A stretch of DNA of 64,000 nt from Phoronis australis (Eukaryota; Animalia; Phoronida), in contig NMRA01000218.1 in assembly GCA_002633005.1 (NCBI GenBank), positions 391,113 through 455,112 on the forward strand. Direction: 5' to 3'. Position numbers and translations under genes: made by a program. The notes beneath the pieces are model-generated. The model was not told the DNA's origin. It did no database searches and saw only the letters and a list, made by a program, of their open reading frames with translations. This document shows positions 1-64,000 of the stretch, piece after piece (position 1 is the stretch's first letter; every line of letters begins with the position of its first letter).

Positions 1-2839
1 GCGGCAAAAAATAATCTACGTGAAAAGGCAATAAGCAACGTGTTAGTAGGTGCGCTTTTTATTTGATCAGACAGTAACTAATGATAGTTCTTTTAATAAG
101 ATATTCGACGACAATCTCCAAGTACCTTTGATGGTGAATCAAAATTCACTAAATAAAAGTCATGCTTGACGTCTCAAATGACGAGCTCCGTGTTCGGTTT
201 GTAGATTTTTGCATGCCTTTGAGGACACGAGTTTTGGTCACAGGTGACGTTACATGTACTTAACACGAGACAATCGTGAGACATTACATGCGAAAAATAC
301 TAAATGCAGTTAATATTAATTACAGCAGAGATCTTGGAGATTATGCCATAATCCAACATTCACAACAATCACTTCAGTTGCCGCCATTTTGTTAGCTACG
401 ACAGTCACGTGGCCTCCAATGGTTTACCAATGGTTTGTAAAACTTGGTAGTTGCTGGGATGATTGGGTGTCTAGATTACGAAGACCATGAAAGAAGTTCG
501 AACCTGCTGTGATTGAAAGTAAAAGACATTTACCCAGTCTTTGGCCCAATCTTTTACAGCCGTAGTTTTACATAAATCGTCACGAGTTGGAAGCTGACCG
601 TGTTGAAATAACACTAAAAATTCAGGTTTCCCCGGACACTTCCAACTTCCGATTTTGAAAAAAAAAACTTGACGGCACCTGCTGATCACTTGTTTCTTAG
701 AATCTATAGGGCTTTGGCACTCAGAAATCCTTGTCTCCTGATTCACTGGGGTAATTTCGATGATTTTTAAAACTTTTTGTAACCGTAAAAGAAGGAATTT
801 GTAATCAGTTTCTATTGATGTTGTAAACAATGCCCTGGCCCAACATGCTCTTCGTATTAAGTTTCGTGCAACTTGTGATCTATAGAACCTGTGTAGACAT
901 TGTTTCTCAAATTGTTCAGCGTCTCTATATACATGAAGTTATTTTTCCAATTTCAAATTAGCGCAAGTATTCAACCTCATTGTGTTTCACATTTTCGTTT
1001 GCAGTCCACACTGGTTGGATCTAGAATGTTGTCGATACATCAGAATTATGTTGGCTTCATAAGAACAGCTTTGATATTATAGTGCTTGCAATCATGAACA
1101 CAACTTTACCGCCCCATGTAACTTTATCCGACCGTTCATCCGATTCTCGTTTCACATCAAGTTAACACACAATAGTTATTTTAGCCATAACCAAGTTTCC
1201 TTCCAGCATTAAACATTGGCAACTCGGATGGGTAGGACGTTTTTGAGACTTGCAATGAATGTGAAAGTTACAATTGTGATTTATTGATATTGAACCTGTT
1301 TTCACTGAAAAAATCGACCATTTGACTGATTTTTCTCAGTCGTAGTTTTCTAAAACTTTTACTTGCTGCAGGAAATTTGTTTACCTTTTCAAACACTTCA
1401 GAATTGTAAAAATCAATTTGATCGATAACTAGTCACTTTTTGAGCCTGGATGATATACATGTAGGCAGTCGGAGAGCAAGCATTGTGTTGGTTGGCTGGG
1501 AATGACGAGTTGAAAGCTTGCATTTTTGTGTACGTTCTTCTCTTTTTTGATGAAGTAGGTTGAATTTGCGGTAGTTGTAAAAGAGGGAAATTAGGTTTTG
1601 CAATCTGTTTATGTAAGGTTTTCGAGCATACTTTTCTCTATAACCTGTAGACGACAGGAAGACATGGTGTAGCTGTTTGATCTTGGATTTTAATGCCGAA
1701 ACCATCAAAAGATGCTTAGTGACACCTAAGGTATCGGGCTTAATTGATAAAAACTTGACTTCCAGTCATGTTAGTTTTGCGTTGTCTTGCGTGACCTCTC
1801 CTATTTCGCAAGATAGTTGCTCAACTGCACGCTTCCCAGAAAGGTGTGCATATCCGCGCATGCGATGTTGTCTGTTCCATGGAGGATTTGTTATGGAGGC
1901 AAAATCGAGAATTGTGATTAGCTGTAGCTGCAAGTTTCTTGTGTAGTAGGGACATTTTCAATTCATTTGCGGCGGGAGAATCGGCTGAAGACCGTAGTCT
2001 CATCGAGCATGTAATGGTGACCGAAGACCATGCATTGGTTCATGAATATTTTAACATTGGCATCAGACTATTGGATTTCTATTCAGAGTCATTTGATAGT
2101 GATTTGGGAAGCAAATTCGCGATTGCGTTTGCGGTTTATTAATTATCAGATATTTCCCACATTGTTAGACCCGATTAGGCATTCATATTTATACTCAAAG
2201 GATCCATTTCATTTATTGAAATGTTACACAGAGCAAATCCATAAAATGCCAAGGGGTATGACATACTGTAGTCACGTTATTGTCACAAATATCAAAATAA
2301 AACACGAGATGGTCACGTCACACCACAATTAAAACTTCGGCTCTGTTTAGTTGTCAGTTCTTAAAAGCATTTTTGTCGCATGAGCCAGCCAATTAAGTCA
2401 TAGGCAATGATGTGTACCTGCGCCATTTTCGAATCCATAATTGACCTATCGCCAGGCTTTTGACTGGCTGCATAACTGACCAATCATAACACAGAATTCT
2501 TGACACACGTTCGGGTGCATTTCCAAGTCGCCATTTTACCCGACAAAGTACACCTAAGGCATTCACTTGGCTCATTGGCTGGCATTCGGGTCACTACTAA
2601 TTATAATATTACGTCATTGTGTCAAAATCTTTGAGCATAAGATGGCAGACGACTGCGCGGAAAGGTAAAAAGAAGCAAAGTACGATTGCGTAAGACCCTG
2701 TATGATTCCATGCATACCTGAGGGAATTGGATGCACTTAGTACTAGCGCACTCGACAAGTATTTTCCCCATACTGGGTATTTCTTCTGATTGATATCCAT
2801 TTCCCAGAATCATGGGAAATTCGAAAGACATTAGCTCTG

Positions 2840-3125
2840 GGGTCTGAAAAGTGGCTTAAGACTTACAGTAAGCCAGGAATTATGTCCTACGTTCCACGCA
2901 ATGATTTCAGAAATGAAACCTCACTTGTACAAGTGTATGTGCAAAAGTGTAAAATCTCTGAGAATACACTCATACACCCTGGTTACTGAACATTTTCTAT
3001 CAATTATTTCTAGACTGTGATGCGTTAATAATTTCTTGGCTAAATCGTTTTTCTGCAGTTGTGAAGTGGAAGCCTCAGAGCAAATTTCTGTCTCAAGTCT
3101 TAAGCCACGTTTATGAAACAGGCCC
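2840..3125. mobile_element. Harbinger-like MITE, degraded
   Basis: Inverted gtggcttaagactt (2851) / aagtcttaagccac (3095); terminal tttatgaaacaggccc. Confidence 0.55.
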
Positions 3126-4212
3126 GTGTTTGAACTGAGTATTGGCTAGGACAGAAGTATGTAGAGCTATTGACCAAATCCCTTTGCAGTAATGATTAAA
3201 ATTAGCACATAAGCAGAAAAAAGCATCTCCGAGGGCATCCTCAACGCGTAATTTCGGAGGCTTTTCATAACTTCGACTGCACGAAATTGAGTAGTTTCTG
3301 CAAGTCATTTGAATCTCAAATAACGTTCATTCAATACAATTTGTCTTTTCCGTACGGCGTTATAAAGTATACAAAAATTATAAGTTAAGCTTGAGAAACG
3401 ATTTTCCTTCCAAATCGGACCCTCGTCTAACGGAATTTTATGGAGTTGTGACTGTTTTTCATTAACCTGAAACAATACTATGCAATGAAGAATGACTTTC
3501 TTACCTGCACTGTGGCTATTCACAACTCACTTCGCTGCAAGCCGGATCTACATGTACACGTACCAATCAATCTACGATTTTAAAAATATTTTAAGAGTAA
3601 TGAAACCCTCGACTACTCTTCGATTGGCTGATACTGGGAACATCACTCGTATCTAGGAAACGCATTGATTACATGTACAAATCACGAATTCTATCATTCA
3701 AACCTTCAGAGATTGAACAATTTCTGTGCGTTACGTTTTCTAAAGGTTCGTAAAGTTTGTCCCAAGTTCAAGCTTGCCATCCAAGCGAGAACAAACGTAT
3801 TATCAAACGTATACTTCTTAAACGAAAGCCTACCGAAAAGCTGCACTGGATTAAGGTTATGTTGTAAAATGTTCAATTTTGGCGAACTTCAGGACATCGC
3901 GTATCAGAAATGGCCGACCGGATTAACATATATACTATGCTTTACACACTCTTCTACGAAATGGTTTTGGGAACTGTTTTTAAAATGTTTCAATTTTGCA
4001 TGAGGGCTTTCAAAATATGACTTGTATGATTTTCATGGAAAACACTAAAACAGCATAAAACAAAAGCAAAACGATAATTTCGAAAACTGTAACATCGTTT
4101 TTGTAATTTGATATTGGAGATTTATATCAAACAAAATTTAGTCATGTTATTGATACTGTCGTTTTGAATGTGTCTTTCTTTTTTGCTAAATTTTCATTAC
4201 AAAGGCATCTGT

Positions 4213-4410
4213 AGAAGTAGTAATAGTAGCAACGGTAGCAGCAGCAGTAGCATCATCATCATCAGCAGCAGCGGCGACGGCAGCGGCGGAAGCAGCAGCA
4301 GCAGCAGTAGCGCAACAGTAACAGCAGTATCAGCAGCAGTAGTACAAGTAGTAGCATTAGCGATAGTACCAGTAGCAGTAGGAGTAGCAGCACCGCAACC
4401 ACCACCACAA

Positions 4411-4471
<61 letters not shown>

Positions 4472-4595
4472 CAACAGTAGTAGTAGTCGTAGTAGTAGTA
4501 GTAGAAGAAGTAGCAGTAGCAGTAGCAGTGACAGCGGCAGCGGCAGTGGCAGCGGCAGCGGCAGCGGCAGCGGCAGTGGCAGTGGCAGTAGTAAT
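4213..4595. repeat. Compound trinucleotide microsatellite (GCA/GTA/CCA/TCA/GCG)
   Basis: Directly visible; produces spurious homopolymer ORFs. Confidence 0.95.
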
Positions 4596-7500
4596 AGATA
4601 CGATTAAGTGGAGTAACATCTATTCAATATCAACCGGCAACTTACGTTGGCTACGTGATACTTCATTGATTATGGATTTGATTGCCTAATATCCACCGAA
4701 TCTTCGGTCTGAGACACGGACGCATCCGTAAAGACGTGAGTATCGTGCACGCGCGCTAGTAGAGAGCTTGATAGGAAGCAAATCAATGAGGTACAGAAAA
4801 TGTTCTAATGTCAGTTACTTAACGCGCAATACTAAACTTGACTCTGTCCGTTAAGAGCTCGTGACAGAATAGAACGGTAGACTTTGGTATGTGAAAAAAT
4901 AAGATGTTTTTTTCAAATTTGGATTACAGATGAACTCAGACGATGATTCACAATTAAAGTAGACGCAACTGCCGTACAATGAAGACTGTCCTCAAGGTCC
5001 AAGCGAAATACTTCACATATGACACATTTCATTATTGATTCAATTTGTTTCGTGTTTCATTAAGCCATCGAAAATCGGAAATGAAGTTTAAAGTTCCTCC
5101 TACATGAACATTACAGCCACAGATATACCCAAGTACTTAGACCTAACTATTGTCTTGTGTTATTGGCCACGTTGTGCTTTGATGGTTCCCACAAAATACA
5201 GATTGTTTGAAAAAGATGGGTGGCATTTGAAAGCAATACTTTTCACACTGGTAATACGTCGCTGTTACACAAAACGTTATTAGTTACAGGCGGACCATTT
5301 AATAAGTACTCGATCCGTACACCACCCAGTACAAGCGGAGTATACGGAACCAATTGTTTGCAATTGCACAAGTGTACATGTACATTTATTGGGTTCTTCT
5401 GTTTTGGACGTCTTTTCAGTTCATGGTATACGTTTCAAATTTACCTAAACAGCTTTGAGGCAAGAACATAACAGGCTGAGTTATAGACGGTATTGAAGTT
5501 TTGAAAATGTGCAGATCTGCATTTCACAAATATTTATGTAAGTTGCAATCTCGACATCTACACAATTAGGCTAATTAGACCCATTGACCAAGGGTGTAGC
5601 TACCGTATATGCAAATACTCAGGTGCGTCCAAACAAAAATGCAAGAATAAAACGTAAATAGTCAATTTTCCAAAAAGTCCGTGAATATGTTTTCTTTTTA
5701 AAGTCATAAAAGTACTCTTTATTAAAAATATTTTAAAAATTGCTCCCAAATGCCACGGTCAAAATTTATAAACGACCACAGCAGTACTTAAACTGACAAA
5801 ACTGTTGTTAACAACAAGCCGTGCGTCGGGCTACATGTATGTGCGCACTAAAAAAATGACTAGCTGCGCCGACTTTCACTACCACTTACAGTGTATAGAA
5901 ATATTGACACTGTGAAGAACAACTTGTCTATCAAATATGTCAGCTAGTCCGGCTTAGTTGCTACATGTACTTGTACGTCAAACATAGGCGCCAAAACCGT
6001 CTCGTATAAGAACTGTGACGATTCTTAAACTGTTGCAAACAAATTGTATCAGTCGCTATATTTGATATCGATGTTGAAGCGCAATTTATGAGCTGTTGAT
6101 TTTTTTCGCATCAGCATTTTATGTAGACAAAACGAGCACGATACCATCAAACTTCGAAAGGACCTCACAAACCAGGAGTGCGCTGACGTTCCTTTGCGAA
6201 TATGGTGATAATTGTGAAGGTCACTTATCTACAAGTGTGGAAACGGCACATTTTAAAAGGCAAAGACTGAATGATTGAATCACAAGTGATGGACAGTAAT
6301 TGACGGACAGTAGCTGCATTCCGCCCTTTTTAATTACCTCAAACGAAAATCACATTTTCTCTTCCACTCTCATCGAATACGTCTTCTCCTCACTGTGATC
6401 GGATTCTGTTTCTGTTACCAGTTTTAAGTAATGGGTAATACGTAAATGGCCCACGTTCAAATTCGCAATCTTAGATTGGTCAATCACAATATACGATCGG
6501 TAGACTCTGGAGCGTTTTCTTGAATCATCGACGGTTTTGCTGTACTTGTTGAAAACGGGATAGAATCCTTCCACGGTAAGAGATATTATGAGACCGATTT
6601 ATAGAGTAAAGGCATAATTCGGGTTTTGTATTTAAGCAGCTAACAGGGGGCGACACCAGATGTCTATGTTATGAATGAACAATGTCCCATGATCTGAAGT
6701 GATGAATATATCGATCATTCGCCAATTCTCTTCATAAATCGCTTCATTAGTTAGGCACCATTTGTCTTCCACAAACATGACATATCTACATGATTTTTAC
6801 ATTCGTAACATCGTCGTAAGCTGTATCAAGATAGTCCCTGTCTTCCGTTGAGATCTAGTCGTCGTGATTTATACGCGTGTCACTTTTGGCTCAAATATAC
6901 GGGTTGCAGTTAATAAACATCGAAATGTACGTGTACATTGCAGCTTATATGTAGGCTTCAGAAAATACTGAATGTTCTGTCTACGTTATACTGTATTAAG
7001 GGTACAAATGAATTTCAGACCATGTCATGTTCTGTGATCAGGTACACGAACGTAAATATAATCTGTAGTGGAAGAGCGCATATGCACCAGTCACACTTGA
7101 AGGTTTTTAATTTGAAATTCGAATAACATTATTCCGTAATCATCATAGCCTACAGCATTTTGGAGAATCAATAAAGCTGCCTGATCAACGTGAGCGATAT
7201 GTGATTTAATTTTAATTAATTTGCTAGACAATTTTAACTGGCTTAAAAGTGACATCATTTAGCACAGCCAGTTCTAATTTTAAACAGATTGTCACTAAAA
7301 GGGTTTTAATCTGTTTCATAATTAAGTTAAGTGCTTGCTGCATTGAGCATTTAAAGAACAGAAAATTCGCCATTCATATTTACATGTGAATAATCTATGC
7401 AACGCTGTTGCGGACACACCTAGCACGCACTTCTCATGTTGTGCACACCTGCCTTGAATCGATCAAAGCAAAACAAAAAATCCCTGATATCATGAAACGC

Positions 7501-7829
7501 CATGGTTCCTTCTAATTGTGAAATTTAAAGGAACATCGGTTTGATTAGCGTAATTTGACGAGAACACACAGTATTTTACAAGCGTTTCACTTTATCACGA
7601 GACACCCATCTCTGGTGCATACATCGACAGATAACCAACAACTAGTCAGTAAGTCAAAAATATTAGTCCATGAAATACAATGGATAGAGCCGCACTAATT
7701 TAATGACCAACCTACATGTACTTAATCGTTTTTAATTTCCAAGATACAAGTTCGCAAACATGGTTCTCTATCGACCAATTGTGTCTGTGATCAACACTAG
7801 AGGTCGTAACTAAGACGTGGTCGGGCCGA

Positions 7830-7962
7830 GGGGTCCGCTTCATGAAACTATTTTAGTGTTAGGTTAGACCGAAATAACAATCCTGTCATTTCATCACATG
7901 TCACGTTGATTTGGTGAATAAGGCTGAAAACTTGAAACTTAAACGTTCATGAAACGAAGCCC
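7830..7962. mobile_element. Short Harbinger-like MITE
   Basis: gggtccgcttcatgaaac ... gttcatgaaacgaagccc inverted ends. Confidence 0.5.
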
Positions 7963-8160
7963 TGGACGGCCTTCTCGACCGTTCTACTTTCTCATTAAAA
8001 CACCATACTAATACAATGCATTGCTTTTCAGTTGCTCATAATTAATATTGACACTAAACGTTGTTTTTCAATCCGCAAACCAGCTTATTTAAAATTGATT
8101 TCGTTCTGTTTAGCTAAAAACTGAATTTAAATTAGTCTTTTTAGACTCATGAAATCAGTC

Positions 8161-8269
8161 TCATAACATCGCGTCGTCATAACATTTCGCGTCGTCATAA
8201 CATTACGCGTCGTCCTAACAGTTCGCGTCGTCCTAACAGTTCGCGTCGTCATAACATTCCGCGTCGTCA
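8161..8269. repeat. 18-bp minisatellite x6 (tcataacatttcgcgtcg)
   Basis: Six head-to-tail units, no spacers. Confidence 0.92.
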
Positions 8270-11200
8270 AAGGACTCCATTTTCGTTACAAAGAGTACAT
8301 CCAACGAACAAGTGACTTAAGAAGAGGTTTTTCAGTTCATTGGGGTTGATCAACTCTAAATTTGTGAATTAGAAAATGGCGCCTCCAGCCATTGCCTATG
8401 TTCTAATTGGCTGAAATACATGCTTAACGAGCCAGCAGAAATTTAAGAACAGTTAAAACTGTCATTGAAAAATCGCTTGGCTTCATAATGATCTACTTCG
8501 ACAAAAAAAGTCCAATCCAGCAAACCGAACTTCAATTGGTTAAGATCCATATTTCGAAGGACAACTGCTTTATAAAAACGGTTTTGTTTAGGTACAGTTG
8601 TATACGCAACATCTTATTCAACTCGTGGTCAATAATATTGTTCTAACGTATAAAACTAAATTTTCTAGGAAAATTTTCTCATCCAGAGTCATGTTACAGC
8701 GTTCTTATTGAATTGATGTTCATTGGCTCCACTAATTTGCCAGGGATTCCATTGTCGGCCACATTGCTTTAACGACTATATCTGTACCTCCGTGACAATC
8801 CCATTAGAATGATACTTGCCTAAAGCAATAACGATCCATCAGTTATTCTCAAGCCAAATCCAACTCTAATCTGATCAAGAAATAATATGAGACCGATTTT
8901 ATAACAGTAAATGATCTCAGTCAAAAGTTGGTTTTGGACAAACGGGCTTCATTGCATCTTTAAGACGGCAGCATTTCGCATTACGTAACCCTGGTAACAC
9001 TGTCAAGGACTATTGTTTCTCAAAATTATTTTGCAAATGTGTCTTGAAACCAAACTTTGAATTACGTCATTGGGTAGCATCAAGTTGATTTTACTTTGAG
9101 GCTCGCCAAGATTCAAACATTTCTTATACATTGCAACCATTTTCCACAGATAAATGCACGGTCATCCTTAAAAAATAAGTCAATGATATCACACAAAGTT
9201 CAAGTGAGCTGCTTTTCTTGATAAGAAGTTATTTGTCAAAGCGTCAAAACGAATAAATAATCAATTGCTTAACCAATCCTTTTAAAAACAAAATTCTGCG
9301 TTCTTTCGGAGGTCCAAATTTTGCTCTTTGACGTTTTAATAGCCCAAAAAATACAATTTAGGAGCTTAATCCATGACAGGTGTTATTCGATCAATATAAA
9401 AAGAATATCGACTCACTCATTTTGAATCAGTTGACTTACCCCAGTCTTCAAGTCCTTACTCAAAATAGAGTAACACTTGCAAACACAATATTTACGTTTA
9501 CAAGTCAATAGTCATGCTGGTTGAGTGCCTAGATTTACGGGTGCGACTCGGGTTTCCCTTTTAAAGGCATCCTGAGCCGCGCTTATAAATTGTGAAACAA
9601 ATAAATCTTAAGCAAATTAAATGCAGTGTAGTAACTTGTAGGGGTAGTCACTTATGCCAGCTTCGTAAATATTTAATGGATTTATTGGTAGGTGATAAAC
9701 GCTTTAATGAACAACTTATATTACGAGTTTTCTATTTATTCATAGATTTATCGGTATTTATGAAATATTGTAAAATCTGGAGAAAAATCAATACTTGATG
9801 ACAAGAATAGTATCCTTTGTGATATAAGATATAACCAAAATGCCGTGATGAGTGAAACCAATGATCAGACGAAGATGACACCCCGGAACTCCGGAACTAC
9901 AGGATAGAGTACCTTTGAAAGAATAGAAGTGCCATAATGGGCGACAGTGAAGCATGGGCTCGGGTAAAGTGGGCTCATTTGAAGAGCATTACAGGAGTTT
10001 ACCTCAGCCAACACTTCAGCAGGTGTTCGGAGTTTTCGTAAAAAATGTTTCTATTTTCTTATGTTAATGTGTGTTTATGTTGCTCTTATTTTAGCAGAAA
10101 TCTGCGAGGGAAGTGACGCTAGACTGCCATATGGAGCCACGCGACCTTCAGGTACAATGTTCCGGCTTACTCGCAACGAAGTTGCCTTTGTCCGGTAATT
10201 TGAGATTGCAAGCATGATGTCTAAAATTATAACACTATGGTACTTACCCCCCCCCCTCAAATAAACCCTGCAAATTACCAGCCGTTTTCAAAGCAGATTT
10301 ACCTGAGAAAAGCGAGTTTCATATAATTAAGCCCAGATAAAAAAACAACTTTGAGATTCATGCAGGAAATTCTGTGAAACAATTAACCAAACAATGAAAA
10401 CACTGTAAATTTTCGAAGGCAATTTTAGGTGTACGCTTAAAACCAAACAGAGGTGAGCCTGAATCGATAGAAGAAATTCAAAGGGTATGCAAACCCGCAT
10501 GTCGATTCGACCATGCTCGGTTTTTACAGAAGTTCAACACACTGGCAGACCAGTCTACTGCTCGATTTTGTTTCCACTGTTGCTTATTCCAGGAAGGAAA
10601 GTAATACCCCTTAAACGTGGTTCGGCCTTTCGTCTACTTTTCTAGCATACAAGCGGGAATTTAGCCATTGACCTTTATTACGCGGGCTTCGGTCGGTACC
10701 ACGCTTTATCGCCCTCGCCGACCAGGTCGCAGCCCGATTACAGTCCGGGTTACTATATCTCAGGTGTGCTGCCGCATTGCTGATGAAGTTACCGTCTCGA
10801 TTTCAAACAACTTTGACTGGAAGCACGGTAAACACCACTAGACAGTTTGTCCACAGTGCAAAAGTATGCAGCGGTGGAGTTTCTTTCTGGAAATCACTAT
10901 AGTTTTTCGCCCACGGCAATTACTTTAAATTTATGTGCCAGTCTGACTGGAAGCCATTGCCAGGAACTGGCGATTTCTAATAATATCATAAAAGCACAGC
11001 GCAATATAATGTTTTAGTCAACAAAAACGTACGGAATGCTTTTTCGACCATAAAACCAACTGTTTACTTTTACTCGTTGGTAAACCCAGAAATCATAAGG
11101 GTTCTGCTAAGTTTGTTCAAGTATCTTATTGCTGAAAGATTGCTATTTGGCATCGCGACCAAAGTTCAGAGCCGGGCCTTTGTAGGCATATCGGCACTGC

Positions 11201-12349
11201 GTCAGTGGCAGCATGGCACACAGCTAATGCTCTGGTCATAGAATTGAACTCCTCCACGCTGAACACAAATTCCTTGTAGCGCTTTTTAAGTTCACATTTT
11301 CCGGGATTGTCCATACATTGTTCGTTCTTATCACTATATATCAACGACCTGTTCGCTCACACTCTCTTTCATCAACGGGGTCTTTGCCGCACTATAGTCA
11401 TACAGTATAACCGTCGGGATATGTCGAACATAAATGATGAGCCTATTTCAGTTATGATAATTTCCTAATGTAAGTAGTTATCTCGCCCGCTTACAGTGGA
11501 TGAAAGAATTATATATATGAGATATCATTTTTGTAGAAAATGTTTCGGCCATTTTGGATCATGTAATTGCAAGGTGTAGGTTAGGTTTAGACCGTTGTTG
11601 AAAATGAAAATGTTTGGCATTGTGACGCCAATTTTGCAAGATTTGATGAATTGGCGGTGTAAATTCTGTATCGGTCGTATCTGAAAGTCCCATTTATTAG
11701 AGATCATCTGTACCGGCGTCGCACTGTGTCTAACTTTAATCTTGATTGATGTTTACTGACTTTCGATAGAAATGTAATGTTTAGGTCGCTTAAAATTTAA
11801 AAGCTGCTAACTGTACTTTCGGTTTGTTTTTTAATTCGCAACCCATTTGTCACCTCTTGCAATAGCATTTCTGTATGCCTGTACTAAACGCAGACAACCC
11901 ATGTCACTGGCTGTTTGTGTGGATGTTGTAGACCAAATCGTATTGCTTTATACGATTTTCATTTAAAAAATTCCACTTACATTGTGCGGAATCACTTACG
12001 ACGCATGTACGATTTTTAGAAAGTGAAGCAGTCTCGCCCTGGCTTGTAACGTCATGGAATTGTAGCCTCCAACCCCTACATTTAACTCCAAAATCGCTAT
12101 CTAACTCTATGTAGACGTGGTTAATACACACTCAGTGCCGTCCAATACTGTTCGAGAAAGAATTCTCCACCGGAAAATGAATGCAGTAGTTATGATCTGG
12201 CGTGTTCAGCTACGAAACAGAATGAAGCGAATATTATATTGCACGGTAGTCATCGTGTCTAGAATACATGCGAAACCGTACTATTAAGCTGCATTTCTGA
12301 AATTAACTTTTAATTGACTAACGTCAAATTGCATTAGAGTAATACTCAC

Positions 12350-12393
12350 CTTTGCCTTGAAGAGAGTCCATCTGGTGTATCGGCAAGAGCCAT
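12350..12393 (-). other. Candidate first coding exon of an unresolved gene (MALADTPDGLSSRQR)
   Basis: ATG at 12393, consensus donor AAG|gtgagta, TATAAA ~90 nt upstream (~12485); no downstream exon identified. Confidence 0.35.
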
Positions 12394-14485
12394 CAAACGA
12401 ATACAAAAGAGGGAAAAGTTTTAAATCGCTTTGCAGTACCCGCCAATTGAAAACCGATCAACGAAGCAATTACATGCTTTTATAAAGGAAAGCGTGTAGT
12501 TCGGCGATAAAAAAATCGCTAGCATGAATACGCTTTTGCGCTATCGATCCTCCGCTAAAGACTTGAGAGAGCGAAAATAAATGGCTGGTCGTCTTCTACA
12601 TAGTGCAGTCAATGCTTCAACCAAACAGAAGTAAACGCGTTAGGCACATGGACGTAACCAGGCATTGGCTTTTGATCCCCCTTTCCGATTCACGAATGTT
12701 GTTTTTTAGTATACTTTTCAACAATAGAACAATCTTTTCTGTTTGGTTGAAAACCTCCAATAACGACAAAGTTGCTATCCACCACGGCTAGTCGCATTAC
12801 AGTTAATTGCTATGTTGTTTAGATCTGTATATTAATATTATCCTGCGTATCTATTTTAATTTGCTAATGATTCCATAACACAAGCCAGTAGTGCCTCAGT
12901 CGATTTATGAGTTTATATTCTTTTAATACAACCACTGAAGACGCAACCTTTTTATTAGCCAATAATATTTGCCTTTGGCGTATGCTCGTGAATGACAAAG
13001 CATTCGCTTGAAGGCATTAATATATAAATGGCTGAAATTTGCATAGGCCAGCTTTGAATATGCTTCAGAAACTTCCACTATTAAAGACCGCTAGTAATGA
13101 TTTTGCGACCTTTGCTGATGACGTCTTCGGTCAGGTAAATAACTTCGCGAGCTGGTTTCATAAAGATCGGTAGATTGGCGTATCCATTGTTTAATTTGTT
13201 TTTCTTTGATATAATAAAGATAATGGCAATCATTTATCGGTAACCGGTTTATGTGCGCCCAAGGTACGAAATATCCATTCGACCTATATTTATATATCTA
13301 ACAAAAACGCGACAAAGGAAAACTATGGTAGTGTCCCATAGGCAATAACCATGCGACACGCCTACTTGTATGCCCGTCGCATGAGTGTCGCAAGTTAAAC
13401 AATATCTTGCGACTTGTGACCTCCATACCACGTCAAAAATGATTTGGCATGGGAGTTCTAAAAAGTGTTAACACTCACACCATCACTAAAGTGGTGTTAA
13501 CACCTAGTGTAGGGGGCTCAGTGATGACATTATAACAATGATTTCCACACCTTTTTATACCTTTTCTCGCCGGTAAATGTTTATATTCTCTAATGTTGGG
13601 TTACCGTAGCTGTTGCATTGTAAGAGCGTGTAACATTCCGTGCTCAAGAGAGGTCTCTGAGGAAGCCATTGCGGAAGAAGTCAGAAACTTGTTAATAACA
13701 CTTGTATTGAAGAAAATGAGCTGCCATCGTACACACATCTATATGCATGTACATGTATGTATGGCTAAACGCCAAGTACCACATTCGGTATCAATGCTAT
13801 ACCACACACACGACTCAAATTGCAATGAGTCTGTTATATAAATGCTTTGCTACGAAGACTGCAGTCACCGGTGTTGAGTGGTGCAAACATCTTCCCAAAA
13901 ATGATAACCGCGAATTGAATTAACAAAAATCAAATGGAGAAATTGAAATTATTATCCCAGATACGCGGAGCGCTAATTAGGTCAAGCTGAAATCCTCAAT
14001 TTAACTCTGAAAATCGTGTTAGCGTCGTGAACCGTCCTGTTGAAGTCGCAACCAACAAATTCCTTCCTACTCTGGATGTAATCATGTTTAATGCTAACTT
14101 GCCGGAAGCCACGTGTTACAATCAAAACAGGAAAAATGTTTTTCAAAGACAATGCTTCGCATATAGGGCGTTTAAATCACAAATCAGGCAAAGGGTTCTT
14201 ATTTTTGACAGTCAAATGTCAACCTGAATTGACGTACGAGATAGTCAATCAATAAATCCATAGTTTTCGCGCTAATTGTCACAACAGTGATTGCAACGTT
14301 GGAATTTGAAAAATTGCGACCGGCATTACATAGACCTCCTTGTTGATTGCGGGCATGTTGATATGTGCAAAAGATTCTGGGAACGTTTTTGATGTTCAAA
14401 GGAGATCCCCAGCAACACGCCTGTAAAGTGCTGTGTGTGGATGTGACAAGCAAAGGGACCAAAAGGAAAGGCATGTTCACACCTG

Positions 14486-14636
14486 CCTCCCGTTCAGTAA
14501 CGCTAGGACCTAGCTTAAAAGCAAGACTTTGCGAGATTACGCGTGATATTGCCGTGTATTTTAAATAACAGCACGTGACCTTGACTAGCTTTTGGCTAGG
14601 TCCTAGCGCAGGTCCTAGCGTCTACTGAACGCACGG
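14486..14636. mobile_element. PIF/Harbinger-like MITE
   Basis: TIRs cctcccgttcagta..cgctaggacct / aggtcctagcg..tactgaacgcacgg; CTG on both sides; internal part recurs near 55170..55215. Confidence 0.7.
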
Positions 14637-16479
14637 CTGGTTACAGAGTTTGACTAACACTTTCAGAAGCGTGAAAAGGTATAACAACACGACTTATTTC
14701 ATTAAAAATAACAGCAAATGCATAACAAGTTTTAATCTTTTGCGTTATAGAACTGCATGCTCTTTGCTACAATCATAAAATCTTTTTGCACTTGAATTCA
14801 TTTAGTTTTACATTTTAATTCAAACCCTCACCTGTCTTAATTTCGGAAATATCCAGAAGAACGCCCCCTAGCGAGTGTTCTTTTTCTGACAATAGTTGAT
14901 GGAAATTGGGGCATTATTGCGGAAGCAATCCACTTCTTGAACGATAAGGATAACTGAACCCTATACGCAAGACATTTCATCAACGGTGAAAACGTGTAAT
15001 GTCACTCCGTCAACACAATAACAATATTAAAACCATAAAAAAAAATTTCATCGACGTAAACGGAAAAGTTACAATTCGGCCAAAAATCTGAGTTTTAACT
15101 TTAATGCATGTTGTTATAATTTTCACCATCTTTTCTTTCCCACCTTACCACGACATGAAGCAAAACTTAAACCAAGCATAAAGTTACTCCAACCTCAAAC
15201 GACTGTTACCATGACATAGTACGAAGGAAAAACACACAGTATAAACATTTAAAAGTTCATTTTAACCTTGAATTTTTGCCGATGCACCGTCGAATAATCA
15301 GACTTCATATTCACAATTTTAGAAATGCATATACATGCATGTAGAGTGGTTGATATGCGTCACGATTTTTTATGTTGTGCCACGTCTCGATTGGCTGCGC
15401 GCATTTTAGAGTTCCAAATTAATGAAAGCGAAGCAAAGAATCTCACAGAGTATTAAAGCACTTTAAATCTTACTAACTAAAACGTGTGTATAGCAAACTG
15501 CGTCTTAAATTATTTTACACTACCATTTTCAGACTCCGTGTATGCAACGGCAGAAGCACTTCTGACTTTCGAATCAGTTTGATCTGCTGCGAGTGCATGC
15601 GTCCAGAGAGTACACGCTTGCTAATACTTTAAACACACGCATATCGTTTGATTTATGCTTGAACGTATCATTTCAACATCAGTATTAGTAGACTCTCGAA
15701 GTTTGCATGGGTAATGGCCGTGTCAAATCCATCCGTACGTATCTTATAAGATGTACAAATGATATGTAGAAATCATAGCCTTTGCGTGCAAATCAATGTA
15801 GCACCTAAGACTTGTAGCTTTCCAATCTTTATTTGATAGAAAAGCGCCACCGGGTTCAGGACTTGGTCAAGGCAGCGCACAGTTGAGAATATCTGCAAAG
15901 ATCTACGGAAACAGGAAGTGAAGATAAATTCTTTGCATTATAAGGTGATTTCCTGATTTGTCAAAAAGGGCAATTTTCAGTACCGAATACTTTTTTGATT
16001 TTCCTTTAAAGTTGACATTGACTTGACCAGGTTTGCCAGTGATGAAGATAAACTCGCGTATTGTGATGAGCTGTTGCTCATTTGTTGACTCACGGCACAC
16101 ATGCGCCTCCACAACAGTAGAAAAGTAATCAATTCGAACGCTGTAGTCAACGGGAATTATTTATGAAGATAAACCTTCAAAAACCGAGAATTAGTTAGGT
16201 TAATAAGAGCAACATAAACTGACGTGTGATTTTTCTCGTTATTAATGTTAGTGTTGCCATCTTTAATATAATTTATTTCTTCATATAATTATTAGTATGG
16301 TTGTAGTTATTCTAAGTACTACTATTATTATTTATCATTATTGCTCTTACGGGTTTGATATTGTTATACGATTATTGACTTACAAAATCGGCATTATCAC
16401 ATTTCGTGGTCTGAACATCAACATATTGACCGAGTGCGAAAGTCAGTAATTGTTGTATTTAAGGATTACATCCTCTCAG

Positions 16480-17464
16480 TACATGTATGTCGATCACTCG
16501 TGCTGTCAGCTATATGCACCAGATTTTCCCAAATGGTTATGGAGTTTTCAAAAAAAAAAACTTCCAGGAGATGCTCGAAATGGACAAAGAGCAATCGGGG
16601 CACAAGCCTCTCCAAAATTAGGGTAAAAAAGGTGCCAATTGTCGCGTGACCAAGGACTGTGCTCGGACAATTAGACAGTGCACATAAACATTGTCTGACG
16701 CTATTTCTGGATTTTATTTGGAATCCGGTCGCTCGAGTGGTTTCGATGTGCTTGATGGTAACGGAAATAAAAACTTTCCAGGGTTTGCTAGATAATTTCT
16801 TAAGCTGTGCTGCATTCTTTTGGTGTCCCTGTCGGATTTTTACTGGATGTCTAAACACTGTTGAGTAACAGCAGTTCTGAAAACACGGGTGATTTTGTCC
16901 GCAAAAAAGGCCCGCTTTTCACCATAATACGTTGGAAATATCAAATATCATCTGTTACCGTAGTACAGCGGTCGTTTGCAATGCCAAACGCCGCAAGCTT
17001 CGTGTCAGCACGTGCAGCGTTCTTAGTCCGCACGAATGACGTGTATTGAAAGTCAGTGAACTTTTCTGCCTTTAAAAATGTACAATAGCATAACGGTGCG
17101 ATGTTTTGATGCAAGTCTGCGTGCAACTGGTGGTTTATGTTTTGCTGTCAACTATTGTTGCATTTCGTCCCGTTTTGTTGGCACAAAATCGAACTTCGAA
17201 TTGGACTTTAGTCTCGTAATTGGGGGTTTGACAGCTTTAGTTTACATTGGATTTTTCATTTTTCATATTTTGTATTTTAGTCTTTGCCTACTACAAATGT
17301 ACAAAATGTGGGAGTGACCGAATCATTTTTTCGTCATGGCCACCGAAGCAACACCACCTCTGTCAAAAATGTGATGGCTTGATGAAACTTCACAAACACT
17401 ATATTCAAATCAATAATTTAAATTCTTTCGAAAATCGATTAAGCTCGTAGTACGTTATATGCCT
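16480..17464 (-). mobile_element. Degenerate THAP + HTH (DDE_Tnp_4 / ISL2EU-like) transposase fragment with a TTAA-flanked end
   Basis: FDFVPTKRDEMQQ*LTA (W->stop), LCYCTF, ISVTIKHIETTRATGF, FFTLILERL...ITIWENLV; terminus ...atatgcct-TTAA at 17464..17468. Confidence 0.45.
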
Positions 17465-18899
17465 TTAAGACTTTAATTATATTTCCCGGATTGCTGATTT
17501 TCTTATGTTGAAGTAAGCAAATGTTTTTCTATATTTTGAGTAAATCAAATTTTATAATTCTAACTAATACACAAAAGGTTGCACCGTTGATTTTGTTATA
17601 TATGTATCATTCGATGGCCACCGTGTTTTCTATAGAGGTGTCCAGACGGCCCATGTTGCCCCAGGTGCAACTTCTGCACGTGGACAAACCTTAGTGACGC
17701 GGGTGTGACAACTTACTCCAACTCTTTGAGGTAGTTCATCATGCGCCCGATCAATTTTTTCCCAAACCTGTGGGGACAACAGACTGGAGCAAGGTACTGC
17801 TGAAGCAATTACATGTAATAACTACACCCTTGCGTGATTGAGTATATCCGATTGATGAATTTGATTTTCGTGCCGTGTATATTGTACCATTGCGTCACAC
17901 TCAATTCATTTTTTCTCTTTCCCGTTCATAATTAACAAACAATGAATAAAATAATGTACAGTAACCGATAACTTCAGGAAAGTATCACAAACCGTTGTTT
18001 TCTCGAACTCCCTCCATTTCGCAGTTGAGTGGCCAACAATACAAAGCGTACTAGCTAAATGAGATAGGCCGTATTGCGTCATTTGCAGCCTGCTCCTCTC
18101 ATTTGATGGTCGTCTATTTGGGCACGCAACTTGCACTAGTTCAAATGTCCGTCTGGACATAGTTAAAGACACAAGAATGATAAATTAGGAGGTCACCAAC
18201 TTCGTTTTGAGCTGTATTAGCTCAAACAGCGTGCCCTAATATTGCGTAAATTTGACCATCTCAAAGGCCCGCCAAATTCATGATCACCGACGAGTACTCT
18301 GGATTTTCGAAAGAGCTTCATGAAGCTTTTTTCGGAAACGTCCAGTTTTCAGGAGTGATTTTGCGTCCACAACTGAAAAAGTCTTCAGGGGGATCGTTCG
18401 GAAAATAGAATGGGGTTCGACATTTATGTGACGGTTATCGACTATGGGACACTACAATTGTTTTTCTTTGTTGTTTCTCTGTTGGATACATGTATAACAA
18501 TGCAGATCACCTTGATATCACCTTGAGCGCACATCAGCCGGTTACTGACAACGCTTTCTATTATCTTAAATATAACAAAGAAAAACAAAGTGAACAATGG
18601 ATACACCAATCTACCGAACTCTACGCCACCAGCTTGCGAGACAAGCAGGCTTAGTGCGCACGTCTGATGGACCGGAAATGACATCAGACCACCTGCACTA
18701 TTTTTAATCTGTCCGATATAACGTTGAGCTAACAGACCTGTAACGCATCGAACTGAATGCGCATTACTACTCATGCACGTCTCACGAAACAAAAAAATTA
18801 TATTGACATTCTGTCCGACATATCGTGCGTAATTGGAGCGAATACTGTTGTGTCGAATCGTATGGTGTTACCTGCATGTATCCGTGCATTTTTAGCTGT

Positions 18900-19010
18900 T
18901 TCTTATACAAACGTGCCATATCCGCACTTCTCTGGTGTCCCTCGGGAAAGTGAAGAGCCACAGCGTGGTGAAATACTACGTCGTCACAATCACTACAGAC
19001 GCAACGTCCC
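18900..19010 (-). pseudogene. Second THAP relic
   Basis: GRCVCSDC...VALH / FPRDTREVRIWH.. resembles the 21.3-kb relic; lies in a TTAA-AG (18163) ... CT-TTAA (19376) unit. Confidence 0.5.
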
Positions 19011-20560
19011 GCAAATCCTTATTATACCACATTGTACTGGAAAAGGGGCAGTCTGAATTTCAGACGTCTTTTCACACTAAGTTTCGTCTTCACACAAACC
19101 TGTCTGCATGATAATCGTCAATCTAGCTCATTAATTTTTTTTAACTTACAAAATCACTACTATTCGCCATTGCATATAAACTGTCATCTGATGAACGTCT
19201 TCCACTGATGACATCACGTGGCGGGTAACCAAAAATTATTACGTTTTCTTTAGCATCCATACTTCCTCAATTTTTTCTCAAAACAAGTGCTTCTTTAGTT
19301 AGAGTTTATTTTATAAACCATTAAACATATCCTAAAACCTCAAAAAATGGAAAAATCTATTGTAGGAAAGCTTTAAAGAACAATCGGCCACAAGCATATA
19401 AATACTATGCTAAACGTTGAACAGAATTACATAGACAACACTTTAACAGTTGTTCAGAACATTTTTAAAACAAATATTTCGACGGTTCTTAATTTTGAAT
19501 TTAATTTTGCACAACGGGGTCTTGGCCTATAGAAATGAGCTCACACTGTTCAACTGACTCACAGTCACTTTATTCTAATGTTCCGCGGTCGTACTCTAGG
19601 TAATCCTTATGATCACGCGATCTTACTTGAAGTACAGACGGACAAGTTCCGAAAATAACAAGCATGCTATGGACTCGTGTTATTCAATCAGAGATTGGGC
19701 CACGGAGGGTAAAGAGCGTTGAAGTGTACATAGTAAAAAATTTTATAGAAATATATTGAATGAAACAAACGGCAACCGCGATTGTGACAATGACTTCGAT
19801 GATCAAATGCAATGTTGAACTTTAAAAAGTTTGACGGAATGGTTTGCGCGTAAAACTAATTGAACATTAACACATCATGCACACGACTTCTTTATACTGA
19901 AGATAACGAATAATTGTAACCAGTGACAATGTTCATACATGGATCATTCCTTATTTGCAAACAAACTCAACGCTTTCGCTGCCGATAGCACTCCTAGTTC
20001 GAAAACACATTGACAACAAATTCCCATGAGAGACCTACCACACAATCGGTGTTAACAGTGGGGTGGTTATAGGCGCCATGCTGATTCGTTGGTGCGTGAC
20101 TTTCGTAAGGAATCCTACCAAACGCTGTGTCTTGCAAACCTCAATATTGATAAGATTTAGCCTGTAAACTTTTATTGCTGGTTAACAACAGAACAACTAC
20201 TTAGCGTTGAAAGATTTTGCCAGATTGGATATTAATGATGAAAAATCAGTTAGCAGGAGAGACGTAAAGCGTTGAAATGCACTCACGTCTGCATTGCAAA
20301 CGGCATGCTTTAGTATCAAAAAATTCTCACTTGATGGGACAGAATACATTAAATCTGCCTCAAAATTGGAAGGGATCGTCGACTGTAAATAAAACACTTT
20401 TTGCCACATTCCATGAACATCTGGAACTCTGAAGACCCACATAAACACATGTAAAATTGCCACCCTACTTGGCACGGCATTAGTCAGATCCGTCTGATGC
20501 CACGTTCATTGAAATACACTTTCTGAACATCACAGAGATCCTGCAAAGGGTGTAGTAAAA

Positions 20561-21551
20561 AGGTACAGCTTCGATCCACAAAAAAACAAAATTATCAATG
20601 GAGTAGTACCATGCCTAAACAGTACACACCATGAATTTTTGCACATTTCGAATTATCGGTGGCCACAGACTAAATGTATGACGTAAAATTTAGCCAAATC
20701 CATGATTTTGTGTCACTAGCTCGAAATTTTGATTTCTCCTTCAGTTTTGCCAATTTTCACATTTCCCGTCATGTGACATCATGGGTTGAACACAAGAGAT
20801 CAGCGAATAGCATTGAACAACGACGGAGAGTAGGGAATTTGAAAGCGACAACGATTATGAGCAAGAAATGAACAAATACTATTAGACCGGCAGCCCAGAG
20901 CACTTAGCATAGATGAACGAGGTACCAACATCTGACCACGGGAGCATTTAAAGTCCACCTCAGTATGTACAGAAATGGACGTCTGCCGTTGTCTGCACTC
21001 TGGGTGTGACCCCTGGGGGCCTTACAANTCCTGAATAAAGAGCCGATGTTTCTAAATAGTAAATATTGTCCTTTATTGAACCAGGCCTTCATCGTAACAT
21101 CTCCTCTGATTGGAGTCGAAACACGACTCCTCAAAGTGGGCAGAACACAGAGTGGCTCCGAACAGAATCGCTTGGTCCACGTTGAGGTCCCACACTCTCT
21201 TTCGGCGCACGAAGCGATGCCACTGCTGCGCAACTTTGGCGTCCTTCGGAACACCGAGACGTTCTCGTCTGACTGCTGTTGCCGCTGCAGCCTCCACAAA
21301 CACATCTTTTCACCCCTCTACGAACCTTCTCGACGCTAAATATACTTTATTTTCACATCATTCTATACACTTAGTTGCTGATCCGAACAGTGTGCCGAAC
21401 GACTTGGGTTCAACCTATGACGTTGTACATAATTATTATTTTTTTCAATTTTTACGTGTTTCTTTATGAGCTGTGCACTAAAGGCACTGAAATCAAGTAA
21501 GATGTAATAATAAAATTAATTTTGAGGTACTAGAGTCATGATTCGTACACT
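20561..21551 (-). mobile_element. Probable internally deleted Kolobok-like element hosting the THAP relic
   Basis: Ends aggtaca... / ...gtacact-TTAA; left TTAA degenerate; boundaries tentative. Confidence 0.4.
21050..21313 (-). pseudogene. THAP-domain transposase relic
   Basis: Across frameshifts: MKRCVCGGCS...VSVF..PKDAKVAQQWHRFVRRKR...LCSAHFEESCF (C2CH THAP signature with P, W, F). Confidence 0.8.
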
Positions 21552-24500
21552 TTAAGGTCAGTCGTATCGCTGTCGGTAGGGAAAACAGCTCCAGTTTTGT
21601 TAGTGACCCTTCGAGCAGTTTGGCGGCTAAAGAACGACACTTTCACAAACTCGAAAATAACACAAACTTGAATGACATGTAGGTAGCACAGAATACACCT
21701 AATCCATCGTAAACAGAATTTTGCAGTCGCCTGTCTCCTTGATAGAAACAATCTGACTTGCAGTATTTCATGAAGTTCCGTCATGGAACTCTGAAGACAA
21801 TGTAGGATCACATCTGCCACTTTTTGTGTGGAGGTTTGGCAGATAGAGAAGCTGCCGCCAAAACAGACTGTCTCGAAGATAACGAAATGGACACTGATTA
21901 GGTGGCACAGAATACAGTATCTCTCCTCCTTGCCTAGTACAGTGTATATGCCAGGTTTGAAGAAAATCTGTCAAGGCCAGAGCCCGGGTAAGCGTAAAAA
22001 CAAAACAATTACCAGAAGGGGGCATAGCAGCACTCGGATGCCTCCGAATGTCAACGTCATCCGTTGTCACATTCACACGCACTTGCCAAATTTCATTAAA
22101 ATCCTGTAATGGGATAGTCTATTCATATACATGTAGAATGGCAAACCTGTCAGTAAATACGAGTAGAGAAATCAGTAGCCCGTAATCGAGGCCTGCATGA
22201 CGATTCAAGTAACGCGTTAATCCGTGTTCATAGTACCACAGTGTACAATGTAGTTGTGTGTGACGTGTTGACTGGCCAGTTTGCAATGTTCCGGATCTAA
22301 ACTTTTGACGTTATCGGACTGCGATTCTCGTGTTCCACAGACTGTTATTCTCGTTGTTCTTTCCCTGCAGGACTGAAGACATATGTCTTCCTGATCCCAG
22401 GGGAAATGGACCGAATGAATTAATAAATTCAAAATCCAATAACCCTGTCGAAATCAGACATAGTGTACTTTACTGCTGTAATGACAGTGAATTTTGAGGT
22501 CATCCCTGTTCACTGGATATTTTCGGAGTATTTTCATGATTGGTCCATCCAAGGGAATTCATGCCAATCAGATTGCCTCCAAAACGCCTATATCAAGCAA
22601 GTTAGATGTACTCTGTATATATAGATAGCTGTACACTGTAAATAGTCAGGCCGACTCTCCTGTTGAGGCGATGTTTCAGACCTACAATGTACATGTAAAA
22701 CGTTCTCTTTATTCATAGAAGAACGCCGGCAGGACTTCGATGCCTTTGTACTGTAGGCCTACTAACCACTTGTTGATAGTTGGGATCACATGTGCTCAGT
22801 AACCCCGGCGGGGTACGTTGAGAGCTATAAACTGTCCATTCGCCGAATTCCTGCCTTTTTAGTGGACTTTTGTCTCGTTTTCTCAGACTTTTTGTTTAGT
22901 CTCTGATGAGCCGGGTCCTTTTTGTTCACTTCGCAAAATGGGTGCGCGCGTGGATCAGTGGTAAGCTACCATAAACTAAAAAATTCAAGAAAAGAAATAC
23001 ATTATGCCCGTGTGAGATCAGTGTTATTGAGAGAGAATGCGCTTGTTTTAAGTATGCCTCCCACGCAGACTGACTTCGTCTAATATTCCAATTGTTGTAA
23101 TAGATGTTCTAGTTTTTGGACGCTTGATGTGTTCACACGATATTAATGACACAACCAGTACAGTAGCCAAGACCCGATCCACGCAGAGTAACGGATGTAC
23201 TGTATTAGACGTTGGATTGTACTTTGTGGGCGTTATTTCTGTAAAAAGAGGCCGGTGGCTTAATTGCACTGATAAATCACTCAAACAGTGTACCTACCCC
23301 CCCCCCCCCCATACTACGATTGACCAGTGTACAGACTGGGTAAGTTACACTGACGGCTCAAAATCCATCAGATTTACAGTAGCAACGCTGCAACGTGCAG
23401 TGGGTGGCGTGTTGTCATAAACAGTCGGAACTCGTTGATTAATTTATAATCACAGAAAACATGCAATAGCTGGCAACATTCAGTATTGATTTTTAACTCT
23501 GAGACCATGCGACAATCAATTTCACATCCCATAACTAATGGTGTAGGTGCACAGTGTCATCGACCCATAGGATACAAACGGGACCTCCGGCACTTCGAAA
23601 TATCTACCCTAACTTACACTGTAACTGTAAGTCTCTTTGAAGAAAAGTTTCACTCTCCCAACAGGGCCAGCGCAACAATTTCTTCTGGAGTCCGTGGTAG
23701 CAATTTTCTAGAATTCCATCCAAACGGTTATGGACTTAATGAAAACTGAGCTCTATTTGCTCAAAAATGAACCCTTCTTTGGTTGGTGACCCTACTAATG
23801 AAAGAGAACTCCAGGTGTTAATTACATTGTACGTCTGGAAGCTGGCGTAGTCGACAGCGCTACAAAGTCAACCGTCTTCTGATTTAGTTCGCGATGCCGA
23901 TGCTCAGAAACTTACAAAAATAAAAATAGAGGACTCTGTATACAAATTGATAACACGAACCACACCTGTACACATTTAGGACCCCACGCGTCTATTCAAC
24001 ATTATATGCGTTTCGAGAAATATGTACGATATGTTTGGCGCATAAAGGGCCGATCTAGACTCATGAGTGCAAAGCGGGTCGAAATAAAGCGCTTAATTTT
24101 TTTAAAATATGGATCATAGGCGTGTTTACGAACATGTTGAATTAATATTTTAGCGAACTTTTTCCATTTTTAGTATTTTTAGTTTAAACAGGTATTGAAA
24201 ACATTTGAACAAATGCTTGAAAACGTCCCTGATCATTGACCATACCCAGGTGTTTTGCGTACGCGCCAATAATAATACACAGGCCATGAGTCTAAACACG
24301 TACCCATTGTACACAAGTATTTTGCTACCTGCATGATGTTTTGTTGTACAACACGTCGTTATGACTACAAATCAACGCCACTATGTAAATTTAAAGAGCA
24401 GGGTCCGGCTGAATGCTTCTAAGACATATGTGAAAATGATTCTAACTCAATAAACCGTTAACGGTACTGTAACAAACGGGGCGAAAAACCTCATGCATAG

Positions 24501-24785
24501 ACTGATCTAGGATATTAAAGGGGGGGGTCCAAGGAACTTTAAACGCGGCGTGTAAGTCGTATTCGGAGGGAGACGGAGTGCCTTGGCCCCCTAAATCTGC
24601 TTGATGGCATACTGGAGCTTATATTCCTGAAAATTAAGTCATTGGGACAATAGTGATTGACTGGGCAATTACTCGTATATGTGTTACATGCAATCTGTAA
24701 ATATCACATGTGTCGAATCAATACTCATTTGAAGTTCTTGTCTAACTAGGTTGCACATTAGCAACATACAAAATGAAATACAACT

Positions 24786-25405
24786 TTAAGGTTATCTAGG
24801 ACTCTATGCTGATGTCCAAATTTGGCTAACTTCGGAATATCGTAACTCAGCAACGGGCTTAGTGGATTCGTCTTCAACTTTCAGGTACTATGTTTCAAGC
24901 ACAGTTCTGCAAACCACTGTAGGAATTGTTTTCAAAAAGCTCCCTTTTTACAGAGAACTATCAAAGAATAAGACTTCCATGATTTTCATAAAAAATAAAG
25001 CAGCAAAAAACAAAAACGGAGTATTTTAGAAAACTGTAACAGCATATTCAAGATCTAACACTGAACATCCATTGCATTACATGTATATATATACATACAT
25101 GCATGCATGCATGCATGCATACATACATACATACATACATATATACACAAGTATTAACTAAATTTTGATCATATTATAGATAGTATTTGTCGGCTATCCC
25201 TTTGTTTGCTATCCCTGTGCCTTACTTTTTGCTAAATTTTACTAAAAAGTTATGTTCACGTGTAATCAAGTCAAAAAATTATGGGCTTTTATGTTCACAA
25301 AATATATACTTTTACTGAGTTAAAATCTATGGTTCTGTAGATATTACACTAAACACACAAACCTATCAATAAAGCCCTGCATTTACACAACCTTTACTAA
25401 ACCTG
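24786..25405 (+). repeat. Old interspersed repeat family; other copies at ~3851..4205 and ~45098..45490
   Basis: Shared (ttaa)ggttat start, aa(a)ttt(g)g..aactt..ga..atc..aactcag.aa.gg and tttttgctaaatt..actaaaaag blocks. Confidence 0.6.
25081..25148. repeat. (TACA)/(TGCA) microsatellite
   Basis: Directly visible. Confidence 0.9.
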
Positions 25406-25455
25406 ATAGTTTAACTCACATTGTTAAAACAACGACTTTCCCATCCAGGTCTCGA

Positions 25456-25614
25456 CAGTGGCGGATTTAGAGGGGGGAGGAAATAAGGGGGCCACGCTCC
25501 ACTAAATTTCTCCCAGATTCCATGTGGCAGTTCGGGGGTACGAATGTCTGACGTCAAATTCCTGGCTAATACTCTGCCCTGGCCTCCCCACTCAAAATCC
25601 TGGATCCGCCCCTG
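25456..25614 (+). mobile_element. hAT-type MITE (159 bp)
   Basis: TIRs CAGTGGCGGAT.../...ATCCGCCCCTG; flanks ctcga/ctcta (5-bp TSD, 1 mismatch). Confidence 0.8.
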
Positions 25615-26521
25615 CTCTAACATAAAACAATGCTCCGTTAGTAATCCTCGACAACACTCTAAATTTTCCAGAAAATTTGAAAACTCCTCTGTCTGATTAT
25701 AGGCAAGCGTGACTTACACTTTAGGCGAAATACGGGACAAGTGCGGGAAATGACAACCGACGAGAACCATGATGTCCATTACACAGTGAATATACACTGT
25801 AGGTGCATTTAGCTGGATCCTGCTTTCAACCAATGGTGCACTAGCAAAAGGATAGATTGAAATCACCAAAACAGGGAGTAGCGTTTTGACAAGACACAGC
25901 ATTAAATACAGTTTGTAACGTGGCTCCACACAAACACTACAACCTCCTCTGGAGACGGAATTTCAACAACCAAGCACTGATAACACGTTTTCTTGAGTCA
26001 ACCACATCAATAAATCACCCTCTACTCCAAGTCTATACCCATTTATTAAACATGACAACACACGGCAAAATTATTATCACAAGAATTAGATATTTCCAGT
26101 TATTACTGGACTTCCAAGTTCAACCGCTGTTTGTAGCCTGTACATTATTACATAGGTCTTTGAGTAATGCCTGGTGTAGACAATGGATGTTCAGGTAAGC
26201 AGTGATGGAACTTACAGATCTGATAATATTTAGATATCACATGTCATCCATGAAAAATATATTACATGTTGAACTACATGGTGTTACCATTGATTGAATA
26301 CATAGAATTTTCAAGAAGTGTACAATTACATAGCTTCTGCATAATCTGGCAGCACATTTTCATCAAAGCGAGTGGTATTAAACAGTATAAAAGCTTCTGT
26401 GGACTCGAGCTTTCTCAGAGTCCTTTATTGCACTCGGAAAGACACCGTGACACAACGAATATCGGGCAGAAGCTAGGGTAGCAGTGAAAACCACTATCTT
26501 AATTAAATAACAAGATTTTTT

Positions 26522-27097
26522 TTATAAATCTGCTGTAGCAGCATTATCTAGGTTCTGCAGTATGTAAGTTAAGTGTTCATTGGCTATTGTGTTGAGATCT
26601 CGCGATATGCCCATTAAGATTTGGAAGTTTTCCCTCTTCGTCAACACTCCTGTTGGTGATGCTAATATGTCTGCCAGAGATTTTTGAACTTGACTGATCT
26701 TGGTGAATAAGTCAACATCCAATGGCATTGGAACCAGTTTACACAACTCCGTGAAGTGAGACAGCCAGTTATAATAACCTTGGCTGGCAAAATCAGGATT
26801 TGTGATGTAGTCCACACCAGGCGGCGCTGTGTCCTGTGGTCTGATGGCTGTGGCATTGCCCTGAACAGTTTGCTCTGCTGAAACACTATCCTCGTTGTAT
26901 CCGTTCTGTTTCCCAACATGACTGGCTATATCATGGCTTGTGATTACGGTGCCGCCTTCATCGTATTCAATAATGTGGTACTCTATTTCAACCGATGGAT
27001 CCATCCTTGTGCCTGATTGGTCAGACGCTTCTGCCACAACAGCACTAGCGACCTCTTCTGGGATACCCATCTCCATGGACTCCTCCACATTATTCAC
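26522..27097 (-). CDS. ZF gene terminal exon (acidic linker + helical C-terminal domain)
   Basis: ORF 26522..27106; acceptor ttttggttaag|; AATAAA ~95 nt downstream of the stop. Confidence 0.85.
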   Translation of the reverse strand: MNNVEESMEMGIPEEVASAVVAEASDQSGTRMDPSVEIEYHIIEYDEGGTVITSHDIASHVGKQNGYNEDSVSAEQTVQGNATAIRPQDTAPPGVDYITNPDFASQGYYNWLSHFTELCKLVPMPLDVDLFTKISQVQKSLADILASPTGVLTKRENFQILMGISRDLNTIANEHLTYILQNLDNAATADL

Positions 27098-30000
27098 CTT
27101 AACCAAAAATGAAAGGTATTAAAGAATACTAAGGACCATCTTTCTCCTTAAGTTTGAAGGATGGGCATCAAAGTCACAGGTTCTTGAAATCTGGGACCCT
27201 GTAAGTGCCTGTTGCCCAAACTTCTGCTAACCTGTCACAAAACAGTCAGTGAAATTTCAATGTTTTTGTTTCACACAAGCAAATACAACATGTCTGCAGA
27301 TTCTGACACGGATAGTGTGATCTGTAGTATAAGCTCTGGCAAAAATAATTACCTTACCATGGAATTGTGGGTATTATGACACATGGTCATGCCTAAGAAA
27401 CTCAAAACGTTGATTTTCTAGATTTCAGCAATTAACCAAACATTTCAGGTTTTAATATTTGAAAGCATGTCCCATGACAACTAAAAGGAAGTAGACAACT
27501 TTAACTGTGCAAAAAATAAGTAAGATTTCAATCACCCAAATGTTTTAAACAGTTTTATTTAGTCTAGATTCACAGTGGAAATGACCAAAAGATCCATGGA
27601 TGTCTGAACCAAGTACATGAACCCAACTGATTCAACAAATGCAGACTTTTCCAACAACATTTAAGGACTCTTGCAGTGTATCATATTGCCAACAAAACCC
27701 TCAAGGGTGGACTATGGACTACAACACTATCTGTGTCAATAGTTAAGTGGTTGAAGGGTCGGCCATGTTGGAGCATGACTTTCCTAAACAATCCGGCCAA
27801 ATCCACCAGGGCTTACAAACTGCCATATTGACAAGATCCAGTAAGACAGCAAACATTTAGCACTGGAAGATGTTACCAGATTCGTCAGAAGCATAAAAAA
27901 TCAGTTTAGAAAAGGCTTTTATACAAAAAAATTCACCCACAAATAGTTTTTTTCTTATAATAAAAAATTCAGCATGAATCAACGAGGTTATCTTGGCTTG
28001 GCATTCTTCCGCACATGATGACCAAATATGTAAGAAAATAACAAACTACAATTATGAACAGAACTTTTTCACAAGTACGAAACTTCGACTTGGAATTTTT
28101 TTTCTGGCAGAATGAATGCATGGGTGGTTAGTCTGAGCAATGAGTGATTTTGTTCTCGGTGCATTTCAATAATTACAGTGACATAAGTCAACCTTGTTTT
28201 TTCCGATTTTGCTCTCATGAGAATCTGTAATTATGTGAGACACTAGCAGAGCATTACAAAACGTGGATCATCATTTTAAGGAATATTCAAGCTGCCAACT
28301 ATTCATTACACAAATGTGTCCATGTATTAAGAGTGCAACCAGTTACCACATTGTCTGGTTATTTTATAAAATGCCCCAAGCGTCCAGCTTCAGCTGCATG
28401 GACAGTATTGGAATGAGCCCGTGGTTACAAAAACCAATTTCACATTGAGCACATTTTGAAACATATGTATGTACTTTGTACTCTCATATTTTTACATTAT
28501 AATTAAACCTTACGGCCCTAAAATCTACACAAGGGGGATACATAATGACTTAGAATTTAATCTAGTATTAAAATATCCAATGGCAAATTCAAACAAACAG
28601 ACAAATAAAAGTACACTGTCTGTATTGCTGATGCAAGACAACAACGCCATCTTGTGAAAACCAAGCTAGACTGAAAGCAATATGATCAGTTCAGACTTCA
28701 GAATTGAAAATGAGTGCATTGGGGCTTTAAAACAGCTGTGCATCTGTGTTCTCTGTTAAAAAACAACCACTGACCTACACGAACGACCCTTTAATTGTAT
28801 CAAATTGGTGTCAACACGATCTTTTTCTCAGAAGTGATGTCTGGTCTCAGTAGGTGGAACAGAAAGTTAATAACATCATGATGGATCTGCTGAGACTCAA
28901 GTTGTCAAGGGAGTTTGACACAGTTAGTCAAAATTAATAAAAAACAGACATGGTTTCAAACATTTGAGTAGACATTTCACTTCAAACAACAGATTATTTA
29001 GTTTGAAAATGTTGATTTGGTGTTAAGTTGGGGCTTGATAGTAGCACAAGTTATCACATTTTATAATGACGTCAAACTAAACAATAGGCAAACTCGAGTA
29101 CAGCCAATAAGTATGGCTTAATTCAAATGGAGTTACAGAAGAAACATCACATCTTAGACTCTTCCCATAAACTATGCTTATGTGCAAATTAAGCGAGGCA
29201 AGAAATTACCACAAAGTGGCCTTGTGTGAAAGAGGTGAGGAACAAAATATGTTTTTCAAATAAATTTGGGTTTGCGAAATGAGCTGAGTGCACTGAATAA
29301 GTGGGAAATTACTGTATCTCTCACAAAAAACAAATGCCTCTGGAATAGCTCATTTTACCTCTTCGGCAGAATTGTCACCAGAGGTCTCTTCAAAAACTTG
29401 CTGAACACCATCCCTATTAGTTGACTGCTCTTCAATTCCTGTGGTAACGAATTTTGATTGGTCGGCATATCCAGGAGTCTGTGACAACTGGAGCATTGTG
29501 TTGACCACACTTTGTTGGTCACCAGTAACCTACAAAGAATGACATGCCCATAAATTCATCAGCAAAATACACTAAAGGGATGAGCACCAAGACCAAATAA
29601 AATGTTCAATTGTGAGTCTGTAAGTTCTTCTTTACAGACAGGTGACATGTCTACAGTCAGATGATAGAAGACCAGTACCATGTGGAGTTTATTGATTTCA
29701 GAACTCCACCTATCTCTATTAATCAACTGAAGGAAATTAACAATTTTTGCCAAAACTATTTTGCAATTTCTAGCTCAGAATTTTTATGGTTTCATGATCA
29801 TTCAATAAAAACCTTATCTGATAGCATAAGAAAGATAACCAGCTGCTTGAAAACAGCTGTCAAGAGTCTCCATGGTCTATGATATGATGGTAACGAATAT
29901 TTCGTCATCCCATACAGTCATATGAAACAATTTATACTGCTGTCAAGTAACCTTTCATATCAGTCATGCACGCTTATTTCAGTAACTATGTAATTTATAT

Positions 30001-33000
30001 GAAGCTGGTGCATTCGCCATGCCAGCCTACATTAGTGACATCTTTTGGCTATAGCTCATTAGCTTGTAACAAGCCTGCATCCCACTAAACATGATCAATC
30101 ACAAAAACAAGAACATGACAGTAACAGTAAAACTCCATAAGTTAGATCCAACAAGACCAAGACATTTCACATTAAGAGTAAAATTCTGCTCATCTGAAGG
30201 GCTGAGTGCATAACACTTTTGGCCCACTTTATGCATCCTGTAAGCCGGTAGAGTTCAATGGACACAACCTGATCATTTTCAGGTCAAAGAGTATTCAAGA
30301 GTACCTGCGTCACATAAATGTCAGCTTACTGTTTTTTGTAATTGTTTCTTCTGTAAGCAATTTTACCATCCATATGGAAATTTGTGTGTGACGGAAGTAC
30401 TGAAAAGTAAGACACGAAGCACTGTGTTGACAACTGAACTACCACAAGACTGTATTTTAGTCTTCATTGGACAGGTGTGTCTTAACTGTGTCATGACCAA
30501 TGAGTCAGGAGTTAAGTCATTGAGGACATTCAATAATTGTTGTGCTGGTTGTAACAAAAAGTTGAAACACAGTGCTGTTGATCAGTGAGAGTCAAGAGAT
30601 TAGTGACAAGCGCTTTCAAGTAGAACCCTCCAGCAGTAATGGGTTTTGTCCAGTGTTCTTACAGGCACAGCTTCCATAGTGAGTCAGTGATGCGTTTAAT
30701 TAGCTGACAAGCCAGGGTGAAAATAACTTTCCAATGAATAGCGCAATGGTTGGGTTTTTGTTGACAAAATGACCAATTTTGAAAAATCAAAAACTCTTTA
30801 ACATTACGGCGTTTTCCCGTTGATCCCAACTTGTTCGATTCTATAGCCCAACAACAAATTGGAAAGATGACCCCTGTAGCCAATATCTTACATGACTGAT
30901 TAACTCCATTCTGCCATTTATGGTACAACTGACAATCTATTCTTTCCGAAAGTACCGATTTTTTCTGGGTTTGACTGTGTTCACAAGTCGTCTGTAATAA
31001 TCCTGGTAGATAATTGGTCTGCTTGTTGTCATACCAGACAAAAGACTGTGCTTGGCAGTTAACAAAGGAGCTAGATGTTATGACAAGCTGACAACCCTCT
31101 GTCTGGTAACATCACTGAATGGGAAAACGCCGTCATGAGTATATAGTCCAATTTTTACTCTTATATTCAGATTTTTTGGGTTCAATTGTTTTCATGACCC
31201 CAAAAGATAATGGAAAAACAGTTGCTTTCAAACTTCGTCCTAGACCTTTTCGCAATGCCTCCCACCAAAGACTTAGCAGGTGCTCGTGGACTGTCGCTGC
31301 TGTTAACGCAACCATGGGTCTCATCGGCGAACACATGATCGCGCAAAATGCTGCTTGGCTGCCAGTACAAGAACTTGGTGAGGAACAGAACGTCATCATT
31401 GCTTTCAACAGGGAAGCTCGGGAATGGCCTCCTGGAGTAGCCCAAGCATTGTGCCGTCAGCAATGGCGTGATCTTGGCGGTATTAATGCCATCATTGTAG
31501 CAACTGATGGATCCTTCGACGGTGAAACTAATCGTGCGGGATGGGGTTATCAAATACGCTGTGCTAACAACGTCATTGCAGAAGGTAGTGGCTGCCACCA
31601 TGTATACACAAGCAGTACGCGGATGGAGTTTGAGGCTATACAACGTGCCATAACCAAGCTGTCACTCCTAGACCTGGGGAATCACACCATTATCTTTGCC
31701 ACCGATTCCATGGCAGTGTTGATGAACGCTCAATCTGGAAACCTCCCAGCCAACTGGGGTGTCTTCCGATCAAGCCACCCTCATCATGTAGTGATCTGGT
31801 CTTTCAAACCTGGCCACGCCAGTGTCTTGATTAATGAGCGTGCAGATTACCTCGCTGGTTCTTGCACCACCTACCAACCCCTCTACTTATATTCGGCTGA
31901 CGTTAAGCTGCTGGCCCGCAAATGCAACCTCGAGGAGACTGCATCCCAACTGGCTGAGTTCAATGATGGCAGCCAACTGCTCGAAGCCGGTATTATTTAT
32001 GGCCATGCTGTGAAGAGTCACAAGAAGAGCCGTGCCCGAGTGCTGTCAAATCAAATGCTTGCAGGCAACGTCAGCCCTGGAGTTCTGCGCCTTCTGCTGT
32101 CACGGGGATGGTCTGGGGAGGGGAATAATGCACCAGCATATCCCCAATGATCCTGTCCATGACAGGTATTACAGGTATTGCTTTCAAACCTTATAGTTAG
32201 ATGTGATCTGATAAGAAACCACAATTACCCTCACTATGTGAGTCACTCTTTTGGTTATTAGCCCCCTAGTGGGAATGGAATGTGGATAGAACAGGTTGGG
32301 CTGACCAATGAGCTATAGCTCATTGGGCTGACACAGAACAATGAAAAATTTCAAAATATTTCTCCAAATGGAGCCTCATCTCATTTAAAGGAAATGTTTA
32401 CAACATGAAAAACATGGACACAAGTTGAACGAACAATGTGAATTTCTGATCAATAATTCCCACATTTTCTCGTAGTTGTGCGGAAATTTGACAGTCAGAA
32501 CTTAAAGGTACAGCATTATTAAAGAATTAAAAGATCACTAGGGACAGACTCTAAGTACGTGCTAACCTTGTCAGCCTGCATGAGCTGGTATACCTGCCCA
32601 GGTTTCTGCAGTTCTAGACTAATCTTCTTCTGTAGTTCCAAAGCTTTCTCACCAACGTGTACAGGAGCTTGTGTCAAAGCATCACGCAATGTTACAATGT
32701 GGCTACCCCCTGTAAAAATGGATAAATAGACGCTGTCATTTTCAAAATGTTGCTTTCACTAATGTTCGGATATTATCACAAACAGGAGGACGTGACGTAG
32801 CCAACAGCAACAAGTATGCAGACATGCTTGCGAAAGTGAAACTTAAGTAAGGTCACCTAAAATAATGCAGAAAAATCAGGAACCCCAACTGGGAATCGAT
32901 CCACAGGTCTCTAGAATGCCGGTCTAGTGCTCTCACCACTGAGCTACTGAGGAGCCGATATCTGTGCAATTACTGTTTACAGCCAACTGTTAAGTCATAC

Positions 33001-36000
33001 ATCCCATGAGCGGCATTTCGCCTTTTTCACACGGGATTTGCACTAGGCCGGCAATCTAGAGACCTAGATTCCCAGTTGGGGTTCCTAATTTTTCTGTGTT
33101 TATTTGAAAAATTTCATTATTGGCCAACCTCAGCTACATCCAATGTTTTTCCCGTGGGAAAATGAGAAGAGTCAGTGTGGTCAAATCTTAAGTTGTCACA
33201 ACCACAACCAACACAACTCCTCACCAGTCTTTATTATACAATAAAGAATAATAAATAGAAGAAACAAGCGGCAAGATCTGACAACTTTTCACACAAAACA
33301 CAACAGAGGATTGTCATTGGTGGTCAAGATTCTACGAAGTATTAATCAACCAATAAACGTTGGTAATGGTCTGCTATAATGTGCCCAAATTTTGAGACAG
33401 TTTTCCCCACTAAATAACGGGCATCAAACTGGTTCTCAAAATGCGGGCACGTTATATCAGACTATTGCCTAAATGTTAATAACTTGAGACGAGCTAATTA
33501 AGATATCGCCAGATAGTGTTTGAAGGTTTTCTAATTTCGCAGCTAATCAGCTGATGGGGTTGTGTTTGGTGTTTTTTTCATAATAATGGATTTGGTGGTT
33601 TAAAGCACTTTAAGTATTCACCTTTAAACCAGATACACTGTAAGTCATGGAGTAATAAAATGAATACAGGCAAAGCAAAAAGACCAAGTAATTTGCAGAA
33701 GTGGCTCAAATTATGTCAAAGAAACTAATTTTTTTATTTCCACCAATATTATTGTCAAAAACGTATTCCTCACTCAGGGGTGTTTTGGTCTTAAAAAGAA
33801 CTCTAAGTTCTCATAGTGCTCAACGAATAAAGTGAAACGCAGTGATGACTAATCAAATTGTACAGATATATCTTAAGGAATTACAGGCCATCTTAATTCT
33901 TTCTGTCTTCGAATAACAAACAATTTGAGACCAACTTCTATGGTAAGTGGTCGTTCAATCTAAATTGATTTTTATCATGAAAGGCTCGTTTATAGATCCT
34001 GTGCCTCGTATCAAAAACCAAGCATCGATTTAGGAGTGAGTGGTATCAAATCAGACTCATTTTCTACATTATTCAGAATATCATTAGTCCACAGGCATAG
34101 AAACATGTGCGATATGTTTATGGTATTGGTGCATCTAAAAACTGCTGTGAACATGGGGTCTCAAAAAGGATGGGCCTGTAGCAAATACTACTTCTGCTAT
34201 GTTGTTAATCTGACACTGGTACAAATGGTTTCATTGCCTCACAAGCTCTATTTAGTTTTCTTATAGCCGGTCAGTGGAATACACAGTATGACCATCAGGG
34301 AATAGTCAAGGCAATGCATTTATCTTCAATTCAAAAAAAGGATAAGAACCCCGATTGCCTTGCTTTGGAAGAGCAAATATGTCACTAGAGGCAAAGTTTC
34401 AACACTAGGTTATCAATTTATAAACCGCTTTCAAGTTCCAACTGGTACTTTTCAGTGGCCACCAATTCATAACTACAGTGTCTGAAGTACACAGCACTCG
34501 TCTTTAGACAGGAATTGAAAATTTTAAATCCACCAAAGGCATCCACAAGCCCAGTAAATTATATTACACTGTCCTGGTGACCGAGAGAGTGGTCACCTTT
34601 GGTTGTATTTGACAAAAATTACTATGTGCAATTGATTGCAAAAGTAGCAAGCTGGATTCACAGACAGGATTAACTGTTACACGCACATTGAAACAAGATT
34701 ATTTCGCAGAGCACACTGAGGTGCCAGATGTCCATCATTCACATTATGGCAGCAGCTTTTATCACAAACACAGCACTTGCCTTTAAACGTAAACTGAAGG
34801 GCATTGCCACCTTTGGCAAATCTCACATCATCTCCGAGACTGGTGTGTTTCCTATATAGATGAGCCTTGAGCTGACCCGCACGTTTGAAGTTATCTTCAC
34901 ATAACTGACACGAGTATGGTTTGACACCTACATGCTCCTTCATGTGGCGCCGCCTACTGGAGGGGTCGCTAAATCGAGCTCCACATGTATCACATGTGTA
35001 TGGCTTCTCACCTGTGCAGGATGCAGAGGAGGCAAAGGAGTTAATCATCGGTGACATGCGGTCATGTTCTCACTTGACCAACAACAAATACTTTTCGGTT
35101 TAAAATTGAGACAATTTTCAAATGATTTCAGATAAAAAAGACCAGACTTCCATCTCTGACAAGCAGAATTTGCACTGCATTAGAGTAAATTTGTCATTGA
35201 ATCATTGAATCAATCTGGGTGCACCATGGCATGAAACAACTGATCATTTTGCCGTTGATCGCAACCTACATGTATGCTTGCATGTATGATATTACACTTC
35301 ACTTCAATAAGTGATTTATCAAGACTGTAAAAGTCACAACTAAAGCTGCTATTCCCAGCTCCACACAAAAGGGAGTTAGATCGGTGTTCACGATAAGGTG
35401 AATTGACAACCCCAGCAGCTAGTGTACAAATCTATTAACCAAGTACAAGATGGCATGAGTACTAACAGGCTGAGTTTCCCCAGGAGGTGTTTCATACATC
35501 AGCGCATGGGAAATATTGTGACTTTCAAAATGAAGAATGATATTGAAGTTTGGACACGCGCAAATATGAAACACCTTCAAAGGTTTGAGGCTTCAAAAAT
35601 ACAGAGTTCCAGATGCAATGGACTGCAACTTCGCTTCAAAAACGCTAACAATTTTGCGATTAACATTTAAAAACGCGAACATTCATATTCTTAAAAAATT
35701 ATGCCCTAAAATGTATGCCTAATGTTGGTAAATCCGTAACAGTTTGTAGCCCGAGACTGGCCATTCATTACCTGTTGTTTCTGCTGTACGCAGAATTAAG
35801 CATTCTGATGAGGAAAACAGTACTTCATCTATTGTGGCATTTACACTTCTACAAGAGACACTTACGAGTATGAACTGTCTTATGACGTACAAGATCTGAT
35901 CCATGAGCGAAGGCCTTGTTACAAATAGTGCAGACGAATGGCTTTTCACCTGACAACAAAGAAGTGCGGTTAGACACATTACAGACTGGCACAAAATAAA

Positions 36001-39000
36001 AAAACAACAAGAATAATGCAGCAAAGTGGTGACAAGTTCACGCCATAACGTACATGTACATTTCACAAATCTGAGTTGTGTAACAACAAAAAATGTCGCC
36101 CAATTGAAGTTTGACTACAAACTTCTTCACCTACATGTAATTTCGAAAAAATATCCAAGACCTTTCATCAAAAAAGCGACAGACATGCTTCGTCAAAAAT
36201 GAAAATTCTCAACTGAGGAGCAACAGTATTGCCAGTCTGTCCAAAAAGAATCTGGTGCTGGTGCATCCTGGTTTCATAACACGGTACCGCTGTCAAACAT
36301 TTTTCGAGAAATTTGATCGACAAGCAAAAGTAACAAATTGACGGGCATTGAATTTCTCATCAAAAAGTTAAAAAACAGGGGATCCACGGCAGACAAACTC
36401 ATCTGAAAATTGGCTGGTGAATTTCCCCAATGTCACATAGTAAGCTGGGTCAGCTGGACTGGTTCTAATCACATTTCACTCTTAAAAGGGGGCCTGTTAT
36501 CAACAGAGTGACTCACTAGGCCACATAGTGAGGGTACAGTTTTTTACCACATTATATCTAAATAAAAGGATTGAAAGCATTCATTTTCTTTTTTTGTATA
36601 TGGACACCAATGGAAACTAAAAATCTGAATGGAGGAGTAAAAACTAGACTACCTAAGTATGTGGGTTCTTGAATTTTCAAAACTGGCCAAGAAACAGCGA
36701 TTTTGTCAACAAAAACCCAACTGTATCACTAATTCACAATAGAAACTGTGCCTGATAGAAGGTGCATAAAAACTGTCCTGGTCTAATGTTCTTCATTAAA
36801 GGGAAATATCAATGTTTCAGTTACTAGGTGCATAAAAGTCCTTTAATTCTAACGTCGGCGCATCAATGTTTTGGGGACTTGTGGTTGGTGTGAACAGTTA
36901 GCTTAGGTCCTGGATAAAAGCTAATGGCACTAATTATTATAATCTCCATCGATATAAATTGAAAAATTACCTGTATGCACTTTCTGGTGAGATTTCAGGT
37001 AGGACTGCTGTGAGAACATCCTGCCACAAGTGTCACATGAGAAGGGTGTGTCTGACGAATGAGTCACCAGATGTTTAGTTAGTGCGCTCAGCTGGCGGAA
37101 TTTCTTCCCGCATACTCCACACGGGTGAGGTCGGAGGTTCTGGTGGATCAGCAAGTGTTCCTTCAGTGACACGCTCGTCGCCAACTTCTGGTTACACTCT
37201 GGGCACTCGTACATTTTGATGCCTGATAATGCGGTGAGAGAAAGACTATCAGAGTTGTGAAACACTTCATGATCTCCAATCACATCATGCTCTTGTTTTC
37301 CATATTACTCATATATATATTATTCATTTTCCACAAGTTTATATATTTTACATAAATAATTTGAGTTTACTGATGCAGTAGGGTATGCACAGCAAATTGA
37401 TTAGTGTTTACATTTTCAAATTCCAAGTCAGACTTTTCCATGGATGAGAATAATTGATGTCATTTGCAGGTTTTCCATTGTAAACAAGTAAGAGGGGACC
37501 TGCGAGTGTTTTTGGTATAGTCACAGGACTTGATATATGGTCAGACATGGTAAACAAATAAGAGGGAACCAGTGAGTATTTTTGGTACAGTCACAGGACT
37601 TGATATATGGTCAGACATGGTAAACAAGTAAGAGGGAACCAGTGAGTGTTTTTGGTAGCCAAAGGACTTGATATCTGGTCCGACATTTCATACCTTAGCC
37701 CTAGGCACAGATCAAGGTACACTGTACGTGCCAGAAGCATTTCTATCTATGTGCCACAGTGACAATATTTTTCAATATCTTGAGTGTGTGTATTGAATGT
37801 CTTTCACTTTTTAAATTAATAGCTGATGTAAATTCCCTAACAGAAATTTAACAATAAACAAAATAACTCCCATACATTCTGGTGTATAGTACAAGATACC
37901 ATCACCACAAAAAGCTTCTGGCAGATTAGGGAAAACCCAGAAATGTCAAAAAACAGTTCATTTATGAAAATTTATAGCATGAGAAAACACTGGATAGAGC
38001 AAGTTGAATAGTTGACATAGCACCTGAGTGTAGAATTTGAACACATTGCTGAAACTTTGCCTTCATGACTGGCTGCAGTGGGGCCCAAGTCTAGTAGAAC
38101 TGGGACAGTCGTTTTACAGCCAGTCTTTTGACACAGCCGGCTCCTTTAAATGGGCGACTGTGTTCTGGATTTTACATATAGTATTGTCTTGTGTTACCAC
38201 ATGTGGGTTTTGATTTAGTTGATGCATTCCATTATACATGTCTAAAATGATAGCCAACACTCCAGTGATTGGTAAAAAGGGATAGAAAGACACAAAATCC
38301 TGGTTACCACCCAAAATGTGGCCTTTGCGCTAGTGAACAGGCTTTGAGCACCCGCAAAGTTCTACCAAGCAAAATGTCCAGCCTAGTGGACTTTGCAATG
38401 AGGTGTTTCGTGCAATGGGCCCCAACCACGTGGCCTACCCACGTCTGATGCACCACAAGACACCAAACCGCCTGCACTCTTCTATAATTTTAAATGGGTA
38501 GCTTTCTTGCTGACTTTGAGCATGTGAACGGCATTTGAACTCTGGAAAATATTTACTATTAAAAATGCACAGCATTGTGGATAATGAATGCGTTAATGGC
38601 GTTTGAAGTCAGAACACGCTCTATGAACTAAAAGGACTCTGGGTTTGTGGATCTTGAATATCTGAATGGGATTTGAGCTGTGAAATTATACAGCTCTAAC
38701 CTCTAAAATGTTAAGATTTGTGGACCTTGAGCAGGTGAACGGCATTTCAGATGAGAAACTACAGCCGCTATACCTACCAAAGTGTCCAGCTTTGTGGACC
38801 TTTAACATATTGTTGCTCCTGTATGCCTTAGTACAGCCAGCGATGTCACACTTGTATGGTCTCTCATTGCTATGAATCAACATGTGCGCTTTCAAATTTC
38901 CTGGAGTGAAGGACAAACTCAATCTAGTTTTCTGTGACTACATAGTAGACTAGTTTTCAATATTACAGTGTTTTCATGAAGATTGACTGCACTAGGAACA

Positions 39001-42000
39001 ATGGAACACTTTCAGTCAGAACGTGCAGCAAAGTCCCGCAAGTGAGATCGCCGTGTTCTGTGTCTGTAGTCATTTTTTGTGAATAATTAGAATATAGTTT
39101 AGCAAAAATTCAACAAAAATGGTGTGTAAGACACAAATCCGCAGTGGCAGTAGACTTAAAGACGTGATTGGTTTACAAAGTTAACTCTCCATTTCCAGTA
39201 AAGTACTGCACACCTCCTTGTGTTTGGTTAGATGTACTTCTGTATCTTTAATTGTTGACAACAAATTTTGAAGTGACATTTTTATGCGTGTAATCAACTA
39301 AATAGGAAAGAAAAGTTAGGAGTCACAGGTGCTGTCCTTACTTCTTTGGACAGGAGAAAATATTCGTGTTACTAATTTTTAAAGCATCATCAAAAAAGTT
39401 CATTACAGAAAATGGCCACAGCATTCGCGCAGACAGCAACACTTCAAATATAGTAACTTGGAGATCCTGATCTCAAGCAATGATGGCCGTCACTTTTTGT
39501 CAAGTCCAGAAATAACTTCTAATTTGAGTGGGGAAAAATATTGAGACCATGACTGTAAGTGGTCTGAATAAAAAGTTTACTTTTTGACATAATTTCACTA
39601 ACAACACATTGTATTCTCACGATTTGCCTTAACCTAATTGTCATTCTGTGATGTATAAGGAGGTAACAACATAGCTGGAAACTATGGAAACGAACAGTTC
39701 CAAAAAGCTACCTTTCTGACTAAACTTCTTTTTACACACTTCACAAGGATAAATCTTATCCAACAAAATCCCACTAGACTTCGATGGACGACCCCTTTTC
39801 AAGTTCTGACACCCTGCTGGTTTCAGTTTTGGTGCTCGAGAATGTGGTGTACCGGAAACTGTAGAGGGTGCAACATCACCTAACGATGATTGCTGTGTGA
39901 TATCTTGGCCATGATCAAAGATTTTGCGCGGACGTCCTGCAACAATGATAAGTTAAAATGTAAAACAGCACTGGCTTATCAAAAAGAATGACATGCAGAA
40001 AGTAAATTATGTCACTGTGATTGAAATCAAATGCGAAGACAAAGTTCAACTGGGTTCTCAGCAAAAGTTATTTCACAATTTTTGTATCCTGAGTTATGCA
40101 TCAACACAACTCTTATGTCAAGCTTGAAAAATATCACATGTATGGACTGCAAAATCAAATGATAATCAATTGACCAACAAAATCATTCTTGCAAGCCATT
40201 TCATTGTAGTTTTTATGTGGAATTTCTCGTTCATACGGATGACGTTTTAGTACTTGCGTATGACTGTAGTTCTTGCAGACCATTCAGTGGTTCTGGGTTA
40301 TGATTCAGAGTTCTTAGTGCATAGGTTTACCTACTGTGATTGTAAAATCATCATTTGGCTCCAGTGCCCAATTGTATGAGTGCCCTCTTGGAAAGCAGTG
40401 CTGTCACTGAAGACGCCACCCTCATTTTAAACATTACGATAAATAAATACATGAAACAGACCCGACCTGCTAACAAAAGGGTTTTTTAAGTTGCGCATCG
40501 GTCTTGCATTGTCACACATGTACCTGACTTTGCACTGATACAAGAAAATAAAGGTCAACAGTTGCACTTCACCTCTTTTCCCAGTTTTTATCAGTTTTTT
40601 GGCTTCTTCTTCAGGATCATAGTCTTCATCTGAATTGTCCTCACATTCATATCGGTCGGGGTCTCGATAATCCCTATTACGATTATAATCAAATTAATTA
40701 AAGCCATCTGTGGTAAGCCTGAAAGTTATGCAGCAGCACAGACTAGTCAATATAAACAACACAACATGAAAATCGGAAACCAGCAATTGGCACATGGTGA
40801 CCATAAGGTATACAGCCACCTCAGGATAAACACATTTTTGGGCAATAAAAATGATTTGATATTATATAAATATGCAGATGAAACAATTTCTAAAATATCT
40901 GAAAGCAATCACCAAGAATATTTTTAAAAACTTGCAAATGTGTAAACTTTGCTTTGAAAAAATGAACTTACATATTAAATTGCATGATATGATATATTGT
41001 TAACCTTGAAAACAAAGCGGGACTGAGAAATATCCGATAAGCCAGGGACAATACAATCAAGGTGCTGAGATTACAATGAAGAGACTGAAGCTAAAAATAA
41101 CTATTCCAAATTATAGTAAAAATGGCCCCCAGGTGACAGGATACATTGAATCTGTCGGAAATGTGGGAAAATAAAATTGCCACTAGAGGGCACAGGTGTA
41201 GTCTGGTTGGTGTGAAATTCGAGGTTATTTATTACCATCCCTTAGGAACATATCAGCTAACTTTTACAAAGATCCTCCAAAGAGCTAAGAAGCTGCAGCC
41301 ATGGGTTGGAAAAGAGACAAAACTTCCACAACAAATCACCAGAAAATCAATGTCAGCAGTAGTCTTCTTATCAGGAACACATCTGAAAATTTTCATAATG
41401 ATCCTTTGTGCAGTGTGGAAGATAGAGAGTCTGGCGTCAAAAAATTAGGCAATGGCCAAAATTTTCTTGAAGTGCCCCAGGTGATGCAGAATACATCAAA
41501 TCTGTCCAAAAACAGGAACAAAGTGTTGTCTCTTTATTAAAAACCTAATACTAAATATCACGAAGATCGGTCAAGAAACTCTAAAGCTACAGACTGAGGC
41601 AAACATAAACAATTAAAGTTGACACCAGGTGGCAGAGAAGTTGCAGATCGGTCCAGAACTCATCAGTGTCTGTTGACAGCTTTATAGGAACACATCCATT
41701 TTATATCTCATTATGATTGTACAGGGGGTTTGGGAAATACAACTGTGGACAGATGACGCGCAGACACTGAGGCCAGAAATAAAAGGAGATATAAAAATAC
41801 CCAGTGACCTGTGAAGACAGACCATTCAGAACTCCGCTCAGCAAAAACTTGATTGTCTCTTCCTTGACTTTGAAAATGTGGTCACAACTGTTAAATTTAA
41901 GGGCTGGGACTGGAGACGCCCACTTTCATTTTAGTACAAACTATCAAGTAATTAAATGTTCTTTCTCAAGATATCGCAACAACATTTCTCCTTAAGTCAA

Positions 42001-44824
42001 AGCTTGATTTTCTCACTGTGACCTTGAAAATGTTATCATTGAACTGATGCCTGGAGCTGCCGCATCTGAACAGGGGATTAAAGTAGGAACATATTTCAGC
42101 GCCAAAGTTTCTGTAATCAAAAAATATTTTTCTGGTATTGACCTTGAAAATGTCATGGTCACCAAAATCAACTGGTGCCCGGTGTGGCCCAAAAATACCC
42201 AAAAACAAAATATGAAAATATGTACAGCTCCACTTCTGCAATACCAGAGCAGCAGTATTTTCCCCTTGGACACAAAATATGTACAGAATTCAAAGCTCCA
42301 TTCTCGAGGCACCAACATTTTCCCAGGTTAAATGTGATTCTCTAGCCATAAACTTTAAAATGAGTTAAAAGTTGCCAAAATCGACTGGCGTCTAGAGTAG
42401 CCCCATCCACACACATTGGAACAAAATATGAACACCATCAAGCTTCATTGATGACACATATTATGCCTTCAACAACATTGTAAGATCGGACATACGATCA
42501 TGGATACTACTTCACCTACATGTACCCGCTGTGCATCAATGCGTGTAGGTAGACAACGGCACAGAAAATGTTTATGCACTGCATTTTGGCTTTTTACCAA
42601 CTAAAGATAAAATGCTTCATAGCCTCTGGACAATGAAAGATTTTTACTCAAACTGATGTAGCAAACAAGGTGAGTTTAGAGTTAAACAGTAACTGTTGCA
42701 GCTTTAAATTTTTGAGTAATTTGGGAAAATGTGCTTACCAGAACTTCTTCGGAATGACCCGCTTCCTAGCCGGTAATTTGCCCGACCGTCTTTCAATGTC
42801 ATAGTCGTTGGCCTGAATCGCGATGCTGACCTTGCCCTCCCCCACTGGGTCACGTGACTCCGTCAATGAATCAGGCCATGCATGAACATACGATAAAAAT
42901 GTCTCCCCTACAGCAGTTGTCGAAGCTGGAATCCATCACGATTTCATGAATATTTTGAAAAGAGTGAGACCAAAACCGAATACTTATAGCACAGAATAGG
43001 CGTCAGGAAAAATTTCAAAATAATTAGGAACAGAGATATCTCTGATGAATATTCATACACAGACAAATCCACAAACCTGTAGTTTATATATGCTCTTGGT
43101 GTAAAATTAACATTTCCTAAGAGCGTAGCTCAGCACAACATATTCTATTTTATGGCAGTACTAGACATACGATAAATTAACTTGTGACACCTAGTGCACT
43201 CAAGCACAGGAATTCCAATAAACAAGTAACTGGTTTGTGTTGATAACGGAAAATCAAGACTACAGTTTGGCACTTGTAGACATTGTTGAAGGGTTTGTCA
43301 GTTATTCGTCAACATCAAGCTCAAACAGATTGCCACAAGTAGTTTTCGCAGACAGCAATAGAGAAAAATAGGAAAAATTTAGCAAAAAATACATTTGTGT
43401 TGCAGTTTGACTAACAGTCAGTATAAGGTACAGCAAAACTACAGCAAAATCTTTCCAATTCAGGACACAATATGGCCAACCAGTAAAACTTAGGTGATCC
43501 AGGAAACATATGAAACACCTGGAAAAATGCTTTTCCATGCACATGTTTGTATAACAGCAACAACTAACATCACAGCACTTCATTGGTATCTGGTGTACAC
43601 CAGGCATGGTGGGCACTTGGATAATATTTTATCCATGCAGACTGGCTGGTTTGAACGTGGGGCTTTACCGTTGTCAGACTGGCACTCTCACCACTAACCC
43701 ACTCAGTCAATAGTAATCCAGGGAAATTTGATATGTTCTTTTTTACCTAAAAAGGATCAGCACGCTATCGTTTGGTGGCTTGCTAGGCTGAATGAAGACA
43801 TTGAAGAATAGGTCCACGTGCAAAGTTCCCATGACATTTTTTAAGTTCAGCTGGCTTCACTGTCAAATATGTGGATGTTATGCCATATGATGTTGTTTTG
43901 GCTATAAGGTTAACAGTGGCCGGTTGCATGAAACAGTCCTAAATAGGGATTAACCTAAGGTCCCTAAGTCTTTTTGCATATTTTTGTCTTCGTGGACTAC
44001 CAGATGAAATATTTTTCTATCATTTCATCTTTATTGTGAGCTCCTCTTTGATTAATTGCATTTTTTTAATACAAAAAACTGAGCCCAGAGTTCATGGGAC
44101 ACGAATAGGAACTCAGTCCTTAAAGTGGGAGTGTTGCATGAAAAGATTCATTATTTTCGATAATATTGAAAATTCAATGTATAGTAGAGTCCACTCTCGA
44201 TTTGTAAGTCAAAAGTTGACTTAGTAATGAAATTGAAACAACAAAAGAAAGGCAATTGATGTTTTCACAAGTTCACAAATACACAGCAGACTTAGGGAAC
44301 TTAGTTGAATCCCTATTTGGGATGGCTTCATGCAACTGGACCCTGATATACCGTGTTAGTTGTTCTAAGAATGGTGGAACATCTGAAGTTGGGTGGAGAA
44401 ATGACCGGCTGAAACGCCATGCCAGATAAATAGGCTACATGCTGGTATATACACCGATAACTTTCCTACAGCATGTTGAACTTACATCACCACCTCAAAG
44501 CAGTTTCGGGAAGTAATGTTAGAAGCCTATGAAAATGAATTTAAGAAAATTTTGGGAACCATTCTTCATCAGTGAAATTTTACCACATCCCTTCCGTGGA
44601 CATAGACTTGAAACACAGAATTCTGCTTGGAGCAAGTGAACATCTTTAGAAATCCCATACAAACCTTCAGCGTCTTTATGTTGCATCACGGCAGCACCCA
44701 CATCAGTGCACATGTTGTCCAAACACTGGGCCTGAACACCAGAAATGTCTGAAGCAGGCAGAGATGTCGAGGAGCAAGATGTCACGCTGTTTCTTGTAGG
44801 TAGCGTAGTGGTCAGCGCGTCCAT
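26522..44824 (-). CDS. AT-hook + 8x C2H2 zinc-finger transcription factor, ~750 aa, 11 coding exons
   Basis: Phase-consistent exons: 44665..44824, 42739..42925, 40573..40673, 39712..39936, 38778..38900, 36971..37222, 35866..35949, 34781..35011, 32567..32709, 29359..29529, 26522..27097 (2253 nt, open). KRGRPRK AT-hook, fingers with TGEKP-like linkers. First coding exon and its donor are least certain. Confidence 0.85.
29359..29529 (-). CDS. ZF gene coding exon 10
   Basis: ctttgtag| [13 protein letters not shown]...DNSAEE |gtaaaa; 171 nt, phase 0/0. Confidence 0.8.
31119..32150 (+). CDS. RNase H-domain ORF (343 aa; first ~38 codons come from the host flank)
   Basis: Uninterrupted ORF with the D-E-D-H-D catalytic set; whether it is expressed is unknown. 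Confidence 0.55.
   Translation: MGKRRHEYIVQFLLLYSDFLGSIVFMTPKDNGKTVAFKLRPRPFRNASHQRLSRCSWTVAAVNATMGLIGEHMIAQNAAWLPVQELGEEQNVIIAFNREAREWPPGVAQALCRQQWRDLGGINAIIVATDGSFDGETNRAGWGYQIRCANNVIAEGSGCHHVYTSSTRMEFEAIQRAITKLSLLDLGNHTIIFATDSMAVLMNAQSGNLPANWGVFRSSHPHHVVIWSFKPGHASVLINERADYLAGSCTTYQPLYLYSADVKLLARKCNLEETASQLAEFNDGSQLLEAGIIYGHAVKSHKKSRARVLSNQMLAGNVSPGVLRLLLSRGWSGEGNNAPAYPQ
31234..32177 (+). mobile_element. 5'-truncated non-LTR retrotransposon (I/Ingi-like) retaining the RNase H domain, antisense in a ZF-gene intron
   Basis: TSD ttgctttcaaac at 31222..31233 and 32178..32189; (caggtatt)x2 tail; RNase H motifs [30 protein letters not shown]. Confidence 0.85.
32567..32709 (-). CDS. ZF gene coding exon 9
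   Basis: tttttacag| [14 protein letters not shown]...LMQADK |gttagc. Confidence 0.78.
32859..33105. repeat. Palindromic repeat with tRNA-derived arms
   Basis: ~70-bp inverted arms; left arm on minus reads gtagctcagtgg (box A) ... ggatcgattccc (box B). Confidence 0.7.
34781..35011 (-). CDS. ZF gene coding exon 8 (fingers 7-8), ends in a GC donor
   Basis: EKPYTCDTC...HMKEH, YSCQLC...HLYRKH; donor AAG|gcaagt. Confidence 0.88.
35866..35949 (-). CDS. ZF gene coding exon 7 (finger 6)
   Basis: [28 protein letters not shown]; 84 nt, tcag| ... |gtaagt. Confidence 0.92.
36971..37222 (-). CDS. ZF gene coding exon 6 (fingers 3-5)
   Basis: YECPEC...HLLIH, HPCGVC...HLVTH, FSCDTC...HQKVH. Confidence 0.93.
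37481..37686. repeat. 70-bp tandem repeat x3 (intronic)
   Basis: Units start at 37481, 37551, 37621 (taaacaagtaagaggg...ggtcagacatgg). Confidence 0.92.
38778..38900 (-). CDS. ZF gene coding exon 5 (fingers 1-2)
   Basis: [41 protein letters not shown]. Confidence 0.92.
39712..39936 (-). CDS. ZF gene coding exon 4 (AT-hook, first half of finger 1)
   Basis: GRPRK...KRGRPSK...[13 protein letters not shown]; gcag| and |gtagc. Confidence 0.88.
40573..40673 (-). CDS. ZF gene coding exon 3 (acidic segment, start of AT-hook)
   Basis: [34 protein letters not shown]; phases 2/1 match neighbours. Confidence 0.85.
41100..42480. repeat. Degenerate satellite-like interspersed repeat block
   Basis: Recurring ccccaggtga, tgaccttgaaaatg, caaaatatg and aaaatc.actgg motifs; family not assigned. 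Confidence 0.45.
42739..42925 (-). CDS. ZF gene coding exon 2
   Basis: ccag| ... |gtaagc; open frame [10 protein letters not shown]...RKRVIPKKF (basic, NLS-like). Confidence 0.8.
43917..44342. mobile_element. PIF/Harbinger-like MITE with ~55-bp TIRs
   Basis: ggccggttgcatgaaacagtcctaaatagggattaacctaaggtccctaagtc vs gacttagggaacttagttgaatccctatttgggatggcttcatgcaactggacc; CAG/CTG flanks. Confidence 0.75.
44665..44824 (-). CDS. ZF gene coding exon 1 ([10 protein letters not shown]...DAE)
   Basis: ATG 44824; donor AG|gtttgt phase 1; an alternative donor at 44584 is also phase 1. Confidence 0.6.
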
Positions 44825-46617
44825 TCCACGATGGATATCTACTTGAGAAAACTGAAGTGATTTGTAAACTTATCACTTCCAGTCTGGTTACATTTATGTA
44901 GAAAAATGGAAAATGTCGTTACTAGGCTACATGACTTCAGAACATCATATCTCAGATAAGGACTTCTCCACAGCAAATTTTGACTTCACACTGATTCGAG
45001 TTTGAATTTTGTTGTGATGAGTTTGACTTACTTGTGTCAAGTTTGAAAACCTAGATGCAAAGGAGTATTGGGAGAACACGTGCTAGTAATTTCGTACGGT
45101 TATGCAAGACTATAGAAAAATGGCCAAATCTGACAAACTTTAGAACACCATAACTCAGAAATGGGTGATTGGAGTCATATCAACCGTTCATACCATGCTT
45201 TATTCGCTGTTCTCCAAAACGCTGCCAAGAATTGTTTTTAAAATGCTCTGGACATTTTTGCATGAGGAGCTAAGAAAACAAAACAGCGCTTTTGAGATTT
45301 CAACTTCAACATATTGAACACATTTTGGTTATTAATGTTATTGATACCATTGATTTGTAGAGGAAGTACATTTCTTTTTTGCTAAATTCCACTAAAAAGT
45401 GATTATGTAACCCAAGTAATACCAGTTTGGTATAAAGTCAAAATTCTACTGGCTTTCTACTTTCAGGATTTATATAGTTTTGAAGGTATTTTGCCAACCG
45501 ACCAAAATGGGTCCGTTTAGGGAAAACTTGAAAGTCATGGGATGTTCAATAGTAGAAATTGGGATCGCAGATGAGACCTAGCGGGCCACTGACACAACTA
45601 GCCGCAGTAGTGACGGAGGTCATCCCATAGGCCCTCCATGTACCGGAAGATTTTCTACAAATTACAGCCAATACTCAGCTCTTATACAGAGCTGAAGGTC
45701 CACCGGAGGGCTTTTCACCACTTGGTGAAATGGATATAAAACAAAAGAATAAGAGGAAAATTCTTACTCAGTGTGTTAGTACTAACCAAATCAAATTCCC
45801 TTGACACATTTAGAAAACCACAAATGCCTATGGTCTGACTGATTACATCTGGCCTCTTTTTATTTTCCTCTCATAACAACGAATATAACAGTCTGCCAAC
45901 TTCTACCCATAGTTTTTGACCCATTGACGTCAAGTAGTGACATTCATGAGTAGCATTTACAGCCAATGAGCCAGCGAATCATTTAGTTCATGAGTTCATC
46001 CGTAATTTGAAAATTGCAACCGACTGAGTGACAAGAAAAAAGTGAAAAGTCGTATATTCGAGAGAATAAGTTCTTTGTAGGGCTTGATTTCTGTGCAGTT
46101 ACATTTGCCATACAATTCCTTAAAATAAATGTCTACATGCGATCATGATTTCAAAGCGTGCAGAATAACATTTGATAAGCAATTCAAGAGTGACGTGCAT
46201 GACACTTGATTTTACGTTTTCACTTCCAACCCTATTCATGCCATTCAATCATGTCATTTTGGTTTACTGACTAGACTAATTTCTTTTTGACTCACTAGTA
46301 ATGGTTGACCTTTTCACGGAATAATGTCAGTTTTTTACGATATCGGTACAAAGCTATAGGCTACGTCTTGAAGAGTGTTCCAAAGTTTAAGGTTACAAAA
46401 AAAAAACATCATGAATCTACCACGCGTACGTGGTTTCTCTTTAGTCTCTTGACTGTTGTCTAATGTTTACAATATATTGAGTTGCAAGGGGCATCCATTT
46501 GAATTCTACTTTGGGGCCTCAGGATGGAGCGGTCGTACCAACTAAAGGAAATATTCCAGTTTTTAACTGACTCTGGTGAGCGACCTTGATAGATGCGCTC
46601 TAAAAGTCAATACTCAC

Positions 46618-46700
46618 CTCAAGTTAATTAAAACATAGAAGTAAATACTATATAATCTTTTAGCGAACTCAAGCGGCTGCCATTTTGAAATACAGTTCCC
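46618..46700 (-). other. Probable non-coding first exon of the zinc-finger gene
   Basis: Strong donor gag|gtgagta at 46618/46617; AAAATGGCAGC (YY1-like) motif near 46685; 5' boundary approximate. Confidence 0.5.
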
Positions 46701-47519
46701 GTATGTAGGCACTTGCCCCATCTGTTGGATGAAGGTTGCACCATACATGATTCGTCAGGCACGTCGCCAGCCGGCGAGATCGTCAGTCTTGGAGTCGGGC
46801 TCCGACTAGACGGGACGATCGGGTCGCGGAAGGACTGAAAGCTCAGCCCGATCACTAAAAAATATGCAGAAATGGTCGCTTGGCATTGCCGTTCATCACT
46901 GTCCATTGGTTACAACTGAAATGGTTTTTAAAAAAAATTTCTATTACTTGCTCATGAGAAATCTTTTAAGACAACTTTTAAAAATGTTGTCTGATTGTCA
47001 GTAAAATCCTAAAAAGTTATTTGTGGAATTTACAGTCGGCGTAGGACGATTGATTAATGTAAAAAAAAACGTTATGAAAGATGCGACCAAAGGCATCAGT
47101 TGGTGCTTGAGTTATTGAAATGTGCTGAATGAAACCAATATTGTTGAAACCCGCCCAACCTGACACGTGTTCGCCGTTAAGAAGTTTCTAAACCTCAATT
47201 TATGCATAAATGTAAATACCGCTCATTGTGATTTCTTGAATTATATAGATGATGTGTCGGAATGGCGGAAAAATTCAAAAAAGTGGGACAGTCCGCAAAG
47301 TGCGGGGTGGAAACTACACAGTACAATGTCAGCAACACGAAGCACTGGATTGGGTTCTTTTACATAAACAGGGTAATTGCTTGATTTTTAAAACCTCATT
47401 TCACGGGTGCAGTAAAGTACTACAGATAATACTAGTTATAGGTAAAAAATACAGAAGTTACTTAAACGCACCTATTATAGTGCCTACACTTTTCAGTTAA
47501 GACATTGTAAATTCTTTCC

Positions 47520-47845
47520 GTAAAGCAACTTAACATGAATTTAACACCCAAAATATCTTGTTGAAAATCTCCTGCTGGTATGCAGAACGGAGCATTATAT
47601 GGACAGTTTGGAAAACTTCCTCCGTTAAGAATGGCAGAAAGACCTATATGGACCATTTCTTGGGGAGAAAACACTTGTCTGACATGGCGACAAATTATAT
47701 TCGCCCCTCATACATTGGTACTACGTATGGCAGCTGGTCATCCACCGGATTCTCAAGGTTCCCATGAAGAGGTCGACACGCTTCTTACCTTCCACTTAGC
47801 CAACTCAAATGGCAATGAATTGATCAGGGCCTCTGACACACGGAT
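47520..47845 (+). pseudogene. XPG/PIN-like nuclease relic, AcademX-type transposon
   Basis: SHEEVDTLLTFHL...LIRASDT matches the HEEADT...RSxDTDV motif. Confidence 0.6.
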
Positions 47846-48321
47846 GTATAATTGTAAATGCTAGGTGGCTGTTTGAAAGCGTTGTGATGACTATTTCTAG
47901 TTTATTTTGATTAAAGAGGATTTTTAAAAACACGTCTGTTGCTTTTCTTTAAAAAGCTTTGCTTAGTAGTCAATGTAATGAAAGGAGTCTTTTAGTGTTA
48001 ACAAGTATTTTCCAAAATTCTTAAGCTTTTTCGCCACCATCAATTTGACACTCAGTATAACCCTGTTATTCATTTTAAGTAAGAAGTGAGTTCAGTGCAT
48101 TCAAAATTATTACGGAAATACAAGAATTTGCCATGAACTGCAAACTAAACCACATCTTCCTTATCGAAATTACTGATTCTACAAAACTCTACGGGATCTT
48201 AATTATCTATTTAATATATCACACGTTTTCAATAGAATTACGAGGTTGAGATTTCTGGGGCTGGCACGCACAGCACACGATGGATTTTTGCGTCAAAGGC
48301 CATCCTAACCAGTAACTTCTG

Positions 48322-49165
48322 TTTGAATCACATGGAATTGTTCAGTGGGGTACCTGGAATGTACATGTATGAGCTACCTCCTATTTGGGGGTCGTTTTTC
48401 AGTGAGTTTCTGACTGACCCTTTCCAGAGGACAAATTGCCTGTCATGTGCCATCCGGTGTTTATTGTGGCACAATTCATTGATTTTAACGCAGGTGGTAC
48501 CTCGAATATCTAATGTACGATAGCATACCGTGGTTGAGATATTTGAGGATTTTGGCGGGCACAACCTAGAGTGCAATTTTGTCTGTCACGGAGCATTCAG
48601 TGATCAGTGACATGTATTGAGTCACATGGAATTGTTTTTTTGTGGTACCTCAAATGTATGAGCTAACTCATTTCTTGGGGTCCTTTTTGGTTTTTGGCGG
48701 TCCCCTGTCCAGAGTGCGATTTGTCTGTCATGAGTCGTTCGGTGTTCATTGCGGTACTACTGTTAGTTTTTAATCAGTTTTAGCTGGTACCTCGAATATC
48801 TAGTAATCTAGCTCAAATTTCCAATGGCATTCCGTACTGGTTGACATTTTTGGGGGTTTCTGGCGGGCACAACCCAGAGTGCATTTTGTCTGTCATAGCG
48901 CATTTAGTGATTAGTGACGGCGTTGAATCACTTGGAATTGGTTTGTTTGGTTTCTCGAATGTATGAGCTAGCTCATTTTTGGGTGGTCCTTTTTCGTTTC
49001 TGGCCGACCCATTAAAAGTGCAATTTGTCTATCATGTGTCAATCGGTGTCCAGTGCTGTACTACATTGTCTGTTTGAAATTAATTTTGGCCGGTACCTCG
49101 AATATTTAATCTAGCTCATTCTTGGGCCCCTTGAAAGGTCCCCAGGGGTCACACCCAGAGTGCAG
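48322..49165. repeat. ~300-bp tandem repeat x~2.8 with internal subrepeats
   Basis: ttgaatcacatggaattg near 48323, 48618, 48923; recurring ggtacctcgaat and agagtgcaatttgtctgtca. Confidence 0.85.
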
Positions 49166-49275
49166 ACAACGGCAGACGTCTATTTCTGCATATACAGTGT
49201 ACTGAGGTGAACTCTAAGGGCACCTATGGTCAGATGTTGGTGCCTCTTTCATCTACATGTATGCTAAGTGCTTTG

Positions 49276-49400
49276 CATTGGCGGATTTAGGGGTGTGGGG
49301 GACAAGGGTGCTATGGCCCTCACTAAAATTCTCCCAGATATCATTAGGCAGTTCGGTGTGCGAATTGCTGACTAGCATATGCGCGCATGCGAGGGGGGGG
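49276..49400 (+). mobile_element. Truncated copy of the same MITE family
   Basis: cattggcggatttagggg...cactaaaattctcccagat...ggcagttcgg aligns to 25456..25540; right TIR absent. Confidence 0.6.
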
Positions 49401-50522
49401 GGGGCTCGGGAGCCGAATGCACAATGCATAGGCCTTGAACAAACCCAGTTTACGTTTTTTTTGAAATAGGGTCGCCAACCCAAAAATTGGAGAACCCTGC
49501 ATCCTTGCATTTTAGGCGTGCGCGTGTGCCGAAATTCTGGTATTTCCTGTGCCCTGACCCTCCCCCTTCCTCAGAATATACATGTATCATATTTTGTTCT
49601 ATTAGGTGTTGCCCAGGTATTAGAGCATTAATTCAGCAACATGTGTTTGTGCTCTCAGTGTATCTGCAGAAAGATTGCAAGATAGCTTTTGTGGAAGATG
49701 AAGGCCCGATGCTAAATGGGAGAAAACCACTGACGTAACGAAATGCAATGTTTGTCTGGGATTTTTTTGATTCCGTTTCCACACGGAAAACAATGTTGGC
49801 CTTCTTTCTTGAAAACTGTTACTGCGTTGTGATCATGCAATGACCCCATGGTTTCAGCCCAACGGGGCGCATATAAGAGAAATTAAAACGCTTGTCAAGG
49901 TAACGTGGAAATTACAGTGTTCGAGTTAAGATCCTTGGCAAAATGAGTTAGGTAGTGCACACAGTTAGTATTGCAAAATTCTGGCAATATATACTGGCTG
50001 GAGTGAAAATAAAATGAACCCTGTAACTTACAGGGCGCGATGAATAAGATAGGTGCAGCAGATTTCAACATAAGCTTCAGTACACACACTTGGAAAACTT
50101 GGAAAAAGAACTTGCCAAAATAGTTTGTCAGTTTAGTCCACGAACTCTTGTCGCAATAAATGATAAACTTTTGTCGAAGTTGTGAGCGAATATAGAACGA
50201 CTTTATTGCTCTTACTGCTAATTGTGTTTTTTTTTTCTGCAATGGACTTGCGATTTCGACAACTATTGGATGGAATAACTTTTGCCCGAGGTTCTGTAGT
50301 GAATTAGAATTTGTTGTCGAAAACTAATTATGTTTATTCACGGTTACGCGTCGTTTCAGTCTGTTCAGTTCATTTTGAAACTATTGTATGCAATATGTGA
50401 ATGTCAAATTCTTGAAAAAATCCACAAACACTGTAATTTTGTTTATTATTTTGCAGGGAATTAGTAAATAGTACTTCCGTAACCACAAAAGTGAACAACA
50501 ACGATCATTTCTCCCAAAACAC

Positions 50523-50766
50523 TCAACAGTAGATGGTGTCTTTTACCCCGTTCATGTTGACTTGATCGAAGTACACGTTGGTCATATCTCGAAACTGTCT
50601 TCTGGCGTACGAAAGACCAACAATTCCGCTGTCTGGGTCTTTGTCGTTGTAGTAAACCTTCCAATACCCGACGTAAATGTCGATTTTGCTGTTTAATTCT
50701 GCGAAAGACTTAATCATGTCTGTGCAGCTCTTGCAAGGAGACAGTTTTGTAAACAGGTGGACCTTT
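50523..50766 (-). CDS. Deaminase coding exon 2 (SPCKSC motif to stop)
   Basis: Extends ORF 50523..50717 upstream by 16 codons (KVHLFTKLSPCKSCTD) to a polypyrimidine-cag acceptor, in phase with exon 1. Confidence 0.88.
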
Positions 50767-53700
50767 CTGAAAACGAAGAAACAGTTTCTCTTATATTATG
50801 AGATTAGAAAAGCAAGAGGCTAACGGAAAGAAGGAAGAAGAAAGCCAAGAAGAGAAAGAGAATAGTGTAGGTTGACAGAGATGGAAGGGGAAGCGGGAAA
50901 AAGAGTCATCCATGAGAAGGGATGCAAAGGACGGAACAACATGAGGTACACTGAAACGGGTAGCAGTAGGGTGGATGTGATTGGTAAGGCGAGCATCATC
51001 TTTGCCGCAGGGAGCAGAAAACACCGTGACCGGTCGTGCAGTCGCCACCAACCTCCCCGCCTTCTGCTGTACATATACATGTACGTCGGCATTGAGCTGA
51101 AAAGAAGTACAGGTCAAGCAAGTGAGATATCTACGTCCTCATTAGTACTCTTGATTGACTTTGCCGGTAATACCAGGTAAACAGGCTAAAATCCAGTTTG
51201 GAGTAATACAATACGGTATCTCTCCAAGTCTGCTGCTTAATTCGTTTTTAATAAGTTGTGCGGGGAGACCACGACGTTTTCATACATTTTCGACTCATTT
51301 CATCGGTAAAAGACCCACCTGCAAACTGTTGCTACTACTTAGGCCTACGTATTGTTTTAAAACTCCCTCGACCCCCACACCCCGGCCCCCTCAACCCACA
51401 GCCCACGACTCACAACCATGCACCTCGACCCAGGACCTACACTATAGCAATAGATGTATCTTTGCGGTTTTTACACATTTCATAATCATATTAATTCGCT
51501 GAATGACTTTCCACGAGACATACCTGCACGCGAGTCTGTTCTGGGTCAAGGCTGGTGGTCATTAAAAGCAGAATGTGGCGTGACAATCCTGTTACCAATG
51601 ACCCTGTTCTACATATGTACAATTTTAGTTCAAGAAAACAACAACGGTTTAAGACTTGACATGTTTCGGTGTCATTTATTCAACACCATCATCCTCAGGA
51701 GTGATGGCCACCTAGCTACTTGTAGGCCCACCAACAAGTAATGAAGCACAGGTACAGTCAGTTACAAGGAGTGACAATGAACAAGACCAAATGAATGACA
51801 ACCTGTGGTGTGTCAGTTGCCTATTGAGATTGGGCTTGCACAGGCCAACTGATGTCTAAAGCCTCACGAATTTTAAGCTCCTTTGTTGTTACTGCCTGGT
51901 CTATTAAGGTGGCACTGAATAGTTAGGCTGCGGCCGCGGCCAAGTTGCACTGACAAAATATTGAAATTTTTGGGTTGTCCAAGTTTGGGGACATTTTGTA
52001 GGTGGGCATTGTATGTAGGCTCAGTGAATGGGGTTTGTTTGCATTTGTGAACATGCTGAGAATGAAAAGGCCACTTTCTCGGTTGTAGCTGCACTCTTCT
52101 TCAAGATGGCGGCCCCCGGTTGCAATTGTGCATTGCTGAGTAGCGACTGAGAAACTGGCTGCGATTTTAGGTAACCCTCAAACAAGCCAGAATTGCCAAA
52201 AAACTAGTTGGTTGACAGTACTTTTGGACCACATTTTCGGAATCTGTAGGATATTTGCTTTCAGAATCTATTGTTGGTTAGTCGTGCATCGTCAGAGAAG
52301 TGGTGTTTTCGGGGTGCAAAAAGTGCCAATTTTGCACTGTTTTGCCCCTATTTTTCTTAGTCTAGCTTGGTTTTCAGTGCAGTGGCGGATCTACAGGGGG
52401 GTTCAGGGGGATTAAAACCCCCCCTCGGGCCAGGACCCAAAGTTAGAAAAAACAAAAAAGTCTCCAGCAAAACAAAAACGGCATCGCCAGCGTGTGTAAA
52501 CCCCAAGAAACCCAACTTGGAAAAAATGAGGGGGGGGGGTTCACTATGAAAGTAATTCTTTTTTGGAATGTGAATTGCTGTTATGAAAATCAACGCGTTT
52601 CGAGTCTTCGTGACTCGTCGGCAAAACCCGGGAGATCAATTGTTCGCGCGCTTCCGACGACACTTCTGAAGTAGCCAAGCATTTTAGATGGACCCACCGC
52701 TGAAAGAGCAGCTATATAGCTGATTTCTTTAGGTAACTAGTTTCTTTACTCTAAGATATGTTGTGATTTGATTAGGGGAAACACTGTGGTGCCGCAACCC
52801 TGATATTCACGTGCAACCTTTTTTACTTCATCTGTCAAGCCGTGTCTTCCTCTTACACCCAACACGTTTGTAACTCGAATTTGACTGATGTATAGTAAAG
52901 TTGTCTTGCGCAATATCATACAGTGCACATGTACAGTGTACATGTAATACTTGAAAAAAATCGTTTTCCGAAGAATTGCAATTGTGGCCTGCGCCGTGGT
53001 CTGGTCGCGACTCTGTTTGAAGACGCACTCTAACAAGTTATGTCTATACAAGGAATGACCAAGGACACTTCTACCTGCAATAAGCACCACTGCCGTTTTC
53101 TATACTGAGAATTTCCGCAGAAAGGCCCACCCGAAGAAACTCCCATGCCCATGGGCATTTATTTGATGTTAGTACCTCGGGTTTCAAGCGTTCAGACATT
53201 GGGACGTTTATTTCGAAAATTGCAAGAGATGCAAATGGGTCCTGGGATACATCGTCAAGGTTTGAAGTAGTCCATGATGAACGGATCGAATTTACATGTA
53301 GTTGCACATGCTGCGAGTCTTTTGAATGTTACTTGGTTATCTCAGGGGGCTTAGTGCCAACTGAGCTGCGACACGAAATGCTGACAATGTAGAGGCGTAC
53401 AAGCTCATTGACACAGCAGTTGACGAAGTGCAAGCGTTGGGAACAAACGTCGAAGATGTCTGGGTAGAATGGTTCCAAGAGCAGCAAACCATTGGATCCC
53501 ATGTACAGATTCCTCGGCAGTCTAGACAACAGAAAGATAGGACCAACGTTCCCGGAGAAACACCCAGGTAATAAGTGATAATTATACACAGTTTGTAATA
53601 ATGTCGTTTTTTATGCTTGTGTACAATGAAAACGAAATAGAAATTATTTTTGGACATGTCAAATTTACCCAGTACAGCAGAGGGTCTACGAGCGCACAGA

Positions 53701-55861
53701 AACTCATTCTGGTTTGTATTTCCACTTGAGTCTATCTGCTTCATATTCAAAATCTTATTTCACGTAGTGCGTAGTTAAATATGTACTCAATACTTGTTTC
53801 TTCCAGTGAGTACTACAAAACGGTGCGAAAACCCTTCCTAGACATCCTCTCGCAGCAGTTGACCACCAGATGTGTGAACTACACGTATGAGCATCCACTG
53901 GGGATTAAAAAGTGTCTAGAGAGTTATTCAATTTTTTTTGCAAAGTACGCTTTAGGTCTCGCGACGGACCAGGCCAGCTTAATTTATGTAGATATCGAGT
54001 TTCAGTGATCTACTGGTCCCTCGGCGAACTAGTTTTGTGATGTTTTTCACCAAAGTGTGCTTTGTAAAACTATCTCAGCCAGTACTGTTTGGTCCCGCGA
54101 CAGATCGACTACTTTAATAGGGATAATAAGCACAGGTGTACTTTTGGTCTCGTGACGGACCAGGCCAGAGTTTTTGTGTACTCTCAGTGCATATCTGGTC
54201 CCTCTGCGAACTGCTCTTGTACATGTATATCTTTTCACCACGGTGTAGGCCTACAGAGTGTTTTGGTTTCGCGAAACTGTTTTCAGATGATTTGTTTCCT
54301 GATACATTGACGTTTTTCAATTGTAGTCAACGTGACTCAGCTTAATAAAGTGATACTTAATTGTCTTTGTCGCTTTTAATAATAGACTATGAGCTGAGAG
54401 CACCATCGTTCGCCAGTTTTTCTCGTAACGAGACAGAACACAAGTTTATTTCCGGACTGACAGTACAGGTCTTCGTTCTTAAACAACTCGATGCTGCTGT
54501 TACGCGATCATCTGATATTCAAGTTTTTACGCCCTGTCGGTGCTCCTTATGCTCTTGAATATTTGAAAGTTGTCTAAACCCCTGTGTACACACCACACTT
54601 TTTCGTATGCTAAAAAGGTGCGTGTAAACAGATGTTCTAATTAGAATTTTTGCTGGTGGTGTGACTCATACCCAAATGTGTGCACAAATATGATTTCACG
54701 AAACTTATGAGCCAAGTTCATGTGACGAAATCGAGAAGTGTTTTTAATTATCTTAAGAAAAACTCCAGGGACATGTTAAGTACGATAAACGTACCAGGAT
54801 GCATGGAAATTTCACTGTTCGGCTACAAAAACAAAAAGTTGTCTTACACGGGAGGGGGTTTGCCCCCTCCCGACCTCCCCCCCGCTCGGCGCCACGCGCC
54901 TCGGATTCGACCTTTGCGGGAATCCTAACCCCCCCCCCCTTACTGAAAAGGTAGATCCGCCACTGCAGTGGGATTGAAAGGGTCAAGAATACAAGAGAGA
55001 ATAAAGTTTCTGCGCCCATCTGCAGGGCTTTTTATGTGAAATAAGTGAAAACATGTTATTCTTTGCAACCTGTTTTTGACAGAGTGAAGAAAAGGTGACA
55101 AATCAAGTGATGTGGGTTTTGCTGGGCAAAACCCAGTGAGAACTGTTCTTTGCCTCCTTAATTAGAATTGCAAGACTGCGAAATTACGCGAGATACCGCC
55201 GTGTATTTTAAATGATTTTGGCTCACCTAAATTTTCTCGGAGCGAGATGTAAATTGAACTCTACTCAGTAAATTCTTTATTGATTTAATCCTGGTCGACA
55301 AAGTTTGGTGCCATAGATACATGGCCAGGCTTAAGTCTTAATTAAATCTGGTTTTATTAAACCACTTTGATAAAATCAACTGCCTGGTAGAGTCGTGGAG
55401 TATCACCTACTGCAACCAATTAATCTTTTAATTTAGAAATGTTGACAAATTTGCTTCCACAATGTAAAATGTGCATGTAAAATCAATGTAATACATGTAA
55501 CTTACCTGACCGTTTCACCGTAATCGTGCATTAGTTCTGGAAGCTGAGAAAAGATTTGCTTTTCGGCGTGGGAAGTTGGGTTAAATTGTCGAATTCGAGC
55601 CCAATAATTCATGGTCGGTTTAGGATGGAGCATGGAGAACATCAAGTCCATGTCGTAACAAGGATTTATTTTATTATAGTTGCCTGCACCTGCCTTGTTT
55701 AGCGTCAAGACAGCAAACTGCTTGTCCCGGTTTTCTTTGTAGGTGAAAAAGTGACCCAGTCCATTGAGATACTCTTCGTCGAATGTACTCAAGTCAATGT
55801 ATCCTTTAACCTCAACTAGGGTGCCGAGAATAACAAGAGCGAAAATAGCACGGGTAAGCAT
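50523..55861 (-). CDS. Secreted AID/APOBEC-like zinc-dependent cytidine deaminase (SNAD-like), 199 aa, 2 coding exons: join(55506..55861, 50523..50766)
   Basis: Exon A: hydrophobic leader MLTRAIFALVILGTLVEVKG, then QFAVL, NYWAR and SHAEKQ; donor AG|gtaag at 55506/55505. Exon B: acceptor ttttcag| at 50767; phase-2 join gives AGA then KVHLFTKLSPCKSC...IYVGYWKVYY...TIYC*. HxE + SPCxxC is the deaminase zinc-binding signature. AATAAA at 50447..50442. Confidence 0.88.
51650..51875 (-). mobile_element. Penelope-like element 3' fragment (GIY-YIG tail + hammerhead-like motif)
   Basis: KIREALDI (51874..51851) followed by CTGAGGA...ggtgtt-loop-gacacc-GAAAcatgtc (51700..51658). Confidence 0.65.
53330..53875 (+). 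pseudogene. hAT transposase relic with a GT-AG intron (53568..53806)
   Basis: In-frame stop; the PRxxxxQxxRxNxP..EYY...PFLD motif is restored only by removing the intron. Confidence 0.7.
53950..54275. repeat. ~190-bp duplicated unit inside the hAT element
   Basis: ggtctcg(c/t)gacggaccaggccag...ctggtccctc..cgaact...ttttcacca near 53955 and 54145. Confidence 0.7.
55506..55861 (-). CDS. Deaminase coding exon 1 (signal peptide + HAE motif)
   Basis: ORF 55502..55861; acceptor tttgtttcag|G-ATG immediately upstream implies an unlocated 5' UTR exon; gtaag donor at 55505. Confidence 0.88.
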
Positions 55862-57059
55862 CCTGAAACAAATAAAGACGGGACATCAACTGTCGATGTA
55901 CCGACAAAATGTTCACAGCAGAAAAAAAATATCGTGTACCAACAAGTAAGCTAAATGCGTACATGTATTTATTGAAAAGCCTGCCACGGTACGCCGACCA
56001 ACAGCAGTGCACATTATTTGAAGTGATCTTCAAAATACGAGTTCATTAAGCAAGGATATCAATCAAGACGACTGAATGATACCCTCTGACACAGCGCCAC
56101 CTAAACTGAAAAGTGGCCCTGTGGAGACATGATGAACTACACACGATTTCCGTGTCTGGGCATCAATGCGCATGCTTGGTCAGAAGTTTACCTTTTACAA
56201 CGCCACCACGAGCACACACCTTCTATGCACTGAGCTAATTTGGGCTTAAGCCACTGGATCAGGGTTTCCTTGGTTTTGTTTAATTCGTTTTAATAAATTA
56301 CAGTTACATGTACAGTCAAATGTGGTCGTCATACTACGTAACAGGAAACTGAAAGGGTTTATCCAGATTTCAACCAATGGGAATGACTGGATCTTGGGAC
56401 ACCGGTTTCATTACTAAGTTAACCAAGCCATGTTAAACAGCATTTCATAGTGCTACCTTTTGCAGCCCTGTGAAATTATGTAAGTTAGTAAAGAACAACC
56501 ATGCTACATTACTAGACCCGCATCACTAAAACCCCACGAGACCATCGTGTGAATTGAGGAGGGGTTGTTAACTCCCCGGGTATATGGGCAGTCCAGTGTT
56601 CTACGCCGCATTGAAGCCACAGACATTGCGATGCATATCTCAGAAGGTAGCATCTGCATTATCCCACCACGTTTATTGCTTCGAATGCTGGGAAGAAAGT
56701 TCGACAAACTCTTCACGATTGGCGATTTTTGTTCTTTAAAACTTCAAGTTATCAGGCAGAATGTCGACTTACTTCTAGAACTCACTGTCACTGCGTTGCT
56801 TTTTGAAATCTATAGGCCCTGCATGTATATATCTGCAGGTATTATTGAGGTAGCTGAACGTTAACACCGTGGAGAACGCATTGTCGGGTGTAAGGGTTCA
56901 TGAAATGTTGCTATAGCAACGGGATTGCTCATGAGAGCGAAATCTCAAGAGTGCATGGCCTCGATTGAGCTTATCGCACTGCAATCACTGTGACATATGT
57001 AACCCGAAACGAAAAAAAGCTTTTAGCTAAGACTAATTTATGCATTGACGTGCATAGAA

Positions 57060-57900
57060 ATGAACCCCGGTGTAAAACAGATACCGCGGAGTCGAAAACA
57101 GACTACCGCACATTTAAAACAGATAACCAGCCCAAAACACGAACTCCGACCCTTAAAACAGGAACCCAGGGATCGTAAAGAGACGCACAGGGACCAGGCG
57201 AAATACCCCTCCTGCACTTTCTGCCAAACATTTTTGATTAAAAATAAATCTTTCTATTTTAAAAAGCTGTTTGGATATCAGAACTCTAGAAAAATTGGCG
57301 ATCTACGTTATTCTGCTGCTAAAATTGTTGTGCTATCGTTTGCATCTGCTTTCGGTGCCATTCGGAATATTGCGTCACCTATTGGCTAGTTTCTGTTTCC
57401 TTAATTCTTCAATCAAGTGTTCTTCTTCCACGAAGGTGCGTACGGAGTACATGTCACCAACAGCTTATCAACAATGGCACCAGGAAGTCGAAATAACATT
57501 CTTAGTGATCAATTTTGAAAATATATTTGGAGACACTATTGAATAATCTGAAATCAAATAAATGTTCACCGAAGTAACAACGCCGGTGACGAGAATATTA
57601 TCGATCGTGTTGAAAATCGACCACAGACAAGTTGCTTAAGTTTTGCAAATAAAAATTAAATATTAAGGCCAATGTATATAAGTTACGTTTTACTATTGAA
57701 ACTTTAAAAAAAAAAAACAACTGGCAAGTACTTGGGAATGCTTTAACTCAAAGTTTGAGGCTACAGATAACGGTCTCATTCAAATTTTCCGGATCCCTGT
57801 CCCATCCCCTGGGATTCCTGTTTTAAAAGTCACAGTTCGTGTTCTTCGGGCTGGTTAGCTTCGACTCCCGAATATCTGTTTTACATCCGGGTTCCAGTTT
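57060..57900. mobile_element. Non-autonomous element with long (~110-130 bp) imperfect inverted repeats
   Basis: 57061..57175 (tgtaaaacagata..gagtcgaa..taaccagccc..aacacgaact..ttaaaacagga) matches the reverse complement of 57810..57896. Confidence 0.65.
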
Positions 57901-59311
57901 CGACTTTTCTCGAAGAGTGTGAGGAATGACTGTTTCATGAAAATATGCTAAGACTAAAATTCTAGTGAAAGTCNTTTTCCATACCCCGCCGTTTACCTTA
58001 AACACCGGGGTTAGAACCAATTTTATTTAGTGGGAATGTTCATAGCATGTGTCGAATTCATTGTAATCGAACCGGATGATCACATTCGGCAAACAGGACC
58101 TTAAGTAGTGATTTATGTACGACATCAGTTCATTAGACAACAACAGAACCTGTTGTCTTTCTGGTAACTGCTGTATCTACTTGTATCCTAGATTCGGATA
58201 TTATGGCACGGACCTGGCAATCGGTGTACTGTATTCATTTACTATAGTGCCAAGTACAATTAATTCAAACAGTTATGGGTATAAGATTTGTAAGAAAGAT
58301 TGGTACCCAGCCCAGTTGGGCTTTTTAGTCACTATTACTACAAAACTATGCCTTAGGACTTTGTGTTGAACGCTTAGCACGAGAACAGGAAAGTTAAGAA
58401 CAGAGCCTCGATGATGACACAGTGAACATGTATGTTGAGACATCTTTTCCTAACAGTAGAGTTATCGGGCAGAAAAGATTCATTTAAACGACGGGTATGG
58501 ATAGCGAATTTAATTTTTATCTTGCAAATTTTGTGGTGGTACAAAATTGTTATTTACCTTTCCCCCATAGTTGCCTGAATTGTTTCGAATATTCTGAATA
58601 GCACTCAAAATATTTAGAATGGCCCCAGTTGAGTACTTACATCATAGATATTAGTAAAGAGATTCGCGACTCCGTGAAGTCTCGCGGCCTAACGCAAAAG
58701 TACGTGAGCAGGATTAAAAACTTCCGGTCTCATGGCTAAGCATAGTAACGAAGGTGAACTTTGGTTTTTATTTCACGCACGTCAAGCAAATTTTTGAGTT
58801 TGAAATTAATTTGTTGTGTTTAATGCAAACTAAATCGCGTATGTGAGCCATTCAAGTCGGATTATTGGTACGAAACGTGTCGGAATTAACTTGACAAGTT
58901 GTTGATCGGCCCGCTTGCTGGCACAGTTCAAGTTCAACACACGAATCGAGGAGTTTGGCCCAATGAAAAAAAAGGTTGAGCTAAATGGATAATTCTTTTC
59001 ACCAGTTGAATTCTCAGTCATTTACGATGAAATTTAGTTTGCATTTAGTGGTTTTGTATGAATTTTGGACCGACCTTTATGCAGTTTGTCATTCGTCACT
59101 ATGTTTACAATACAGCTGGTTTACCAATATATCCAAAATTCAGCAAGAGCGAAATTTTGCCATTTTTCATGATTTTCAGAAGCTCATATTTATTATAAGC
59201 ATGATGAAAAGTGGTGGAAAATGTAAAGTATGCCATCGAAATATTTAAACTTTCTTCTTTATTTGATATCCGTTTCAACAAATGGGGGCATTCATGAATG
59301 TTGTCGTAATA

Positions 59312-59392
59312 GCCGAGATTGCCCGACCTCGGGAATCGAACCAGCGACCCCGATTTAACCGGTGAGCGTGCTAACCATTCAGCTAATAGGCA
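59312..59392 (-). repeat. tRNA-derived SINE-like head
   Basis: tagctgaatgg (box A) and ggttcgattcc (box B) at tRNA spacing, poor acceptor stem. Confidence 0.6.
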
Positions 59393-59550
59393 ATTGCCCG
59401 TTAGCAAGTGGCTAACATAGGCTCATATGTGATTCACCGGAAGCGCTTTCACAATGTTTTGAAAATCGAAGTACTGCAGCACTTGAGAAGAGGATAAATT
59501 TTCAGTTGCTAAATGGCCGTTACTGAACCGATTTTAATGATATGTATATC

Positions 59551-59707
59551 CAGGGGCGGATCCTGGATTTTGTGTTAGGGGGACCAGAGCAGAGTATTAG
59601 CCAGGATTCTGTCATTCAGACATTGGCACTCCCGATCTGCCAAATGGAATCTTGGGGAATTTTAGGGGGGTGTAGCCCTCTTGGCCCCCCCTCTAAATCT
59701 GCTATTG
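59551..59707 (-). mobile_element. hAT-type MITE, same family as 25456..25614 in reverse orientation
   Basis: Shared internal sequence (gcagagtattagccagga); flanks atatc/atgtc (5-bp TSD, 1 mismatch). Confidence 0.78.
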
Positions 59708-62120
59708 ATGTCAAACTGCTAAAAACATCTGCCTTAAGTGTACACTTTTATTGTTTTTTTTTGATAAAAGTATGGGAAAATGTAGTTTTTTAAATTTAAT
59801 GCCTTTTCAATTTCTAACCTGGAAAAATCCTGCAAGTGTACTCTTCCAAAAAAGGTAAATTCTGTCATTTTCAAGAACCATGCAGACCTTTCCAGGGTTA
59901 AAACTGAACTCAAATTTGATTGGTCAAATGGATTAAACAGAACCAGTCAAAACTTCCCTAACTTACATAAAGTGACCCAAATTGGTGAAATATTTTCATT
60001 ATAACAGTACAGAATATTTTTAAAATTCAATTTAACTTCAGTTTTGGGGATAGATTCAGTCTACTTTCTTCAAAAATAATTTTGTTACATGTTTTCTACC
60101 TTGTGGTGCTGTGATCAGTTTCATTATTTTGCATTAAAATAATTGTTTATTCAAGGCTGCAGTACATCAAAACCATTTAGAATACGAGTGTGCTCTTTTT
60201 GGATGGTCACTAACACAGCGCCTCTCAATTCTTGTATTATTTGACAGGAATGAAATTGATTTAAATTTCATTGAAATTTTATTGTCCAATTTAATTTTGT
60301 TTAATTAAAAATGCACATGATCATTTTTATCATGTGGTGCGTAACTTAAGATTGTGAAAACATTGATCTCACTTGGGGAAAAAATGAATAATTCATATAA
60401 CCTCAAAGATTTTTGAATAAATGACGAAACTCTGAAAAAATAGGTTTCTGGTTTTTGAAATCATTTGTTTCACCAATTTCCTTTTTAGAATTGTTTTGAA
60501 ATATTTTGGAACAAAAGAAATACTTTCACCGAACCATGGTAATTCTTGAAGTGTTTTGTCGTTTTAAAAGTGGTTTGGTGACGATATGTTGTTAACCTAC
60601 ATGTAAAGGACTGTATCTTGTTTTAGCAACACAGTAAGCTATGGATTACCAAATATAGTTGTCTAAACTTGATATTTTTATGGCCTGAAATCTTTGGGTG
60701 CTATTTGCTGAAAAAAAGGCTATTTTTGTGGCTGCAAAAATTAAAAAACTCGAAAATATATTTCAAAAATATATATAAATGGCTAAAGCTACCATTTGAG
60801 ATTATTGAAGTGTTTCTGATGAAATTTGTATTTTGCTTTGCTCTGACAGTTCTATTTTGTAAAACATAGTATGCAGAGGGTGTTTTTGTATTCGTTCTCA
60901 GAAATGTATGCAACACTTTAAGTAATGTTATGTTTTTTTCCTGTTTGTTGTTGTAAAAATCTCATTGCATATTCGTGTTGCCATTTTTCACTTACCAATT
61001 GTAAAGTAATGCAGGGGAATCCCATACCCCTGTTACTTACTCATTGGAACTGGGAAAATAAAAAAATGAAAAATGTCTATTTTGTGTGTTCTGTGCTATC
61101 TGATAACCACTAAAAATAAGGTTGACAGAACACCTTTCATAACCCGAGTCTTTACCTCTCATGTTCTCTATACTATTTCAAATTTTGTGGTATTTTGTTT
61201 CAGTTGGTGGTTTCATTTCATGTTATAACTTTTTTCTTCTGCAGGCAAAAATATAACACATAAAACTGAATTCCCTTCACTGGATATAAAGTGCAAAAAC
61301 TTAATTCATAAAAAATATACTATGCAAGTTTCCTTTCGAACATTGAATATCTGTTGGGGTCACAAAACCCTAAAGAAAATTACAGTGCCAACTGGTCCTT
61401 CCAAATTTTGACGTGTTCAATTCAATCGCTGCATGGTTATCTCCACTACTCAATAGTGGCACTGATTCTGTTGTGGCAATTAAACATTCACCCTCAGTGC
61501 GATACTGAAAATTAGCTCAGTTTTTTGTTAAAAAGCCATAGAAGGGTCCTGGGGGAAAAGTTCACTTTCACAAAATCACGTTCCAGATACAACTCTTCAT
61601 TCCATAATACTTTATAGATATTCTATGTATTTGTAACATTTAGAGGGTGTTCAGAAGCTGAAAGAGAGGAATAGACATTAGGTCTTAATGAGCATGCACA
61701 CCTTCATAATCATAAGTATCACTTGCCAAGAAACTGGAGAATATGTCAACTCAGTTGACATGGAGAGTATGATGTGCTGCTATTGAAAATATTGAGTCCT
61801 TTTTGATTACATTCACGAAGCCCATTTTGAATGAGCAGCAAACAGGGTCATGCTGCACTTGTTAACGCGACATTCTTGTTACCCCCTCCATTTGTCAGTT
61901 TTTGCAGTATTTCACACCTGCTGTGTACCATTGCATATTTGATTAGCTTTTACTTTGTAGTGGTATTACTGAGTCATTTTATTTCCACTTGATGAAACAA
62001 GTATTTTCGAAAATTCGTTTGTCGTCTCTTGGTCAGTTTCTTTACCAATGTTCTGACGATACGAACGGAATGGAATAAAGGTTGTTAACAGCAACAAGTG
62101 TAATGTATCGAACCAATTTT

Positions 62121-62280
62121 GCATCGTCGTGGTTATTGTTACAGCGAGACAACAGGTGGCACTCCAAGTGATGACCGAAGCCTGATCAACTTCGGGGACC
62201 CGGCATCCGAGATGATTCTAGATTAGGGGTCGAAATTATCGATGAGGATGCATTCTAGCCGATGACGGCACTTGGAGAAA
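62121..62280 (+). mobile_element. HERO 3' terminus (last codons + 3' UTR) in opposite orientation
   Basis: ASSWLLLQRDNRWHSK* (62121..62171) resembles the HERO C-terminus; first 25 nt are an inverted match to 62783..62810; right boundary approximate. Confidence 0.65.
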
Positions 62281-62782
62281 CAGTGCACAACAACAGTGTT
62301 TCAGGTAATTCCGTAGTCGAAAACTCCTCAGCATACTTGAGGATGCTGTCCGTGATGATTAGAATCTAAAATCAAGAAACAATATTTTGTGGTTTTGCTG
62401 AAACAATTGGTAAGGAACAGAAATTAAAACTCTAGTGTGACTGCAATGCAACTTAATGACAGAACTGTTAAATGTACCACATACCACTGACGTTATTACT
62501 TAACGTGTGCCGATAACGTGTACCTACCTTGCTAATCAAATTAATTTCCAGGTAACTAACCGTTTTAACTTTCAGCGCAAGTTTGCAGCTTTGCTTTTAT
62601 CCAACCATGCATGTAAGTAAACAATTGACTATTTTTAGAATTTGTCTTTGGCATTTGCACACACCACATCATTCATAACCATATCTCCATGGTATGGGTT
62701 TATTCCCGTTGTGTTGCACATCATAGATAGGTAGATGTCCTACTACGATATGTACTCCAACCGAGTGATTGTCAAAAATAGT

Positions 62783-64000
62783 GCTGTAACGATAACCACC
62801 ACGGCGACGCCTCTTCAGCAGATCTCATCACTGACTGCATCAAATTCTTCCTTGACACTGTGCTGATACTTAGGAACATCATCGACCTCCACATGCTGCT
62901 CCCGATGAAACCTCTGCATCCTACTTCGACTGGCATACAAAAACACTTTCGGTGTTGCTGACTTCCTTCCTTCTTTCTAGATCCAAAATATGCGCAATCA
63001 CCTTGAGAATCTTGTCATGTCTTCACTGTATTTGCCTTCTGCCAAAGCCGACTTACAGGATGACAAAACGTGCTGTAAAGTGCAGCGCTCCCCACAACTG
63101 CTGCAAGAATCGTCTTTCCCCATAACTTCAGGTTTGTCGGACTAGGGAGTACGTCATACACAGAACGCAGGATAAAACTTAATCTGTACTGGTCACATGA
63201 AATCAGGTCGTTTGCTATAATGCTGTCCAGGCGCCCTGCTTTCTCAAACCAACAGCATGAGAATAGCGCTTCTCCTCTTCCTGATGACGTACTTAGTCTA
63301 ACACCATAGAATGACGCTCTTGCCCTCTAGTTGTTTTCCACCAGTCTTAAACGGTTTCATGCCAAAGCCTTCACGTTCTCTAGAAACTGCCCCTACTAAA
63401 TTTTTATGGTGAAGCCTGCTCTCTGCTGATCCTACTTCCTCCTCTGGACTCCACTTCCTTCCCGCAAAAACGTCAATCTTTACATCACTGATATCATCAT
63501 CTTTCGAGTCCCTCAGAGTCAGGAAAGTCCTGCACTTAACGACTTAAAACTCTTCCACAATTATAGATCGTGTAGGTAGGTTTACTGCTGAAGACCTCAT
63601 GTACAGGCCCAACCTGGTGAAACTTGGCGGTATGCCTAACCACTTATTGCGCAACCAGCGGCTAACCAAGCGCTCCATCCTCTCCACTGCTGTAATAGGT
63701 AGATCGTACACTGTCAAAGGCCACATGGCCTTTGGGAATAGACCAAACTGGTAACACCACACCTTAAAGCGGCCAGGTAGTCCACACTTATCGATCTTCT
63801 GAAGATTTTCCTGTAAACTTTTTAGCGCTGCTTTTACATGGTCTCCATCCTTCAATGTGCTGTCATACTCTTTCCCCAGGTACTTCACTGACTTGTCAGA
63901 CACCGAAGGTATCACATCTTCATCCACCTTAAAAGCGAAATGTGGGTTAATCTTCCCTCGAACCAACACTAAACTCCTTGATTTTGCTACTTTGAACGCC
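62783..64000 (-). mobile_element. HERO-clade (RLE-type) non-LTR retrotransposon, degenerate, runs off the window
   Basis: RT end/thumb VKYLG...GLPGRFKVWCYQFGLFP..WPL...WLG; GRKW; CCHC knuckle CSSCGERCTLQHVLSSC; RHD; PVEVGCRGF; AEEAS; frameshifts and stops. Confidence 0.85.

Follow-up and report, generated by a model that had tools for sequence, protein, structure and literature searches.

The window analysed here, 64,000 nucleotides of contig NMRA01000218.1 of the phoronid Phoronis australis, carries on its minus strand an expressed and very divergent gene whose coding exons lie on either side of a long intron, and whose product is probably a secreted AID/APOBEC-like deaminase. Its features are as follows.

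55506..55862, minus strand: exon with the start codon (ATG at 55861-55859), coding for residues 1-118 and two bases of codon 119
55802..55861, minus strand: codons 1-20, predicted signal peptide, from a rule-based n/h/c layout and hydrophobicity
55562..55570, minus strand: H-A-E, codons 98-100, predicted zinc ligand His and catalytic Glu
50767..55505, minus strand: intron of 4739 nt, phase 2, GT..AG, with repeat and transposon-like DNA inside
50523..50766, minus strand: last coding exon, with the third base of codon 119, residues 120-199 and the stop TGA at 50525-50523
50724..50738, minus strand: P-C-K-S-C, codons 129-133, predicted zinc-binding cysteines C130 and C133
50442..50447, minus strand: AATAAA, candidate poly(A) signal, 76 nt past the stop codon

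The earlier note had proposed that splicing from 55506 to 50766 yields an open frame of 199 amino acids, and both the sequence and the transcripts bear this out. Exons 55861-55506 and 50766-50523 of the minus strand together form a frame of 600 nt (199 aa), with a donor gtc ag/gtaagt, in which 55506 is the last exon base, and an acceptor ttttcag/A, in which 50766 is the first base of the last exon. We used three stranded RNA-seq runs (X2, X3, and X4) that bear the same species label as the DNA. Reads across the joint, which the earlier note had named as a check, were found in all three, numbering 51, 30, and 139 with 33, 25, and 45 distinct starts, respectively. The joint skips 4739 nt and reads CT..AC on the plus strand, and the first mate lies on the plus strand in all joint reads, which under the usual stranded library means minus-strand RNA. 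In addition, 68, 36, and 179 reads, at 90% likeness, run past 55506 with an unaligned end that matches the beginning of the next exon. Exon depth was 55-222, against 0-0.4 in the intron bins adjoining the acceptor (50903-51304); sense-strand depth was 46-325 across the length of exon 1, and the intron beside the donor had no sense reads in the three runs (bin 55480-55497, depth 0). The last coding exon had a depth of 55-79 (bin 50501-50701), and sense-strand depth drops to about 3 around the candidate poly(A) signal (bin 50300-50500). Expression was substantial, at 60, 45, and 185 reads per kb per million records read. The gene is transcribed from the minus strand and spliced exactly at 55506/50766. 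Since either half by itself is no more than a short ORF and exon 1 matched nothing in the databases, one could suppose that two short open frames resembling deaminase motifs lie there by chance and form no gene at all; this is so improbable as to be negligible, being refuted by the 220 reads that cross the joint at precisely the predicted sites in the three runs and by strand-specific, exon-confined coverage.

In one respect the initial gene model was wrong. It had two exons, but all reads reaching the 5' end depart from the reference at 55867 into a further non-coding exon, which is short, is spliced just ahead of the ATG, and has a sequence absent from the window. Because the leader consensus from these reads (at most 18 nt) contains no ATG, AUG 55861, with A at -3, is the first AUG seen. 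The exon with the start codon likely begins at 55862, behind an acceptor tttgtttcag, and sense depth was zero in all seven bins from 55876 to 56000 in all three runs. That the gene belongs to an invertebrate is supported by the neighboring gene, whose four named relatives are all lophotrochozoan.

The predicted active site is divided by the intron as had been described, with HAE in exon 1 and PCKSC in exon 2; an intron that splits an active site is ordinary in eukaryotic genes. In the spliced translation, 28 residues lie between E100 and P129, a gap that satisfies the spacing rule HxE-x25-30-PCx2-4C of the zinc-dependent cytidine-deaminase superfamily, as quoted in the available part of PMC11004436. 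By a rough estimate, an HxE would occur at a fitting distance by chance in about 1 in 100 cases. The 199-aa protein contains only four cysteines, at positions 68, 130, 133, and 199, so that C68 and C199 are indeed the sole cysteines besides the PCKSC pair.

The hydrophobic leader of about 20 residues reported earlier is also present and, by rule-based analysis, is of the n/h/c type, consisting of an n-region MLTR, a 12-residue hydrophobic core AIFALVILGTLV, and a c-region EVKG, with a predicted cut between G20 and Y21 (V at -3, G at -1). The second expressed haplotype has V18I, K19R, and G20A and still keeps the -3/-1 rule. The 11-residue windows of highest hydrophobicity all begin within residues 1-8. 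The N-terminus could instead escape cleavage and act as a signal anchor, or serve to retain the protein in the ER, leaving the enzyme bound to the membrane or unreleased in the ER or vesicle lumen, and 6 of 38 fish SNAD1 proteins are predicted to be N-terminally membrane-anchored (available part of PMC11004436). We consider this improbable here: the hydrophobic core is just 12 residues long, the c-region retains V or I at -3 and G or A at -1 in both haplotypes, the hydrophobicity scan found no second hydrophobic segment, and the translated protein has no KDEL-type C-terminus.

Profile searches with exon 2 alone (80 aa) pointed to the AID/APOBEC group. The Pfam families matched were APOBEC2 (E 8.7e-6, 26.3 bits, cut-off 26.8), SNAD4 (E 1.1e-5, 25.9 bits, cut-off 27; profile positions 55-123 of 130), NAD1 (E 3.6e-5, 24.4 bits, cut-off 27), and APOBEC_N (E 1.8e-4, 22 bits, cut-off 25), as well as AID, NAD2, APOBEC4, APOBEC3, and APOBEC1. 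Ten AAD families gave E<1 with alignments of about 70 residues, and no Pfam family reached its gathering score with this half of a domain. The E-value for dCMP_cyt_deam_1 was only 0.19, compared with 1e-5 to 1e-3 for the AAD families. The best PDB sequence match of exon 2 was APOBEC3G (8h0i and others; E 1.2e-3 over 61 residues), in an alignment that covers strand 3, SPCxxC, helix 3, and strand 4, places Y156 on the loop-7 Tyr, and pairs PCKSC with SPCFSC and IDIYVGYWKVYY with VSLCIKTARIYD of APOBEC3G. Three features of AADs are present: SPC precedes the zinc helix (KLSPCKSC), strand 4 is hydrophobic, and loop 7 holds an aromatic residue, Tyr. Together, the Pfam E-values and the APOBEC3G alignment support the AID/APOBEC-like kinship claimed in the earlier note, and the similarity is to these enzymes rather than to nucleotide deaminases. 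Exon 1 matched no Pfam family at E<=10 and no PDB sequence. Models of the two half-domains were of low confidence (pLDDT 50.8 and 43.7), and the order E-H-E-E-H-E in the exon 2 model would, at that confidence, fit strand 3-helix 3-strand 4-helix 4-strand 5. The Pfam alignments end at profile positions 142-144 of 170-175, corresponding to residues 69-72 of the 80 in exon 2. Because the protein ends 8-11 residues later, helices 5 and 6 of classical APOBECs appear to be missing.

Among 1.84 billion representative proteins, exon 2 had a single match with E<=0.001; this protein is bacterial and toxin-like, is 6849 aa long, and carries three deaminase repeats at its C-terminus. Word-index searches found no relatives. 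AID/APOBEC enzymes are thought to have descended from bacterial polymorphic-toxin deaminases, and the product might be a secreted deaminase-fold effector like these and not an antiviral mutator, namely a toxin- or venom-like protein used against the cells of competitors, prey, or microbes, or else an enzyme with free nucleotides or some other molecule as its substrate. The sole library match is consistent with such an effector, as are the Pfam Toxin-deaminase match of exon 2 (BURPS668_1122 family, E 1.7e-4), the minimal domain without helices 5 and 6, and the language-model clusters nearest to exon 2, which are bacterial toxin-deaminase fragments (0.82-0.80, a lead only). We nevertheless judge it unlikely, because the toxin matches span about 33-55 residues at PCxxC, whereas the AID/APOBEC profiles align over about 70 with better E-values, because language-model atlas scores are too low to exceed leads, and because the gene has spliceosomal introns and lies within animal DNA. 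With exon 1 alone, the three nearest language-model clusters were of SNAD1/SNAD2 (0.85-0.83), likewise a lead only.

In the three RNA-seq runs, the expressed haplotypes differ from the reference at 19 sites. The frame is open in at least two expressed haplotypes, as it is in 42% of random sets of 19 substitutions, and no stop was seen in them, nor is any indel listed in exon 1. None of the 19 sites falls on H98, E100, P129, C130, C133, or C199, codons 98-100 as a whole showed no variant in the three runs, and C68 has a synonymous change only. Twelve of the 19 sites change the protein, with a pN/pS of 0.44 that is not significantly below 1 (binomial p = 0.075). This, together with the absent C-terminal helices and the failure of library and word-index searches to detect relatives, would also suit a lineage-specific gene that is transcribed but decaying or catalytically idle, such as one for a protein that binds nucleic acid, or a young duplicate being lost. 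We give this little credence, since every expressed haplotype retains all zinc and catalytic residues with no indel or stop seen, splicing is clean, expression is 45-185 reads per kb per million, and AID/APOBEC-like genes normally show fast protein change (available part of PMC5889660).

Taking these results together, the explanation that we favor, with moderate confidence, is that the expressed gene encodes an AID/APOBEC-like deaminase, which likely serves in defense as a polynucleotide cytosine deaminase that is secreted or lies in the lumen of vesicles. Judging from the sequence, zinc would be held by H98, C130, and C133, and E100 would shuttle the proton as cytosine in single-stranded DNA or RNA is hydrolytically deaminated. 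Entry into the ER would be directed by residues 1-20, and cutting after G20 would leave a mature enzyme of 179 residues, a minimal core that would end just past strand 5 and lack the helices 5 and 6 of classical APOBECs. C68 and C199 would remain available for a disulfide, and the enzyme, either released or kept in vesicles, may have foreign nucleic acid as its target.

A more far-reaching reading, which we offer tentatively as possible, is that protostomes have here their first secreted AID/APOBEC-type mutator, a 179-residue minimal enzyme of its own lineage, with export kept from bacterial toxin ancestors or regained, which takes part in an arms race and acts on pathogen nucleic acids outside the cell or in vesicles. 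The arms race is suggested by replacements that cluster at residues 61-66 and by co-expressed haplotypes that diverge by 5%. We found no description in the open-access literature of an AID/APOBEC-like deaminase with a signal peptide in lophotrochozoans. If the reading is true, the known range of secreted AID/APOBEC-like deaminases would extend to protostomes through a strongly expressed lophotrochozoan member, and a small, cysteine-poor enzyme (179 residues when mature) would allow tests of secretion and substrate choice. Divergence nearly hides the gene from profile and homology searches, so similar invertebrate genes are probably under-counted.

According to the available parts of PMC5889660 and PMC11004436, secreted AID/APOBEC-like deaminases are known from vertebrates (SNAD1-3), sponges (SNAD4), and dictyosteliid slime moulds, and their targets and activity are unknown; in the latter source, catalytic activity is reported for none of them. 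We judged clade membership against the signatures in Table S1 of PMC5889660, which, in its available part, gives a signal peptide only for SNAD1, 2, and 4 and the dictyosteliid clade. Membership in the SNAD clades was not supported by this comparison: the protein shows none of the signatures listed there for SNAD1-4, nor those of the lophotrochozoan AID/APOBEC clades. Like SNAD4 (PF18750), the protein has a signal peptide, here a predicted one, followed by a single short deaminase domain, a Cx2C zinc motif, and acidic residues after strand 4 (here NDKDPD). The SNAD4 signatures given in that source are a loop-7 Trp in place of Tyr, a Trp ending strand 5, a charged residue before CxnC, and occurrence in sponges only, whereas the present protein, from a lophotrochozoan, has Y156 at the canonical loop-7 Tyr, no Trp after W153 and so none ending strand 5, and P directly before CxxC. 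With SNAD1 and SNAD2 of poikilothermic vertebrates (PF18744 and PF18745) it shares a predicted signal peptide, the absence of helices 5 and 6, and a cysteine, here C68, that lies after the likely strand 1 and before the HAE helix. However, neither exon matched Pfam SNAD1 or SNAD2 at E<=10. The same part of PMC5889660 lists for these clades a helix between strands 2 and 3 and a C---CxxC---C cluster on strands 5-7; this cluster is absent from the present protein, which has four cysteines in all and is too short to accommodate strands 6 and 7.

The Lop-Ech-Cni and Lop-Ech-Zn2 clades (Krishnan et al. 2018) and SpAIDL/LaAIDL (Liu et al. 2018, PMC5956068) come from the same broad animal group and share the HxE...SPCxxC core with a loop-7 Tyr and high polymorphism. 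They differ in that signal peptides are not described for these lophotrochozoan and echinoderm clades in the available parts of the sources, and the terms 'signal peptide' and 'secreted' do not occur in PMC5956068. The Lop-Ech-Cni signature in the available part of PMC5889660 includes WP before strand 1, whereas the present protein has no WP dipeptide anywhere, and KLS-PC instead of NYS before CxnC. GLGH (residues 34-37) resembles the GLH motif listed there for Lop-Ech-Zn2, but that clade has SC and C/H ligands in a long loop 7 and DW in helix 5, whereas loop 7 here (NDKDPDSG) contains no Cys or His, and WP, DW, and helix 5 are missing. Classical AADs (AID, APOBEC1-3, NAD1/2) have helices 5 and 6 after strand 5, which are apparently absent here; APOBEC3G in particular is cytosolic with both helices, and the N-terminal half of the present protein has no detectable similarity to it. 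The protein resembles bacterial polymorphic-toxin deaminases (PF14424; P0003) as a minimal deaminase domain that is exported, here by prediction, and in that PCxSC and the following helix and strand align, although the PF14424 match scored 22.2 bits against a cut-off of 29.6 and is limited to residues 2-34 of exon 2. Those bacterial domains are C-terminal modules, whereas the gene described here is a stand-alone, intron-bearing animal gene with a predicted eukaryotic signal peptide.

We read the minus strand of the window directly between 50400 and 56000 for signals of the deaminase gene and found the following by sequence reading:

55861, minus strand: start codon ATG
55506, minus strand: last exon base before the splice donor, gtc ag/gtaagt
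50766, minus strand: first exon base after the splice acceptor, ttcgttttcag/A, which follows a pyrimidine run
50525-50523, minus strand: stop codon TGA ending the second open stretch

The two coding exons translate to 118 and 80 residues when taken separately, and when joined by script in the window's own letters they give 356 + 244 = 600 nt, or 199 codons. HAE occupies residues 98-100 and PCKSC residues 129-133 of the product, its only cysteines are at 68, 130, 133, and 199, and every one of its highest-hydrophobicity windows begins within residues 1-8. The 199-residue open frame, both motifs, the hydrophobic leader, and the cysteines described in the earlier note are all present in the sequence.

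RNA-seq reads from three stranded 2026 runs under the same species label (X2, X3, and X4) and one small older run (X1) were mapped to 50300-56300 at 95% likeness. The splice from 55506 to 50766, proposed beforehand from sequence alone, was found as the exact joint in all three stranded runs, with 51, 30, and 139 spanning reads (33, 25, and 45 distinct start places) in X2, X3, and X4, respectively. The joint skips 4739 nt and reads CT..AC on the plus strand, that is, GT..AG on the minus strand; in all of these reads the first mate lies on the plus strand, which indicates minus-strand RNA, given the usual stranded library. Depth was 55-222 in the exon bins and 0-0.4 in the intron bins adjoining the acceptor (50903-51304). 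The remaining intron had sparse coverage on both strands by reads 95-99% alike, as dispersed repeats would give, and X1 (share 0.07) mapped to intron repeats only, with no exon covered. In a finer mapping of 55480-56000 at 90% likeness, a loose end at 55506 made up of the first bases of the last exon was found on 68, 36, and 179 reads, and the first intron bin (55480-55497) had a sense depth of 0, which together indicate that splicing is essentially complete. A minor joint, 50766/55694, was rejected as noise, as it had 3 reads in one of the three runs, GC..AG borders, and by our own sequence reading a frame shift. The deaminase gene is real, and its model is right in the coding part.

The intron also contains an element of about 2.6 kb (52375-54970) with 20-nt inverted repeats at 52375-52394 and 54951-54970 (95% complementary), both arms of which are flanked by G/C runs. 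It is covered at low depth on both strands by reads 95-99% alike and resembles an inserted DNA transposon of the TIR type. An antisense RNA, spliced and of low abundance, runs on the plus strand over 52167-55857, with a GT..AG joint 52167->55740 seen in 6 reads of X2, 2 of X3, and 0 of X4; its depth is 4-7 over 55740-55857, where it overlaps the first coding exon.

At least two forms of the deaminase gene are expressed, according to the RNA-seq reads. Mapping at 90% likeness gave 17 variable sites in the first coding exon, and the last coding exon has at least two fixed differences from the reference. A linked set of changes was carried by about 50% of the reads in X2, 29% in X3, and about 90% in X4, and divergence between the co-expressed haplotypes amounts to about 5% of sites within a single exon (55516-55829). 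The reference states 55681 T and 55806 T were almost absent from sense-strand reads. The two haplotypes may be alleles or recent paralogues; within the window, a tblastn search for paralogues with the joined product matched only its own two exons. Among the 19 sites listed, 12 are protein-changing and 7 silent, and residues 61-66 hold a cluster of four replacements. These data bear on the rival view that the gene is idle. On one side, pN/pS is 0.44 over the 19 sites listed, not significantly below 1 (p = 0.075). On the other, no indel in exon 1 occurs among the variants listed, none of the 19 sites listed falls on H98, E100, P129, C130, C133, or C199, C68 is altered only synonymously, and expression is roughly 60, 45, and 185 reads per kb per million records read.

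The gene had been described as having two exons, a count that must be revised, for read loose ends at 55867 indicate a further short non-coding 5' exon. At 90% likeness, reads turned into a loose end at this position in 31, 10, and 63 cases (24 and 50 reads at 95% likeness), and depth was zero in all seven bins of 55876-56000 in all three runs. The loose ends have a median length of 8-14 nt and a printed consensus of at most 18 letters, for which the window gave 0 matches even when 3 mismatches were allowed. The reference acceptor, tttatttgtttcag/G at 55863/55862, is of textbook type, and the five-base TTCAG that separates it from 55867 can be common to the intron end and to a ...CAG-type exon end. 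Because of this canonical acceptor and the five shareable bases, we take the leader to come from a short first exon that is non-coding, lies beyond the window, and is spliced to 55862. A non-canonical acceptor at 55868 was considered and dropped in favor of the canonical cag/G at 55863/55862 with a chance-shared TTCAG. The window extends 8.1 kb upstream of the gene; since the leader is absent from these 8 kb, either the first exon lies further away or the reference is structurally different from the sequenced animals. The leader consensus from X2 (95% likeness, where the reference-like haplotype prevails) was not the same as that from X4 (where the other haplotype makes up about 90%). A leader that differs by haplotype is more easily explained by a linked exon than by trans-splicing, and spliced-leader trans-splicing was set aside for that reason. 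With the short first exon, the exon count of the deaminase gene rises to at least three. No ATG occurs in the leader, which makes the AUG at 55861, with an A at -3, the first one seen.

Spliceosomal introns occur in the window, along with remnants of retroelements and a gene of the C2H2 zinc-finger type. These features were located:

26525-27118, 34680-35069, and 36933-37304, minus strand: exons of the C2H2 zinc-finger gene
31119-32147, plus strand: retroelement remnant, an open frame of 343 codons that encodes an RNase H domain (E 3.4e-8)
63547-63999, minus strand: retroelement remains, an open frame at the window end with no Pfam match
32881-32953, minus strand: tRNA by Rfam (48.7 bits), not reported by ARAGORN
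4168-4689, both strands: long open frames of Ala/Val/Ser/Thr runs

Searching with a 198-residue exon of the zinc-finger gene gave 11 relatives, 4 of them named: one brachiopod sequence at 70% identity, two snail entries at 66%, and one nemertean sequence at 56%; those of the brachiopod and snail carry the name ZBTB24-like. By these relatives the window most likely comes from a lophotrochozoan animal, and not from a sponge or a vertebrate. The tRNA-like match at 32881-32953 was the single result of the Rfam search, lies away from the deaminase gene, and may be a tRNA-derived repeat. The open frames at 4168-4689 are low-complexity GC-rich repeat DNA.

Exon 2 alone matched ten AID/APOBEC Pfam families in alignments spanning about 70 of its 80 residues: APOBEC2 (8.7e-6; 26.3 bits against a cut-off of 26.8), SNAD4 (1.1e-5), NAD1 (3.6e-5), APOBEC_N (1.8e-4), and further AID, NAD2, APOBEC4, APOBEC3, and others. 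Its top sequence matches among solved structures were APOBEC3G and APOBEC3F. In the alignment with APOBEC3G, VHLFTKLSPCKSC...IDIYVGYWKVYY lies opposite VTCFTSWSPCFSC...VSLCIKTARIYD, a stretch running from strand 3 through the zinc helix to strand 4, with Y156 at the position of the tyrosine in loop 7. The profile alignments end at positions 142-144 of 170-175 with 8-11 residues remaining, which suggests that helices 5 and 6 of classical APOBECs are missing from the predicted product. An NCBIfam search gave nothing meaningful.

These searches also bear on the rival that the product is a toxin-like deaminase or acts on another substrate. The bacterial Toxin-deaminase family matched exon 2 at 1.7e-4, in the motif region only, and the nucleotide-deaminase family dCMP_cyt_deam_1 at only 0.19. 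The nearest protein-atlas clusters of exon 2 were short bacterial toxin-deaminase fragments (0.82-0.80, leads only). Exon 2 was also run exhaustively with HMMER against 1.84 billion representative proteins. A single entry reached E<=0.001: a toxin-like bacterial protein of 6849 residues, in which the alignments link three C-terminal repeats to residues 118-172 only. A word-index search of a 5.8-billion protein collection gave 0 matches for exon 1 (near lengths) and exon 2 (longer lengths).

Exon 1 had no Pfam and no PDB sequence match. Our claim that it encodes the N-terminal half rests on the proven in-frame splice to exon 2, on the canonical gap of 28 residues between HAE and PC (expected by chance about once in 100 by our own estimate), and on the protein atlas, where the three clusters closest to it are SNAD1/SNAD2 (0.85-0.83), scores below evidence level and a lead only. 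AlphaFold2 single-sequence models of the halves were of low confidence (pLDDT 50.8 and 43.7), and a Foldseek search of the PDB with the low-confidence exon 2 model gave 166 matches, none of which reached E<=0.001; the best 50 included no deaminase, a result that carries no meaning for a model of such low confidence. Assignment to an AID/APOBEC-like family is probable, and the product is very divergent.

The zinc-deaminase motif is present in the sequence, and the steps beyond it we infer. Zinc would be held by H98, C130, and C133, and E100 would activate water for deamination of cytosine in a polynucleotide. The 20-residue leader would direct the protein into the secretory pathway, and the mature 179-residue enzyme might work extracellularly or in vesicles on foreign nucleic acid, the target role proposed for SNADs, the secreted AID/APOBEC-like deaminases. 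Secretion is plausible as a prediction; a membrane-retained form is the rival reading of the same hydrophobic leader, to be weighed against V18I, K19R, and G20A, changes after which positions -3 and -1 of the predicted signal cleavage site still hold small or aliphatic residues.

Metazoan AID/APOBEC-like deaminases split into classical and secreted (SNAD) clades (Krishnan et al. 2018, PMC5889660). In the portions of that paper available to us, SNAD1-3 are vertebrate-only and SNAD4 sponge-only, more secreted forms occur in dictyosteliids, and Table S1 gives a signal peptide for SNAD1, SNAD2, SNAD4, and the dictyosteliid clade only. In the open-access literature we found no secreted lophotrochozoan AID/APOBEC-like deaminase, and the available text of Liu et al. 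2018 (PMC5956068) does not mention signal peptides for the sea-urchin and Lingula enzymes. Against the clade signatures in Table S1 (PMC5889660), the product matches no clade's own set, and four of its short motifs had no look-alike in the available supplement. Of the Lop-Ech-Cni signature, both NYS and WP are missing; of Lop-Ech-Zn2, the second zinc site, WP, and DW are all missing, although GLGH at 34-37 is reminiscent of its GLH. The cysteine cluster of SNAD1/2 is absent, as are the signature-position tryptophans of SNAD4, and the product retains the canonical Tyr. By the Table S1 signatures the product is no SNAD4 member, yet its predicted layout, a leader followed by a minimal domain, is SNAD4-type.
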